From: Styela clava
Taxonomy: Eukaryota
Assembly (NCBI RefSeq): GCF_964204865.1
Contig: NC_135261.1
Coordinates: forward strand, 9,796,001-9,860,000
Direction of reading: 5' to 3'
Length of the DNA: 64,000 nucleotides
Below the pieces are notes generated by a model that did no database searches, was not told the origin of the DNA, and was given only the letters and a program-made list of their open reading frames with translations. A program made the position numbers and the translations under genes. This document shows, one piece after another, positions 1-64,000 of this stretch (within the stretch, counting starts at the first letter, position 1; the number at the start of each line of letters is the position of its first letter).

Positions 1-964
1 ACATGAAATCATTATAAAGACAAGAGGGGAATGCCCAAATTTTTGGACAAGAAGATCAAAACGAAATATTTCACCTCCAAAATCATACGGTATCCTGAAC
101 GAACAATTGTATTCTAACGCTTACCGGTAGCAGTGTTTGACTCGATACGCTGACGTAGGGTTACCATATCTGGAAAGACAAAATCCCTGACAAAATTTTA
201 ATGAGCCACGTTGACCAATTTTGCAACCAAAACACTTATACTGTACAGTTTTATTGTATAAATTCACGATGTATCCAAAGGCACAATATGCCGTCGCTTT
301 CGCGTGAGAATAGAATAAATTCTGAACAAAACGAAAGGGGCAAAATTGTTGCTTAATCTTTAGCACTAGTGACTAACTGAACCCCAGAGCGGAATAAAGT
401 GCAGGTAGTGCAAGTAAATTTATCTATTACAAAATGCCGGCAATTCAGGTCATACGTGACATACTAGTTATGCAACGCAATCCGTGTTGCACAAATATTC
501 TTTCGTGTGACATAGCTCTGATTTCGTGGATGCGCAATATCTGAACTCGAGCATCTGTAGTAGGGATTCACTGTATTCGAAAACCCCTTACATTTAAGCA
601 ATTTTTTAACATTTCTCCCTGTGGCAAATTTGATCACTAAAATCCCGTACATGTCAGGGAAAAATTTGTTGTATGGCAACCCTACTCTAACTAGCCCAAT
701 GATAATTTGAATCAATGATGCATGAAGGAACACGTGCAGTCATAAACGTCACAATGTCAAAAAAAATTGTTATGTGTCTTGTAGGATCGAAGAAGAGATC
801 GAGTGCTCCGCAGTAAAACAATAAATACTATTAGATATTTACATATATATATATATCATTCATTTTTGTATGAAACTGTGATAAAGAATCGGCCAGTTTT
901 AACCACTAAATACTACAGTAAATTATCAAATATTTTGCCTATTCAGTAGTCTACTCTGTTCGAA

Positions 965-3900
965 ATGGGCAAGCCAGGAATGAACTTGAATTTAGGAGCT
1001 TCTAGGAAAACTAAACCGACTGAATATACTTCTTCCATGAAGAAAAGGAGAAGAGCATCGCAGGCGAAACACAGGTAGGCTATAAATAAAATATACCCCT
1101 ATCCTGTGCATACGGTAATCTAACTCTAAGGTAAAAACGGATGATTACAAAGCATGACAAGATGGTAAAACAAGGGTTCTCGGCCAAGCCTCGAAGCCTA
1201 AGTAAGTCCATTGTAACGTGGTAAATGTAAAACTAAAAGAACTAGAGGTAAATCTATCGGCATCCTATTCTCAAACCTTTTTTACTGTACAAGCGGGAAA
1301 GTGCCGGCAGTCGAAGTCCTACGCTATTGCCGAATTTCTCAGAGTCAACTTTTTTCACGCTGATTTATGGGAAAATATCGCTGACAGCATTGTTAACAAG
1401 TCAACTACTCATACTTATTTTTCATTACTACAATTTTTTTAGATTGAATGTTGCAACATGCTATCAAAAATTAAGAATGTCGATACCAGGTGTAAATAAT
1501 GATCATTGCAACAAAAGGTAGACCACATAATTTTAAATTTTAGTGGATAAAATTTTTGAGAATTGAATGTTTTCTGATTTACCATACAGTAGAAGCAACC
1601 GTTGTTTGAATAAAGCTGATTTATTATATCGAGCAAAGGAATACATAGTTCATCTTGAGAAGTCTATGGAGAAATTATTGAATCTGAAAGGACAAATGAC
1701 GCCATCACTCGACCATGGAAGTGAACGCGATGACGAAATTTTAACAAATGAAATTTCTAACTTCAAAAGAATGGATCAATTCAAGGATCATTTCGCGTCA
1801 ACGTAAGTTTATCATTTGAATCATGTCTACAACTTTATCATAACTAATATGACTGGGCGATTGTGCCAAGCGTTAGGAACACGCATGTCATCGCACCCCT
1901 GCTTACGCGGACTCATATCACGCGGGGTATAACTATGTCCAATTGGTTAACTATTTCAATATATCTTACTTGGACTGGTGACCTGGGTTCGTCAATCGTC
2001 ATACCATTAAACCGTCATATCGAATTTCCCCATCCCCGAGATGGTTATGAAAATCTGATCCTGGTGTATTTCTTATTGCGTTTTTGCATAAAAATTGTGA
2101 TTTAAGTATTTTTTCCATCGATTTTCCAATGTTATTCTTAAGTGTTTATACATACTTTTATAGCTTTCAAGTTGATCGGAATGCAGCGTCATACTTGTAC
2201 CATTCAGCAGAAACGAGAAGTACTTTGAAGCATCAGATTTTGAGGTGAATTACTGTATTTTATATATATTTAATATACACGGAATTAATTATGCATATTT
2301 ACATTTACTATGGCATATAGTAATTATACATGTCCCATCTCATAGGATTCCCATTGGAATAAATATCAATAAAAATTGTTTAATTTAGGTTTAGCGTATA
2401 CTAAATAGGACTACATGTAAAAAGAGACATGTAAAATAACAAAATTTACGAATTTCGGTAATCATAACTATTGTACATGTGTCCATCAGCCCCTTCATGA
2501 AGTATATTGTTATTGCTTTATATGTTTTGCTCTTTATAACTAACAAGAGAGCTATGCTCAAATATATGGTCAGGAAGTCCATAACGAAATGTCTTAACAT
2601 CATTTCCCCGAAAATCATACGGTTTTCGTGTTCTACGTGTCTCATGGGAAATACATATGTGTGCTATCCCATCCCATGGACAAGCCTGCGATTATTCTTG
2701 CTTGCTAGAGTAAAATAATATTTTATGTGTGATATAACTTAAATTCAACTTCAAGTATGCGATAGAATTTAATACAATTTAAGAAAAATATCTTTCATTC
2801 AAACTTCTATTTCAGTCATCGCACTAAGACTTCTATGGTTACTGTTGGAGAGAAAGATAGAAATTTGAATCATTGTCACGTACAAAAGGAAACTTTGCTA
2901 ACAGAAAGTCAGTCACCAACAGCAAAATCTAAGTAAGTTGAAAGGAGATATTAGAATAATGCCGTAAAACAGTGTTCCCTATTTTTTGAGCGATCCAAAT
3001 TAAAAAGAAATTGGTGAAATCATGCGACCCAATAATATGCTCAAACACTGAAATACAGCTAGTGCCTTAATTAGGGCCGCAAAGTTAAATTAATAAACTA
3101 TCACAAAACAATAATTTTCCAATGAAATTTATTTCAGCAAAAATGACTTCAATGTTGCACTAATGTAAAAGCTGAGTTTGTTTTTTATCAGCGTGCAGTG
3201 ATTTTATTTAAGCATAGCAAAATAGATGCCGCTAAGTGTTTATGTCGCGATACTCCTCACATGTATACAATTATAAGCAGCAGTGCAATACAAAATACAC
3301 ACTGAAATTTACCTGAAAATAAAATCGGTAATCTGTAGGATTTCGTTAAAAAAAACTCTACCGACACGCCACCTTATATCATGAGTTCACTGCATAAAAT
3401 TTCAGTAAACTGACGAATTTTAAGTAAATATGGCGGTTATTGGACACGAGGTGGGCATATACATCGATTTGTTATTATGTTGTTCTCCTTGTTTGGATCT
3501 TTTCAGTTATTGCTGGATCAATCACTTTGTATTTTTCAGTGGTTAAAGAGTGTTGTTGTCGCTATAAGGCTATTACTTTTATTCATTTCAAAATTTTCTG
3601 TGGGCTCTATGATTATGGGATTCTTTTTTGTGTGCGATGGCATCATCAAAATTGAAAATTAAGCACATTGTGTCGGTTCCGCGTTCACCTTTGTTGCTAG
3701 CTGGCAGTCAGTCAAAATATATATATATATATATATATTCATTCCTAATACCGTTCATTTTATATGCAGGGGGTCATCCCAACAAAGTGATGATTTAGGT
3801 TTTGTGTCAGCGGAGGGCGGAAGTCAAGATCAACACCATAGTAATAATATTAATAAAAAGATATCACAATCATCAACTCAACAGCACTGGAATGGGTGTT

Positions 3901-6208
3901 GTATGCCTCAGTGTAACGTACAGGTGTTTAGAATAATAATATAAAAATAATTGAATTTTGGGTCTCCCTTAGTATGCGTACCAGCTTATGGTTAGGTCAT
4001 AATTTTATTCCGATTTTCCTTATTTTATTTTTATTACGAGTTCGGGGACTGTTTGTGTTAGCCAAGTGAATATACCCCCGCTCAAAGACTTTTGCCCCTT
4101 TACACAACTTGATGGCAAGATGGCAAGAATACTTCCGAGTAGAAGTAGACAATTTTGCAGTGAGGAGTTTTATTTAATTGTAATTATCCATCGGAAAAAT
4201 ACATTTATTTCACGAATTAATGAACCATTTCATTGTAAGATAATAAAGTCACGCGCACTCACTCAGGAGTAAACAAGACCTATCTCTGAGTAAAGTTTAA
4301 TTCTCAAAAGCTATTGAAACTACAGGGCGAACCCAAATAGGTATACAGTATTTTAATAACCTAATAAACGTTAACCTATATTTGGGACACTGTGGTTTAT
4401 GGTGGTGCATTGAACGCAATTGAGGCGCAATTTGAAGGAGCTTTATTGAATACAATGAGAAAAACGTTGTCGAGGTAGTGAATTCCAATTGAGTTCTTAA
4501 AAACAGCTTGGCCAAATTTTAGTTGTATGGACCAGAAGTGTGCAACCTTTATTACAGGAGTGCCGGATCTAAATAACTGGGTGAAACCGTGGGCCGCAAC
4601 TTTATTTAACGTACGCTTTCTGGTAGTTGCAAGCACAATACTTTTGTTTATCAATCCTATGACATGGGTTTTGCGAATTGTACAAGTTAGCTGTTGTGGC
4701 ATTGTAACGTCATTGACATAGATAATAAATTGGACTCGGGTATAGGATTTGTCACGCAAAGGGATTGAAATTACTCGCACCGTTTAAAATTTGACCCTCA
4801 GGTTGCACACCCAAAGAATTCACTGAGAGTAACGTATAGGACTTAACAGTCTATCAGTACTGCTAAATTTAACAGCATTCTATTTCCAGGGTGCTCCTGG
4901 TTCGATTCACACATTCGGGAGTCCGTTTGTTCATTATCCAGCGACAGTTTTTAACACGTTTCCCGATTGTGGTTTCATGGATCCGTCTAATTTTTATTTT
5001 TACGTTCCAACTGCCGGATATCCGAGACAATTTTATACATCTCTTGATGATCACCACTCTTATTTGGCTAATGGAATACCGCCCATGCATGCGACTTATA
5101 ATATGCCAGGTAATTGTGGAATAATTTATATCAGATTAGATTCGTCGAAGAATAGTCAATTCTCTGGTGTTCGTATGATTCGATTTAAAAATAGAGATGA
5201 ATATAAAAAATTCTTATTATTGGAAAACATGTTTTGGGAACAAAATTTGTATTCTATAAATTCAGGACAGTTTCTCAACACCAGTTCTCTTGTTGGACAA
5301 ACTGGTAGCTTCGTGGCCGGCGCTGAACAAGCAACAACATCATATCAAAATATTATATTTGATGATATGAAGAAAAATCAAGATTCACAAATGAATATTG
5401 AAAGTGTTGTCGTCAAAAATCCATCAGCATTTATTGAAGAATTAAATACATCAAAACAGGAGAATAAGATTGAGGTGATTCGCGAAAATTCCATAAATAT
5501 TTTGGACTTTTCGTTAATAAATCGATATGGTTTAGTCATGGCTCCGTACCCTGGACCTGTTGAGCCAAGATAACAATATTAGGCGGAGGTGGAGCTACCA
5601 GGAATAAAATGTGAAAGCTTTATATTATAGTTTTGAGTCCCGCTCCTACAAAACTGTATTTGGGCTGAAATTTCATGACCATTGGCATATTGAAAACTTC
5701 AATGACTCCGGAATTGAAGCTGAAGCCATTCCAGTCCTGATTTCAGCATCTCTTGGTCTCCCTTGGCTTTTCTCTAAGATAAGTCATCTTTACTTCGGCT
5801 TTTGGGCAAATTCACTTGAAAATGTATTTATATTTGATTCACGAAACATAATAACTTATTGCAGCACAAAGACGATATCGCCGGAGAAAAAGAACTGACA
5901 GTCGAATATGAATATAGTGAAGCCGATGGAACGTTGGACCCACCAAGAATATGTTTAAAGAGTAAAGGTACAGTATTCGTTTAATTTCCACACAAACAAA
6001 ATTGCACTTCTGTACAATGACGTCATCAAAAATTAGGAATTGCAAACCTTTTTTGTGTTAGTATTTGATGTTTTAAATGTTTCATCAATGAAATATTGTA
6101 TGGTCCTTTATTTAGTAAATATTAATAATTTATATTTCCCAGAATCATGTCATGAAGAAGAAACACGATCTTCTCCTCGTACAATTATCGTCGTCGAAAA
6201 AACAGTAA
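965..6208 (+). CDS. STRA8-like bHLH protein, 8 predicted exons (965-1074, 1443-1517, 1590-1802, 2816-2932, 3770-3923, 4890-5109, 5266-5474, 6143-6208), about 387 aa
   Basis: Phase-consistent GT-AG exons give ...SSMKKRRRASQAKHRLNVATCYQKLRMSIP...LNKADLLYRAKEYIVHLEKSMEKLLNLKG...RMDQFKDHFAS. This is a clear bHLH that lines up with vertebrate STRA8 as I recall it (RRRLSQARHRATLAALFNNLR...KAKSHIPELEQTLDNLLKLK). AATAAA at 6548. The true start and the last exon are less certain; an alternative frame in the last exon ends at 6255. Confidence 0.72.
2330..2690. mobile_element. Partial MITE copy (CCCATCCCATGGGA family)
   Basis: Closely similar to the TIR-bounded copy at 18768-19172; ends GACAAGCCTG. Lies in intron 3 of the bHLH gene. 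Confidence 0.7.
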
Positions 6209-7761
6209 CAAGAACAAATGAAGACGAGGGAATTTCCGTGTTATCAGACAGCTAGTTCTTTTTCTTGCTGATTCTGGATAGAAACTTCAGTTTGCTGTGT
6301 AGTTTTAGGAGTTTAGGATATATCCAAGTAGTACGGAAATACGAGGAAAATTTTTAATGAATGTTTTATACTTTTCCTCTTAACAAGGTATCATTGGAAC
6401 GTTAGCAGTCAGTTTGTTTTAAAAGAGATGTGTTTTTTTGTTTGTTTGGTATTTACATTCTGGGTGAAGTAATAGACATGGGTTTTTACGTTTATATTTC
6501 AGATTATCGACACTACACGTTTAGATTCAACTTGCTATAAAGCTTTGAATAAAATTATTCCAAAGCATGATTTTTTTGTACCAAGCTATAAAGTGTGCTT
6601 CGACAAAGTTACACTGAGATGCTGGTAAATTTACCGCATTTTTGTGCTACCCCATCGCACTTTACGTTCTGGCTATAAAGAACAGAGCTACAATTGTGCT
6701 CGCTTTTTTCTACAAGAACCATTTTCTATTTTGGACCTAAAAAAGGAAATAAACTAACGCATAACGTAGATCATGTTTACTAATTTAAAAATCAATACAA
6801 AAAATCCCAGACGACATAGGAATCCGTAATGGATTTGAACACGCTTGAAAGAGCGTTTGGGAGAGTAAATTATGTTTAATGAAACGTGCAAAAGTTTGTT
6901 TAAATTTTTTTCTTTCTCTTAGGTTTTTTTTATTATATTTTTGAATTGGCGTGATGGATCAATTTAATTAATTTGACTCGAGAGACAGTGCGTCAGTTGT
7001 TTTTATTTTATATAATTTCATTTTTGTCAATTTTATTAGGTCTTTCATCTTTTCGTTAAATAATAAAGGTAAAATGAAAAATTTTGTGATGGGTGTTTCA
7101 AGACAGTTTGAAACTCACACTCTTGTTCTCTATGCCAGGGGTGTGCAATCTAAAATTCAGGAAGGCCAGATATAAATAACTGGGTGAAACCGCGGGCGTA
7201 CCTTAACATAGGCTATCTAGTAGTTGCAGACACACAGATTTTGGTTATTGATCTTGTGACATGTGTTGTTTGCACAAGCGAGCTGTTAAGGCATTATATA
7301 GGCATAGATAATAAATTTCACGTAGGTATAGGCTTCGCAAAGAAAGGGATTGAAATTACTCACGCGTACCAAATTAAATTAAAAACTAGTTTCGCCGGCA
7401 CACATCATTCATCAAAAAAATCTGACGTGCAATCTTTTTCACTCACGCGCAAAAGCTGGTATACCTCGTCCAAAAAAATCGATTTAATTCCTGACAAATT
7501 CCCAAGTGAATACTCGAGGAGATTATATAAGCTTCAAGTAATGATTGAATCTTGGCCATGAAATTAATTGATTCAGAAAATTGGTCAGTGAAAAAAGAGT
7601 TGTTGTCAAGAGCAGTTGTTTGGTAAAGAAACTTGTTTCTCATTTTCTAACAATGGTTTCAAGTAATGGATTTGTATTAGTCTCAGCTGTGCGTAGCCTG
7701 GTGTAGCAGATATATTAGATACCGTGCATGAAAGTAAAGGAATATAAAGTAATAATATTGG

Positions 7762-10700
7762 ATGAATCAGATTCGCAAACTTTCCAGAATGGTCGTTTTC
7801 TGGATAAGTTTGTCTGTTTTCGTTTGTGCATTTTCTACGGGTGAGTAACTAAAATTTATACATATATAATATATATATATATATATATTGCAAGAAAAAT
7901 TACATTACGTGACTGTTTAGAATTCAGCATTGAATACCATTATTGTATTTCGTATGTAGGCTATCGTAACTTTTACTTTACTATACCAACTTGTGATTTA
8001 CAACTTAGATATACTCAAATATATATGTATTGCTTTCTCAATATATATATATATTACCGTAACTGTTTTAGTTCACTACATAGCAAGTGTCCAAAAGTAT
8101 TTATCAGTCTTGTTCTGAGCTTTCACCTAGGATTAAAACAAATACCGTGATATTCAATCGGATTTATAAACTACAACATGTGTGGTTGATAGTCTGCGTC
8201 CCTCTCAGATGACAATTATAAGTGAGTCTAGATATGTACGCTATATATATGTATACAGTAGCGGTTAATCCGGTTACCATGACCCCAATCGGAGCCTAAT
8301 ATTCTTCTGCGAATGAGCAATAAACAAGAAGAAATGCATATTATGTTTTCAGCATAATTTATGTATAATTTTCGAATCCTAATCCTAATGTATGCAGCTT
8401 TCCATAATACACATTTTGATCTTCTATTACAGCCAACGCGTCATATCGTACGGAGGAAGCTTTACATCAACATTTATTTGGACGAGGATACAACAAAAAT
8501 ATTCTCCCCACACAGAGGTCGCACGAATTTATCAATGTTTTCCTGGGAATATCCGTTAATCAAATAGTTGATTTGGATGAACAAAGACTAATGATGACAA
8601 CCAGTTTGTGGGTCGACCAGGTATCATGTTGATTATACGTTGATCGCACATTATCTATGAGGCATTTAAAATGTCTCAAATTTATAAATAAAATCATTTC
8701 TGAATATTTATTCATATGGTAATATACTAAATTATTTGGTTCAAATACGATACCTGACAAAAATCAGTTCAAGGACAAAGACTCTCGGCCAAACAGTTGG
8801 GATAAAGAAACGTCATATATATATATAGTCGATTATTCGATATTTATTGGAATTATACCAGATTTAAACATTGATACTAATATCGCTCGCTCTCATAATA
8901 GTTCTTTGCGTTCATTTACTCAAAATGACGCTATGAAGTGTGGGTTATCATACATTGTAATTTCATCTTATATTCTAGTCTTGGCAGGATATTTTTCTTC
9001 GTTGGAATCCTGAAGAGTTTGATAATATCACAAGTACAAGAATTCCATCAGATTTCATCTGGATTCCTGGTATTGTACTCATGGAAAAGTATGAATTTTG
9101 TCTATCACTTTTGTTACCATCCATCGCATACTTGATCACCATTGTTCAATTTGCTAAAAATTTGGTTTTTGAAAAATACGATACGATAAAAAACTTGGTT
9201 GTTTTTCGGAAGATGCAGAAGTACCAATTAAATCTTTTTGCATTCATCATTCGATCCCCAGATTATATAACTTCTACCTCATGACGTCGCAAATTGAACT
9301 AAATTGTTGGACGCAAAGTGAACTCATAGATCATTATGCTAATTTGTTGTTATTATTGTAAAACACCGCTTTTCTGAGCAAATACTGGACAAATTGATTT
9401 CAAATTTTCATTATTGAAGAAGTCGCTAGAGAGATAATTTTTTCGGATCGTACGGGGACGAAATTCAATCCAAAATTTTGTTGATTTATCAACCGCAACA
9501 CAGCATCCACAATCCTTCATATGACATCTGGTACAACTATTTTCAAATCTGGCAGGAAATTTTCTGATAACACAGTATTTGAGTATTGTTTTTTCTCTTT
9601 TTACTGTACCTATTCATTCAGGGTTTTGTCTTTCCCATAAAACTTATGATCTGGTTGAATAAACGAAATGAATAAGTGAAACATTGCTCACAGTTGTACA
9701 CGCTTTTGCCAATTTACACGTATCACTTCTACGTACTCCTTTTTCATTTCAGTGCGGACGGTAATTTCACCTCTTCTCATCCAACTAAGGCAGTCATACG
9801 TTACGATGGTTTGGTGCAATGGAGTCCACCTGCAGTATATAAAAGCACTTGTGCAATAGACGCAACCTTCTTTCCATTTGATATGCAAAATTGTACAATG
9901 AAATTTGGTGAGTTATTGCACCAATTTGGACGTTAGAGGATTTGTATAATGAATTACGGGACTTTTGCCTGTTGCCCAGCTTCGATAACATCCATATCTG
10001 TAGTGGTACTAAGTTTTCGTGATAGTCCGATTCATGGAATCAAAATCTTTTTATCTTAAGTTATCTTAATTATCTTTAAGTTATCTTGTTTGCAGTCGAC
10101 TCAAACCGAGCGTTTGAAATACCCAAAGTTGGCTGATTTACTTTGTTTTGAACTGAAAACTGTGTTTTCTCTTCCACATTGGTCGTTTTAGAAACTAAAT
10201 AACCAACCGATTGATACTTACATGTTTATTATGACAATTATATGTTAATTATGTAACAGCATCGTGGTCATACGACGCAAGACAAGTGAGACTTTATGCA
10301 TCAGAAAAAGCTGTAAGTTGCATTTTCATTTTATATCTGCATATGTTTGGTTGGTAATTTGTCTCAGTGATTTGAATAAATATTATTTCTAGACTTAAGA
10401 ATTTTAAATTGTTTATGAAAGATAATTTGAACTGAGAGCGTTAAACTATTCGTCCAATCTCAATTCGACTTATAATATCAAGTTATAACCAACTAAAAAG
10501 TCAAGTTGATACAACTTTTTTATGCTGACAAAACACAAACAAATAACATGCATTTATAGGTTAGTCTCAGAAAATTCACTCATAATGGAGAGTGGGATGT
10601 GGTTGATATACATGTCATCAATTCAGAAGGAGATAGCTTGTGAGTATCTGAAACCTTGATATCAATCTTGCCTCAATGATATACAATCGCAATTTTTTCT

Positions 10701-13253
10701 ATGTTTTAGGCTTAGTCACCATTAACATTATTTTAACAGACAAGAAGACGAGGAAAACTGGTCACACAGTATCTTCTCGCATCCTAAAGTAACTTATTGT
10801 TTTATATTGCGACGACTACCGCTCTTTTACTGTACATTTCTCATTGCTCCATGTCTTGGAATATCATTTCTTACATGTAAGTATCCATCGGTACTGAAAA
10901 CCACATTAGGATAATTAGCTCCGGCGTCGAACGTGGACAACGATCTTTTTACTAGGCAAAACTGGTGCCTATTATTCTATAGTAAGTTATAAATAGTAAT
11001 AAGTTGGAAAATCATAATTTAGTGCACATCAAATAATGCATTTAAATGAAAATTCGTGTTTACGTTCTCTGATTACTGACTCTAATAATAAACGAAACTA
11101 TATTTTTGAAGCTAAGTGCCGTATTATATTTAATTTAAATAATATGGGAATTTTAAGACAAATATTTTGTGCTTGGTCGTACAAGTAATTTTTACTTTTT
11201 CTGATTTTTTTACAGCTTTAGTCTTCTACCTACCCTCGGCCTCACAGGAAAAAATTACTTTATCTATCTCAGTTCTGCTGGCTCATATTTTCTATCTTCT
11301 TGTCATAACTGAAATAATGCCAGCATCGTCGAAGGATTTGCCATTACTTGCTGAATATCTTTTACTAAACATGATTTTTATCACTCTGTCTATTGTATTG
11401 ACGTCGGTGGTGTTGAATGTTCATTATCGATCTGAGACAAGTCACAGGTATGCTATCGTAAACTAACCAGCAATTCGTGTTAATTTGCAATTCAGCGTTG
11501 GTTTTCTGCAGCTCAATGAAACCTTGCAAGACAAAAAAAATTTGCTGTTTTACGGTTTTGCCATAACTTATAAAATAATTCATATACAACAACTTTTTAT
11601 GCTATGAATTTTTATTGATTTTCTTTGGTCGCTACATTGCAAAGTTGTCTCAAAGATATCCTATCCCACTTTCCCTGTTTCACATTCATCTGGATCTTCC
11701 ACATTTGTCACGCCCGTACCACTGTTATGAATTGGAAAAGATATGAAAAAACATAAGGAAAATGACTAGAGTAATATAAGTGGTATTCGAGGTATGTTAT
11801 GGGTTAGGATAAAAGATACAAAAGATAATGATGATGACGTAACAATGCCCAATAAGCGCTGTTGAAGATATTATTGTGGCGGACATCGTCCGGAGAATTG
11901 AATTCGTCGCCCCTTTCGCTTATCAAACGATTAATTGAACGATTTTGACAATCGTATCGAAATTTGGAATGGATTCAAATGTGGGGCTCTTTACCTGCTC
12001 TGGAGTAGTAGTACAAGTGTGCGTTGATTGGGACACGATATTTTTGAGACACCCACCTTGCACCACGTATTTTATTTTCACGGATTACGTATTTGGTAAA
12101 TCTCACCTTTTTGCAGAAGTTTACCGTCATTTATCCGCTCATTCGTTCTTGAGACGGTTCCTACTTTAATATGGATGGAAAAGCCTGACCTGACAATACT
12201 TAGAGGAACCTCATTGGAACAGAAAATGAAAAACGGCTTGCTGTTTAAGAAAGAAAATCTCATTATGTAATTTTACTTACGTTCAGTCTAGCGTTTGGCA
12301 AATAACATATCATAGCCAAATATTTTCACTAAACATTGGTATCTGTTCGCCAAAGTTAGACAGTGTTTATATATATATCAGAAATTATGAACAATACTTT
12401 ACGTAACTGTATGTCGCTGTTTCAGTGTACTAAGTTTCATGAAGAAAAATTAAAAATTGAATTTCATGTTCCCATCTTTTCAAGAAACTTAAATTGAAGC
12501 ATATACTGCATCAGATTGAATTGGTCAATATTAGCTTAAGGGTTTCAAAAGTATAACAGCACGAAAGTTTAAGACATTTGCGTATTTTCGTTTGTATATT
12601 TTTGGCCCAAGCATCGTTTAACTAGGTTTGTGTTTTGTGTCGATTTTTATTTGTGCTGATGAGCGGGCATATGATATCTTTCATGTTTTAAACTTTTTCA
12701 AATGAAGGCTGATGTTACGAGCTTCACTTGACAATGGTCGTAACCAAGGTTATCACATTTTAATCTTCACTATAGTCTTGTATCATATTCAATTAACAGT
12801 TTATATTTTATTTATGAAACATATAAATGTAAATTTCAGAGGGCGACATCTACTAAAAGAGCTAAGAAGATGTACAAAACTACCTGATAATCTTTGCACA
12901 CAGCTTGGCGGAACGATAGAAAGTGCGTTTTTCATTGCAGAAAAATTGAAACAAAAACTTCATCACCAACAGGTAAGTGATTGTGTGTTAGTTAGAATAC
13001 AATAATTTTTTTTTATATAAATCAAATTGGTTTAAGTAATTTCGCGATTTTCTTTTATCAGGAATCTGAGGAGTGGAGGTTCATCGCAAACGTGCTCGAT
13101 CGAGTATTCTTCATTTTATTTCTTACTGTGTCTGTATTGGGAGCCTTGATTTTGATTCTGCCGGCATGGTTTGATAAAAGCTATCTGTTGTATAAACAAA
13201 GAGAATTTGAGACAACGGAACATGGTATCGGTTTTGAGACAAATCTGCGCTAA
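7762..13253 (+). CDS. Cys-loop ligand-gated cation channel subunit, nAChR family, non-alpha type; 11 exons (7762-7840, 8433-8620, 8979-9088, 9753-9907, 10260-10312, 10560-10639, 10740-10876, 11216-11447, 12117-12266, 12840-12972, 13062-13253), 502 aa
   Basis: Exons total 1509 nt, in frame. Signal peptide, [17 protein letters not shown], Cys-loop [15 protein letters not shown], loop B SWSYD, RRLPLFY before M1, M2 [23 protein letters not shown]3 ending VLNVHYR, M4 [14 protein letters not shown]. No vicinal Cys pair in loop C. Confidence 0.93.
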
Positions 13254-13349
13254 AATAAATTTCCATTTTACACACTTGAGTTTTGTTTTTGTTAATGCCA
13301 CACTTTTTCGTGTAAATGCGACGTGCGTTCGACTTAACTACGATGATTA

Positions 13350-13610
13350 TCAAGGATTGTTAGGATTATACAAGATAAGATTTTACATATGTATTCCGGG
13401 GGAGAGGAAAGTCGATAAGACTGCTTAATCATATCGCGAACCACGGCTACTCGTCCGGTTCCCAGTCCATGTCCGGTATATATTTATTCAGCCAGATATT
13501 TGTTTTCGGACTTGATGGTGGAGGAAAACCAGCAGTGAAGATCTCTACGGCTAGAGGTGTACAGCCTTCTCTCGCACATAACTATTCCCATACGGGATTC
13601 GAAATAAATT
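13350..13610 (-). mobile_element. Probable tRNA-derived SINE remnant
   Basis: Minus strand begins with B-box-like TTCGAATCCC, has a GC-richer body containing GGTTTTCCTCCACCATCAAG and a short repetitive tail. Boundaries are approximate. Confidence 0.4.
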
Positions 13611-13804
13611 GCGTTGGCGATGGCTGACTAAGTTTGATACGATGTCCTACTTCCGTAGACCAAAACGTTATGACTGAGACTGATGTCCCCCTCATTTCGT
13701 GAATTTGCTGTTCGAGGGTTTATTTGTTGGAAATAAAGTCAGTTATGTTGCTAGATTCCAACACCTCTCTGTACGCGAACTTTGCCTACTGATTGCAGAG
13801 CCCG

Positions 13805-14284
13805 TGCATGGCTCCACTACCTTGGGGACTAGACTTTTGTCACTATCGGTTTATACGGTTGAATTTTACGTACTCACGTAGTGTGTGTTCCAGTAGGTTA
13901 GAGTTAGGCGATAATTACATTCCGATTTTCCTATTTCGGTTCTATTACGAGTTCGAGGACTGTCTGTGTTAGCAAAGTGAATATACCTCCTGCCCATAGG
14001 CTTCTGCCCCTTTACACAACTTGATGTAAAGTAGGCGAATAAAATTAGTTACCTCCATATTGGTACACACTCTTCTGGAGCGCCGAATTGTGAGTTTCCT
14101 TCTGCATACAGTGCAATTACCTGCGACCGACAATTGCATTTTGAACTCTCATTATCTATTCATCCCATTCATATGTATAATCATGATAAACCATTTGGAC
14201 TCTTATTTATTTGTTAAAACTGGAGATTTAAAATTAACCAAAATTATCCTCAAAATTCTTGTTGTTGATGCCTTTATGGATTCA
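13805..14284 (+). repeat. Direct duplicate of 16431-16893
   Basis: Near-identical sequence from TGCATGGCT to GGATTCA, including unique flanks around an embedded interspersed repeat. The two copies give near-identical spurious ORFs (14060 and 16672). Confidence 0.85.
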
Positions 14285-16430
14285 TAGTCCGGCAGAATCG
14301 GGCCTTAACATTGTTTTGGGACATAAAGTTTTTTTTATTGTTTAGATATAATGTATATATATGACATATATAATGATACTCGGGTGGGTGTGGAGTATAT
14401 AATGTTAAGCAAATTTTTTTCAAGTGGATTTAAAGTATTCGGTCCAAGATGACGCACATCCTGAATCTTACCCAGGTAAAGTAAACATACAATGTTCAGG
14501 TTGTGCGCCATCTTGGTACGAATACTTCAGGAGCGCCTTTTTGTTAAAAATATTTATTCCATAACTACATGGTTTAGCTTTGCATACATAGTAACATTGA
14601 ATCTCCTTACAATGTCAGAAATTCAATTTTAGTAGAATAAATGGTAGTTTATTTCACTAATACAAGCCAAGACCCATCGACAGCATCTAACCACTTTCTT
14701 CTATTGCGCTCTTCAAACTACTTTTGCGTTGCCGCGCGCATTTCATTTTCCTAGTTTAAGCTTAGGGACTTGGGAAATATTTTATTAGTTGAATTGAATT
14801 GGAATATTTGACCTCGTCTTTCACTCCGAATAACAAGGCCATGTAAAACCATAAACTAGTATCTAAAGAGGTGTAACGTATTTTCTTTTGGAAGAACCGC
14901 AACTTTTCAGTGCTGCATTGACTTTGGCAAAATTAATAGATCCTTGTGGAGATAGAAGGTGAGGTATACGTATGCGAAACCGAGATGTGCACCTGTTATG
15001 CCAACATAGTTGAGTAAAACGTTTTGAATACTAGTACATCACACACATTTTCCTGCGAGCTTCGGTTGTACGTTGTAACGCGCACATTTTTGCGCACATG
15101 CATCAAATTCCACTTGATTATTGAGCTATAGGTGTTTGACGAGCGTTTGTGTATGATTTCATTCCATAGAATTTGTATGCTGTTCTAAAGAATAATAGTT
15201 TCAGCTTTTTCAACTATTCAAACCGCGTGTTGAAAGTAAGTTTTGCAATATTGCGTGTTAGTTTCCAACATCCTTAAATCGGTGATCCAGTAAATCTTTA
15301 ATACAAAAAGATCAGTAACATCAGCAATAAAAACAGCAGTACCCACTCAAATGACAGCTGGGGGATGGATACTCTTAGTATCTGCTCCATCGCGTGCCTC
15401 TTACAGTCTTACCAGTTTACATGAGTGCCAATTGGTATCTAAGCTCAGCCAGAGACAAAAAGTTTCGGACTGCAGTTGGTGTGACGAAATGTTTTTAAAT
15501 ATATATTCTACAATAAGATTATTTGATTGCATACTACTGAAAGTTCCGCCTTATATGTCTTTTCCCATTTCACTATTCCTTTACTGATATTCGATAATAT
15601 GACGCTCACCTGACATAGTTCTTAAAGTGTGTAGATGGGTATAATCTTTTCCACGCTGTTCAGAAGGGAATGCGCGAATATATATAAGAATTGCTAATAT
15701 TGGTTTGCAATGCGATGAAATCCCATCTTGGCATTTCTGCCTCTCGCAATTGCTGCGTAATGGGAGCATTTTTTCTACTTTTCTACTACTATCAAACCTT
15801 GACATTTTGTGAAAATTTTTTTCCATGCAACCTTTTTTTAAAACATCCCCAACAACCACAATTAATTCTGTTATTGAACTTCCGAAACAAACACATAAAA
15901 TGATCAACAGATGCATATCACCAAGTAGATATTGCTGAATTGATCTTTATTTTACCATTTTTCATGTAATTCTTTTTGGTAAACCTGTTATCTATCGTAA
16001 ATACAGCACATTTGACAATGTTGTAGTGTGACTTTTTGGCCTCACATTTTTGATATTTGTAGTTAGAGCTCTTGGGGCTCTGTCAAACAAAGTTACATAC
16101 AAAATATTGGTTGTAAATTGCAAAACATGATCATGTTGTTGGAATAATGTGGCATTTTACCACCCGTATATCATTCATTGTTGAGAATATTTATGAAATT
16201 TAAAAATCCGTTTTTGTGAAATTTTTGTTGTAGCTGAATTCCAGGGACAGCATGACAACAGGCAAGAGAAGCACGGTCGCCCTTTTTAGTTTATGACAGG
16301 GTTTCTTAGAAGGGGACCCCGTCCTTTTTGGAGGCCGCTGATCGGGTATCTGGGACCAAGAACAAACAGATGGAAATGCGAATATAATGAAAAGCATAGG
16401 CATGGAACATAGGAATGAACTACATTCCCA

Positions 16431-16893
16431 TGCATGGCTTCACTACCTTTGGGACTAGATTTTTATCACTATCGGTTTATACAGTTGAATTTCACGTACT
16501 CACGTAGTGTGTGTTTCAGTGGGTTTGAGTTAGGCGATAATTCTATCCCGATTTTGGTTCTATTACGAGGACTGTCTGTGTTAGTCAAGTGAATATACCC
16601 CCTGCCCATAGGCTTCCGTTCCTTTACACAACTTGATGTAAAGTAGGTGAATAAAATTAGTTACCTCCATATTGGTACACACTCTTCTGGAGCGTCGAAT
16701 TGTGATTTTGCTTCTGCATACAGTACAATTACCTGCGACCCACTATTGCATTTTGAACTCTCATCATCTATTCTTCCCATTCATATATAATCATGTTAAA
16801 CCATTTGGACTCTATTTATTTGTTAAAATTGGAGATTTTAAATTAACCAAAATTATCCTCAAAATTCTTGTTGTTGATGCCTTTAGGGATTCA
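16431..16893 (+). repeat. Direct duplicate of 13805-14284
   Basis: See partner copy. Its right part also resembles about 28990-29100, downstream of lipocalin copy B. Confidence 0.85.
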
Positions 16894-17167
16894 GTAACAA
16901 TTGATCAGATTCCTGTAAAATTGCGGAAAGAAAATTGAAATCAGATTTCCAGCGAATAGATATTAATAGAACATGGACAATTTACGATTTGAATGCCATG
17001 GACTGACTGCTCACTACTGATTAATTCATTGGTATAATTCCGTTGTAACGTTATGTACCAATATTTTAACCAGACCAGACAGAAGTAATATACTCGGTCG
17101 GACTCGGTAAAATATCTAACTATCAGTTGCTTTACTACTAATTATTCGTTCTGAACGAGGTATCGAA

Positions 17168-17207
<40 letters not shown>

Positions 17208-17260
17208 AACTACTTCTCACCTTTTGGTATTTCTAATTTGGGAAATTATGGTACATTTAA

Positions 17261-20057
17261 CTATAGTTTGGAAAAGTCTTCTATTGCTGGTGATGAAGAA
17301 CAGCGAGTTGCCAGGAGATTTCCAGTTACATTTAGGTCAACCAATGCTCGATGAATTTTCAAAATTCCCAGTGCCGTAGGATCGGGATTCGTTGTAAATA
17401 CAAGACTTATTTGTTTTTCTGCATAAAAATATGTCAATTGTCAACAACTAAACAGCATTTATCATGAAATGCGATATTTAGGAAGCGAATTTACTTTAAG
17501 AAGAGTATATATAGACGTTTTAGATGAAAAATAGTATTTTGTATTTTTCAAAAAATCGTTATAATGCAATTTAAAAATAAATTGGTTTGCTTGCATAAAC
17601 ATAATTGATATTGAAAATTTACTAACCTCCTGTATTTTTATTACAGGATACGTTAATTAAATAAGTAGAGTAGTCCGATGCCATGATGTCTATTGCTATT
17701 TGCATCTTCATTTCTTTGACTGAAAATAAATAGACTCGTATCAAGATCGATAAAAAGTTGAAAATACATTACATCAGCCCTGCAGCTACGATATTAAATA
17801 GATAATAATATTTTATATTGCTTGACGCTACAGCTAATTTGTAAGTCAAGCATTTCTATATATGTGCCAGAAGAAATGTTTGATGTTCACGATTAAAATG
17901 TTTCTTATTCTTAAATTTAGAATTACCATAGCTTATAATGTATAACTTACGCTCAGTTCGGGCTTTTTCGTTCGATTCATTAGAAGATAACTTTGATCCA
18001 GCTTCCACAATACTATCGTTTACTATGCAAAGCATAAATTTAAATAGTTCGTCAGTACACAATTAATATATTATATAAATCTTTTCATATTAAGAATTGG
18101 AAAATTAAATCAATTAAAAACGTCATTTATACCGATAAGCCACTGTTTTTATTTGAGAGTATATATATATTGTAAAACAAAAGCTCATAAAATAAAATCA
18201 CTGCTCATGTTTAATGGAGGTTTTCTGTTTAAACTATGCTAATATTTGAACAAGTTTGCCTGCTACCTATAAAAAAACAGTTTATCGAAATGAATTTTGA
18301 ATCGGTATGTCTTACCCGAGGTCCAATAGTAAATGCCTGGCCCCTGACCGGCATGTTTTAGTGAAAGTTCGTAGTCTTCTGGAGGATTTCTGAATTAATG
18401 CAAAAATTTTAACTGTGCGTAAATGCAATAACTGTTTGTAACAATGATGTACATGCCCACAATTAGTTGTCTACACTGGATAAAAATGCCTACATAGTTT
18501 TAATCACCTGGTTTGCATATGTTAAAGGTCAAATTTCACCCCTATTGCGATGAAATTATGAAAATAGTCATTCACTCACTATAAGATCTACAGTAAATGT
18601 TTATAAATTTAGATTACAATGCGTATTATGCATTTTGTCATCTTTCTGTTCTTGAATAGTTAGGATTTACTTTAGTACACTGGGTTTTTCTACTTAAATT
18701 ATGAAATCTAACACAAGTCTGTGAATATGGGGCCTCGGTCCAATTAAAGTATAGACGGTTTTTACCGCAGGCTTGTCCACGGGACATATTTTCCTGTCCC
18801 ATCCCATCCCATGGGATTCCCATTGAAATAAAATTAAATAAAAATTGTTGAATTTATTTTCAACGTCTACTAAATAGGACAACATGTACGAAGACAAATG
18901 CAAAACAACAAAATTTACGGACTTTGTTAACTTCATATACATAACTATTATACATGTGTCCATCAGCCCCTTCACGAAGTATATTGTTAATGCTAAATAT
19001 ATTTTTCTCTCTATAACTAACAAGAAAGCTATGCTCAAATATATGGACACGAAGTTCATAACTAAATGTTTTACCATCATTTCCCCGAAAATCATACGGT
19101 TTTCGTGTCCCACGTATACCATGAGAAATACAAATGTGTGCTATCCCATCCCATGGGACGTTGACAAGCCTGTTTTTTACACAGGGCAACGGACCTTGAG
19201 TTGGTAGGTTGCTTACTGTGTCAGACTCGTGGCCAGAGTCTTTTTCAGCGTTGCTAGTAAAACAGTCTGAAAAGTACAAACTACAGTCGGAACCATAGTC
19301 TGTTTCTTGACTGTTTCAGAATAGGATTTTCTCGAGCAATTCCTTCATTTTGTTGATTAATTATATAAACACAACACTTAAAATCTAGACTGAAGAATAC
19401 CTATGTGGCAACATAGTTAAAGGGTGCATACAGTATATAAAATCTTACAGACAAAGCCATGAATCTTACCCGTTATAGTAATAATTCTTTCCATGAAAAA
19501 CAGCGTAACTGTCGGGTCCTTCGCCAACAATTTTAACAAGTTGAGAAGCTTGGCACGAAACGACTTCAGAAAAGATAATATTCGGGGAGTAATATGACAG
19601 GAACCATACAGTAGGAACCTTTTGAGCACAACAAACAAAATAAAAGTCATCACGTGTTGAAGAAGAGGTACTCCCGTAGTGTGTGTACCAGGTTAAAAGG
19701 TTAGGCCATAATTTTATTCCTATTTTTCTTATTTTAGTTCTATTACAAGTCTGGGGACTGTCTGTGTTAGCCACGTGTATTTGCCCACAACTTCATGTAA
19801 AGTAGGCTAAATTAGTCTGGAGCAAACGGGTTGCCAATACTCATATATATATATATATATAATATTTATGTCGTAAAAATTCTAATTTCTTGTTTCGGCA
19901 TCTCATTTCGAATTTACTAATGTTAAATATAAACGTGAACTCACTTTTTTCCAGTCTATATCTGCTCTCGGAGTCATTCCACATTTTTCATCGTTAGCTA
20001 CTGCAGAGCGAATAGACATAGAAAAATACAACATAATAGTAATTTTAGAAGTTGCAT
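17261..20057 (-). pseudogene. Lipocalin (ApoD-like) copy A, with a net 7-nt deletion frameshift in exon 1; exons 20057-19945, 19618-19470, 18389-18316, 18022-17951, 17719-17627, 17418-17261
   Basis: Exons 2-5 match copy B in size (149/74/72/93 nt) and exons 2-6 are open: VPTVWF...VVSCQ...ASDYSTYLINVSC...VFTTNPDP...TRC. Exon 1 is 113 nt versus 120 nt in copy B, so the homologous ATG (20057) reaches TAG after 19 codons. An in-frame downstream ATG exists at 20034, so the gene may still be functional. Confidence 0.7.
18768..19172. mobile_element. MITE with TIRs CAGGCTTGTC...GACAAGCCTG in intron 2 of lipocalin A
   Basis: Terminal inverted repeats and subterminal CCCATCCCATGGGA motifs; absent from the matching intron of copy B; related copy at 2330-2690. 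Confidence 0.8.
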
Positions 20058-20764
20058 CCTTATTTTCGAAGTTGGTCACAACTGATGAATTCGACCACGT
20101 TCCTATGCATGGATCATTTACTAAGAATTCCCTGGGGCGTTAAACTTTGTATACCGTATCAAAGGACAATCCATATCAGATTAAACTAATGACTTCACTG
20201 AGTTCACTCCAAACAAAACTTCAAGATAACTGATACATACGTCAAGTATGCGAAGTTTTTCGGGATCATTTTACAAAGGAATTCAGAAGACCAACATTCA
20301 AAATAAACCGAGGTCATAAAGGTATTGCAATAGTACCTCAATATTCTCTAATCCCTCTTTCTTTATGTCTATAACCGCAAAGATTAAAAGCCATTAACTT
20401 GCGTTAGGGCGATCATTTGATCGGCGTTTGTTCTTTTAGAATTTAGTAAAATCAAGATATTTTCGAGTAAAAATTCCAGAGTTGTGAGACGGTGTTGGAT
20501 TATTTTTCTAGGAGCGGTTTGTCTGGGTGATTCGTAGACGAGAGTCAGAAGGAAATTTTTATTGAATCTATGGTTCTGCGTTTGTTAGAGAATATGAAAA
20601 TCAAATTTATGCATATCGCGCCATCACCACGCCTCTATTCGAAACAGAGGTTGAGCAATAATGCCACTCTTTGTTTCATTTTTTCGGAATAATCATCCCT
20701 AAAATGCATCAAAGTAAAATTACAGTATATAAATACATCACAACCATCACGGGACTGTATATAG

Positions 20765-21234
20765 CAGGGGTCGGCAAACTACGGCCCGCGGGCCAGATCC
20801 GACCCGCGGAACAATTTAATCCGGCCCGCGACGCTTTACTGAATTATATTAACAAAATATCTGTATTGACGATTATATTCTTTACGTAACATAATTTGTT
20901 TTGAAACACTAGATTCTATTATAACCTAACAAGTATATAATTCACAATTTATTCGTTCACTCGTTTAATGAGCCTATAAATTGAGTATAATTAGACAAAT
21001 AGCAAAAGAACTTAAAAAAGACTCTCTCACTCAGAACGCTGAGTGCAAATGGTTTAATGACGTTTCAAATAATCAGTCTTCGCGCGCTGCTTGAAATTTA
21101 ACTAAAATCTGTGTGAAAAAATGTGATTCATTCTCCATTCCCTCGGTTTTTAATATTCTAAAAATATGTGCGTCCCGTCAATTACTTGCAACCTTTAATT
21201 TGGCCCGCGAATGACAAAAGTTTGCCGACCCTTG
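20765..21234. mobile_element. Non-autonomous hAT (Charlie-like) DNA element
   Basis: TIRs CAGGGGTCGGCAAACT...AGTTTGCCGACCCTTG, subterminal GGCCCGCG motifs and a perfect 8-bp TSD GTATATAG (20757-20764 and 21235-21242). Confidence 0.92.
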
Positions 21235-22333
21235 GTATATAGGTATGATGCGTCTAACGGCAAATTGATGAGATATTCCTCCTCCAACAGGCATATCTGC
21301 ACCATGTGGAAGACAGTTTTTATCTGGTTGTTTAACATATAATTAGTGGTGGTGTAGACGCCAAATTTGGAGTGCCTTTAGCGCCCACACCAGGTGTATT
21401 TCTTAGATGGTCGATCTGTTTTAGTAAACTGATTTTGTCACTCCAATGCAAAAAGACGCGTACAACAGTACAAGTTGATGTCGTTTATTGTCAGGAAAGT
21501 ACAGGTGTATGAAGATACGTCGGTACGATGTTATAGGTATGATAATACAACAGTACGTGATTACGACAATACGTGGATACGAGAGTACGTCAGTACGAGA
21601 GTACATCAATACGTGTACGGGAAGTACGGCAGTACGGTTTTCTAAATAAAACAAACAATAATTACAACAAATAATGTGCCGGCAAGAAATAACTCGACAA
21701 TTGAAATCATTAACTAAACAAAATTGTACACATTAGAACTGAACTTAACATACGCAGGTTTACGCCAGTATAATAACAGTTGCGGCTGATTACAAAAGTG
21801 GTCATTATAGAACACGGTACAACCGAAATATTCCTTAAATATAAAAACAATAAACTGAAATACGTACTTGACAGTGTAGCTTTCAGCTTACAAAACAATC
21901 GACAGTTGATTGGGACAGTTATTGAAATTAAGTTAATGTTATTAAATCTAAATATACGAAAATACAATTAAAACCTTGGAACTACAAATCTCCAGACAAC
22001 GAAAACCTTGCACCACAAATCCCACAGTCCTGAGAAGGTCGAATCAAGGTACTGAAGCAGCGCGCGCAGCAAACGCGCACGGGGTATTATGATGTCACAA
22101 TCACTAAAATCTGTGAACGTATGTACCACCAGCGCCTCCAGTGGTAAACAACAAAAAATATAATGAAGCGAAAGAGGCAGTTTCATCCCGGCCCCTTAGA
22201 AATTGAGAATTTGCCATCCACAAATTTGAAATTTCTACACACTCAAAAACAAAATCACAAAATTTAAAAACGGAATTGATCTCACATACACACAATTCAA
22301 CTAGAGTCAAACGAAATGGGTTTTGCACACAAC

Positions 22334-23075
22334 TCAATCAGAGTCACTTGCACACAGAAGAATTAATTTAGTAATGGGCCTATCTAAGATTGAATGGTTG
22401 GTTTGCACCGTAGCAGAACGTACACGACCTTTGTTGTCGGGAAACGTTGCAATGATTCTACCCAACAGCCATGCATTTCTTGGCAAATTTTCATCCATCA
22501 CAAGTACAACATCATTCTTAGCTAAATTCCTTTGAACTTTGTTCCATTTTTGTCTTGTTTGAAGCAGAGGAAGGTATTGTCGTCTCCATCTTTTCCAAAA
22601 CACATCAGCTAAGTATTGTACTTGTTTCCATCTCTTACGAACATACAAGTCTTTAGCATCAAATACTCCTGGAGGAAGTATCGGTTCTTCTTTCAACAAC
22701 AACAAATTGTTCGGGCTCAAAGGTGTCAAATCTTTTGGATCATTGGATACAGTTGTTATTGGCCTTCCATTCACTATGGATTCACATTCACACATAAGTG
22801 TAATTAAGCTTTCATCAGTTAATTTTTGTTCTCTGCAAATAGCGTTGAAAATTTTTCTAATTGTTCTGATTTGTCTCTCAAAAACTCCACCATGGTGAGA
22901 AGCCGCTGGAGTTTGAAACAGCCACTTGATGTTCTTTTGCAGCAAAAACCTATGTATTTGATTCTGATTCCAAGTCTTGATAGAATTTCTCAATTCTTGT
23001 TCTCCAGAGACAAAATTTGTTCCATTATCTGATCTTATTTCAACTACTTGTCCTCTTCTTGAAATGAATCTTCTA
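22334..23075 (-). pseudogene. C-terminal part of BEL/Pao integrase, out of frame with the polyprotein
   Basis: RRFISRRG..IRSDNGTNF, ASHHGGVFERQIR, FWKRWRRQYL, RPITKL. The HHCC zinc finger and first catalytic Asp are missing. Confidence 0.9.
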
Positions 23076-26000
23076 ACTTGGATAATTCTGATATCCACTT
23101 TAGCCATTCCTGTTCACACTCTGGAGGAATTGAATCGTCCCATCCCAGCTTCTTCCTGCACAATCCTTGCATAAGGACCTTCATAGGTTGAATGACCGGC
23201 TGGCCAATGCCAAGAGGGTCAAATATTGAGTTCACAACACCCAGCATACCCCGTCTGGTAGCTGGTCGTTCAGTGTATTTAGTACTGAAACTTATTGTAT
23301 CTTCATTTGCGTTCCATATCATGCCAAGAGCTCGCTCAACAGGCAATTCATCTATAGAGATATCCAAACGCTTTGCTTCCTTCGATCGGTGAGCTTCTGG
23401 AATTGAGGCCAATACTTCACGGTCATTGCTCACCCATTTCGTCACTTCAAAACCACCTTTAGCAGCAATTTCAGTAACACTCTTTATATGTTGGAGGGCA
23501 CTAGCAGCATCCGGCTTAGAATCACAAAAATCATCAACATAAAATGAATCATTAATTGCATCAATCACACTTTGTTCAAAATCATTTTTGTTATCTATTG
23601 CAGTTTGTTTCAAAGCGAAGTTGCAACAACTTGGAGAGCACACAGTTCCAAAGAGAAAAACCGACATTCTATAAATTTTCATGGGTAAAGTGATGTCACC
23701 ATTTTCCCACCAGAAGAAACGGAGGAAATTTCTATCACATTCTTTCACCTTTACCTGATGAAACATGGACCGTATATCCCCTTGAACAGCTACAATATTT
23801 TTGCGAAAGCGTGACAAGACTCCAACTAAATTATTTGTTAAATCCGGCCCCTGTAACAGGATGTCATTAAATGAAATTCCTTCTGATTTTGCTGAGCAAT
23901 CAAATACAACCCTTAACGTTTTCTTCTCTGGATGACGAACTCCGTGATGGCTGAGGTACCAAGTCCTTCCTTCTTCTTCATTGGTATTCAGAACTTCTTC
24001 AGCATACCCCATTGTTATCATATTTGCAACAAAATCCTTGTATTCTGCATAAAATTCCGGTTCCTTGTGAAGACGACGCTTTAATGATTCTGCTCGCTGC
24101 AAAACTTGATATTTATTTGAGTGCAACTTAACATCAGGATTCTTCAATGGTAAACCTATTTCGTAATGTCCATCAGTTCTGAGCTTAATTGACTTACTAA
24201 CTTTGTCGAGAAAAACTTGTTGAATTGGTGAAACCTCATCTTTTTCATTAATTGCAGAATCAACAACATCTGCACACATTTGGCACAAAGGATTTAGTTG
24301 AGATTTGGTGAAATATGTAGAATTTTTGGTATTTCCATTTTTCGCAGGGCAGTTAACCATCCATCCAGCAATTGTCTTCGATGCAAAATAATTGTTTGGG
24401 CCATAAATCACTTCCAATGGTTTATGCAAACCAAGATTATCTTTGCCAATCAAGAGCTCCACATCACATTCTACTTTGGGTAGCACAATACCATTAAATT
24501 CTTTAAATTGATCAAGATCACTTTGTGTAGGGATATCTGTTTGATCAACACCAATTTGATCGTTTGAAAACAAGGGATTTAACCTTACATATTTTGACTC
24601 CTCAAAATCTGCCAGTTCGAGGTTCTTTATAACAGTGCATTGCTTGTGTTCCACGGTATTATTTATAGTACGAATGTTCAAATTTGTAACTGGTCCATTG
24701 ACCTTTAATTTATTCATTAGCGAATTGCTTATAAAAGAGCAAGTCGATCCATTGTCAAAGAATGCATTGGTTATAACAGCATTTCTTCTACCAGCTATGC
24801 GTACCTTAACAGGTACAACATTGAGCAAAACCTTTTGTTCGTCAGAGGCATTCAGGAATGCATTAAATTTGGTTTCAGACATCTGTGTCCTATAATCATT
24901 ATGTGTTTGTGTAGTACTTTCATGACTACTTGATGTAGGGACTTTTATTGGTTCCTTATCCGGAGGATGAAGAAGTGTTGTGTGTTTTCTTCTGCAGTTT
25001 GCATTTTTGCAAGGGTTGTTTCGTTTACATTCCCTGACCCAATGCCCAGATAATAAACATGAAAAACACAACTTTTGCTTTTTTACAAACTCCAATCTCT
25101 TATCATACGTCATGCCTCGAAATTCATCGCATTGATTTAAGTAATGATCTCCATCACATTTTACACATCTGCGTACAGGTCTATTATTATGAACTGTAGT
25201 TGCAAATGAGGATTTGTATGGCCTCGAGCCTCTTGTGGAAATAATTTGTTTTGATGTATTAAATTCGATAGAGGGAACATTGCATACTTCTCTAGTTTTC
25301 TTACGGACGTAATCAGCAAGATCCTCTATTGTTAGGTCTTTTTTCTTTATTTGTAGTACATTGTCCATCTTTGATAACCACCCAGATCTCCATTCAGGCG
25401 GCATTCTTAAAGCTATTTTTTCTATGGTCATAAGGGCAACATTTTTGTATTCAACCCCTATCAACGTATTTTTGCATGACATGATTTCTGCTGAATACAC
25501 AGTTAATGATTCTTTGTTACTCAAATTCAGTCGAGGACCATTTGCTATGGAATTAATGCAGGATTCGCCAATTTGAAATTTCTGACCATAAGTTTCTTCA
25601 AGTAATCGGATAGCTTCATCATAGCTATCTGTTCTGTGCTGGCATCCCTTAACCAAAGCACGAGCAGGGCCTTTTGTATATTGAAGAAGATAAACTAGTT
25701 TGTGCTTTGGATTTTGTAATCTGCTACCAATTACGGTTTCAAAAATATCAATGAAATCCCTATATTCACCTGCATTACCACAAAATACAGGGGGTTCAGA
25801 TGGTGGCAAACCTAAAGTTTGAGGCACATATATAACTTGAGGGTTAGCTGCTTGTTGATTCGAAATATTGTCATTCTGTGCATTTGCATTACTTGGTTGA
25901 CTGCCCACAATAGGCTTTCGAATTGAGCCAATATTCACTGAGTGCATTGCCTCTGCATTTTCAATTCTGCCAGGATTATCTATTAGTGTTGGTAATGTAG

Positions 26001-27456
26001 GGTTCATATTAACAGCCGAACTAGTCGTATGCAATGGAATAGTATTGAATGAAGTTGGAAATTTCGTTAATATTTCACTGTGGTTCGTTCCAGCCCCAGT
26101 GTAAATTGCATTGCTCTGCAATTGTCTGTTATCACCCACACATGACATTGGAATTTCACAACACCTTAAACTTGGCTTAGATACACATGATGCAGGTACA
26201 CAGGAAGTCAAACCAGAATTCACCACACTACAAGAGCTCACAAACAAATTTTCAGATGTTAACGGTATTTGGGCCATGTCACACACAGATTCAACAACAG
26301 TCACACATGCACTCGGGACCATTTGTGGACGGCAAACCCCAAAATCAGAGGAGGAATAAGAAACTGACTCACCATGCTCTGCGGTGTTCACACGTTCACT
26401 TGGTCGACCCTCACAATGCACATCACAACTTCTAGAGACAGGTAATTGATTAGGTGTTGAAAATGGTGTACTTAAAGCTGGTATTATTGGACTGGTCACA
26501 TTTAATATTTTTGTTTGTTTCATAGAGGAATTTGATGGCTGCTGACTGATTTCGACACTAGCAGCAACAGGGGGCGTATTTATAAGAACGCCTCTTTCTG
26601 CTAAAGTTTCATTTAAATTAGTGTCCAGTTCCAATTGTTCACGTTGATTTTTGTCTTCAATTTCTTGTAGGTTCATCTGCTTCCTCTTGTTGAACTGCTC
26701 CATCTCGATGTTTCTTCGTTGTAGCATTTGTTGGCGACGATGTTGAAAAGCTTCCAGTTCGGCCTTTCTCTTACGCTCTTCAGCTTGCTGTTTTTGTAGA
26801 ATCTGTTGCCACTCATTGTCTAAATTTAAGTTTTCAACTTGATTGTTATTTTCCCAAATTTGTTTCTCACTTTCTAGGCGATTTTGCAATTGTTGTTTCT
26901 CCAATTCTGTGCGCCTTTGTTGATTCAGCTTTCTTGTTTCGAATATATTCTCAATTTGTGAATCACTCAAATTGGACATTCTTGTTGAGCATGAAGATCG
27001 CGACCGAATTGTACCACTGCGTGATGTTATCAAACTTCGCATTACTGATCTATGTTGCTGACTATTTATTTTTGAAGTCCTGCTTTTATTTGTCTTTATC
27101 TTCGACCTTGTTGTCATAGCATGCGCATTTGTTGATCCTTCTTTAGCAAGGCCAGATGCTACAGATGCTCCTTGGTTGTTCTTTTCTGAACTTGGTTGGA
27201 CATCTGACTCTACATCAGGACTTCTTAGGAACAGATCTTTGATTGACGCACTATGACAATCTTTAGAAGTTGATTGACTTTCATTAGGCAAAACAGGAAT
27301 TATACCTTGTGTTGGAATAGTCAGCAAAGCAATTACATTATTTTCAGTTGCTTCAGAAAATCCAGTAATCGACATATTTTCTAACATATCATTGTCTCTG
27401 TTCACTAGTTCATCAGCGGCAGCTGGTTCATTGATGTTGTCATTTGATTCGGCCAT
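23044..27456 (-). CDS. BEL/Pao Gag-protease-reverse transcriptase polyprotein, truncated before RNase H
   Basis: Three Gag Cys/His knuckles (CVKCDGDHYLNQC, CFSCLLSGHWVREC, CKNANCRRKHTTLLH), protease AFFDNGST, RT motifs LRVVFDCS, LLQGPDL, GDIRSMF and FYVDD. Ends just after WLKWISELSKL. Confidence 0.93.
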   Translation of the reverse strand: MAESNDNINEPAAADELVNRDNDMLENMSITGFSEATENNVIALLTIPTQGIIPVLPNESQSTSKDCHSASIKDLFLRSPDVESDVQPSSEKNNQGASVASGLAKEGSTNAHAMTTRSKIKTNKSRTSKINSQQHRSVMRSLITSRSGTIRSRSSCSTRMSNLSDSQIENIFETRKLNQQRRTELEKQQLQNRLESEKQIWENNNQVENLNLDNEWQQILQKQQAEERKRKAELEAFQHRRQQMLQRRNIEMEQFNKRKQMNLQEIEDKNQREQLELDTNLNETLAERGVLINTPPVAASVEISQQPSNSSMKQTKILNVTSPIIPALSTPFSTPNQLPVSRSCDVHCEGRPSERVNTAEHGESVSYSSSDFGVCRPQMVPSACVTVVESVCDMAQIPLTSENLFVSSCSVVNSGLTSCVPASCVSKPSLRCCEIPMSCVGDNRQLQSNAIYTGAGTNHSEILTKFPTSFNTIPLHTTSSAVNMNPTLPTLIDNPGRIENAEAMHSVNIGSIRKPIVGSQPSNANAQNDNISNQQAANPQVIYVPQTLGLPPSEPPVFCGNAGEYRDFIDIFETVIGSRLQNPKHKLVYLLQYTKGPARALVKGCQHRTDSYDEAIRLLEETYGQKFQIGESCINSIANGPRLNLSNKESLTVYSAEIMSCKNTLIGVEYKNVALMTIEKIALRMPPEWRSGWLSKMDNVLQIKKKDLTIEDLADYVRKKTREVCNVPSIEFNTSKQIISTRGSRPYKSSFATTVHNNRPVRRCVKCDGDHYLNQCDEFRGMTYDKRLEFVKKQKLCFSCLLSGHWVRECKRNNPCKNANCRRKHTTLLHPPDKEPIKVPTSSSHESTTQTHNDYRTQMSETKFNAFLNASDEQKVLLNVVPVKVRIAGRRNAVITNAFFDNGSTCSFISNSLMNKLKVNGPVTNLNIRTINNTVEHKQCTVIKNLELADFEESKYVRLNPLFSNDQIGVDQTDIPTQSDLDQFKEFNGIVLPKVECDVELLIGKDNLGLHKPLEVIYGPNNYFASKTIAGWMVNCPAKNGNTKNSTYFTKSQLNPLCQMCADVVDSAINEKDEVSPIQQVFLDKVSKSIKLRTDGHYEIGLPLKNPDVKLHSNKYQVLQRAESLKRRLHKEPEFYAEYKDFVANMITMGYAEEVLNTNEEEGRTWYLSHHGVRHPEKKTLRVVFDCSAKSEGISFNDILLQGPDLTNNLVGVLSRFRKNIVAVQGDIRSMFHQVKVKECDRNFLRFFWWENGDITLPMKIYRMSVFLFGTVCSPSCCNFALKQTAIDNKNDFEQSVIDAINDSFYVDDFCDSKPDAASALQHIKSVTEIAAKGGFEVTKWVSNDREVLASIPEAHRSKEAKRLDISIDELPVERALGMIWNANEDTISFSTKYTERPATRRGMLGVVNSIFDPLGIGQPVIQPMKVLMQGLCRKKLGWDDSIPPECEQEWLKWISELSKLEDSFQEEDK

Positions 27457-29371
27457 ATTTTCAAAAACTTTGTTGCAGTATTGCAAATGTCAAAAAACTA
27501 ATGTAGACGCCAAATTTGGAGTGCCTTTAGCGCCCACACCAGGTGTATTTCTTAGATGGTCGATCTGTTTTAGTAAACTGATTTTGTCACTCCAATGCAA
27601 AAAGACGCGTACAACAGTACAAGTTGATGTCGTTTATTGTCAGGAAAGTACAGGTGTATGAAGATACGTCGGTACGATGTTATAGGTATGATAATACAAC
27701 AGTACGTGATTACGACAATACGTGGATACGAGAGTACGTCAGTACGAGAGTACATCAATACGTGTACGGGAAGTACGGCAGTACGGTTTTCTAAATAAAA
27801 CAAACAATAATTACAACAAATAATGTGCCGGCAAGAAATAACTCGACAATTGAAATCATTAACTAAACAAAATTGTACACATTAGAACTGAACTTAACAT
27901 ACGCAGGTTTACGCCAGTATAATAACAGTTGCGGCTGATTACAAAAGTGGTCATTATAGAACACGGTACAACCGAAATATTCCTTAAATATAAAAACAAT
28001 AAACTGAAATACGTACTTGACAGTGTAGCTTTCAGCTTACAAAACAATCGACAGTTGATTGGGACAGTTATTGAAATTAAGTTAATGTTATTAAATCTAA
28101 ATATACGAAAATACAATTAAAACCTTGGAACTACAAATCTCCAGACAACGAAAACCTTGCACCACAAATCCCACAGTCCTGAGAAGGTCGAATCAAGGTA
28201 CTGAAGCAGCGCGCGCAGCAAACGCGCACGGGGTATTATGATGTCACAATCACTAAAATCTGTGAACGTATGTACCACCAGCGCCTCCAGTGGTAAACAA
28301 CAAAAAATATAATGAAGCGAAAGAGGCAGTTTCAGGTGGTATTGTATAATATTTTATGCGGATAGGAATAATGAGTCAAAGAGGTTTCAAGGTAGGAAAT
28401 ATTAGCGTCACTTTATTTTTGGAAAATTTTGATAGTTGTACCAGCTACCAGTATACCTTCACCAATTTGGAACCGAGATTCAAAGAATTAGGTGTAATTC
28501 ATGGATCTGACGACAGATAAATAACTTTGTTAGTAGACACGCAATGGGCCTTTGATACATTTTGCTAGATTGCTGTGGTCCTGTGGTATTGTTGTACAGA
28601 AAAATCATTTTTTCGCATCAATTAATATACTGTGTTTCGAATTTTTAGTGCGTGGTTGAGTTTGCTAAAAGGCTTTTACTTTTTTTTTATTAATATTTTG
28701 TCCGTTATTTGTCGATTATGTTAGCAAATTCGACGCAAAGCTAGAAAACTAAGGTCTTGAGGTGCCGGTATACCCATGCGCAACATTCGTAACCACATAA
28801 TTGAGCATCGTTCGTGTATTTGGTTTCATACTGCATTTGAAGTTCTGTTTGCATATCAAATATATTTTTTAAAACTACCGGGCCCCAGCCATTTTTAAGT
28901 TTTGTTCACGGATTTTTGATAAAGAAAATAGTCGAGAAGCCCTGTACACTGCAACATTGCACCACAATTTCACTTTGTCAAAAGTTGCAGATTTAAAATA
29001 TATTTAAAAATGAACTTTTAATTAACCAAATCCTGTAATATTCCGAAAAATCTTGTTGCTGATGAGTATATATATATATATCTTTCAGTCTCTTGGGTAG
29101 CAATTGATCATGTTTCTGCAAAATAATGATAAAAATAGCGGAATCAGATTTTAATCAAATGGATATATATATAACTCACTACACAACTTTAGGCCATCAG
29201 CAGTATTTTCATGCCCAAACGGACGATATATTCACCGGGTGTTTTGGGTTAATTCTTAACCATTGTCAGCCTTGCCTTACCAAATTTATTATTACTGTGT
29301 ATGGAAAACACGACTGTGAAAACTACAGCTTACCTTTTTGTGTTATTAAACTGAGTATTTCGAAATGTATG

Positions 29372-31562
29372 CTACATTTTCAATTTGGCGAAGTCAGCTA
29401 TTGCTGGTGAAGAAGCACATTGGGTTGCAGCCAGAGTTTCAGTCACATTGAGGTCAATCAAGGCTCGGCGAACATTCAGAAATTCCTCTGCCGTTGGATC
29501 GGGATTCGTTGTGAATACAAGAACTATTTGTTTTTCTGCATAATAAAAAACTCAATTGTCAATAACTATACGGCATCTAATAGCACAAATTTCTTAAATG
29601 AATTGTAGTATTTTTAAAATGCCTTCATTTTTATAAAAACGTTGTAATGCATATTAAATTGGTTTGATTTGTGTAAACATAATTGATGGTAAAATTCACA
29701 AACCTCCCGTATGTTTATTGCAAGAGATGTCGATTAAATAGGTAGAATAATCCGTTGCCATTACGTCTACTGCTATTTGCATCTCCATTTCTTCGACTGA
29801 AATTAAGTACACTCGTCCGTTTTTAATTTGATAAAAAGTCAAAAATTTAGTACAACAGTTCAGCAGGCATATTACTAAATATAGGTATATATAGCTTATT
29901 CGCTATTGCAATTTTTTTCCAAACAAGGATGCAAAGGCAAGCACTAAATGCCTTATAGTACAGGCGGTGATGTGGAAGTGTAGCTGCGCCATAATAGGCT
30001 ACATGCCAGAAAACAACATTTAACTTGAGACAATTCGATTACGAACTGTAAGTGAAACAGATTGGTGCGGAAGAATGCTGAAGCAGAAGTTTTTTGGAAC
30101 AGTCTTCTAACATTCAAACAATTGTTGCAACAACTTGAAGCGTTCTGGAAAGAGAAGGCAGCCGTTTTAAAAGACCATTACCGTAGGATCATAATGAATG
30201 ACTTACTATCGGTACGTTCTTTGTTGTACGACCTAGTAGAGGATACCTTTGATCCTGCGTCCACAATGCTATTGTTTGCTGTGCAAAGAATAAATTTAAA
30301 TATTATTGTCTGTATACTGACAATAACTACGCCGCAATTTTTCATATGAGTATACATATTGTAAAACAAAAATTCGGTTTTGAACAAGATTATAAAAAAA
30401 TTGATTGAAGTTAATTTTATATAGGTATGTCTTACCCGAGGTCCAATAATAAAGGCCTGGTCCTTGACCGGCATGCTTGAATGAAAGTTCGTACTTTTCT
30501 GGAGTATTACTAAATGAACACAATGTTGTTGAATGGGCGTAGTTATAACAACTGTATGAAACAATGTTGTACATATCTACAATTGTTTGTTTAATTTTGT
30601 CTCGGTTTGCTTTTTTTGTGGATGAGGATCATTAAAATAACTCACTCACAATAACTAGATTTAAAGTAGGCGTTTCATCTTTCTGTTTAGTGCCTGAATG
30701 ATCCAGGTTCTATACATTGTTTCATCGGGCATATCTAATAACAATTGTGAAACCTAATATAGGACTGTGGACCTGCAAACATTTCCCTATCCAGACTCAC
30801 AGATACGATCATTTAGAAAATCCTATCCCAAATTTTGCCCGCAAATTGACATAAAAGTAGAGTTCCGGTCCACATCTCCGAATTTAAAATAGACTATTTC
30901 ATTCCGACTTTAGCTGCCCCGTACTAAATAACATTTCCACGAAATCACCGTTGTCCGGTTTTCTTTACTATGATAGTTTTTTTGATTGTCCAATATTCAA
31001 GGTTAATTGATTATCCTGGGCTACTTTAGAAAGTATAATCGTGTGGCTAAATAGTGTGAAAGCATATATATATATATATATATAAGAGTTCACTAAAAAT
31101 CAGAATTTATAGATCTTACCCATTATAGTAATAATCTTTTCCATGAAAGACAGCGTAACTTTCGGGTCCTTCGTCAACAATTTTGTAAAGATAAGAAGCT
31201 TGACACGAAACGACTTCAGAAAATATGGGATTCGGAGAGTAATATGACAGATACCAGAAGGTAGGAACCTTAAGTACACAACAAACAAAATAAAGTCATA
31301 ACGCATTGAAGAAAGCTTGTTCCAACAGATATTAAAAAAAACATTTTTCGATACGCTGGAATAGATGGAAACGGTTCGCTGATATATTTGGCAAAATATA
31401 TTGTACGAAATTGGCCCATGTTAAATGCAAAAGGGAACACACCTTTTTCCAATCTATATCTGCTCTCGGAGTCATGCCACATTTTTCATCGTCAACAGAT
31501 GCATAGCAATCAGTGAATAGCCATAAGGAGAAAAGACAAAATAGTAATTTTGTAAGTTCCAT
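29372..31562 (-). CDS. Secreted lipocalin (ApoD-like, outlier) copy B; exons 31562-31443, 31268-31120, 30509-30436, 30278-30207, 29796-29704, 29535-29372; 223 aa
   Basis: 672 nt in frame. Signal peptide; SCR1-like DIDWKKVPTFWY; SCR2 ATDYSTYLIDISC; SCR3-like IVLVFTTNPDP followed by a helix and TQC; four mature-protein Cys in ApoD-like spacing; intron phases 0,2,1,1,1. Confidence 0.8.
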
Positions 31563-33646
31563 CCTGATTTTAGAAGTCGGTCACAACTGATGCGTTCGAC
31601 TGTGTTCCTGTGCACAGAGTGATTTGATTTATTGAAAATTCTCTCGGGCGTTAATGTTTGCATACTGTATCGATATAAAATCAATATTAGATAAAAACAA
31701 ACTTCTTTCAAAACGAAAACTTCAAGATACGTGACAAATGCGTCAAATAAGCGAAGATATTTAAGATCAATTATTTTCATAAAATAAGAAATTCAGTAGA
31801 CCTTCAAATTGTTTTCAAAATAAACCGTGACATTACATTATTAAGGCCACTGCAAAATATAACTTGATATCTGAATCACTGTTTCATTATGTTTATAATA
31901 TTATATTTTCAAAAGCAATCAAGGCGATCAATGGACCGGCGTTTGCCCATTTTAGGAATCAAATTGTTTTTAATCTTCAAGTCGGAATATTTATTTAAAC
32001 ATTGTACAAACTCCAGAAAAGACAGCGTTGATTTTTTTTTGGAGTGAGTCATTTTTCTGAGCTGTTCGATAATGGAAGTCAGATGGAAATTACGGACTTT
32101 CATACGAACCATCGGAGCGTGACGGGTGCTGCCAGACACTGTTTTTACCTCACTCTTGGGGGACGCGGCGGTTTCGCTTTTCATTCGCGAGTTTGAGCTG
32201 TTGCTTGGTTGAGGGCCAATGTTGCACCTGGAGTGTACTGGATCAGGTGGAACTCGTAATATCTTTTTCGAAGGTATAAAATACGGTACCGTACTATATA
32301 TACTATGCTGACTATATTAGATAGGATGTCCGGCTACCAGTACTGCAGTACCTGGCAGCACTGAAGTCCGGTACCTTCCATACAGTTCTTCAAGTTGTGT
32401 CAATGCCACTGCTTACTACCGCGTTTCCCCGAAAATAAAACCTTGTCCGAATTATGAAAATTATTGTAATATAAATCCTTTAAAATGATAGTCCATACCT
32501 AAATTAGAAGAAATTGTAACTTGATGGCAAATTTGTGGAGCGAAATCACAGGCTGAAAGACGTCTGTTTGGTGTTGCTGACTTGACTACATAAGGTGAAT
32601 ATAAGTTGTAATCGGAAACCTTTAAAATATAGCATTGGGCCTAAATACTCCAATCATGAAAAAACAAAACATGTTGATTCTAAACAATCATAGCCTATAT
32701 TATAGTATATATTTCGATACAAGGTGAAATGACACAAAGTTTCAAACACCGATATGACATTACTGTTTAACATATATAATGTTCGTTGCCTTTTTGATTT
32801 TATATACTAGAATCTGAACCTATATATTATTTACATTAAAAACATGAACTATGACAATAGACAATACGTTTGTTTCGTCGTGCCAGAAATCACAACACAA
32901 GTTCACAACAGATAAAAAATTATGCATTACAGTAACAGATTTCATTGCAATTGACAGGAAATCGAGAAGGACCAGAAATGGTCATCATAAGTCAGCGACA
33001 CCTAGATTTAAGACGAGTCAAAAGTAAAAATTGCAATTAAAGAAAGCAATGGATACAAAGAGAAACTTAGTCATTCAAAAAATTACCAACAAAACAGGGA
33101 GTGATATAAATATTCATATACGGTAGCATTTGGGAGAGAGAAAAAAAACATAAGGCGGGAAAATTCAGTGATTAATTTTTTTTTATCTTCGTTCATTTCG
33201 TCATGCAGGAAATAATACACAAATTCAAGGCACAGCCTATACAATACAGAAACGGATTTAGTCGCAGTTTAAAAACAGAGCAATTTAAGTGATAGAGCTT
33301 ACTTAAAAGGATGGAATGGTCAATGGTGTCGAAAGCTTTTGAAATATCAAGAAATATTCCAATTGCATGTTGTTTGCCTTCAAAGGCCTTGGTCAGTTTA
33401 TGTACCAAAACATTAGCAGCCATAGCAGTGGAGTGATGCTTGCGGAAACCAAATTGATGAGAGTGGAAAACATTGTTAGTTTCAAAGAAGTTAGACATGC
33501 TACTATACATTATTGTTTCAAGAATCTCAGAAAATGATGGTAAAAGACTAATAGGTCTATAATTTCCAAGATCTGAAACACTACCCTTTTTAAATAGAGG
33601 AAGAACTTTAGATGCCTTGAAGCTTTCAATGAATAATCCACTAGAT

Positions 33647-34190
33647 CAGGGGTCGGGAACCCATGGCTCGCGAGCCATATATGGCTCTTCTGGTGACGGC
33701 ATATGGCTCTCAGAAAAATCTAATATCCCAAGACTAAGCTTACTATTGTTACGGGATTTCAAACTCTTTTATAGCCAAATTTGGCAGGAAATTCCCAATA
33801 CGTTTGAGAACGCGCGTCTAGCACACGTCTATGTTATGTAAGATAATTACCAGACAGGCATTGTGACAAAAAAGGGGATTCTGGAACATATATTGTGACA
33901 TCACAGAGCGATAGAGTTTCAAAAACACTACGGAGATGCCTAAACGAAAAAGGGTGATGAGTATCGTAGATTTCAACTTGGGCTGCATGTGAGCAACCGT
34001 TCAAGGCCCGCAGCGACTACATGCAGCATCAGAAATCACATTAAATGTATATTGACATTGTATGTGTTGACTTTTGAGTGAACATTTCAGGCCTGATTAA
34101 GTGAAGAAATGTTATATGGCTCGCACGGAAATGCAATTGAAAATATGTATATTTTATGGCTCTCTTGACCAAAAAGGTTCCCGACCCCTG
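33647..34190. mobile_element. hAT-type MITE nested in the LINE
   Basis: TIRs CAGGGGTCGGGAACC...GGTTCCCGACCCCTG and a perfect 8-bp TSD CACTAGAT (33639-33646 and 34191-34198). Confidence 0.93.
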
Positions 34191-34321
34191 CACTAGATAG
34201 TGAAAGATTAAATATATATGTCAGGATATCAATGATATGTTCTGGAACATGTTTCAATACTTTAAAAGGAATACCATCGATTCCAAAACTTGACTTGGGC
34301 TTCATTTTGCGTATAATATTT

Positions 34322-34759
34322 TTTATTTCTAATGATGTAGTTGGCCGTAAAAACATGGATGAGGATTCTTGCTTCCCAAGATATGAAATGTGATTTTTGT
34401 CACAGCCAGCTGGTTGTGGCATACAGTCGAGCAGGCTTTGTGCCACTTGGGAAAAGTGTTCATTTAAATTTATTTCTAATGATGTAGTTGGCCGTAAAAA
34501 CATGGATGAGGATTCTTGCTTCCCAAGATATGAAATGTGATTTTTGTCACAGCCAGCTGGTTGTGGCATACAGTCGAGCAGGCTTTGTGCCACTTGGGAA
34601 AAGTGTTCATTTAAATTTATTTCTAATGATGTAGTTGGCCGTAAAAACATGGATGAGGATTCTTGCTTCCCAAGATATGAAATGTGATTTTTGTCACAGC
34701 CAGCTGGTTGTGGCATACAGTCGAGCAGGCTTTGCGCCACTTGGGAAAAGTGTTCATTT
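34322..34759. repeat. Tandem repeat, 3 x 147 bp (49 codons), inside the LINE ORF
   Basis: TATTTCTAATGATG recurs at 34324, 34471 and 34618. The ORF at 34087-34926 shows the 49-aa unit three times. Confidence 0.95.
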
Positions 34760-37515
34760 ATGTTATTTGCAATTTGTGTATTACTGCAATTGAGTCCAAT
34801 CAAAGGACAAGAACCTGTTTTATTTTTACCAATAAGTTCATTAATTGTTTTCCACACTGCCTTGATGTTGCCTTTGTTAGAGGCAAATTTAGATTTGTAA
34901 TAATTTGATTTCATTTTGTAGAGCAATCGAGTATAAAGGTTCCTGCATTCATCGAACTGTAATTTGTGCTTGTCATTTATGTTTTTATTGTATATTAATT
35001 TCTTATAAAGTTGTTGAGTTTGCGTAACTCAGTATCATACCAAGGTTTGTTTGATCTGTTTGTTTGTTTTTTGTAAGGAAAAGATTGAGAGTAAGCAGTA
35101 GAGAATTGTTCAAAAAAAATTTCAAAGCAAGTGTTGGGAATTGGGATCCTGGATGCTGCTGAAGTCATCAATATCAATAGAATTCAGTTCGTTCATAAAT
35201 GTATTCAAGTTGGACGAAGTAAACTGGCGGTAAAGCGTTTCAATTCTGTTCTGAATTTGCTTTTCTAGAAGAGAGCATTGTACAATTGGCAGATGATCAG
35301 AAACACATTCTGCTAAAACAGCACTATTAACTTTTTTATCATATACGTTTGTCCAAATGTGGTCTATACAGGTAGCAGAACTTGAAGTTATCCTGGTTGG
35401 TCCTGGTCACTAGAGCAAATATACTGATTTGAGCTGTTGTACATGAAAACACTGTTTATGTTGTTGAATTCATCATTGTCAGTATTGGCTGACTCAAGAA
35501 ACATTTGGTTTAGGTATTCAGGATCAAGAATTTTAGTAAGTGCCTGGGCTTCAGCTTTTTTTGAATGAAGGGAAGTACATAATTCTAATAAAATAATCCT
35601 CAAATGCATAACAGATATACAAGCTAGCCTGTATTCAATCTATAAATGAGAAAAAGACTGTTGAAAAAACGCTAACACACAGCGATATATTTAAACAAGT
35701 CAAAGCAACGCACAAGTATAAACCTGACGAAACGTGCTACGCAACGACTGTCCCCCTAAACAGCACAAAAAACGGAGCTGGCAGCATCGGTCAAAGGTCA
35801 TGAAAGTTGGTAATTGTCTTCATATCCATGATTATGTGTGTTTTATTTCATTGAATATGTCCGAAGAAATGTCAAAATTAATGTTTTCACGAGCATCAGC
35901 TTCTATTCTTATTCCAGTAACACTGGATAATCAGCAAAATATTAGAGCTGACGTTGCCATTCAATAACAATTCTTTCACTCAAATAGATCAGATTTTCGG
36001 GCATGGTTGCAAATATTCGCTCGTTTTCTGGTTTTGCTAGTCATTTGTAACGTGATTCTATCGATAGGTTACGGATACTACCTCATAAAAAATAGTCATA
36101 ACCAAACATGGCAAACCATTGAATAAGAAACAAGACCCCAAATAGGAGAGAGGGGGGTGGACATAGATTGGCCACACCACACCAAAATATATATATAACA
36201 CCACATCGCACACGCTTGCCATCATGATTCATTTACCATTGTTCATGTTGCCCGTGCTTTTTTACTTCTTTGATACTTTACAAACAAAATAGGAAGGAGC
36301 CTTGATGATAAGATCAATGATGCATATTCGTTAATATATATATAATATTCCAAGAAACAGGAAAGAAGAAAATAGAACATGTTTGCGCCTGTTGCATTTT
36401 AAGATGATGTGTGTACTCAACTTTTAATAATACTGAATTCCTGCGTGAAAATACCGATACCGAAATTTTCAATATTGTCTCAGCATCCCAACTCTCGACT
36501 TAAGCTTTATGAACATCGTTTGACCTCCAACGTCGCGACTTTTAACTGGCTATTCATAGGCGGAAGACAGAATTCATTGGAGCATGAAAACGGTTTTTTA
36601 GGCTTACAAAATGCAGAAATGTGGATGGGATTTTCAAGTTTATCTCAGTAACTTCAGTAAAGGAAGTTACTAGAGTTATAATGCGGGCGAATTATATGTA
36701 CCGGTACTGGTATACCATTATTTATATTCGTTTCAATACCTGTTATTGTAGTGTCGTATTGCTCCTGACAGTACATCAGTACAGCAGTATGTGCAGATTG
36801 ATGATTTCCCCACATTTTGGCATTCCTACATTCTGACATTTGGAGAAGATATTACAGCACTGTCGCCATACGGTACCGTATTTAAAGACATCAATAATAC
36901 TGTAATAACAGTGAATGGAAACTTCTCTTTTACGAGAGTTTAGTTCCATTAGGTAAGCATTCAGCAAAATACAGAAATAACGTCGACGGGCGGCGGGAGG
37001 TACGGTACCGGTAGGTTATTATTATCTTGACAAACATGGTGTGTTCTTAGGCATCTACGATCGTGTCAGATACCCTCGTTTCTGCAACTAGGCTATTGGT
37101 TTATGTTTCATTGGTCCATATATTGGGACGTCTGGGAATTGTACCACACTAAAAAAATTAAGTCATGAATAAGACATCAAACTTTGGGGTCTCGTGTAGT
37201 TTCGTACCGTACCTGACGTACTTGTACGTTGTAGGCGAAGGCGAAGCGTAACAATTTTTTGATATGTCAATCCTAACCCCCATCTGATTACGCCATTCAA
37301 AAATTAAATCATTACGACATCACAATCACAGAGCTTGCCAAATATACGCACAATCGACCGAAATGGCATTGGTGGCGACGATAAAGAACTGACTGACGTT
37401 ATTGGTCTCTCTCCTATTGGAATCGTTGCGACGAGCAATGAGAGAAATAACTGTTCGATTTTGGGTGCTCGTTTGCGCGTCTTGGATGGCAGTTTGTATA
37501 GTTTGAAAGGCTCTA

Positions 37516-37545
37516 TTACGTCACTGTGACGTCAAAATGACGTAA
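37516..37545. promoter_or_regulatory. Cluster of three CRE/ATF-like octamers
   Basis: TTACGTCA (37516), perfect TGACGTCA (37527) and TGACGTAA (37538), about 1.4 kb upstream of the ERp44 ATG. They may lie inside a degenerate palindromic element. Confidence 0.35.
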
Positions 37546-37758
37546 TTTTTGGATGGTGTAGTCAGGTGTGGGTTGGGATTGATACTTGAAAGAATTGTCA
37601 TGCTACGCCGACTAGAAGTAGGTATGTTAGGTAAGAAATTACATGAAACCCCACATTTCTGCATTTTGGCATTCTAAAATTAGGAGAAGATAGTACCATA
37701 CAGCACAGTCGCCATATTTAAAGACATCAATAATACTATAATAACAGTGAATAGAGAC

Positions 37759-38383
37759 GGGTCTTACTACTTACTGAATACAGCGCGAAACACCGCAAAG
37801 AGCGCAAAACAGCGCGAAACAGCGCAAAAGAGCGCGAAACAGCGCAAAAGAGAAGAAAACAGCGCGAAACAGAAGGAAACAGCGCAAATTTCCGGCATAT
37901 TTACAAGGTTATGTACCGTATTATAGGTCATCGTGCGAAATTTTATTTACCTTTTTGGTGCTCCAGAAGTATGTGCAGCAATATGTCGCACAACCTGAAT
38001 CCGCTACACACACACATACTATTTTCAGGTTGTGCGCCATCTTGGTGCGCATACTTCTGGAGGTCCCTTTTTACCTAACCCTAACCCTAAAGCCAACCAT
38101 ATCCATATGGAAAATGTTCTAAATTATGGTACCCAAAATGTGTCACCAGCAGGGGCAGACCTGCCATTACAGCATTACTGGCTACATACGTTGGTTTGTG
38201 TTTTTAATTTGCTGCCGTGGTACTCCAACTCAAAACAAGGTGCCCCGAACTCATTGCAGAATTTTTTTCTGCTTCACACTGTTTCCCTCTGTTTTGCGCT
38301 GTTTCCACACTGTTTTGCACTGTTTCCCTCTGTTTTGCGCTCTTTGCGGTGTTTCGCGCTGTATTCAGTAAGTAGTAAGACCG
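37759..38383. mobile_element. Foldback/Mutator-like element with long TIRs made of 10-bp subrepeats
   Basis: GGTCTTACTACTTACTGAATACAGCGCGAAAC... and its reverse complement at the right end; tandem AGCGC(G/A)AAA(C/G) units; 9-bp TSD AATAGAGAC (37750-37758 and 38384-38392). The empty site is visible in the upstream duplicate at about 36913. Confidence 0.88.
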
Positions 38384-38903
38384 AATAGAGACTTCTTTTT
38401 TACGAGAGTTTAGTTCCATTAGGTAAGCATTCAGCAAAATAACGTCGACGGGAGGTAGGCTATTATTATCTGGACAAACATGGTGTGTTCTTATGCATCT
38501 ACAGATCTACGGTCATGTCAGAAACCCTGGTTTTTGACTTTTTGCAACTATTGGTTTATGTTTCATTGGTCCATATATTGGGACGTCTGGGAATTGTACC
38601 ACACTAAAAAAATTAAATCCTAAAAAAGACATCAAACTTTGTTCTGATATTGCTGTATTGTACAATTTGAATTTCAATATTCGTTATTCTTCTATAGAAA
38701 ACCAGTAGACTAGGTGACAAGTATAGCTATATGCTTCACTGTACTGTGCTGTATTAGGTATTTTAGTGTACGAAAGATTATGCTGGAATAACTTCGAATC
38801 AACAATACCCAGGAAGACAAATAAGTTATTCATTTTCTGGCGATAGCGGCTTGTTGGAAAATATTTCGTGGCTGATAGTTAACTGTTAACGTTATATTGA
38901 AAA

Positions 38904-41900
38904 ATGAAGAATTTATTAAATTTTCTATGCATTTTGGTAAGACTTGTTTTGACTTTTTGTTTTGTTTTATCAATTATATATATATATATCTATCGCATGT
39001 TCTTCTTCCCTCTTCCAGTCTTCATGATTTAGGAATATTTTTTCGGTATGTAAGTATATCGAAAGTTCATTTTTAATTTTAAAAGTATGGCAATTTTGGC
39101 AAACGAATATGTTTACAAAAATTGTTGATGTCTTGAAATTTTCGTAAGTACAATGTTTGTGTTTATGGGTATGCAATATAGAAAAAATTGGGTACAGTAA
39201 TTATTGTTTAATAAAAATAACTGTAGGCCTATATAACATAAATTTAACACTAATTTTAATCTATATACCGTAATATATTTTGTTTGCAGGTATTTTTCTC
39301 TTCAACAAATGGAGAACTTGTTGATATTGATAGCAATAATATTGAAACAGTTTTGAGTGAGTAACATACTCTTATTGTGATATTAATTAAAGAATGAATT
39401 TCACATGAAAATATTCTAAGAATGTGTCTTTGTTCTCAGAAATAAGCTCATTACATTCTCTGAAATGACCCTATTTGATATCCTGTACTTCCAGTATTAT
39501 AGTTTTTTAGCATTCCTGAAAAGTATTAAAAATGACAATTGGTAATAACAAGAAATAATATTCAACTTATATTCAAATTGACTGGAGTGAAATCTAATTT
39601 TTCGTTTAAAAAAGACATTTTCTGAAATTAATCATTTTGTCTAAACTCCTACAGTGACCATCAGTATTTATCATTGTTGATTAATAACAGCTAGTTTTGT
39701 AAAAATCACCCAACTTTCCATTTAGATGATGGTAAACCTACAGGGATAGCCGATACTGAATAATCTAATATTCCAAAAACCTTTTGAATCAAATTTCCGA
39801 AGATTGAATATATTCTGAAATAAATCATGTTCAATAGATAACTTAGGCTATAATAAGGACCAGTGTTTATTTAATCAATTTCGCATTGGAAATATAAGAT
39901 TCAAGTTAAGATGAACAGTGATTTGATTGATTCTGTATTTTTAACAGTTTTCGAGACTTCAGTTACTTAATAAAAGGAAAATATTCTAAATTAAAAAAAT
40001 CAAGAATTTTAAATACTGAATAGGCCTATAGTTACTTCCAACTTTCTTTGAATATTCAGTCCAGTCGAACCAACCCAACAGCCAACATTAAACTCTCATT
40101 CAGAATATTATATTTTTTTCAACTTTTTTTAATCTATGTTTACAGATAGCCATGAACTTGTATTTATAAATTTTTATGCCGACTGGTGCCGATTCAGTCG
40201 AATGCTTGCTCCGATATTTAAAGCTGCATCTGATGAAGCGATTAAAAAATTTCCACAAACTGGACTCGTAGCTTTGGGAAGAGTCGATTGCGACAAAAAT
40301 CGTGAGTGAATATGAGAATTTTTTATTTTTTATATAACTTCTGATCGGAGAATACTGCAGTCTGCAGTACATGTCCTTAGTGAAAGAATAAGAAACGTAA
40401 TTTCAGATCTAATACAACTTGAAGCTAAATCGAAACCAAAATAATAATTTGCTATTCCTAACAAATTATGCGAAATAATTTTGATTATACTACGATATTC
40501 TGGTTAAATTCAAAGTTACGCTTAACATACGAGATCACAAATTCTTATATGGTTAAAGATGCAAATTGAGAAATTGAAAATGTGAAATAGTTACCGGTAA
40601 TACAATCATATTTCATCGGGTTTCCATTTATTAAAGTCATAGAGACTTACATGAACTTTTTTTGGTCTGTCTGCTAAATTCACATTCACAAATTTTCAAT
40701 TCAGTTTGAACCTGGTTTTAAAGTCTGTTTTTGTTATAGCATTTTGCCTAAATACCAACAATGTGATATTTCAAAATTGTTGATATTGTATTGTATTCGC
40801 CAAAATGCTCAATTTTTTGGCTGCCCTGATATATCTTATACTGGTATATAAAATTAATGAGAATAAATGAAATTAAGTGTATTTTTTGTTAACTTGACTA
40901 CAAATTTGAATTGCTGTTTCCACCATGTAGCACATATGGTAAGTTTCTTTAATAACTTCAATCCTTTATTTAGTACTAAATTTGTATTTGCAGCTGATAT
41001 TGCGCAAAGGTTCAGCGTCAATAAATATCCAACCATGAAACTTTTTCGAAACGGTCAGATGACCAAAAGAGAATATAGAGGTCAAAGATCAGCTGACGCA
41101 CTTGTGAATTTTTTAAAAGAACAAATGAAAGATCCGATTCATCATTTTGCAACTGAAGAAGAGATGGATGATTTTGAGGTTCGATTCCATTAAAAATTTA
41201 ATTCGTTTTGATTAACATTAATTTATTCATTTCGTCATACTCAGATCTAAATTAAAGCTTGTGACATACTGACTTGTTTCTTTCGTTTTTTAAACTTTTC
41301 TTTTTTATAACGCTCTGAATGCTTTGAATAATCACCTGTAATATGATTGAGTAATATATAGTTTTCAAGCTTTTGATACCAAAACATAGCTTGCTGTTTG
41401 GCTTGATACTTTCGGTAATATGTTGAGGTTATCATAATGGATAACACGAACAGTTGAAGCATACATAAAAATACAATACATATACGTTGTTGCATGATTA
41501 ACTTTCACAAAAATGATGTTATTCTCATCATAGTCAACTGATAAAGATACTGGCCTATATTTTTTGATATGCCATAAGAACTATGGTAGTTTTGTTAGTG
41601 TTTTTTGAAGCAGCTGCGATTTCATTTTAGAGAATGATGTTATTTTAAAAATTAACACCCATGCTATTTTCATTTCATAAATCATTTCTTATCTGTCACA
41701 GTTGTTTATGGAATTTCCTGAATTTTACTTTAAATACTGATATGTTTCTTTTTTTAGGCAAGAAAAAGGTCAATTATTGGATATTTCTCAAGTAAAGATT
41801 CTAAGGATTATGAAACATTCGAGAAAATTGCAAAAAGTCTAAAAGAAGATTGTGATTTCTTCGTTGCCATTGGGTGAGCTTTTTTACTGAAATCTTAGTA

Positions 41901-44900
41901 TTGGTAAGTTGTGTTAAAATTTAAAAGTAATCTCTCATTTATCATGCTTCATGTTTTCAACTGGTATGATTTTTAAAAGATTGGATTTGTTAAATTTTCA
42001 GAGCAAAATATTTTTTCTTCTAGCATGAACAATTTTTGATTATCTGAATTTCCATTTTCAGGGACGTATCTAGTAAAGAACGACAATCTGGAGATAATAT
42101 TATATTCAGGCCTACAGGGGTAAGAAAATGTATTTTTACTCTAATTCGTCTCAATTTGACCAAATAACAGTATTTCTGATTTCCCATAGGTCTGTACATG
42201 GAATTTTTATGCTATTGAATACTGCTAGTGCTAAAAATAGAAAAAATCCTTGTCTAATTCGTGGATTTGAGACAAAATTTGTATACTTTTTTGCATTTAA
42301 CTGGCTGTATTCAATGCAACCACATAGTAGTGGTTTTCTTATTCATATTGCAAGTATTATTTGTCATAATATATCATTTTAAAGTAAAAATAGGAGATAT
42401 GTTTAATTTTTTCTAATATTATTTTACACAATTTCGACATTTTCTGGTAGGTAGTATTCTAATATACTATTAAAGTAGAGTCAGAGATATGTATGTTCAT
42501 TTAATATGAAATCGAAATTGTCTAACAACTGAACTATCTTGTTTTTAAAGGGAGATCCTGACATGGTGTATCTCGGATCACTCAGCAACCACGATCTTCT
42601 AAAAGCCTGGTCAACAGATAAATGTGTACCTTTGGTAAAGTATAGATCCTAAACTATTTGCCAACTCAGGTGTGAGACTTGTGCATCTGTGTAAATAATA
42701 ATATAAACGTCATTCATATATATGTATTGTAGGCTTTAGATTCACAAGAAATACTTCTATCTAACTTATGAATAACTTATAAGTTATATGCAATGGCACT
42801 GTTGTATTTTTATATGATAACTTCTGCTTTACGGCCAAAAAAATTTTATCGCAGTTGAATGCCTTGTAGGTACTGTTTTTGTTTGTGTAAATAGGCACAT
42901 GATAAAGGAAAATCAATACAACTTGAGAACAAATATGACATTCTGTCATATGGATTGACATTTTCTGGAATATTTTTGTCTGTCATAAATATAGAACAAT
43001 AAACATATGCCATAATTGCTGTTTAGTTTGCAAAAAGGATTTTATTAATAATAGTTGGCTTGATTTTTTCTTCATAAACTGATGATTTATCTGTTTAGGT
43101 TCGGGAAATTACTTTCCAAAATGGTGAAGAGTTAACGGAAGAAGGTTTACCATTCCTCATTCTATTTCACAAGAAAGAAGATACAGAATCGTTGGAACTT
43201 TATAAAAAAGTTTTATCGAGGAACCTTATCCATGAGAAAGGTTAGTTATAATGAGATTTTGCGTTACAAGTGTTCTACTTGTGTGTTTGTAATTTATATT
43301 TTCTGAGCTGTCAAAAATGAATGATTGTGATGATTGGAATGATTGTGGAATTGTGAAAAAGTTGAGAATTGAGAATTGAAAAATCATACCGTGAGACTTC
43401 AATTGCTCAAAATGAAACTTAGAAATATTGAATATATGGTAATAACTTCAAAATGATTATAAAATTTGACTCATTTTGAACATATTATGATCTGAATCTA
43501 TTATCAATTACGCTGTTTTCCAACAGAGTATATATTCGGTGGTGGGTTATGTTTTGAATTTCTAACAAAGTTGTAATTTTGATATTACAGACCAAAAAAA
43601 AAAAGATTTTTAAAATATTTCTAACGGAAATTTATGTACCATGTTTCAAAATATTTTCAATACTGTACAAATTGAAATGCTTTATATCTGCAATTAAGTA
43701 TGAACTATATTTACAGTAAAATTTTTGTTTGATTTATTTCTGGTTCATGATTGGCAAGCTCAATATTTATATTTGTTTATGTTCAAAATCATTTGTCTGA
43801 TTTCCACATAGGTATTGTTATCATTAGTTTCCATTGAAATTGCCTCTGGCAGTGTTTTGTTCCTACCAATCCATATTATTGTTCGAGCATTGATTTTTTT
43901 ATTTGTAAACATTTATTTCAAGAACTCCTATTCTATGATTACTTGAGTACCGAGTATGCAGTAGAGTCTCTTTTATGCCCTCAGGCACTTTACTGTCTGT
44001 CATTGATAACTATAATATGGTATCATATTTATAACACCCTATGGCATTAATTACAGGGTTTTAAGTTATTAGTTTTACAACCAGTAACAGTGGCGTTTCA
44101 TTGAATAAAGTATATGTAAAAGATATCATTTATTGATTATTAAATATGATTCTTAATCATTTTATCACCAGTTTTATTGATCTTTTTATTTACATGATAT
44201 TATAAGCTTTTTCGGTTTATATTTGATCACATTCTTTTTAAACAACACAACTTATTATTTATTACACATAAAATATTTTGTTGGAAATTTTTTAAATCAG
44301 GAAAAAGCATTACTATTTTTTGTCATTATAATATAGCATAAACAATAAACATATTTCAATATGTGATCTTCCTACTAGTTATCTGACTATAATTGTATCG
44401 TGTCATACTATAGTACTTCCTAGTTTGTGACTCATTAAAATTGACGCGGTAACTGTTCAAGGAAGTAGCTTTGAATTACCTCGCTTTGGCATAATGGCTC
44501 AATAAAATAATGAAATGGTTGATGAAATGACTCAAACTGAAATGGTTATTTCCAAAAATGGAGGTTATAGTTTAGTTTTTATTTTATTAATATATAATAA
44601 GGAACATACTAATGATACTATTTCATTTTGCAATCTTTTTTTTTCCTCAAAAATTGATCATGTACCTCATAAGCTTGTTGACCTTTATTGCTTACACCCA
44701 AACCAGTACCAGTATTGCTTTAAAAATTTTTGCGTCTTATAGCCTGATTCGCCTTATGTAGGCCTATAAATAAAAAGCTGATCTAAGCAATTTATTGACA
44801 GTGCGACTTATGTTCGGTAAAAATTCGGTACCCAATCTCATTTTTTAATTCAATTTTTCTAATTTAAAATTTAATTTTTTTTAATTTGAAGTCAATTGCG

Positions 44901-47900
44901 GGATAAACTTAGTGAATCGGTCATGCCTGGTGTTTATATTTCTTAAATTTCCTAATGTAATAAATTTTTAATATTCTAAGCGGAGCGACTAACCTATATC
45001 TTATTCTGAATTTCCTATTGATGAATTTATAATGAACTTGCTAGAAAATAAATTATAAATAGGTGTGATTTTTTAATAAATACTACGATGCCATTGCTAC
45101 TTGCTAGTTGTAGTAATTTTGATATTTTTTGTGAATAAGGGTCTGCAGACAGTCCACAGCCGGATATGGACGTACTATAGTTTTTAAGAATCAGAATCTT
45201 CCCGATTCGGCATTGCTTACCAAACTTATTACACTATGGATAAGGTGGGGGGCATGACATTTGAACTCCTAATTTTAACCAGGCTCCAATGCCCAGCCCA
45301 GTTTGCTGTATCTGTTTCCAGTGCTTTGTATCAGTAAATCTATTTAGCTGAGTTGATAACTAATTATATACAAATTTTTCTACTACAGCTCGTGTCAACT
45401 TCCTTGAAGCGGATTGTGATACATTTTCACATCCTCTACATCATCTGGGAAAATCAACTTCCGATTGCCCCCTCATCGCAATAGATTCGTTCAAACACAT
45501 GTACTTGTTCCCAAATTTTAATGATTTGAGGTAAGTGTAATTAAAGAGAAATTTCTACATTTTTCTCCGATTGAATATGACAGATTATTATTGAAGAACA
45601 TTGGCATCTATAGTCAAAGTCCCAGATATTTAAATTCAAATCTCACTGTGGATGTGATGGCTTTTATAATGACTTCTTAAATATTATTATTTGACTTAGG
45701 AAAATGATATTTTTTGCATAATATTTTTTTCTTAAAATACCAATATACCCATCTCTAGAAATCTTGTTATTTTATCGATATATGTCTGCCTGTAATTTCT
45801 GTGTGACAAAATGTTGTATTTATTATAATAATGCTAAAAAGAGTACTAGACGTAAGTGAAAGAAAACAAATGTGAGCACAACTGAAACTAGTTATAGTCT
45901 ATTGAACATTCTTTCTACATTTCTTGATGTTGTAAACAAAATTTTCGTCGATAGTCTTTGAAGTTTAGTATACTCAAAATTTTTTTTCTTGGTATTAGAC
46001 ATAACTTGTGAAGCCACTGAAACCTCTGGCATATACTATAGAAAATATTATAATTTCGATCACCTGAACCCCTAATAAAATATATCTTTTTTGAATGACA
46101 TTCAAAATTCTTTCAAATAACTTATTAAAAATATCTATCGCAAATATAGAATATTGTGGAATGGATATGCTAAATTTAAAATATAGTATACGGTAGTTTG
46201 AAAGTTTTATGCACTGATTGATCATTATTCAACTTGCGTCTTATAGATTTTTCTGGTCTGACCGTGAATACTTTTGTAACATGCTGTGTGCCTGTCGACT
46301 ATTTTTAAGTTTACTTCTGATTTGTGAATGAGTCCTGGACCTGGCATGCGAATGTTTATGGTTTCTCGCTTTGTGTGTTGGAATTTCTGTCTAATATATT
46401 ATATATTACTTTGTATCATTAATGGGAATCTTTGAAGTACCTGTGTTCGAACACTCAGTCTTTAGCACAAGCAAGGCAACATACAACAATGAATTCTATC
46501 TTTTAATGGTTTGGTAGCCCAGTGGTCTTCAAACTTTTCAAGACGTGACCCCGTTTCAAAAAATTATGACGCATGATGAGCATTGGCGCCCCCAAAGTAT
46601 ATTTATTGAAATGAAAAAAAAAATAAAACCAATAAAAACTGACCACACATTTAACCGATTGCTTCTCTTCGCAGAGCTTTTGAGATTGTGGCATAATGTA
46701 GCTTAAGCTTCTTATCGATAGAACTTTTTGACAAACAGCGCATTTAACGTTGGCACTTTATTTTGGTTAAACTTAGCAAAAAATAAAGCAAACGCAACGG
46801 TCGTAGTCCATTACAGTGAAAACACCACAACTGTTTACTGTAAAATTTAAATTATTGTCGTTACACAATAGCCTTATTATAGAAATATCACTCTAATTCA
46901 GAATATCGCTAGTCGGCCTAGTGAAGTGTAGACTGCACACTGTTGTTTATCAGCTCATTCTTTTCCACACGAACCCATTTGTGATCAACATGTCATAATT
47001 ACTTTCTCGTAATTGCTCCTTGTCTGCATGCTTATTATTCGTGTGAAATGTATAGTAAAACTGTGTTATACTGACGTTTTATTTGAAATAAACTGTAATA
47101 TTATTGTCTACTGACAATTTGGTAATATCCAAGACATCACACACACAATAAAATAATAACAGAAGAAAACATCGCCGGACACTCTGCGACCCCATAAATA
47201 TTTAAGGCGACCCCACCTGGGGTCGCGACCCACACTTTGGTGATCACTGTGGTAGCCTATCTAAAAATCGAACTTCAAGCCACTTTCGTTGTCTGATATA
47301 TACCTAATAATTTATTTTCGAATGGAATAAGATATCATATTTGAATAGTTAATTACTTGAAAAACCATAAAGCTTCTATATGCTAATAGTTTTTTATAAG
47401 TGATATTATTCAATTTCTATATCTGTAATTTTCGATTTGTAAACAACTGGGACTTATCAAGTCTTTTTCTTCAATATGTCATATCTAAGATAGACTCTTA
47501 CAGTAAGATATAATAACATACCAACCTATTTTCATACTTGATTTACATATAATCAAATTTTCTATGGGTGAATCATAATTTCCTTCTAATTCCGCAACAA
47601 AGAGGAAGGTGTGCTTTATATTTCCTTTAGAAAAACAAATCACTACCTATATGGTACATAATGCAACTGCACAATATTTCTTGTGCTGTTCAAGATTTAT
47701 GAACACGGGTATACTGCGATGGCCTAATAATTTTGGTAAAGCACACGAGAGCTTTTTTTTAAGCAAGTCAGTCTATTATTCAATCTGGTCCAGCCTATTT
47801 GGTCAAATAGGCTTTTTTGAGCCCATAATTACTGATGTCTCTCCGAATCTAAATAGTTGATAAATAGCTTTATTCACTAATACTTGTCCACAACTGTTTT

Positions 47901-50900
47901 ATTAGCAATCCTATTTACTTTACCTGGTTAACTTCCCGCAGTTTTGAATTTGTTAAAAAGAACTTTTTGTGACCAAACTATTCTCAAGTATAAAAAGCCT
48001 TGTTGTGTGCCGATGATTTGTGCTATTGATTGAGTAGTTGTGTTGTATGAAGGCTGTTAGAGGGGGCAATTTATTAAAGTGATTTTCCTGGATGCTGTAA
48101 ATCTAAATATCTAAATGTGGATGACTTGTCTTATTTTTACAAGGTATGATATGTAGAGTGGGCTGTAGATTCATAATACATCATTTCAATGTCATAATAT
48201 TCATGGTAGCCTACGAGAGTTATGTTTGGTTACAAAATTGGATCATGTTCAAAGTAGATTAATTAAATTATTAGAGGATGTTACTTAGAATGGGCATACT
48301 TGAATAGGTATTTTGAAAGTATTCATTGTGTCCTATATTGACAAGCCTATGCCATTTTGAAATTGCATGTTCACGTAGAATGCATATTACATATTATATC
48401 ATTGTTTTAAATTTTTTTTTTTTTTAAATCACCATTTGGACATCTGTAGATTTATAGTATTACGAAAGGTTTAAAATCAATTTTCATTTATGCACATTTT
48501 ATGGCCATTTATTATTTTTACGTACTTGCTGATATATTAAGAATGTGTTATTTCTTGTTTGCGTCATATCCAATGTAATAAATATCTAATCTGTAGTCTT
48601 ATTTCTGGCAATGTCAATTTATTGCAATAAACTTTATTACTACCTATTTATGGTATATATATTAAAAACATAACAAGATTTTCTTCTGGTGCTAAATGCT
48701 ATGTTATATCATTTTGATGTGATGAGGTAACTTTTATTGAATTCACCCTGGCAGTAATCACTCTTTATTGAGGTACTGCTGACTAATTATTACTATTAAA
48801 CTCTATTTAACCAAGATTACTTACTATTGTGTGTTGGTGACTTTCAAATTTGGTGTTTATTGCGTATTTGTTTCATAGTAATCAAATCCACTTTATTTCG
48901 ATGTAATATCACAATTTATTTATTGACAATTGATCTACTAACCTTTTCTAAAATATAAAACTGAATTTAGGTTTGTGTATACAAGATAATATATGCTGAA
49001 TTTCTTCTTATAAAATTAGACATAAGTTGTACTAACGCTGTTCTAAGGAAAAATTGTACCATAAATTCAATACTTATTTATATGTTGCTTATTCACCCTT
49101 TTGTATATAGGTACTCCCGTAGTATGTGAACCAAGATGGCGGACAGCGGAACGTAGTATGTGTACCAGGTTAGGGTTAAGCCATAATTTCAGGTAAAAAT
49201 ACTGCGAGAGTCACTTGGCTAGTCCCCAAACTCGTAATAGAACTAAAATAAGGAAAATTGGGAATAAAATTAAGGCCCAACCTTAACCTGGTACACATAC
49301 TATACTATGTTCCGGTGTTCGCCATCTTGGTTCCCACACTACAGGAGTACCAATATATAAATTTTTATGTCTCTAGTTTATAAGAAACTCAATTTGGGAC
49401 TGGCTCACACTTCCTCACTGGTTAGTCCAAGCATTTAAACATTTCTATTTTTGGTTGCAGTGTTCCTGGAAAACTAAAGTCGTTTTTGGAAGATCTACAC
49501 TCCGGAAAACTTCACAGAGAATTTCATCATGGACCTGATCAATCTGACAACGCAGCAAAAGAAAATGCACCTCCGGTATGCCTTCAATATTATAATTATT
49601 TGGAATGGTTTGTTGTTACTGGTGTATTGGTGTTTAAGTGTAATTGGTGAAAGAGGTGCAGGTGGTGATATGGTTGGATGATTGGTTGTTTATATTTAAA
49701 AAGGGTCTAATGTTAAAAAAAAAGATATTTAGATATCGCCAATTTTATCAACAATTGCACTTGAGGTCCATACCGTCATCTTCAAGCTTTCGGGTTTTAC
49801 GTGTTGGCATCTGAGAGGCAGAATTTTAAATAAACATGAGTTGACATCAGAGATGGCCAAAACCTAATATTTTACTATTTCGAATACTTCTGAAAAAAAA
49901 ATTTTCCGAATATGAAATATCGAGTGCATTCTAAATTAAGTCTATGTTGAAAATTACATCAATCACTATATCTTCATGTTGATCACATCTGAAATGACAC
50001 AAATATAAAAGGTTTTTGTTTTCTCTGTGTTGTTTGCTACCAATTGAGATATTGCACTTTTGATCTACTTGTCTGACGGCTCCAAATCCCTAATTTTTAA
50101 ATAAAAATGTTTTAAATTATTCCTTTATTCAAAAATTTACTATATCTAATATAATGAATTTCGAAGGTATTCGATTCGTTTTGGACATCTCTGTTTGACC
50201 TGGTGCACTTTTTGTTTTTTTTTAAGTCGGGAGGGGTGGAATTTTTTATTCTTTTTTTTATCGTCTAGCTTGACACCATCGCTTTGAAGCAATTCCCTTA
50301 ACACAGTTTAACCCTATACATTAATAACTAAACTGAAGATTGATCATGACAGTTCTTCGAATATGTAAACAAACATCAAAATTTGTGTCAGTGTTTTCTG
50401 AGATCATCTTCATCAAATTGAAATTGTAAAATCAAATATGCCTCTGTTTTTTGCAAGTCAATATAATACAGATGCGTACTAGGTGACTTCTTCATATGAA
50501 TATTCTGAATATAATATAACCCCTAATTATGTGTTTTTGAATATGGAATGCCACCTCTTGGTAGGCAAAACATTAAGTAAGTTGGTGTTGGTCCAATTAT
50601 GGCGTGAGACTTTTTTACAACAAAAATATCTCGTTTATGATGTTCCTTAACATTTTTTAAAATTCTTGGGGAAAATGTTGATGAACATTTTTGAAAACAG
50701 TTATAAAAGTTTATTCATTATAGCAAAGTAACCAAGTATATTTTCTCAATTATTCGTTTAATACTCTCGGTGGAACTCGTATTGTAAAGCGTTTGACCTG
50801 ATGACCTGTTAAATGATTTTGTATGGGGGTTGTGACTGTGTGTGCTTTCGCTAGTTTCATTATATATAAAAAAAATAGGAAGGAAGAAAAGAATAACCGC

Positions 50901-51233
50901 ATGCTTTATTATTGTCAAATGTGTCAGATAATTTTATTTTTCATACCAACAAAACAACAACACGTAACTCTTTTCTCATTGTTCTTTTTCTGCTTTTCTT
51001 TTTATTGCATGTTCGGTGTCACTCACGTCTGCACTTTCCTCACTTGCCAACTTTTCGTTTTTACACAATTCACATATAAAAAGAAGAAAACACCTCCCGG
51101 AACTGTTGAAAAGATACAGGAAGAAAAGAAGAAACAAGATCCAAAAACTACGCCACCAGAATCCATCTTCAAAAAATTAGAACCGTCAGAACATAGATAT
51201 TCGCTCCTAAAACGGTCGAAGGACGAATTATAA
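38904..51233 (+). CDS. ERP44: Endoplasmic reticulum resident protein 44, isoform A; exons 38904-38936, 39290-39356, 40146-40301, 40994-41178, 41758-41873, 42062-42119, 42551-42634, 43099-43240, 45389-45530, 49461-49575, 51084-51233; about 415 aa
   Basis: Signal peptide, NFYADWCRFS active site, KYPTMKLFRNG..KREYRGQRS, PLVREITFQNGEELTEEGLPFLILFH, HPLHHLGK, IAIDSFKHMY, DLHSGKLHREFHHGPD, and tail PPESIFKKLEPSEHRYSLLKRSKDEL*. All junctions are GT-AG and phase-consistent. Confidence 0.95.
46520..47249. mobile_element. hAT-type MITE in ERp44 intron 9
   Basis: TIRs CAGTGGTCTTCAAAC...CTTTGGTGATCACTG, subterminal GCGACCC motifs and an 8-bp TSD TGGTAGCC (46512-46519 and 47250-47257). Confidence 0.9.
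49110..49351. mobile_element. Palindromic MITE (GGTACTCC...GGAGTACC)
   Basis: About 75-bp imperfect inverted arms. Shares its left end with the interspersed family at about 3960, 13878, 16503, 19668 and 53950. Confidence 0.8.
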
Positions 51234-53587
51234 TGCGAAACTTTTTACAGACGTAAAAAATTTAGTAAATTTGAAACTATAATTGTGAATTAAGAAGGGC
51301 TTGAACTCACTCAAATCTCAATTAACGTTTAAATCGATTGTGAGATGCAAAATTTTTAAGAACTGGATTTCTTTTGTATTATTAAACTTGTTTTAGAAAA
51401 TGTATGTCATTACGTAATTAACATCAACATGACATGCTTCACATAAACCTAACACATAACTTTCAAAATGCCATTTATTACTCTAGTCTTCAGCTGTGGT
51501 GCATGTTACCCATTTACTTGGTCGTCTAATACCCCCTGAACTCACCACTGGGTATAATGATAGAACGACTATATTTAAATGAAATTTACGCCTAACATAG
51601 ATTGATAATGATAGTGATAAAAAAGGATTAATGATCTACAAATAATCCTAAAATAGTAAATTTAATTTTTTTATTTAATTACGCCAGTGTGCTTTTATAT
51701 ACCTTATATAGAAGCGTAATTGAATATTTATTGTGCATAATGTTTGAAACAGAGTAAATTCTTCTGATGCAGAAAATGGGAATATTCACTTGAAATAGCA
51801 ATGAAGTTAGAGCTGAAATTACATTTTTGTTCTGTTAGGATATTTATTTGATTTTTTCGTGAAGCTTGTTTTAGTTTTTTTTGCTGAATTTGTCATATTT
51901 TGTTGCCATCGTGGTAAGATATTTTTATCTTGTGGAAATGTCTATGGTAATAAAACAGCAGACAAAGATAATGAAGCGTTTAAGTAAATATAAACTTATA
52001 TAGAGAATGATTTTTAATCATTTATAACCATTTAACTTCATTGTAGCATATTTAAGCATTAAATTACTCTGTCTGTGATACAACTTCTCCAAGTGTCTTT
52101 GATTTCTAATTTTTGTTTGAGCCACATAGGACAAAAGCTCTCACTGTTAATTCTTGTTGTTTGAAAAAGAATGAAAATTTATCGATTTATATTAAAAATC
52201 AAGCATACATAGCTGCTATTTTGCGTTATGTCTAAACATCGTTCGTTTGCATTTATTATTATGTAGCGACAGGCCGCAACTGGCACATCCTGTAATTGTG
52301 TTAACCGGTAAAACAATTTTTGATGACACCGCTTTTAATAGAAGTACTAGGAAGCAATGTCTTAAGCATGCTTGAATAGCCATTGATACTTGATGCTAAG
52401 AAAGTAATCGAAGTGCTAATTCTTGAAATAAATGAAACAAAACTGGAGTCATTCGAAGAAAAGTACAATTTATTTCCGACGGTCAACACCATTGAATGAA
52501 GATTTTGTTTCTATTCATTTCCAAAAACTTTGTTTGATGTTTTTATGACATAACATAAACAGAAAACCAATTTTTATAATAAATTGTGTGCTGTTCCCTT
52601 GCTAGAATTACCATACCCTTGAATATGTGTATTTTATGACTATGTCCTCATAAAATGACAAATATATCAAATATTTTTGTGAATTTACGGACGCAAAATA
52701 CCTAATTATAATTATTTGAGGATGTTTGATTATTTCGAAATAGCAAGGGCAACTGTATGTGATGGGTGGGAAGAATTGTGATTATTTTCGAATTATCAAT
52801 TTGGAATTGTGGCGGCACAATTGCTTAAGTTCCCAAGTTAAATATTTCCGTAAATATTACATCTTTGAATTTAATAGTTGGAGAAATTTTGGATGCTAGA
52901 TTTAGTTATATAGACATCTCGCTATTATGAATTAGCATGAAAATTATCATTATTATTGATATGGATTCGTCATTTTAAATTTGAACTTCAATTTTTTTTT
53001 TGTGATTTGTTATGTACCAGCTTTATGCTGGGTTTAATTGTGTAATTGAGTCTTTGAAAATAAAATTCGTATGGAGTGAAATTCTAGTCGAGTAAAATGG
53101 AAAATATAAGAAATTTAGTATAAATATAGGTGTAGTATGAAGTCTAGCAAGTTTGACTTTCTAGCTCTCATTAATGGATTCATCTGACGACAAGGAAAAT
53201 TCTGATAATACATCATGTAATAGGTAAGATCTCAATTTTAATTGATGAATTATTTCTGTTTTTTTACAGACTTAAAAAAATTTCACAACCAGATATTGGG
53301 CCTTTTTAGATCTTCGGGGGACTGTTCTTTACCATTTTTGTTCTGTTTATGATTTGCCAGTAACTTATTAAAAGCTTCATTCACTCTCTAGCCTATTTTT
53401 TATTTGCGCGAATTTTATGTTTGTTATTTCACAATTTATTTTGGTGTCTAATCAGAATGTTGGTGGTGTTTCTGATTTCTTTGATTTTGCATGTTCTCAT
53501 TGAGTCATATAATTTTTCTAATCTAAATTTAATTTATTTTTTTATTCTAAAATTTTGATAACAATTTCTGTAATGATTGTTTTTTAG

Positions 53588-54795
53588 CCTCCACTACCTT
53601 CTTTGACACCAGAAATTAAGGTAAGATACTTATAAAAACTCTATATTTACCTGTTAATTCTGGTTTCAACAAGGATTTCAGGTCGAAGCATGGTTTTTGA
53701 TCATTTCGAAACCTGAATTGTATGTTTAATATTTCCATACTCTTGAAATTTAAAGATATTTCAGACTTCTAGACATAGAATAGGAGAACAAAAGTGTAGA
53801 GTGTATCAATATATGTATTGATAGAGGCCACCGCAATTCTGTGTGGAAGGAATAATTCTTGCTACCTACTGCCTAAAGATGTACAGTTAACGGTTTATTT
53901 CCTTCATCAGATTTCCATTTTTTTCGTGAATTAGTGACTTAAATTTTTTGATACTTCCCTAGTGTGTGTACCAGGTTAGGTGTAGGGCATAATTTTATTC
54001 TGATTTTCCTTCCATTACAAATTCGGGGACTGTCTGTGTTAGACAAGTGAATATACCCCCTGCAAGGTTTTCTCTAAGGGGCGCCATTGCGCAGTATCAC
54101 CAGGCCACTTGCACAGTAAGATCCAAATCCCGCACACTTGTAACATAGGTTTGCAGAGCCTGGCTTGTTATATTTTCGCCTAGCTAGAATGCTCGTTTCG
54201 TGTTTTTGAGTTAAATGTGAACTTTGTTCGCATTCTGATAAGATATTATACTATTGCTAAACTTTATTTGGTTTGTAAATCATTTAGGACTCTGCTCAGC
54301 TTTAAGGTATTCATGCTCATCAAAACTAACATTTGCTCAGTGTAGCATTTTCTTAGTGAAAACACTGACTCCATTGCCCATAAGTTTTAGTCCTATTTTA
54401 CATCTTGATGTAAAGTAGGCGAACAAAATTAGTTACCCCATATTATATTGGTACACACACTTCTGGAGCGTCAATTTTTTGCATATTTGATGAAAGAATT
54501 CATCATCTCGGACATCATGCAGATATTTCTAATAGGAAACATATACCAAATCCTCCCTCATATCTCAAGGCTTGCAATTTCTTGAAATTTTCATTCTATT
54601 AATCAGGAACATCTCAAGAAGCAAGGTCGTGATCCTGATGAAATAGAGAAGCAAGCACAAGATCAATTCTTGAAACAACAAAAGGAGGCAACAAAAGATA
54701 AACCAAAACTCACAACTGCTAAATCAGTTTTCAAGAATCTGATGCCGAGTGAACGCCGTTATACACTCATGGATCGGGTTAAAGATGAACTGTGA
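53588..54795 (+). CDS. ERP44: ERp44 alternative 3' exons (isoform B): micro-exon 53588-53620 plus terminal exon 54607-54795; full isoform about 439 aa
   Basis: tttttag|PPLPSLTPEIK|gtaaga (33 nt, phase 0-0), then aatcag|EHLKKQGRDPDEIEKQAQDQFLKQQKEATKDKPKLTTAKSVFKNLMPSERRYTLMDRVKDEL*. Phase 0 matches the donor at 49575. Not shown in the ORF track. Confidence 0.85.
53950..54472. mobile_element. Interspersed repeat copy with a nested TIR element (54063-54367)
   Basis: The family sequence ...GAATATACCCCCTG / CCCATA.GTTTTAGTCC...CTTCTGGAGCG is split by an insert with imperfect TIRs CAAGGTTTTCTCTAAG / CTTAGTGAAAACACTG. Confidence 0.65.
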
Positions 54796-57719
54796 TTACA
54801 TAGAGATGTGTAGTTAAGAATTCTGTTTTTTTTTAGTTAAATGAAGCCAGTTTTTAGTTTTTATTGACAAAATTAAACATGTGATTTTTAGTTGGCTTTC
54901 AAGGAAATTTTATTTGGTGCAATTTTTGGAAATTTTTTTTCTGGTCAATAGAATATGCTTTCACTGTTGGTCTGTTATAAAAGGCTTTGTTTACGCTGCC
55001 TTTTAGGAAATGAAGATATTCTATAAAATTATCATTTCTAGTATCAGTATGACTGAAATGACATACAGGGATGTCCATATCCCAAAATTACATCATTCTA
55101 AAATTGTATTTCATTTTGACTGTTCGGAAATTCTTGAAAAAAAAACAGTTCTGTAGCAAATCAATATATTTTGAGTGGGCTTTAAACTTTTTGCTGCATG
55201 AAATTTGACCCAAATTGTGTTTTTAGTATGAAAATGAGTAGACAAAATATTTTAATCAAATCGTGAAGAAAATTACAGGATTTTTAATATCTTTGTTTCG
55301 TGCATATTAATCATTGTTATCTCCAACTTTTTTTAGACAATGTAAATTAGTGTCTTAAAATATTTCAATGAAGCAAATGTTGTTTCGAACATCTTTGTCT
55401 CGATGTGCAATCAAAATTCACAAATGTTGAGGTGAATTTCATTATAAAATCATTTCACTTTGAAGCCAAGATTCCCCTGAAGATTTTTTAGTTTGTGTAT
55501 GAGATTTGCAAGACATAAACTCTTCTGTGCATAGTCTGCTTTCTGAAGATAATTGCCTAAATTATGTAACTCCTGGTCATTAATTTTACATTTTATTTGA
55601 ATCCCTTTGAATGAACTTGGCATCACTATTATTACTCGACTGATCACTAATACTCAAAGACTTATGGTTGTTAATTTTTGTGCTACAAGAACCTGAACCT
55701 GAATCAATGTTATCGGTGATATTTGCTGTTGCTGCATCGTATATGCTTTCTTTGATCTCCATAAATTGCTTTGAATTGTCATTTGTTAATGCTGTAAGAA
55801 GAAATTTCTTTAAAAATAGTTTTTCTGAGAAAATATGATGAAAGTAGGCCAAACATGCTCTTTTATTTCTTCTTGGTAGGTTGATGAATCGTGAAAATCA
55901 GGAATTTTGAGGAATAAAATATGGTTATTAAAAAGTATGCATTCTTTTTATCTGATTACTGCGGTAATGGAAGAGAATTCGGTATTTTACTGGAATGTGT
56001 TATAGTGGCAAATATCCCGATGTTGGGATGAAACGAAAGTACAAATCTCCGGCGAAGTTGATACTTGTGATTGTGAAACTGAGTAAAATCGCTGTAATTA
56101 TCTCGCCCTTATAATTTTTTCACGATCTACGAGAAGTTATAGGAAGCGTTATCCTGAACCAAGGCTGCAAACCAACTAGCGCTAGGGAGAGCGATGTATG
56201 CCCCTGTAAAATCTTCACTTGAGTTCGTCGGTGCAACGAGGCTATCGAGACGATTATATTCCTCCTTCGACGGAAGACTTTCGACGACTGATGCCAAATC
56301 TCCGTAAAATGTGTTGGTGGGACTTTCAATTTTGGAAGCCATTACGTGAAGCCTAGTAACGACTGTATCATGACATTATTTATTATATGGTGTTTGTGTG
56401 CAGATGACTAATAAGTATGAAATCATTGAAATGACTATGGGCGAAGTGATCCCACGTGCTAAAAAGAGCCAAAATGACAAATAAAACAAGCATAATGTTG
56501 GAAAAATGAAATATGTTAGCTGAATTATAATGATATTGAGTATGTTTAGTGTCTGAAATCATACTATGGAACCATTTTATGAGCGTGTTTTATAACACCG
56601 CACCGAACTGGGCTCTGAACGAACCGTCACTGATATGTAGAAAACTATTAGATCCTGAGAGGCCGCATAGCTTCGCTATTAACTATTCTAATTTATATTA
56701 CACCCTGGGTGAGGCTATCTTAAGTGTATGTTTTTTTTAACATGACTCACAAGCAGGCGACACCGAGATAATTAGGTCTGACGTGATAATCACTTGAGCT
56801 ATTTCATAATCAGGTGACTCAGAAAATTGGGAGTTTTGAAACCGACCATAAGCGGTGAAGTTAGCCAATTGTATAAAAACGATATCAGTATACATCGTAT
56901 TCCATTCACTTTTCATGTAAAATGATGACACATAAGATCAGTGTACTGGGTATTGACGAATTGAAGCTACAAATACCTCAACCACCAACTGAGGGTTCAA
57001 TAAATTAGGAAAGATTGTTCCATGGTAAAGATCCCAATCACTCAAGAAATTCTGCAACCCTGCTCGTTTATTTATTTGGCCTGTTCTTGAGTGTGCACCT
57101 AAAAATATTCCGCTTAATTGATAAAATAATAGAGAATACATAGTTTTTTTTTTTTTTTTTTTTGTATATATTTATTAATATATAAAACACGGTTGATCGG
57201 TACATCTACAACATTATTAATCTCTAATCATGGACAAAGGTGCCGCTGCTCGATAACCACCACTGATTTCCCGCGTCCTTTTCATCCTGTAATATGGCCT
57301 ATTTATAATTCATTGCCATTTGCATGTTTGCGCCTATTTAAACTATGGTTATATATAAACTACTTATTAGTGTTTATAGTGTTCGCATTCAGGCTATTTC
57401 TAGACAATATATACAACACGTATCAGCATTTCAGACCTTTACTTACCCGATTAATCAGGGAATACCCTACGAGTTATCCGATGGGATGGGATTTTCAAAC
57501 CTGTATCGGTACACTTTATTCTTAAAACATAACTTCCGAGTTTCCAAATTAAATTAGATGACGAATCTTGGGTGTCGCTGCTCGATAACCAAATTTGGTT
57601 CCCCGCGGCTTCCCTTCCCCAGTAAAAATGTGTGTTAAATTTTGTTTATCTTTTGATTTTGTATGTTATTTTTTTGCTGGTTGGAAAAAATAAAATTGAC
57701 TATGACTATGACAATACAC

Positions 57720-58920
57720 AATTCATCATATGAAATAATCAGTAAATGTATCATAAAATTTTCCATTTTTGATCATGTTTCTTCATTTTGCCATTTTTAT
57801 ATGCAATGAACCGTTCAATTTCCCTCGCTTCATACAGATATGAGGTAAAAACATTAAACAGTGGTTTCTTTTTCTGTATCTTACAACGATATAGATAAAA
57901 CCGGGCAGCAAGAAGTATACATTTACACAATTTGTTATAAAAATTACAAACATATCCCAACATGCAATCTCTCTTTGAAAAGTTAAAATTAATCCCTGCT
58001 TTTGAGTATATATATCCAGATGTTTAGAGTTTCCCAAAACTGTTGAACAACTATACATTCATAGAAAAGTTAGCTGGTAGTTTCAACATTAGAATGACAG
58101 AAATCACATGACTCTGATAAAACAAGTTTAAATTTATACAATCTATCGTTTAGTACTATGGCACCATGGAACATTTTTACATGAAAAGATTGCAATTTGG
58201 TTTCAATAGTACAATAAAAGATATCCATATACAATTTATTCCAATTAAAATCACTCTCTAAAAAAATAAGATCTGCCGATTTTTTCCTTGATTTATCAGG
58301 GGATATAAATTTGGTCAGATTCAACCTTTCATAGATACTTTTATTTACTTTTTCTGATTCGGATGTTTCAGAAATAAAATGAGATACATTATTCTCGGGG
58401 TCACTTAATACACTAATACAGTTTCCAATATTGCATAACCAATCGTCAGGTAAAACTCCTGTGATGCGATATTAATTTACATACTCTACATTACTATATT
58501 GCATGCTATATTTTTCAGTTAACTCTCTATAAGTAAACAGATTACCCACATTTGCTAAGTGTCTAGCTGCTTTTATACCATGATCATACCAAGACTTGAT
58601 AAAAAATTGTTTTCTGGCGTAAGAAATACTTTTGTTGTACCATATGGGTTGATCAAAATTTGACGTTTTCCAATCAAAAAGCACATTTTTACAGAAATAC
58701 CAGTTCTTTAATATATTTCGTATGGATGTTAAAGGTAAATGTTTCACAACCTACGAATTTGAGCTCAATTTTCCTTCAAGCATTGCTTGAAAACAGTATT
58801 GGTCACGCTCTTCCATCTCAATCAATTTCCACACTGGGTTAACGTCCTCATTCAAGAGTGTTTGAATGTATTTCATTTTCTGGGCAACAATAAAAATTTT
58901 CATATCTAACATATTAATAC
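57720..58920 (-). mobile_element. L1/Tx1-like non-LTR retrotransposon, 3' ORF2 remnant
   Basis: Broken frames encode QPIWYNKSI, KSWYDHGI, ETKLQSFHVKMFH, zinc-finger start CDFCHSNVET, ILLAARFYLYRCK and a terminal KWKIL. Confidence 0.75.
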
Positions 58921-61900
58921 ATAGTTCTTCGATAAAAGTTATTTCTTAATTTGAAGGATCTACAATGATATAGAAATAAAAGTATTTCCTAGTTGGCGGT
59001 ATGGTCATGCATATAATCTTCGGTTTTACTATGGGTGTGCAATGTTGTCTAATCATTAGGGTTGGGTGTATAGTTCATCGGTTAATTGTTATTGAATGGC
59101 TATAGGTACAAGTAATGTTGAGTCCGTTTTCATAAACTATTTAGCACATATTCCTTTCGTGATATTTATTTCAACATAATATCACTAATTGACTTGTATG
59201 TCTTTTATTAAACGGAGTAACTAGTTACTACTACATTTTAATCCTCGTATAATTTTGACCAACGCTAAGACAAGTTCATATAAATGAAATAGTAACCTAA
59301 CAGAACTAATTTTTACGTAAAATTCCGTACGTTTACGATGATTTACGTAAATTGCGTTGATTTTGTTTTATATTGTATCTTTGACATCAACACCTTCAGT
59401 TGGTTATTGGTTTTCCCTCCAACAGGATTCTATGGAGGCATCTAGCTAATCGTATGGTTATGATAAATCATCAGTTTTAGTTGGGCACAATCTACTAAAT
59501 TGATTTCATCCTGACTATGAGACGATGGGCTATGACTGGGCCAAACACGGACGAAGTTGTGAGCCCAATAATAAAAACTGAAAAGGGTTTCTAGATCAGC
59601 TAAACTACAGTATCGACAGAGTGCAATTATAAAATGACAATAATTTATATATATGCATTTACATATTTCTGATATGTGATCGCAATCAAAGATGTGTGTC
59701 TGAGTCATATTGAAACAATCCTACCACCCGACTTCTTGCCAATTAGATAATGTAGCGTTAGTTATTGGTTTTGCCACAGTCCAATACATATAGGGTTGAC
59801 AGATACTTGATCCCCAGGGCTAGGTCACACTTGGAGTTACCGTTACTCGAGGACAGACAACTCGTAAGCATCTTTAGAAACATACATGACGTTATGTTGC
59901 AAATTAATTCAATGCAATAGAATAATTGATATTCAATTGCGCGACATTTGAGAGTGAAATTCACCAAATTAGGATATGTTTCGTTTTTCTGAATTGAATC
60001 TAATTTTATGATCTGGTACATCGGGCGTTTTGGAAATATGAACATCGGAACAATGAAATTTCTATAATATATTTGACCTGGAAAGTCCACAGGATACTAA
60101 TTGAAGATTTTAAAATATAAGGCACATTTTATGTCGATCTGTCTTAGAGAAATACTCTGTACAGGCTAACACTTGGAAGTTTGTGATTACCGGGCAATAA
60201 GATTAAAATCTTTTTACTCTTTTCCGCAGCATACCGGTATTCGAATTTCTACATATCGTGTACAAGAGTAGGATTGGGTAGGACAATTTACTGATTGCTC
60301 CGGACTCGAACCTACCTAGGTAATATTGTCAAAAAATAACCCGTCAAAGGCTGTATATTTTCTATAAATAAAATCTACCATAAAAATTTAATATTATCCT
60401 TTTGTTTCTATCAGTTTTGACTATTAAGTAGCTAAAATCCATTTTCCTCCATAACTGGTCAAATCAATCGAATTTCGAGCAATCATATTCTATTCTATAT
60501 TGAACTCTTCGGTAAGGGTTTTCTAACTAATTTAAAACCTCATAATTATTGCTCCGTGGTAATTATATTCAAGAATATGTACAGTACATCGATTTACAAC
60601 ACTTAAATATAGGCTACCGGAGTCATTAATTAATCATTTTATCCCATGCGTAATAGAAGATCATTCCTTTATACAGTTTACATGATCCCGTTTGGGCATA
60701 AAGCAACAGTTGCAAGATTTGATCAGGTGACGTAAATTTCCACTAGTAAATTTTTATTGTGTTTGCTCATTTGGTTTTGAATTGTTCAATTGAGTAGCTC
60801 GAGTTACACTGTTACAGTGAGTTATATCATTCTTACATCATAATATCTTTATGCCTATGCCATTTTATATGATATATTATTTTTCGCAAGCGCGTGTCGT
60901 GTGAATATGTCTCTTATATGATCATGAACCATCTCACCGAAAGACATAGACTGCCATTTTTCTTCGCTCTCGCAAATTTATTCTTTATTTTCTCTCCTAC
61001 CTGCCAGGGTTGTTTTTATCGGCCTGTACGGCCACAGGTGTCTATTTACGCTCAGTGGAACGTCGCCTTATTCACCGCGAGGCGAAACGTGTACGGACGT
61101 TTAGGCTTTTGCTGTGGCAGGACTAGGGTTTGTGTTATTATTCTGTATTTCACGTATGACGTCAAGGTAGATTTATGACGTAAAGTCGCAAAAAATCGTG
61201 GTTTATACCGTGTCGTTCGCAACCGATCGCCGCTTCTGTTAAAGCTGGATTTAGGTGGTAATCTTGAATTATTTATATCTTAGGTTGAAGCAAGCTGTGA
61301 ATTCAGTACTTCCACTGTCAGTCAGAATAACGTAACAATACGATTTGGACAGTATTTGCAAAGAGGTAGCGATAAGAAAGTTTTTCAAACTTACGACAGG
61401 TAAAGAGTTCAAGGAAATTTGTGAGGCATAAGAATATATATATATATGTACAGTCATTAGAAATTTAGGTATGGCGTTGTTTATTTGTAAATAAATTTGG
61501 CTGCAAAATTGTGTATTTTATAAATATCTTATATTTGTCCGAAAGTTTTGTTGCTTTTTTCGCTGTCTTGAGACTAGAGACTTTCTTGAGAAACTTCCAA
61601 TTCTTCGCGATAAAATGGCTTTGCCAGACCGGACCCCGACGTTCGGATTTAGCTTCACGGTGTTGCTTCATTCTGTTTACATGTTATTTCTGATTCAATA
61701 ATATTATTGGTATTCTATAATTTCTAACTTGTATAAAAACCAATATTTTGAATAATGTTTGAGCAATAATGTAGAAACAAACCTATCTTCATATTTTTAG
61801 GTATATATAAAATATCAAATTATTTATAGAATATTTCGTTACTGAGGCGAAGTGATTGACGTAGCATATCTCAGATATTTTAGGGTCAGGATTATAATAC

Positions 61901-64000
61901 TGGGGCATTAAATTTGATAATGGAAGTTCCGAAGGTGTTAACTTGTAGAACGCTAAGTAGAAAGGGTCTAGTCAGTTCCTGTTCGAGTTATTATCTAAAC
62001 ACGACTGTGCCTGGTCGCTTTAGCAGCAAACGATTCGCGGAACATTACAATGGGACAACCCACTTCAAAAGCCCTCAATGACGTTCTTTGTGTTTGACAT
62101 GGTCCGGTGCTTGCGTAAATAACGTGTAGGTTATAAAGACTATAGAAAGTTTGGCTCGTTATATAACGCTCCAGATTTAATGCATTTTGTACAAAATTTA
62201 ATCACTTCTACCCCAAAAAACGGAATTTATGTTGACAAAGTTTTAAGATAACTATAAGTCCAATATAATTCCAGAGCTGAGGATATAAACTATTGAAGCG
62301 CCAAATACTCACACCTAATTACCATGACGAATTCGTTTCGTGTTAACCAGAATTGAATTGGAAGGTTGTCAGTCCTTGTTTTTATCCCCACTTGTGTATG
62401 TATAATGATCTTTGTGATAAAAAAAAAATAGGTGCAATAATTTCAAACGCTTTCAATTGCATTGATGAAGTGAAGCGATGAAATATGCATGACATAAAGT
62501 ATATGGTAACCATTAATGGACCTTTTAAAGTCTACCGAATCTTTACATCGATTTTGTGAAGGTTGAGAACCAGGTTGAACTTATATAGATGCAACGCTCA
62601 CTTCATAGTAGCAAGTAGTTCGTTTTGCAGAACTTTTTCAAGTAGCTATATACAATAATTTTATAGGATTGGGCAAAAGAATCTTCGAATCCGTATTGTT
62701 TGCTCCTTTATACGCCTTCTATCACTCCCCGCGCGATAAATTCAAAAATAAATGATATTATATTGAAGCAATACAACCGTGTACAGTATTCATGATAGAA
62801 AATATGAGATACTCCTTGCAACTTTTTAATGGGTACCAACATGATAATCAGTGGTCTAATCACTACTGTATATCAGTAACCTAACAGATTTTTTCACTGC
62901 GATTAGCTGGTTTAGTTCGATATCATTCAAATATATTTGTCTTTCGATATCGGAACCTCCTGCCTCGCTCCCGTGATAAAACAAACAACTTCAGTCGTTA
63001 ATGATTCATAAGATGTTCCACGATTTGTTGACTTTTATTGTTTCCCTGCAAAACGTTCATTGTTTGCAGACTTTATTGGTCCTTTGCTTTTATTATCCTC
63101 AAGGTTTTGTCAGGGATTGTTTCCTGCCCCTCTTTCCGGCAGTAAATCTAATAAACGATATATGGTCCGGTGTCTCTAAAGCATTGCATTCAAGATTGTT
63201 CCAACTTCTGCAATGCTTTATAAGTGTTCGTAAAGCAATGCACTTTGTCAGATTTACATCTATAACTGTCGCTAGCGTTTAAAATTGGCTATGATTTCTC
63301 ACATCTTAATCAAGGTTTCAAATGCGTCCATACCTGGCGCATAATAGTGTATCTGAAATGTGAATTATTCAAACTTCCTACCGCTTTACTCAAGCCGTAT
63401 ACATACTCAATTAAGCTGTCATCTCCCTGTCTTCTTGATATTCTAGACTTCCTCTGTGCATATAAGTTATATGTTCTATCTGAATGTGTAAAACCTTACT
63501 TGCTGTAGAGGCTCTCCGATTAAGTGTTCGAAACGGTCGTTCACTCGCTTCAATACGGATTAAATGTAACGCAAATGCTGTACAGAATTGAATTGTGTAG
63601 AAGCATATTTTATAAACTTCAACAATATTCTATAAATTAAACGCATTGACTCAATTGCGAATTCGGCAGAAAAAAACTTTCTCATATTTAAATTAAGAAA
63701 ATCACGATGAGATTTTTTGGAAGAAGAATAATAGGATTATTATATTAGAAGCGCACTTCTCATAAACTTTTTATGAACTTTATATATTATACAATCATAT
63801 AATCCCAATTTCACGGCGTCAATTTTATTGTTAACATGCGGTGTTATGCTAGTTTTCTTCAGTGTTACACCAGTTCAGTTGTGGGTTCAAACCAACAGTG
63901 AGTTTCTCTACCTAGATTCTTGCTCCTCTGATACCACTGATTCGAAAGGCTTAGGTGTATCAACCAGTAAACTGATCTACTTTTTTCAAAAACAAAATCA

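Follow-up and report, generated by a model that had tools for sequence, protein, structure and literature searches.

Is STRA8, commonly termed vertebrate-specific (PMC4574967), represented in an invertebrate genome? The question is raised by three exons near the start of the 64,000-nucleotide stretch of Styela clava DNA analyzed here (the window), which together encode an atypical bHLH domain. An initial annotation, made from the letters of the window, joined these exons and suggested that they belong to a pre-vertebrate STRA8 orthologue in an invertebrate host. The host was judged correctly: S. clava is a tunicate, and hence an invertebrate chordate. The present analysis establishes the gene structure of the locus, a predicted helix-loop-helix whose helix 2 is extended, the replacement of the E-box-contacting Glu and Arg, and a near-threshold match to the STRA8 profile that ten ordinary bHLH domains of the genome do not give. 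The S. clava protein probably adds a divergent tunicate member to the STRA8 family; its function is a prediction, and it is a candidate orthologue.

Several reports frame this question. Rodriguez-Mari et al. (2013) described an amphioxus Stra8 orthologue on the basis of reciprocal best hits, with 8e-09 against human, a candidate with the identifier fgenesh2_pg.scaffold_222000016, which was taken at the time as showing stra8 in stem chordates (PMC3769385). A single-cell atlas of the Ciona testis states that the Ciona genome is without a STRA8 homologue (PMC9776925). Shimada et al. (2026) reported that hagfish and zebrafish are without Stra8, and that deciding between a loss in hagfish and a branching of hagfish before the origin of the gene needs more distant species (PMC13637641). 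The domains of vertebrate STRA8 and MEIOSIN are arranged in a comparable way, the two proteins interact by means of their bHLH domains, and the HMG box is the most conserved feature of MEIOSIN (PMC13637641).

Gene structure of LOC120330289

The three exons, at positions 965-1074, 1443-1517 and 1590-1802 of the window, are coding exons 1-3 of the eight of LOC120330289, the S. clava gene of XP_039253109.2 (425 aa), to which RefSeq gives the name "uncharacterized protein". When XP_039253109.2 is mapped onto the genome, all eight coding exons fall inside the window, collinear and on the + strand; their summed length is 1278 nt, equal to 425 codons plus the stop, and the introns are GT-AG throughout. 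The first three exons have compatible phases (2, 2, 2) and encode the peptides MGKPG...SQAKHR, LNVATCYQKLRMSIPGVNNDHCNK(S) and RSNRCLNKADLLYRAKEYIVHLEKSMEKLLNLKG...DHFAS(T). These peptides are joined in XP_039253109.2 exactly at the junctions 1074/1443 and 1517/1590, which confirms both the three-exon spliced reading proposed for this DNA and the sequence given for it. When exon 3 by itself was compared by phmmer with 1.84 billion representative proteins, the same protein was retrieved, with 100% identity over residues 63-132.

Coding exon 1 (965..1074, + strand) opens with the start ATG at 965-967, closely preceded by an in-frame TAG at 947-949, and encodes residues 1-36 and two nucleotides of R37. 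It holds the basic region KKRRRASQAKHR (1037-1072, + strand), which reads KKRRRASQAKH before R37, and it ends in ...AAA CAC AG, with the donor CAG/GTAGGC at 1074/1075. Coding exon 2 (1443..1517, + strand) extends from the rest of R37 to two nucleotides of S62 and contains helix 1 (LNVATCYQKLRMSIP) and the start of the loop; it is flanked by a T-rich tract with the acceptor tttttttAG, up to 1442, and by the donor AAAAG/GTAGAC at 1517/1518. Coding exon 3 (1590..1802, + strand), between the acceptor ccatacAG and the donor AC/GTAAGT, extends from the rest of S62 to two nucleotides of T133 and encodes the end of the loop, helix 2 and its extension. Helix 2 and the heptad-like extension occupy residues 66-96, at about 1600-1692, after which a further helix begins.

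The remaining exons, also on the + strand, encode the C-terminal part. Coding exon 4 (2164..2244) carries residues 133-160 and coding exon 5 (2816..2932) residues 160-199, with the donor AA/GTAAGT at 2932/2933. Coding exon 6 (3770..3923; residues 199-250) is rich in S, Q and N, and coding exon 7 (4890..5109; residues 251-324) has a high content of Pro and aromatic residues. In the current RefSeq model, coding exon 8 (5266..5573) encodes residues 324-425 and ends with the stop TAA at 5571-5573. An older RefSeq version (463 aa) shares exons 1-7 with the current one, then exits exon 8 at donor 5474 and continues in alternative 3' exons at about 5866-5968 and 6143-6255 (5866..6255, + strand), which encode a more acidic tail of 71 aa. 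Because the two RefSeq versions carry the same 5' exons, the junctions have been annotated twice, independently of the initial annotation. The versions differ at six amino acids, every one of which falls after residue 225 (chance about 0.006), and this suggests that the N-terminal half is under more constraint.

A search of the 377-Mb S. clava genome found LOC120330289 in single copy, as the one locus with a PF23175 signal. Two weak genome matches were considered as paralogues, C8:12436568 and C8:8739550, but their translations are not bHLH sequence, and they were rejected as noise.

An atypical bHLH domain with a near-threshold match to the STRA8 profile

The whole-protein tests described here were carried out on the database protein XP_039253109.2, and the exons of the window were scanned against Pfam one by one. 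Among 24,736 Pfam models, the best match of the protein is PF23175 (bHLH_STRA8), at 24.4 bits and an E-value of 3.1e-5, which falls 0.6 bit short of the curated cut-off of 25 bits. The alignment runs from residue 27 to residue 96 of the protein, against positions 17-77 of a profile of 80, and includes the basic region. The only other Pfam match is PF00010 (HLH), which is likewise under its own cut-off (17.6 bits against 20.7; E-value 0.0035) and covers residues 37-85 on profile positions 13-53. Since the PF23175 alignment starts at residue 27 and that of PF00010 at profile position 13, the basic region RRRASQAKHR is aligned by the STRA8 profile alone of the two. In the exon-by-exon scan, weak matches came from exon 3 only, to PF23175 (positions 50-77, 14.8 bits) and to PF00010 (positions 35-53, 12.8 bits). 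As exon 3 gives 14.8 of the 24.4 bits, the signal is present in both halves of the domain.

Read in register with the canonical bHLH pattern, the basic region gives Q32, A33, K34, H35 and R36. The residues for contact with the E-box (E-x-x-R, for CANNTG) are replaced: Q32 and A33 stand in place of Glu and Arg, and H35 in place of the next Arg. The canonical positions read Q32-A-K-H35, in agreement with the earlier claim that E-x-x-R is absent. The initial annotation also likened the motifs SQA-K/R-HR and LL-x-LK to STRA8; both would be shared with it, the first as part of RRR-x-SQA-R/K-HR and the second after helix 2.

A single-sequence AlphaFold2 model, built without an alignment, has low confidence (mean pLDDT 36) and was used for secondary structure only. 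It contains helices at residues 24-50 and 66-96 with a loop between them, followed by two more helices at residues 107-134 and 148-166, with the remainder disordered. Helix 2 extends by about two heptads (I79, L82, M86, L89). The loop is presumably longer than that of STRA8, and the length of 425 aa lies in the same size range as STRA8.

Specificity of the match within the S. clava genome

The weight of a near-threshold score was assessed against ten canonical S. clava bHLH domains, each taken in open frame with 16-20 aa upstream and up to ~32 aa downstream. All ten scored 36-65 bits on PF00010, and not one matched PF23175, even at E<=10. The controls include one MLX-like and one MYC-like domain, whose downstream flanks read as zipper-like, and a third control is a single member of a C2 group of bHLH genes that closely resemble each other. 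The silence of the ten domains on PF23175 indicates that neither degeneracy of the basic region nor extension of helix 2 suffices for a match to the STRA8 profile.

The protein aligns in register to other S. clava bHLH domains, and its nearest relative in the genome is the MLX-like domain, which aligns in register with 28% identity and 13 bits (phmmer). A recent duplication of another S. clava bHLH gene was considered as the source of LOC120330289 and rejected, the best in-genome match being just 28% identical.

C-terminal part and genomic context

Outside residues 27-96, XP_039253109.2 has no Pfam match to any family, HMG box and HMG-like domain included. A Glu-rich tract is likewise absent, with a maximum of six Glu per 30 residues in the current model and eight in the alternative tail. 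The description of the C-terminal part as free of recognizable similarity and of a Glu-rich tract thus holds.

A search of both strands from -10 kb to +6.3 kb for consensus direct-repeat retinoic-acid response elements (RGKTSA pairs at spacing 0-8, DR0-DR8) found none; about 0.1 RGKTSA pair per spacing is expected by chance, so that this absence is weak evidence. NUP205 and CNOT4 are neighbors of human STRA8. In S. clava, NUP205 (Nup192 domain) is found on C3 at 18.34 Mb, a CNOT4-type RING on C6 at 6.66 Mb, and LOC120330289 on C16 at 9.80 Mb, and the gene is thus linked to neither of the two, all three being on separate chromosomes. Because NUP205 and CNOT4 are also unlinked to each other in S. 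clava, this synteny comparison says little.

Searches for homologues

A word search of 5.8 billion proteins with the whole of XP_039253109.2, with residues 20-100 or with residues 97-200 returned the query only. Besides the query, the phmmer search with exon 3 recovered two low-complexity sequences among the 1.84 billion representatives, neither of them a relative. No homologue of the protein was found in metagenome contigs, and a sequence search of the PDB gave no bHLH chain at E<=10. Its neighbors in the ESM Atlas are generic HLH clusters only, with low scores of 0.78-0.82, and nothing is returned when the PF00010 clusters are left out. In the literature, a search found no paper that names LOC120330289, contains the STRA8 basic-region motif, reports a STRA8-like gene in a tunicate or uses the term 'Stra8-like' for an invertebrate. 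As a STRA8 relative, the S. clava protein would be strongly diverged, which is frequent for tunicate genes.

Comparison with known bHLH proteins

The S. clava protein resembles vertebrate STRA8 in the position of its N-terminal bHLH, which lies equally far from the start, with a basic region from near residue 26. In both proteins, the basic region is without the E-box Glu and Arg, and helix 2 continues as a short hydrophobic extension. Unlike vertebrate STRA8, the S. clava protein has no similarity past the bHLH, no Glu-rich tract, no predicted HMG-like domain and no RARE from -10 kb to +6.3 kb. The amphioxus Stra8 candidate is, like LOC120330289, a non-vertebrate chordate gene put forward as a STRA8 orthologue, and its existence makes a tunicate member phylogenetically expected. 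However, the amphioxus candidate was found by plain reciprocal BLAST, whereas the S. clava protein was detected only with the family profile.

Two other classes of bHLH proteins are relevant for comparison. MEIOSIN (BHMG1), the germline bHLH partner of STRA8, has long disordered regions (PMC13637641), in which the S. clava protein is similar, but the HMG box that defines MEIOSIN is absent from the S. clava protein in the Pfam scan. Canonical bHLH-Zip proteins of the MLX and MYC/MAX type (PF00010) probably have the same fold as the S. clava protein, whose nearest in-genome relative is MLX-like. In contrast to these proteins, the S. clava basic region is not alignable to PF00010, with its E and R replaced, and the extension amounts to only about two heptads instead of a full zipper.

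Alternative explanations

The sequence evidence is best accounted for if LOC120330289 is a functional single-copy gene encoding a 425-aa nuclear regulator with an atypical bHLH of the STRA8 family; it would be what tunicates have in place of vertebrate STRA8 and the amphioxus gene, and we regard this as the probable reading. The main competing view is that of a fast-evolving, tunicate-specific orphan bHLH, in which the E-box residues were lost independently and the likeness to the STRA8 profile arose by convergence, both bHLH domains being degenerate and having helix 2 extended by a short stretch. Such a protein might be a dimerizing regulator or a dominant-negative HLH partner, unlinked to meiosis. 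Convergence would agree with a PF23175 score under the Pfam cut-off, with similarity confined to a domain of ~70 aa, with the failure of protein searches (word search and phmmer) and metagenome searches to find an orthologue, with the absence both of synteny with NUP205 and CNOT4 and of a RARE from -10 kb to +6.3 kb, and with the absence of STRA8 reported for Ciona (PMC9776925). It accommodates less well an E-value of 3.1e-5 for the best of 24,736 models, in an alignment that takes in the basic region, which the generic HLH model leaves unaligned, or the fact that ten other S. clava bHLH domains, the C2-group copy and the two zipper-like ones included, give no PF23175 signal. An orphan origin is accordingly held to be rather unlikely, though it is the foremost of the competing views.

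Two further explanations carry less weight. The gene could descend from the common ancestor of the STRA8 and MEIOSIN bHLH genes, or be nearer to MEIOSIN, and so be a pro-orthologue of the whole meiotic-entry pair. The bHLH-mediated interaction and comparable layout of the two vertebrate proteins (PMC13637641) would fit such a descent, and Pfam offers no separate MEIOSIN bHLH model to test against, so that both may find their closest stand-in in the STRA8 profile. Against it, Pfam detects no HMG box in the S. clava protein and a single genome locus has a PF23175 signal, and we consider a shared ancestry of this kind improbable. Even less credible is the view that the annotation is an artefact or the gene is decaying, with a chance chain of open exons that goes untranslated. 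The 3' end does differ between the two RefSeq versions, and the protein cluster of XP_039253109.2 is without transcript-derived copies, but a series of eight consecutive exons that keep the frame, have canonical splice sites and stay open for 425 codons, a domain match spread over three exons, and amino-acid differences between assemblies that spare the N-terminal 225 residues all speak for a genuine gene.

A STRA8-family assignment therefore remains the preferred reading, and the interpretation proposed in the initial annotation is supported in part: PF23175 is the best match, at 24.4 bits, and ten ordinary bHLH domains are silent on this profile, yet the score is 0.6 bit under the cut-off.

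Predicted function and significance

As a member of the STRA8 family, the S. clava protein would be expected to use both helices of the domain and the short run of heptads (I79, L82, M86, L89) for dimerization. By itself, it would probably not read the canonical CANNTG E-box. Like STRA8, it may need a partner or recognize a site other than an E-box. Nuclear import could depend on the KKRRR cluster, and the low-complexity C-terminal half, S/Q/N-rich and Pro/aromatic-rich, may serve as an activation or interaction region. A germ-cell role at entry into meiosis is put forward as a hypothesis, by analogy only. The most far-reaching version of this analogy, in which LOC120330289 is a true tunicate STRA8 orthologue active in germ cells at the mitosis-to-meiosis transition, seems doubtful, if still conceivable; the STRA8 arm would then be a chordate invention predating vertebrates, and its absence from Ciona, hagfish and many teleosts would reflect secondary loss or divergence beyond detection.

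A pre-vertebrate origin of STRA8 is not new, having already been proposed for amphioxus (PMC3769385). It was therefore an overstatement that the S. clava gene pushes back the origin of the meiotic-entry switch: given the amphioxus Stra8 orthologue of the 2013 report (PMC3769385), a tunicate gene would close a gap and leave the origin where it is. The gain is limited by this earlier proposal and by evidence that consists of one near-threshold domain match. Should the gene belong to the STRA8 family, a member in the sister group of vertebrates, taken with the amphioxus report, would favor secondary loss, and it would provide an invertebrate chordate for testing if STRA8 was tied to meiotic entry ancestrally. 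LOC120330289 is a useful and easily tested lead on when the MEIOSIN-STRA8 axis arose and, if the assignment is true, would make the STRA8 arm of meiotic entry accessible to experiment in an ascidian.

Two annotated 3′ ends and a possible 5′ trans-splice site of LOC120330289

The two RefSeq versions of the STRA8-like bHLH gene LOC120330289 (+ strand) differ in their annotation of the 3′ end (5474–6255). In the current model, XP_039253109.2, the protein ends at a TAA stop codon at 5571–5573, while in the older, 463-residue model, a donor at 5474 leads into exons at ~5866–5968 and 6143–6255. The resulting older-model tail (71 residues) is more acidic, with a net charge of −11 across residues 326–463. 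Intron 7 (5110–5265), which is removed by splicing in both RefSeq versions, is 156 nt long, stop-free, and in frame within an enclosing long ORF (4977–5573); its retention would thus add 52 residues and leave the protein unbroken.

At the 5′ end (942–967), an acceptor-like ‘ttcag’ (942–946) directly abuts an in-frame TAG (947–949), located 18 nt 5′ of the start ATG. Spliced-leader trans-splicing is common in tunicates. Judged by its sequence, the ‘ttcag’ could be a trans-splice site of LOC120330289.

Similar bHLH genes outside the window

Several closely similar bHLH genes are found within ~10 kb of S. clava C2, on both strands (G000:C2:16024012-16034504; loci L035, L039, and L041). Each encodes its bHLH domain within one long open frame, and the group displays an unusual basic region, KTAAKEK-x-RL. 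One of these genes, used as a control, gave no match to the STRA8 profile (Pfam PF23175).

Genomic surroundings

The neighbor 3′ of LOC120330289 is a Cys-loop (nicotinic-type) receptor gene (7790–11466, + strand), with exon matches to Neur_chan_LBD (9676–9933) and Neur_chan_memb (11167–11463). A BEL/Pao-type LTR retrotransposon lies on the − strand at 22334–27486. Its 1480-aa ORF bears DUF1759, RVT_1, and Peptidase_A17, and after it comes a 257-aa ORF containing DUF5641 (integrase C-terminal region). A 279-aa ORF (34087–34926, − strand), containing three tandem copies of a ~49-aa unit (NEHFSQVAQSLLDCMPQPAGCDKNHISYLGKQESSSMFLRPTTSLEI...), has no match in Pfam and may be a piece of a non-LTR element.

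Three interspersed repeat pairs are present (2333–2679 and 18802–19156; 4513–4594 and 7116–7197; 13801–14284 and 16427–16893), with copies 74–96% identical. One copy lies in intron 4 of LOC120330289, while the two members of a different pair are positioned on either side of the gene's last exons. The G+C fraction is 0.30–0.31 at 40001–56000, versus ~0.35 across the remaining window.

What the first reader, a model, noticed from the sequence alone, without database searches (positions are those of the whole stretch)
11216..11447. nAChR-type subunit with a GLIC-like histidine at M2 11' and Phe at 13'
Seen: M2 reads E(-1')K(0')ITLSISVLL(9')A-H(11')-I-F(13')YLLVITE(20'). Known: nAChRs typically have S/A-L-T-V at 10'-13', while the proton-gated bacterial channel GLIC has I-A-H-I at 9'-12', with His11' (H235) implicated in gating. 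Position 13' lines the pore and is normally Val. The cation-selective rings E-1' and E20' are retained. Inference: convergent acquisition of a titratable M2 residue, suggesting a pH-sensitive subunit or one with modified gating and conductance.
Basis: partly seen in the sequence, partly recalled or inferred. Interest (0 to 1): 0.7.

Follow-up and report, generated by a model that had tools for sequence, protein, structure and literature searches.

The report
Sea-squirt accessory nicotinic subunit, altered pore
This is the sea-squirt counterpart of the vertebrate alpha5/beta3 acetylcholine-receptor subunits, and its unusual pore-helix histidine, found in every tunicate-type copy examined, likely acts as an uncharged brace that tunes channel opening rather than as an acid sensor.

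Summary
In detail: exon 8 (11216-11447) of an 11-exon, spliced nicotinic receptor gene encodes M2 with L9'-A10'-H11'-I12'-F13'-Y14', E-1' and E20'. The protein equals a Styela clava 'beta-3-like' record. With M2 removed it groups with Ciona and Oikopleura orthologues as sister to vertebrate alpha5/beta3 accessory subunits (99/96). H11', F13' and Y14' are fixed in all 6 distinct M2-M3 types of this clade, but I12' occurs in 1 of 6, so part of the GLIC likeness is accidental. The cluster of fixed changes at 10'-14' exceeds chance (p=0.00024), so it is selected. The pH-sensor reading is weak. Polar 11' residues recur in ordinary subunits: Gln in gamma and delta, Glu in two paralogues of this genome. 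Phe13' occurs in vertebrate beta4. GLIC H235 itself is reported to be mainly structural (H235Q is still proton-gated), and the site matching GLIC's sensor E35 is Leu or Gln here. Most likely H11' is a neutral M2-M3 hydrogen-bonding residue that tunes gating from one accessory position. pH modulation (about 15%) is untested, not excluded.

The parts
7789..13253 (+). 11-exon gene for a non-alpha nicotinic receptor subunit of the alpha5/beta3 group (493 codons from the ATG at 7789; the NCBI model P0123 starts 9 codons earlier, 502 aa)
   Evidence: exon model; P0123; Pfam LBD and TM domains; joints
7789..7840 (+). exon 1, signal peptide
8433..8620 (+). exon 2; holds loop 2 (Leu at the site matching GLIC E35) and the loop D Trp
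8979..9088 (+). exon 3; loop A without its Tyr (Met-Glu instead)
9753..9907 (+). exon 4; Cys loop
10260..10312 (+). exon 5; loop B with its Trp
10560..10639 (+). exon 6; start of loop C
10740..10876 (+). exon 7; lengthened acidic loop C without vicinal cysteines, and most of M1 (with the Phe and Gly shared with alpha5/beta3)
11216..11447 (+). exon 8; end of M1, M2, M2-M3 loop, M3
11248..11313 (+). M2 from E-1' to E20'
   Evidence: unbroken helix 280-301 in the model
11281..11295 (+). tunicate M2 signature A10'-H11'-(I12')-F13'-Y14'; His codon 11284-11286, Phe codon 11290-11292
12117..12266 (+). exon 9; cytoplasmic loop
12840..12972 (+). exon 10; cytoplasmic loop and MA helix
13062..13253 (+). 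exon 11; M4 and stop

Best explanation
The gene encodes the tunicate orthologue of the vertebrate alpha5/beta3 subunits, which likely fills the single accessory place of an acetylcholine-gated cation channel, and its His11' likely stays uncharged and would hydrogen-bond M2 to M3 to tune opening. Shown: gene structure, splicing, orthology, loss of the alpha-type loop A Tyr and loop C cysteines, and fixation of H11'/F13'/Y14' across the clade. Inferred: partners are the alpha3-like and beta2/4-like subunits of the same genome. His11' faces the four-helix bundle as in GLIC and bonds to the M3 backbone or to the polar M3 residue at 39' (Thr or Asn in all 6 types), which would favour the open state. 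Phe13' would narrow the upper pore from one side and change blocker sensitivity, as beta4 Phe255 partly does. The M3 Val-to-Ile change at 43' would repack the bundle behind them.
For: Tree without M2: clade 96/98, sister to alpha5/beta3 99/96; same grouping with 45 rows; union with the beta/gamma/delta/epsilon group rejected, p-AU 0.0006. A published phylogeny gives CHRNA5/CHRNB3 one basal tunicate relative (PMC6354393, passages). Beta3 works only as an accessory subunit (PMC4113361, passages). Position 11' faces the intrasubunit bundle in GLIC (PMC8635979); H235 bonds to the I259 carbonyl and H235Q lowers pH50 by about 1.3 but still gates (PMC8504973; PMC5760087). Uncharged Gln11' recurs: 6 of 166 M2s, 29 of 117, Torpedo gamma. 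Phe13' in beta4 shifts blocker potency 2- to 3-fold in some measures (PMC5128878). M3 43' matches, by my alignment, the alpha V285 site; M1 and M3 kinetic variants are said to face the bundle core (bioRxiv 2024.12.13.624530, passage).
Against: No function was measured. The AlphaFold model gave no side-chain coordinates, so the His-M3 contact is untested. His is never replaced by Gln, one base change away, in 6 distinct types, which a specifically titratable role would also explain. In GLIC the transmembrane domain alone can confer pH gating and His11' contributes to proton sensitivity (PMC4586589, passages). The subunit has diverged far (end branches about 1-1.5 changes per column), so accessory behaviour is carried over from vertebrates, not shown.
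Confidence: 0.62

Rival explanations
1. His11' titrates near physiological pH, so the subunit makes acetylcholine-gated receptors pH-modulated (protonation strengthens the M2-M3 bond and favours opening).
For: His, not Gln, in 6 of 6 clade types. GLIC His11' contributes to proton sensitivity and the GLIC membrane domain can sense pH in a chimera (PMC4586589). The change is selected.
Against: A charged His is said to be hardly accommodated at this buried site in GLIC (PMC5760087). GLIC's pH50 in the construct read is near 5.4 (deduced from the table), far below seawater or body-fluid pH (about 8 and 7-8, own knowledge). One accessory copy per pentamer would dilute any effect (inference). Gln11' is fixed just as firmly in gamma and delta without being titratable.
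Confidence: 0.15
2. The 10'-14' changes serve folding or assembly (they set which neighbours the subunit accepts and keep it to one place in the ring) with little effect on gating.
For: H235A abolishes GLIC expression (PMC5760087). 10' and 14' face neighbouring helices rather than the pore (own knowledge), and they changed together with 11' and M3 43'.
Against: Phe13' lines the pore and is fixed as well; 11' mutants of GLIC change gating strongly.
Confidence: 0.14
3. The changes were near-neutral in a fast-evolving accessory subunit and were then locked in by mutual packing, with no adaptive function.
For: Long branches in the clade; 12' varies among Thr, Ile and Glu, and -1' between Glu and Gln.
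Against: Four fixed changes within five residues (p=0.00024); M2 is identical at 15 of 21 positions in three orthologues that share only 59 of 209 extracellular positions.
Confidence: 0.06
4. The subunit forms a GLIC-like channel opened by protons alone.
For: A10'-H11'-I12' in this species matches GLIC (H235 = 11'; the flanking GLIC residues are recalled). Loop C here is long, acidic and His-bearing.
Against: The site matching E35 is Leu, Gln, Gln in the three full-length rows. A 22-residue M2 query finds 3 nicotinic sequences and no GLIC at E<=10. The 31 listed fold matches are all nicotinic receptors. The acidic loop C is not shared by the Ciona row.
Confidence: 0.03

Closest known systems
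Vertebrate nAChR alpha5 and beta3 (CHRNA5/CHRNB3 accessory subunits)
   Same: Sister group in the tree; top vertebrate hits, 41-44% identity; no loop A Tyr, acidic residue after it, M1 Phe and Gly, Thr5' in most clade types.
   Different: All 78 alpha5/beta3-type M2s held read V9'-S10'-L11'-T12'-V/I13'-F14'; this clade has L9'-A-H-x-F-Y.
Ciona intestinalis nAChR subunit BAJ65315.1 / NP_001265902.1 (P0125)
   Same: Orthologue, 46-47% identical, with A10'-H11'-F13'-Y14'.
   Different: Thr12' instead of Ile; different loop C. No functional data found; the 2011 PNAS paper on Ciona receptors was not held.
Muscle gamma and delta subunits (A10'-Q11') and tunicate beta/gamma/delta/epsilon-like subunits (G10'-E11')
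   Same: Polar residue at 11' in ordinary ACh-gated non-alpha subunits.
   Different: Separate lineage (p-AU 0.0006); Gln or Glu rather than His; Val or Ile at 13'.
GLIC (Gloeobacter proton-gated channel)
   Same: His at 11' facing the helix bundle.
   Different: Bacterial homopentamer; proton sensing centred on E35 and spread over several sites; no acid at the matching site here.
Vertebrate nAChR beta4
   Same: Phe at 13' (F255; PMC5128878; also P0001).
   Different: Complementary subunit with Leu11'. The beta2/4-like gene of this genome has Val13', so tunicates carry the pore Phe on another subunit.

Membership tests
Cys-loop nicotinic receptor subunit | Ligand-binding domain, 13-residue Cys loop, four membrane helices | tested here: met
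   PF02931 E=2.9e-60 and PF02932 E=5e-42; Cys159-Cys173; model pLDDT 88, best folds are alpha4beta2 and muscle receptors
nAChR alpha (principal) subunit | Vicinal cysteines in loop C and loop A Tyr | tested here: not met
   Neither is present
alpha5/beta3 accessory subfamily | Phylogenetic grouping with CHRNA5/CHRNB3 | tested here: met
   99/96 with M2 columns removed, 26 rows; SH-aLRT 96 with 45 rows
alpha5/beta3 accessory subfamily | Shared residues outside M2 (loop A, M1 Phe and Gly) | tested here: met
   Alignment printed; M1 Gly is in the Styela and Ciona rows, not the Oikopleura row
alpha5/beta3 accessory subfamily | Val at M2 9' | tested here: not met
   Leu9' in all clade types; Val9' in 78 of 78 vertebrate alpha5/beta3-type M2s
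alpha5/beta3 accessory subfamily | Enters receptors only with an alpha and a beta subunit and forms no ACh site | not testable with these tools
   Needs expression experiments
cation-selective pLGIC | Glu at -1', no Pro insertion at -2' | tested here: met
   E-1' and Q-2'; the Oikopleura type has Gln-1'
GLIC-type proton-gated channel | His at M2 11' | tested here: met
GLIC-type proton-gated channel | Acidic proton sensor in loop 2 (E35) | tested here: not met
   Leu, Gln, Gln three residues after the conserved loop-2 Glu; the match of that Glu to GLIC D32 is from own knowledge
GLIC-type proton-gated channel | His11' hydrogen bond to the M3 backbone | not testable with these tools
   The structure tool returned no coordinates
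GLIC-type proton-gated channel | Current evoked by low pH | not testable with these tools
   Needs electrophysiology

The most novel reading that the evidence does not exclude
Tunicates turned their alpha5/beta3-type accessory subunit into a pH dial: a buried M2 histidine, gained independently of GLIC and kept from appendicularians to ascidians, makes a chordate acetylcholine receptor respond to acidification of the synaptic cleft or of seawater.
Probability: 0.15. Interest if true: 0.7.

Novelty: new variant of a known kind. Interest (0 to 1): 0.32.

Why it matters
Vertebrate alpha5 and beta3 tune receptors from one place in the ring, and how they do so is only partly understood. A chordate orthologue that keeps Leu9' but has rewritten 10'-14' is a natural experiment on that question. 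It is also a natural eukaryotic test of the disputed role of GLIC's His11' (brace or proton sensor): one H11'Q/H11'L series would settle it for this receptor. If the histidine did titrate, it would give a molecular route from acidification to tunicate behaviour. On the likelier reading it is a lineage-specific tuning of a known subunit.

Tried and rejected
Origin of His11' from the Gln11'/Glu11' lineage: rejected. Sequencing or annotation artefact: rejected, the codon is intact in the 4 runs laid and present in orthologues. GLIC-like M2 as a whole: a 22-residue query found no GLIC at E<=10, a weak test. Structure prediction worked but gave no coordinates, so the contact could not be measured. 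No complex was folded: a pass would follow from likeness to solved receptors. The run search listed no holder on record as RNA; X1-X3 are guessed RNA, and only their intron-skipping joints are used. Papers not held and so not seen: Nishino 2011, Cymes 2005 and 2008, Wang 2012, Rienzo 2014; they may bear on 11' protonation and on the name and expression of the Ciona gene. No supplements were read; the sequence list of PMC6354393 might show whether its tunicate relative is BAJ65315.1. Searches for prior description (listings only) showed no title or abstract start on a tunicate His11' subunit; that is not proof of absence. A Ciona 'Chrnb' expressed in the MGIN2 neuron (bioRxiv 641233, passages) could not be tied to this gene. 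Look-ups of earlier findings returned nothing.

Full report
Observation. The interval is exon 8 of an 11-exon gene at 7789-13253 (+). All ten introns have GT..AG ends and the joined frame is open for 493 codons. It agrees with P0123, an NCBI protein named 'beta-3-like [Styela clava]'. Three RNA-like runs join all ten introns. Nine joints read GT..AG; the tenth is a 573-base skip, the length of predicted intron 9, which the tool placed 4 bases upstream in the same frame. Listed variants next to these codons are silent.

What the gene is. It has a Cys loop and loop B Trp, but no loop A Tyr and no vicinal cysteines. Its best vertebrate single-gene matches are mostly beta3 and alpha5. In a 26-row tree with M2 cut out, the Styela, Ciona and Oikopleura proteins form a clade (96/98) that is sister to alpha5/beta3 (99/96); a 45-row quick tree agrees. 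Rows were picked by hand from my hits; long-branched outgroups were left out of the 26-row tree. Forcing the clade together with the beta/gamma/delta/epsilon group is rejected (p-AU 0.0006). Pedersen 2019 (PMC6354393, passages) reports one basal tunicate relative of CHRNA5/CHRNB3; I did not see its accession. A beta2/4-like gene lies about 250 kb away on the same contig, on the opposite strand, which recalls the vertebrate CHRNA5-A3-B4 cluster (own knowledge).

The M2 signature. Among 583 stored records, the clade shows 6 distinct complete M2-M3 types, plus two partial Oikopleura-type fragments. All have H11', F13' and Y14'. Position 12' is Thr in 4, Ile in 1 (this species) and Glu in 1. Only Styela, Ciona and Oikopleura are named; the other types are unnamed records placed in the clade by this segment alone. 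Of 176 columns conserved in alpha2-6/beta3-type rows, 8 are fixed differently in the three full-length tunicate rows: four in M2 10'-14', one in M3 (43', Val to Ile) and three elsewhere (p=0.00024 for the cluster, post hoc). So M2 was rewritten once on the tunicate stem and then held.

How unusual. In the best 150 of 23,782 representatives (166 complete M2s of 170 domains), 11' is Leu 100, Met 24, Phe 10, Ile 8, Gln 6, Val 5, Tyr 4, His 4, Glu 2, other 3; 13' is Phe in 14. Three of the 4 His and 3 of the 14 Phe are this clade, which the profile favours. The fourth His is an independent case in Seison nebaliae. In 120 short hits (117 complete M2s of 121), 11' is Leu 82, Gln 29, His 5 (all of this clade), Val 1. 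Torpedo gamma reads A10'-Q11'-T12', and fish delta and gamma have Gln11' too. Two paralogues in this genome have G10'-E11', and a Styela alpha7-like protein has Gln11'. His at 11' is therefore rare, but a polar 11' is a recurring feature of ordinary receptors. Phe13' is the natural residue of vertebrate beta4 (PMC5128878, passages).

What GLIC says. I read passages, not whole texts. H235 is 11' and faces the intrasubunit bundle (PMC8635979). It bonds to the I259 carbonyl of M3, and H235Q lowers pH50 by about 1.3 units by disfavouring the open state (PMC8504973). [quoted passage not shown] H11'F is rescued by I9'A and stays pH dependent, though the authors credit His11' with a contribution, and the GLIC membrane domain alone senses pH in a chimera (PMC4586589). 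Earlier papers that proposed H235 as the sensor were not held. The site matching E35 is Leu here and Gln in Ciona and Oikopleura. GLIC's A10' and I12' are recalled, not from a call.

Mechanism. Most likely (0.62) the subunit takes the accessory place beside alpha3-like and beta2/4-like subunits, as beta3 does (PMC4113361, passages), and neutral His11' ties M2 to M3 and tunes opening, while Phe13' shapes the upper pore from one side. The residue at M3 39' is Thr or Asn in all 6 types and could be the partner. These steps are inferred. The model has high confidence (pLDDT 88) and matches nicotinic receptors but gave no side-chain distances. Rivals: pH modulation 0.15, assembly role 0.14, entrenched drift 0.06, proton gating 0.03. 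The best point for pH modulation is that His was never swapped for Gln.

Novelty. The gene is annotated, its Ciona orthologue is a deposited cDNA, and the subfamily is known. My searches listed nothing on the M2 signature, but the main Ciona paper could not be read. I rate it a new variant of a known kind, interest 0.32; 0.7 if pH modulation were shown.

Noticed in passing
window 12117-12972: NCBI holds a 395-aa protein ending in intron 9 (P0004) and a 116-aa protein for the rest (P0122) beside the older 502-aa model (P0123). Three RNA-like runs join exon 9 to exon 10, which favours the single 502-aa model.
   Followed up: yes
G000:C9:12167947-12168126 (L005/L018) and C9:15127413-15127580 (L006/L019): Two beta/gamma/delta/epsilon-like subunits carry Glu at M2 11', a buried acidic residue also seen in a Ciona protein (P0330); L019 appears to have Gln-1'.
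   Followed up: partly
G000:C8:9380202-9381659 (L021, L029): A third such gene seems to read G10'-L11'-P12'-V13'-Y14' across an intron, a Pro in mid-M2 where the Ciona protein P0300 has Thr. The splice was read by eye. A 12' Pro in human epsilon causes slow-channel disease (recalled).
   Followed up: no
G000:C16:10055572-10058015 (L004/L009/L014/L031): beta2/4-like gene about 250 kb from this gene, opposite strand; possible relic of the CHRNA5-A3-B4 linkage.
   Followed up: partly
P0015 (unnamed record): An Oikopleura-type orthologue with about 150 extra Cys-rich residues inserted in loop C; could be real or an assembly artefact.
   Followed up: no
P0324 (Seison nebaliae): Independent A10'-H11'-I12'-V13' with Gly-1' and Arg20' in a very long-branched subunit.
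   Followed up: partly
window 22334-27489 (-): BEL/Pao-type LTR retrotransposon: a 1481-aa frame with DUF1759, RT and Peptidase_A17 hits and a separate 259-aa frame with DUF5641.
   Followed up: partly
window 10560-10876: Loop C of this species' subunit is lengthened and rich in Glu, Asp and His; the orthologues have loop C extensions of other sequence.
   Followed up: no

What the first reader, a model, noticed from the sequence alone, without database searches (positions are those of the whole stretch)
49461..54795. ERp44 with two duplicated, mutually exclusive regulatory C-tails, both ending in KDEL
Seen: after the shared His-rich exon (phase-0 donor at 49575) there are two homologous terminal exons. 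A is ...TTPPESIFKKLEPSEHRYSLLKRSKDEL* and B is (PPLPSLTPEIK)EHLKKQ...LTTAKSVFKNLMPSERRYTLMDRVKDEL*. There is an AATAAA at 51949 between them and no second copy of upstream exons. Known: the ERp44 C-tail covers the CRFS active-site Cys and client-binding cleft, and opens in a pH/Zn2+-dependent way to expose the retrieval motif; the Thr of RYTL contacts the active-site region. Inference: exon duplication created a switchable autoinhibitory lid (linker 24 aa longer in B, PPES to TAKS, RYS versus RYT, His versus Arg) that could tune client capture or ER-Golgi cycling by tissue. I know of no description of this.
Basis: partly seen in the sequence, partly recalled or inferred. Interest (0 to 1): 0.8.

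Follow-up and report, generated by a model that had tools for sequence, protein, structure and literature searches.

The report
ERp44 gene with two alternative tails
This invertebrate genome's single ERp44 chaperone gene carries an old duplicate of its last coding exon, and RNA data show both versions of the regulatory tail are spliced onto the same body; what the second tail does is untested.

Summary
The shared His-rich exon (49461-49575) ends in phase 0. It is followed by tail exon A (51084-51233) and tail B in two exons (53588-53620 and 54607-54795). Both tails end in KDEL.

RNA-derived contigs from three studies carry GT..AG joints 49575>51084 (3 of 4 runs), 49575>53588 (4 of 4) and 53620>54607 (4 of 4). 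The stated refutation, that exon B is never spliced to exon 10, therefore fails.

The gene and both tails are single-locus in the 377-Mb genome. A and B2 share 23 of 49 residues while third codon positions are randomised (14 of 49 identical). This points to an old duplication with both copies under constraint.

A is the canonical tail: it matches the human ERp44 tail and keeps PPES. B is derived: it is 24 residues longer and lacks the proline that wedges into the Zn-binding His cluster in human ERp44.

A metagenome scan turned up a second, unrelated animal transcript with two tandem ERp44 tails, both evolving synonymously.

The functional "switchable lid" idea remains inference. Conservation in related sea squirts could not be tested. 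My paper searches found no description.

The parts
38905..38937 (+). Putative exon 1: ATG plus the start of a signal peptide (MKNLLNFLCIL), donor gtaaga. Approximate, read by eye.
   Evidence: Sequence print. Inference only: no RNA was laid here.
39290..39356 (+). Exon 2 (VFFSSTNGELVDIDSNNIETVL..). Boundaries read by eye.
   Evidence: ORF and sequence.
40146..40301 (+). Exon 3: a-domain with the CRFS active site (FYADWCRFS).
   Evidence: ORF. Pfam Thioredoxin PF00085, 30.5 bits against a cut-off of 23.5.
40994..41178 (+). Exon 4: rest of the a-domain (DIAQRF...DDFE).
   Evidence: The only strong match in the genome (E 4.6e-36; the next best is E 1.9e-6 at 46% identity).
41758..41874 (+). Exon 5: start of the b domain.
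   Evidence: ORF. PF13848, 24.1 bits, below the cut-off of 27.
42048..42164 (+). Open frame holding exon 6 (DVSSKERQSGDNIIFRPTG). Exact splice sites not set.
   Evidence: ORF. Matched to ERp44 by eye only.
42550..42636 (+). Exon 7 (GDPDMVYLGSLSNHDLLKAWSTDKCVPL). Approximate.
   Evidence: 40-73% identity to ERp44 proteins.
43099..43241 (+). Exon 8: b' domain (VREITFQNGEELTEEGLPFLILF..).
   Evidence: PF13848, 31.2 bits.
45391..45531 (+). Exon 9: b' domain with HPLHHLGK. Start approximate. It ends ..TTTGAG|gtaagt.
   Evidence: PF13848, 41.8 bits. Aligns to human ERp44 271-314, E 1.1e-16. Its last 30 bases are the loose end joined to 49460/61 in 4 of 4 runs.
49461..49575 (+). Exon 10: shared His-rich exon (LHSGKLHREFHHGPD), phase-0 donor used by both tails.
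   Evidence: Aligns to human ERp44 317-352, E 1.7e-12. Single copy in the genome. Donor of both joints.
51084..51233 (+). Tail exon A: 49 codons plus TAA. Canonical tail ..TTPPESIFKKLEPSEHRYSLLKRSKDEL*.
   Evidence: Joint 49575>51084 in 3 of 4 runs. Matches the human ERp44 tail, E 4.3e-5.
51234..52472 (+). Likely 3' UTR of isoform A. Minimum extent: coverage continues at falling depth to about 53200.
   Evidence: Contigs and depth in tables 2 and 8. Contigs cannot show true 3' ends.
53588..53620 (+). Tail exon B1: 33-nt micro-exon PPLPSLTPEIK.
   Evidence: Joints 49575>53588 and 53620>54607 in 4 of 4 runs.
53948..54474 (.). High-copy repeat with imperfect 26-nt inverted ends, inside intron B1-B2. 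Not part of the gene's function.
   Evidence: Depth in the thousands and many variable joints.
54607..54795 (+). Tail exon B2: 62 codons plus TGA. Divergent tail ..KLTTAKSVFKNLMPSERRYTLMDRVKDEL*.
   Evidence: Joint in 4 of 4 runs. Only two tail-like places in the genome, this one and A.
54796..55300 (+). 3' UTR of isoform B. Minimum extent: one contig runs on past the laid stretch.
   Evidence: table 8 (records 8, 16, 24, 32).

Best explanation
This is a single-copy ERp44 gene whose terminal coding exon was duplicated in tandem long ago.

The shared exon-10 donor (49575) is spliced in one of two ways. One route uses a nearby, weak acceptor (51084). That gives isoform A, which ends in that exon and its own 3' UTR. 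The other route skips A to a strong acceptor 4 kb downstream (53588). That gives isoform B, made of micro-exon B1 plus B2. The architecture is therefore alternative last exons.

Both isoforms share the a-b-b' body, the CRFS cysteine and the histidine cluster. They differ only in the C-terminal lid.

- **A** is the canonical lid: PPES, F..L.PSE, RY-Ser-L, KDEL.
- **B** keeps the strand that lies over the active site (F..L.PSE.RY-Thr-L) and KDEL. It has a linker 24 residues longer and has lost the PPES prolines.

Shown here: the sequence, the splicing, the single-locus status, and the old age and constraint of both copies.

Inferred: the B lid closes less tightly or responds differently to pH or Zn2+. 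In human ERp44 the first PPES proline sits between the three Zn-binding histidines in the closed state. On this reading, cells would set ERp44's capture-and-retrieval cycle by choosing a tail.
For: **Splicing.** GT..AG joints:

| Joint | X1 | X2 | X7 | X4 |
|---|---|---|---|---|
| 49575>51084 | 46 | 132 | 155 | absent |
| 49575>53588 | 433 | 57 | 89 | 317 |
| 53620>54607 | 474 | 75 | 85 | 252 |

The four runs come from three studies. The exon 9>10 junction is present in 4 of 4 runs.

**Homology.** A and B2 share 23 of 49 residues. tblastn E is 1.4e-10.

**Age and constraint.** Nucleotide identity is 74 of 147. Third-position identity is 14 of 49, second-position 36 of 49. pS is about 0.99 against pN 0.37. 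The flanks show no DNA similarity.

**Copy number.** The tails occur only at this locus, and exons 4 and 10 have no close second copy in the genome.

**A is canonical.** It hits the human ERp44 tail (E 4.3e-5). B2 gives no ERp44 hit at E <= 10. 22 of 25 distinct ERp44 tails in my panel carry PP[ED][ST]. B2's best local score in that panel is to A (107, against 92 for the next). Two other unidentified organisms have an exon-10-like exon followed 1.8-2.2 kb later by one terminal tail exon, which is the A-type layout.

**Roles of tail residues.** PMC3699783 passages cover T369. PMC6363758 passages cover Pro353 and the His cluster.

**Shared exons.** They keep LHSGKLHREFHHGPD identical to human.

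**Recurrence.** Transcripts L017 and L018 from another animal carry two ERp44 tails. Tail 2 differs between the two contigs at 4 codons, all synonymous in its own frame and none synonymous in the other two frames.
Against: - No relative of this species could be examined, so conservation of B is inferred from codon patterns alone.
- Depths are one figure per contig, and the runs are only guessed to be RNA. The spliced joints show that RNA-derived sequence is present.
- Sample tissue or stage is hidden.
- No protein-level evidence exists for either isoform.
- In run X4 exon A is covered only by an unspliced contig (50598-52472, depth 27.8). Some A-region signal is therefore not isoform A mRNA.
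- 3 of 25 other ERp44 tails also lack PPES, so losing it need not change function.
- No spliced isoform was modelled or folded, because the joined step was left out by rule.
Confidence: 0.8

Rival explanations
1. The two last exons matter mainly for their different 3' UTRs, through mRNA stability, localisation or translation control. The two tails would be functionally equivalent lids, and the duplication simply let each UTR carry its own copy of an indispensable tail.
For: Each tail comes with its own long, unrelated 3' UTR (coverage; no similarity between flanks). Both tails keep every residue class known to matter in the covering strand and KDEL. Isoform ratios vary between samples, which UTR-based regulation would also predict.
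Against: B has diverged well away from the metazoan consensus, losing PPES and gaining 24 residues. Yet it stays under constraint. A mere placeholder could have stayed canonical. A second animal also keeps two different tails.
Confidence: 0.2
2. One of the two tails is splicing noise or a decaying duplicate with no role.
For: B2 is not recognised as an ERp44 tail by phmmer against solved structures. A's acceptor is weak, and A's junction is missing in one run.
Against: Each junction is the majority form in two of the four runs. Both frames are open and end in KDEL. Synonymous sites are saturated while 23 of 49 residues and the key motif are kept. A neutral copy of that age would not keep these.
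Confidence: 0.04
3. Assembly artefact: a collapsed or duplicated haplotype, or a misjoined fragment of a second ERp44 gene.
For: None found.
Against: A and B2 are only 50% identical in DNA. Independent RNA contigs from three studies join exon 10 to each tail at canonical splice sites. No other copy of exons 4 or 10, or of the tails, exists in the genome.
Confidence: 0.01

Closest known systems
Human ERp44 and its regulatory C-terminal tail (structures 2R2J, 5GU6, 5XWM; Vavassori 2013 PMC3699783; Watanabe 2019 PMC6363758)
   Same: CRFS active site, Trx-like domains and the histidine segment LHSGKLHREFHHGPD are shared. So is a tail with F..L.PSE.RY[T/S]L followed by a KDEL-type signal. Tail A aligns to human residues 350-382 of chain 2r2j_A.
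   Different: The papers I read describe human ERP44 with 12 coding exons and a single tail (PMC3500226 passages). Here there are two alternative tails. Both end in KDEL rather than RDEL. A has Ser at the Thr369 place and His where human has Tyr. B lacks PPES (the Pro353 wedge) and has a 24-residue longer charged linker.
Tandem duplicated exon substitution / mutually exclusive exons (PMC8373072 and PMC9741552; seen as search listing and abstract only)
   Same: Neighbouring homologous exons derived from a tandem duplication. They give isoforms identical except for one homologous segment. The duplication is old and both copies are constrained.
   Different: These are terminal exons with their own stop codons and 3' UTRs, not internal cassettes. 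The copies differ in length and in exon number (1 against 2).
Alternative last exons coupled to alternative polyadenylation (general mechanism; named from my own knowledge, no paper read)
   Same: One donor is spliced to a proximal or a distal terminal exon. The proximal acceptor is weak and the distal one strong.
   Different: Usually the alternative ends are unrelated in sequence. Here they are paralogous and both encode the same functional module plus the retrieval signal.
Unidentified marine animal transcripts L017 / L018 (metagenome contigs Ga0307390_10011051 and Ga0307403_10001024)
   Same: An ERp44 with two tails, both ending in RDEL and both under purifying selection. One is canonical (NTSPPESTFQKLAPSENRYTLVRDEL). 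The other is divergent, follows a much longer linker and has PPQS instead of PPES.
   Different: The order is reversed: the divergent tail comes first, and the canonical tail starts 5 nt after its stop in another frame. Only the long form is seen as RNA. The nearest named proteins are molluscs, a brachiopod and an annelid at 57-60% identity, so this is probably an independent event.

Membership tests
ERp44 (PDI-family chaperone) | Thioredoxin-like a domain with a single-cysteine CRFS active site | tested here: met
   FYADWCRFS is in the exon 3 open frame. PF00085 scores 30.5 and 30.2 bits on exons 3 and 4 against a cut-off of 23.5.
ERp44 (PDI-family chaperone) | Redox-inactive b and b' Trx-like domains | tested here: met
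   PF13848 scores 31.2 bits on exon 8 and 41.8 on exon 9, against a cut-off of 27. Exon 5 scores 24.1, below the cut-off. Exon 9 aligns to human ERp44, E 1.1e-16.
ERp44 (PDI-family chaperone) | Conserved histidine cluster at the b'/tail border (human His299, His328, His332) | tested here: met
   Exon 10's DLHSGKLHREFHHGPD is identical to the human chain. Exon 9's HPLHHLGK aligns with human HPLLHIQK. Metal binding itself was not tested.
ERp44 (PDI-family chaperone) | C-terminal tail with the covering strand (human ..SEYRYT369LL) and a KDEL-type retrieval signal | tested here: met
   A has PSEHRYSLL..KDEL and B has PSERRYTLM..KDEL. A aligns to the human tail. The hydroxyl is kept in both (Ser in A, Thr in B). 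The role of T369 comes from PMC3699783.
ERp44 (PDI-family chaperone) | PPES motif whose first proline (human Pro353) packs between the cluster histidines in the closed state | tested here: inconclusive
   Tail A has TPPES (met). Tail B has TTAKS at the aligned place (not met). 22 of 25 distinct other tails have the motif. Role from PMC6363758.
Mutually exclusive tandem-duplicated cassette exons | Homologous neighbouring exons from a tandem duplication | tested here: met
   23 of 49 residues identical, E 1.4e-10. The copies lie 3.4 kb apart.
Mutually exclusive tandem-duplicated cassette exons | Internal exons of like size, flanked on both sides by shared exons | tested here: not met
   Both are terminal, each with its own stop. 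A is one exon of 150 nt. B is two exons of 33 + 189 nt.
Alternative last exons | One upstream donor joined to two different terminal exon sets in RNA | tested here: met
   Joints 49575>51084 and 49575>53588.
Alternative last exons | Separate cleavage/polyadenylation sites for each end | not testable with these tools
   Contigs cannot show 3' ends. AWTAAA hexamers are at chance density (365 against 355.6).

The most novel reading that the evidence does not exclude
Dual-tail ERp44 may be a recurrent, selected device in invertebrates. By choosing between a canonical lid and a long-linker lid lacking the proline wedge, cells would run two set-points of the pH/Zn2+-gated capture-and-retrieval cycle. 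The wedge-less tail would leave the histidine cluster free to bind Zn2+. That would give an ERp44 that is more readily open, with the client site and KDEL exposed. Its independent appearance in a sea-squirt-like genome and in an unrelated marine animal (L017/L018) would then be convergence on the same solution.
Probability: 0.2. Interest if true: 0.75.

Novelty: new variant of a known kind. Interest (0 to 1): 0.55.

Why it matters
ERp44's tail is the moving part that decides when the chaperone grabs clients in the Golgi and when the KDEL receptor can take it back. So far this has been probed only with engineered human mutants (T369A/C, histidine mutants, tail deletions).

A gene that naturally encodes two lids on one body is a ready-made tail-swap experiment. 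One lid is canonical. The other lacks the proline that separates the Zn-binding histidines and has a much longer tether. It could show which tail features set the pH/Zn threshold.

It would also add a chaperone example to the short list of old duplicated-exon isoform pairs. The second case found here suggests the arrangement is not a one-off.

If the two isoforms turn out to behave alike, the finding reduces to an annotated-type splice variant of modest interest.

Tried and rejected
**1. Relatives**
- The one whole-library protein job went on exon 4. It returned 884 hits with no self hit and no evident sea squirt. The best full-length hits were a sponge, a mussel and nematodes. In hindsight a tail query would have served better.
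- The word search with B2 alone found no candidates. Its length filter allows only proteins of 34-108 aa, so this says nothing about full-length proteins.
- A nematode protein whose tail shares four 5-residue words with tail A was searched on its tail alone. It gave 55 hits, and none was this window's protein.
- Region-limited searches from other proteins were considered and dropped. A test on held proteins showed this species would not rank apart: 188 against 180-186.
- The search for related loci on bacterial genomes and viral contigs found nothing, as expected.

**2. Second tails in other metagenome loci.** None was found in L010, L015 or L016 (6-7 kb downstream read), L012 (about 1.1 kb) or L011.

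**3. Poly(A) hexamers.** They occur at chance density.

**4. Isoforms of mussel and sponge ERp44 in one cluster.** Their tails are identical.

**5. Papers.** Searches listed no paper on alternative ERp44 tails or on ascidian ERp44. I saw listings and abstracts only for those. I read passages of PMC3699783, PMC6363758, PMC3500226 and PMC7973864. Supplements were closed and not asked for. [quoted passage not shown]


Full report
**What is in the sequence**

The + strand of the window carries an ERp44 gene from about 38905 to at least 55300. The exon with the active site reads FYADWCRFS. The exon pieces score as Thioredoxin (PF00085) and Thioredoxin_6 (PF13848). Exons 9 and 10 align to human ERp44 with E 1.1e-16 and 1.7e-12.

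Exon 10 (49461-49575) encodes ..DLHSGKLHREFHHGPDQSDNAAKENAPP and ends in phase 0 at CCG|gtatgc. Two terminal coding units follow it:

- **A:** 51084-51233, 49 codons, ..TTPPESIFKKLEPSEHRYSLLKRSKDEL*.
- **B:** micro-exon B1 53588-53620 (PPLPSLTPEIK) plus B2 54607-54795 (62 codons, ..KLTTAKSVFKNLMPSERRYTLMDRVKDEL*).

So is the count that B is 24 residues longer.

**Is the similarity real, and is anything else duplicated?**

A aligns without gaps to the last 49 residues of B2, with 23 identities. tblastn gives E 1.4e-10 in the window and 1e-4 in the whole 377-Mb genome. In the genome these are the only two tail-like places. Exons 3, 8, 9 and 10 have no second copy in the window. Exon 10 is unique in the genome, and exon 4's only other matches are weak, at 46% identity or less. 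So only the tail was duplicated.

**RNA**

One search for runs gave nine small contig sets guessed to be RNA, plus four others, all from one coded organism. I laid four of them, drawn from three studies, on 49400-55300. The contigs carry GT..AG joints exactly at the predicted places:

| Joint | X1 | X2 | X7 | X4 |
|---|---|---|---|---|
| 49575>51084 | 46 | 132 | 155 | none |
| 49575>53588 | 433 | 57 | 89 | 317 |
| 53620>54607 | 474 | 75 | 85 | 252 |

The end of exon 9 is joined to exon 10 in all four runs.

By junction depth, A is about 10% and 0% of A+B in the two runs of study P1. It is about 70% and 63% in the runs of P2 and P3.

Caveats:
- Depth is one figure per contig.
- The runs' RNA status is the tool's guess, though spliced joints show RNA-derived sequence.
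- Sample identity is coded.
- In X4 exon A is covered only by an unspliced contig (50598-52472).

Coverage runs on past A's stop to about 52.5-53.2 kb at falling depth. This fits a long or multi-site 3' UTR, but contigs cannot show ends. The AATAAA at 51949 exists but means little, because AWTAAA occurs 365 times in the window against 355.6 expected.

**Age, constraint and polarity**

Between A and the aligned part of B2, 74 of 147 bases agree. Second codon positions agree at 36 of 49 and third positions at 14 of 49, which is about random for this base composition. pS is about 0.99 against pN 0.37, and the flanks share no DNA similarity.

A copy drifting neutrally for that long would not keep an open frame, the F..L.PSE.RY[S/T]L motif and KDEL. 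Both have therefore been under selection since an old duplication.

A is the ancestral type, on four grounds:
- It matches the human tail (E 4.3e-5), while B2 gives no ERp44 hit at E <= 10.
- B2's best local score in that panel is to A (107 against 92).
- Two unidentified organisms in metagenome contigs have an exon-10-like exon followed 1.8-2.2 kb later by one terminal tail exon.

**How it most likely works**

Shown: one donor and two alternative last-exon sets. The proximal acceptor is poor (..cacatataaaaag|) and the distal one strong (..gattgttttttag|).

Inferred: the usual competition between splicing to the first acceptor plus cleavage there, and skipping to the second.

The protein consequence follows from what is published for the human protein.

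- Thr369, the Thr of RYTLL, hydrogen-bonds to the Cys29 thiolate. T369A gives a constitutively open, pH-insensitive ERp44, and a locked tail hides RDEL (PMC3699783, passages). I placed residue numbers by offsetting the 2r2j chain.
- The three histidines His299, His328 and His332 bind Zn2+. In the metal-free closed state Pro353, the first Pro of PPES, lies between them and moves out on Zn2+ binding, releasing the tail (PMC6363758, passages).

Both tails here keep a hydroxyl at the 369 place (Ser in A, Thr in B) and keep the covering strand. A also has His, and B has Arg, where human has Tyr. Only B has lost both prolines (TTAKS), and it hangs on a tether 24 residues longer, rich in Lys, Glu and Gln.

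My reading, as inference, is that B is a lid with altered coupling to the histidine/Zn2+ switch. The alternative that the two lids are equivalent and the 3' UTRs are what matter remains open.

**A second case elsewhere**

I scanned metagenome contigs with a degenerate pattern for F[KQ][KN]LxPSExRY[ST]L. It gave 11 loci.

- Ten of the 11 carry ERp44 tails with a C-terminal DEL. L014's match is not an ERp44 tail.
- Three are long single open frames of 466-502 aa (L009, L013, L019).
- Five are genomic-looking contigs with a single tail.
- Two, L017 and L018, are about 96% identical transcripts of an unidentified animal.

In L018 one open frame (57-1448) runs through ERp44 exons 5-10 without introns. 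It continues through a roughly 260-residue insert after HREFHHGPDSG and ends ..SSQPPQSMFKHLFPSETRYTLLRNPRDEL*. Five bases after that stop, in another frame, lies a perfect canonical tail, NTSPPESTFQKLAPSENRYTLVRDEL*.

Between L017 and L018:
- Tail 2 differs at 4 codons. All are synonymous in its own frame, and all would be non-synonymous in the other two frames.
- Tail 1 differs at 7 codons, 6 of them synonymous.
- The 3' UTR differs at 44 of 445 columns.

So a second animal keeps two ERp44 tails under selection. The order is reversed, and only the long form was seen as RNA. Its nearest named proteins are molluscs, a brachiopod and an annelid at 57-60% identity. None of the 97 newly returned proteins (P0213-P0309) among the 120 listed hits carries two tail motifs after the His segment. 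This looks like an independent event, but the organism is unknown.

**What could not be done**

I did not test that.

No sea-squirt relative could be reached:
- The word search cannot see full-length proteins from a short tail.
- The genome tools hold no relatives.

Whether a public annotation already lists the two isoforms could not be checked. The protein collection returned neither isoform.

The joined step (joined isoform sequences, their search and their folding) was left out.

**Comparison and verdict**

This is a bona fide ERp44 by every sequence feature tested. It works like an alternative-last-exon gene whose two ends are paralogues. It is not a classical mutually exclusive cassette pair.

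Five paper searches listed nothing on alternative ERp44 tails, and the ERp44 papers I read treat the tail as single.

I rate it a new variant of a known kind. It is real, expressed and selected, with a specific and testable mechanistic lead (loss of the proline wedge, longer tether). It has no functional data and no comparative data from close relatives.

Noticed in passing
L017 78-262; L018 57-1534: Transcripts of an unidentified marine animal encode an ERp44 with a roughly 260-residue insert and a divergent RDEL tail. A second, canonical RDEL tail follows 5 nt after the stop in another frame. Between the two contigs, both tails differ almost only at synonymous sites.
   Followed up: partly
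window 53948-54474: A high-copy repeat lies in the intron between B1 and B2. It has imperfect 26-nt inverted ends (77% complementary). RNA contig depth reaches 4,500-18,000 on its two arms, and many contigs replace its middle with other letters. It looks like a miniature inverted-repeat transposon family.
   Followed up: partly
window 50598-52472: In run X4 a single 1876-nt contig (depth 27.8) runs unspliced from intron 10 through exon A into its 3' UTR, while the A junction is absent. The depth is higher than in the rest of intron 10 (about 7-17). It may be an unspliced precursor, an internal transcript start or another transcript.
   Followed up: no
window 49543: T>G is seen in 3 of the 4 runs laid (X1, X2, X4). 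It changes Ser to Ala in the linker part of exon 10 (..GPDQSDN..), so it is probably a common allele. The only listed variant inside B2 (54669 C>T, in 3 of 4 runs) is synonymous (TTC>TTT).
   Followed up: partly
window 55586-55852 and 56127-56342, minus strand: Open frames of 88 and 71 aa lie on the opposite strand just downstream of isoform B's 3' UTR. One RNA contig (X2, record 16) runs about 470 nt past 55300. A convergent neighbour may therefore overlap the UTR.
   Followed up: no
window 37051-37149 and 38443-38604: Two open frames upstream of the gene end in the same peptide (..LVYVSLVHILGRLGIVPH). These are two copies of some repeat just 5' of the ERp44 start.
   Followed up: no
L010 6121-6297, L015 7165-7341, L016 1531-1707: Genomic contigs of an unidentified organism have an exon 10 that is 75% identical to the window's. 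Their single tail, ..SPPESVFKNLKPSEHRYTLNRDRDEL, combines features of both window tails (VFKNL as in B, SEHRY as in A). No second tail lies within 6-7 kb downstream.
   Followed up: partly
protein P0240 (Dreissena polymorpha, 520 aa): Its long tail holds two TSPP.. segments (TSPPDGG.. and TSPPESAFRKL..). This hints at an internal partial repeat of the tail region in a mussel ERp44 model.
   Followed up: no
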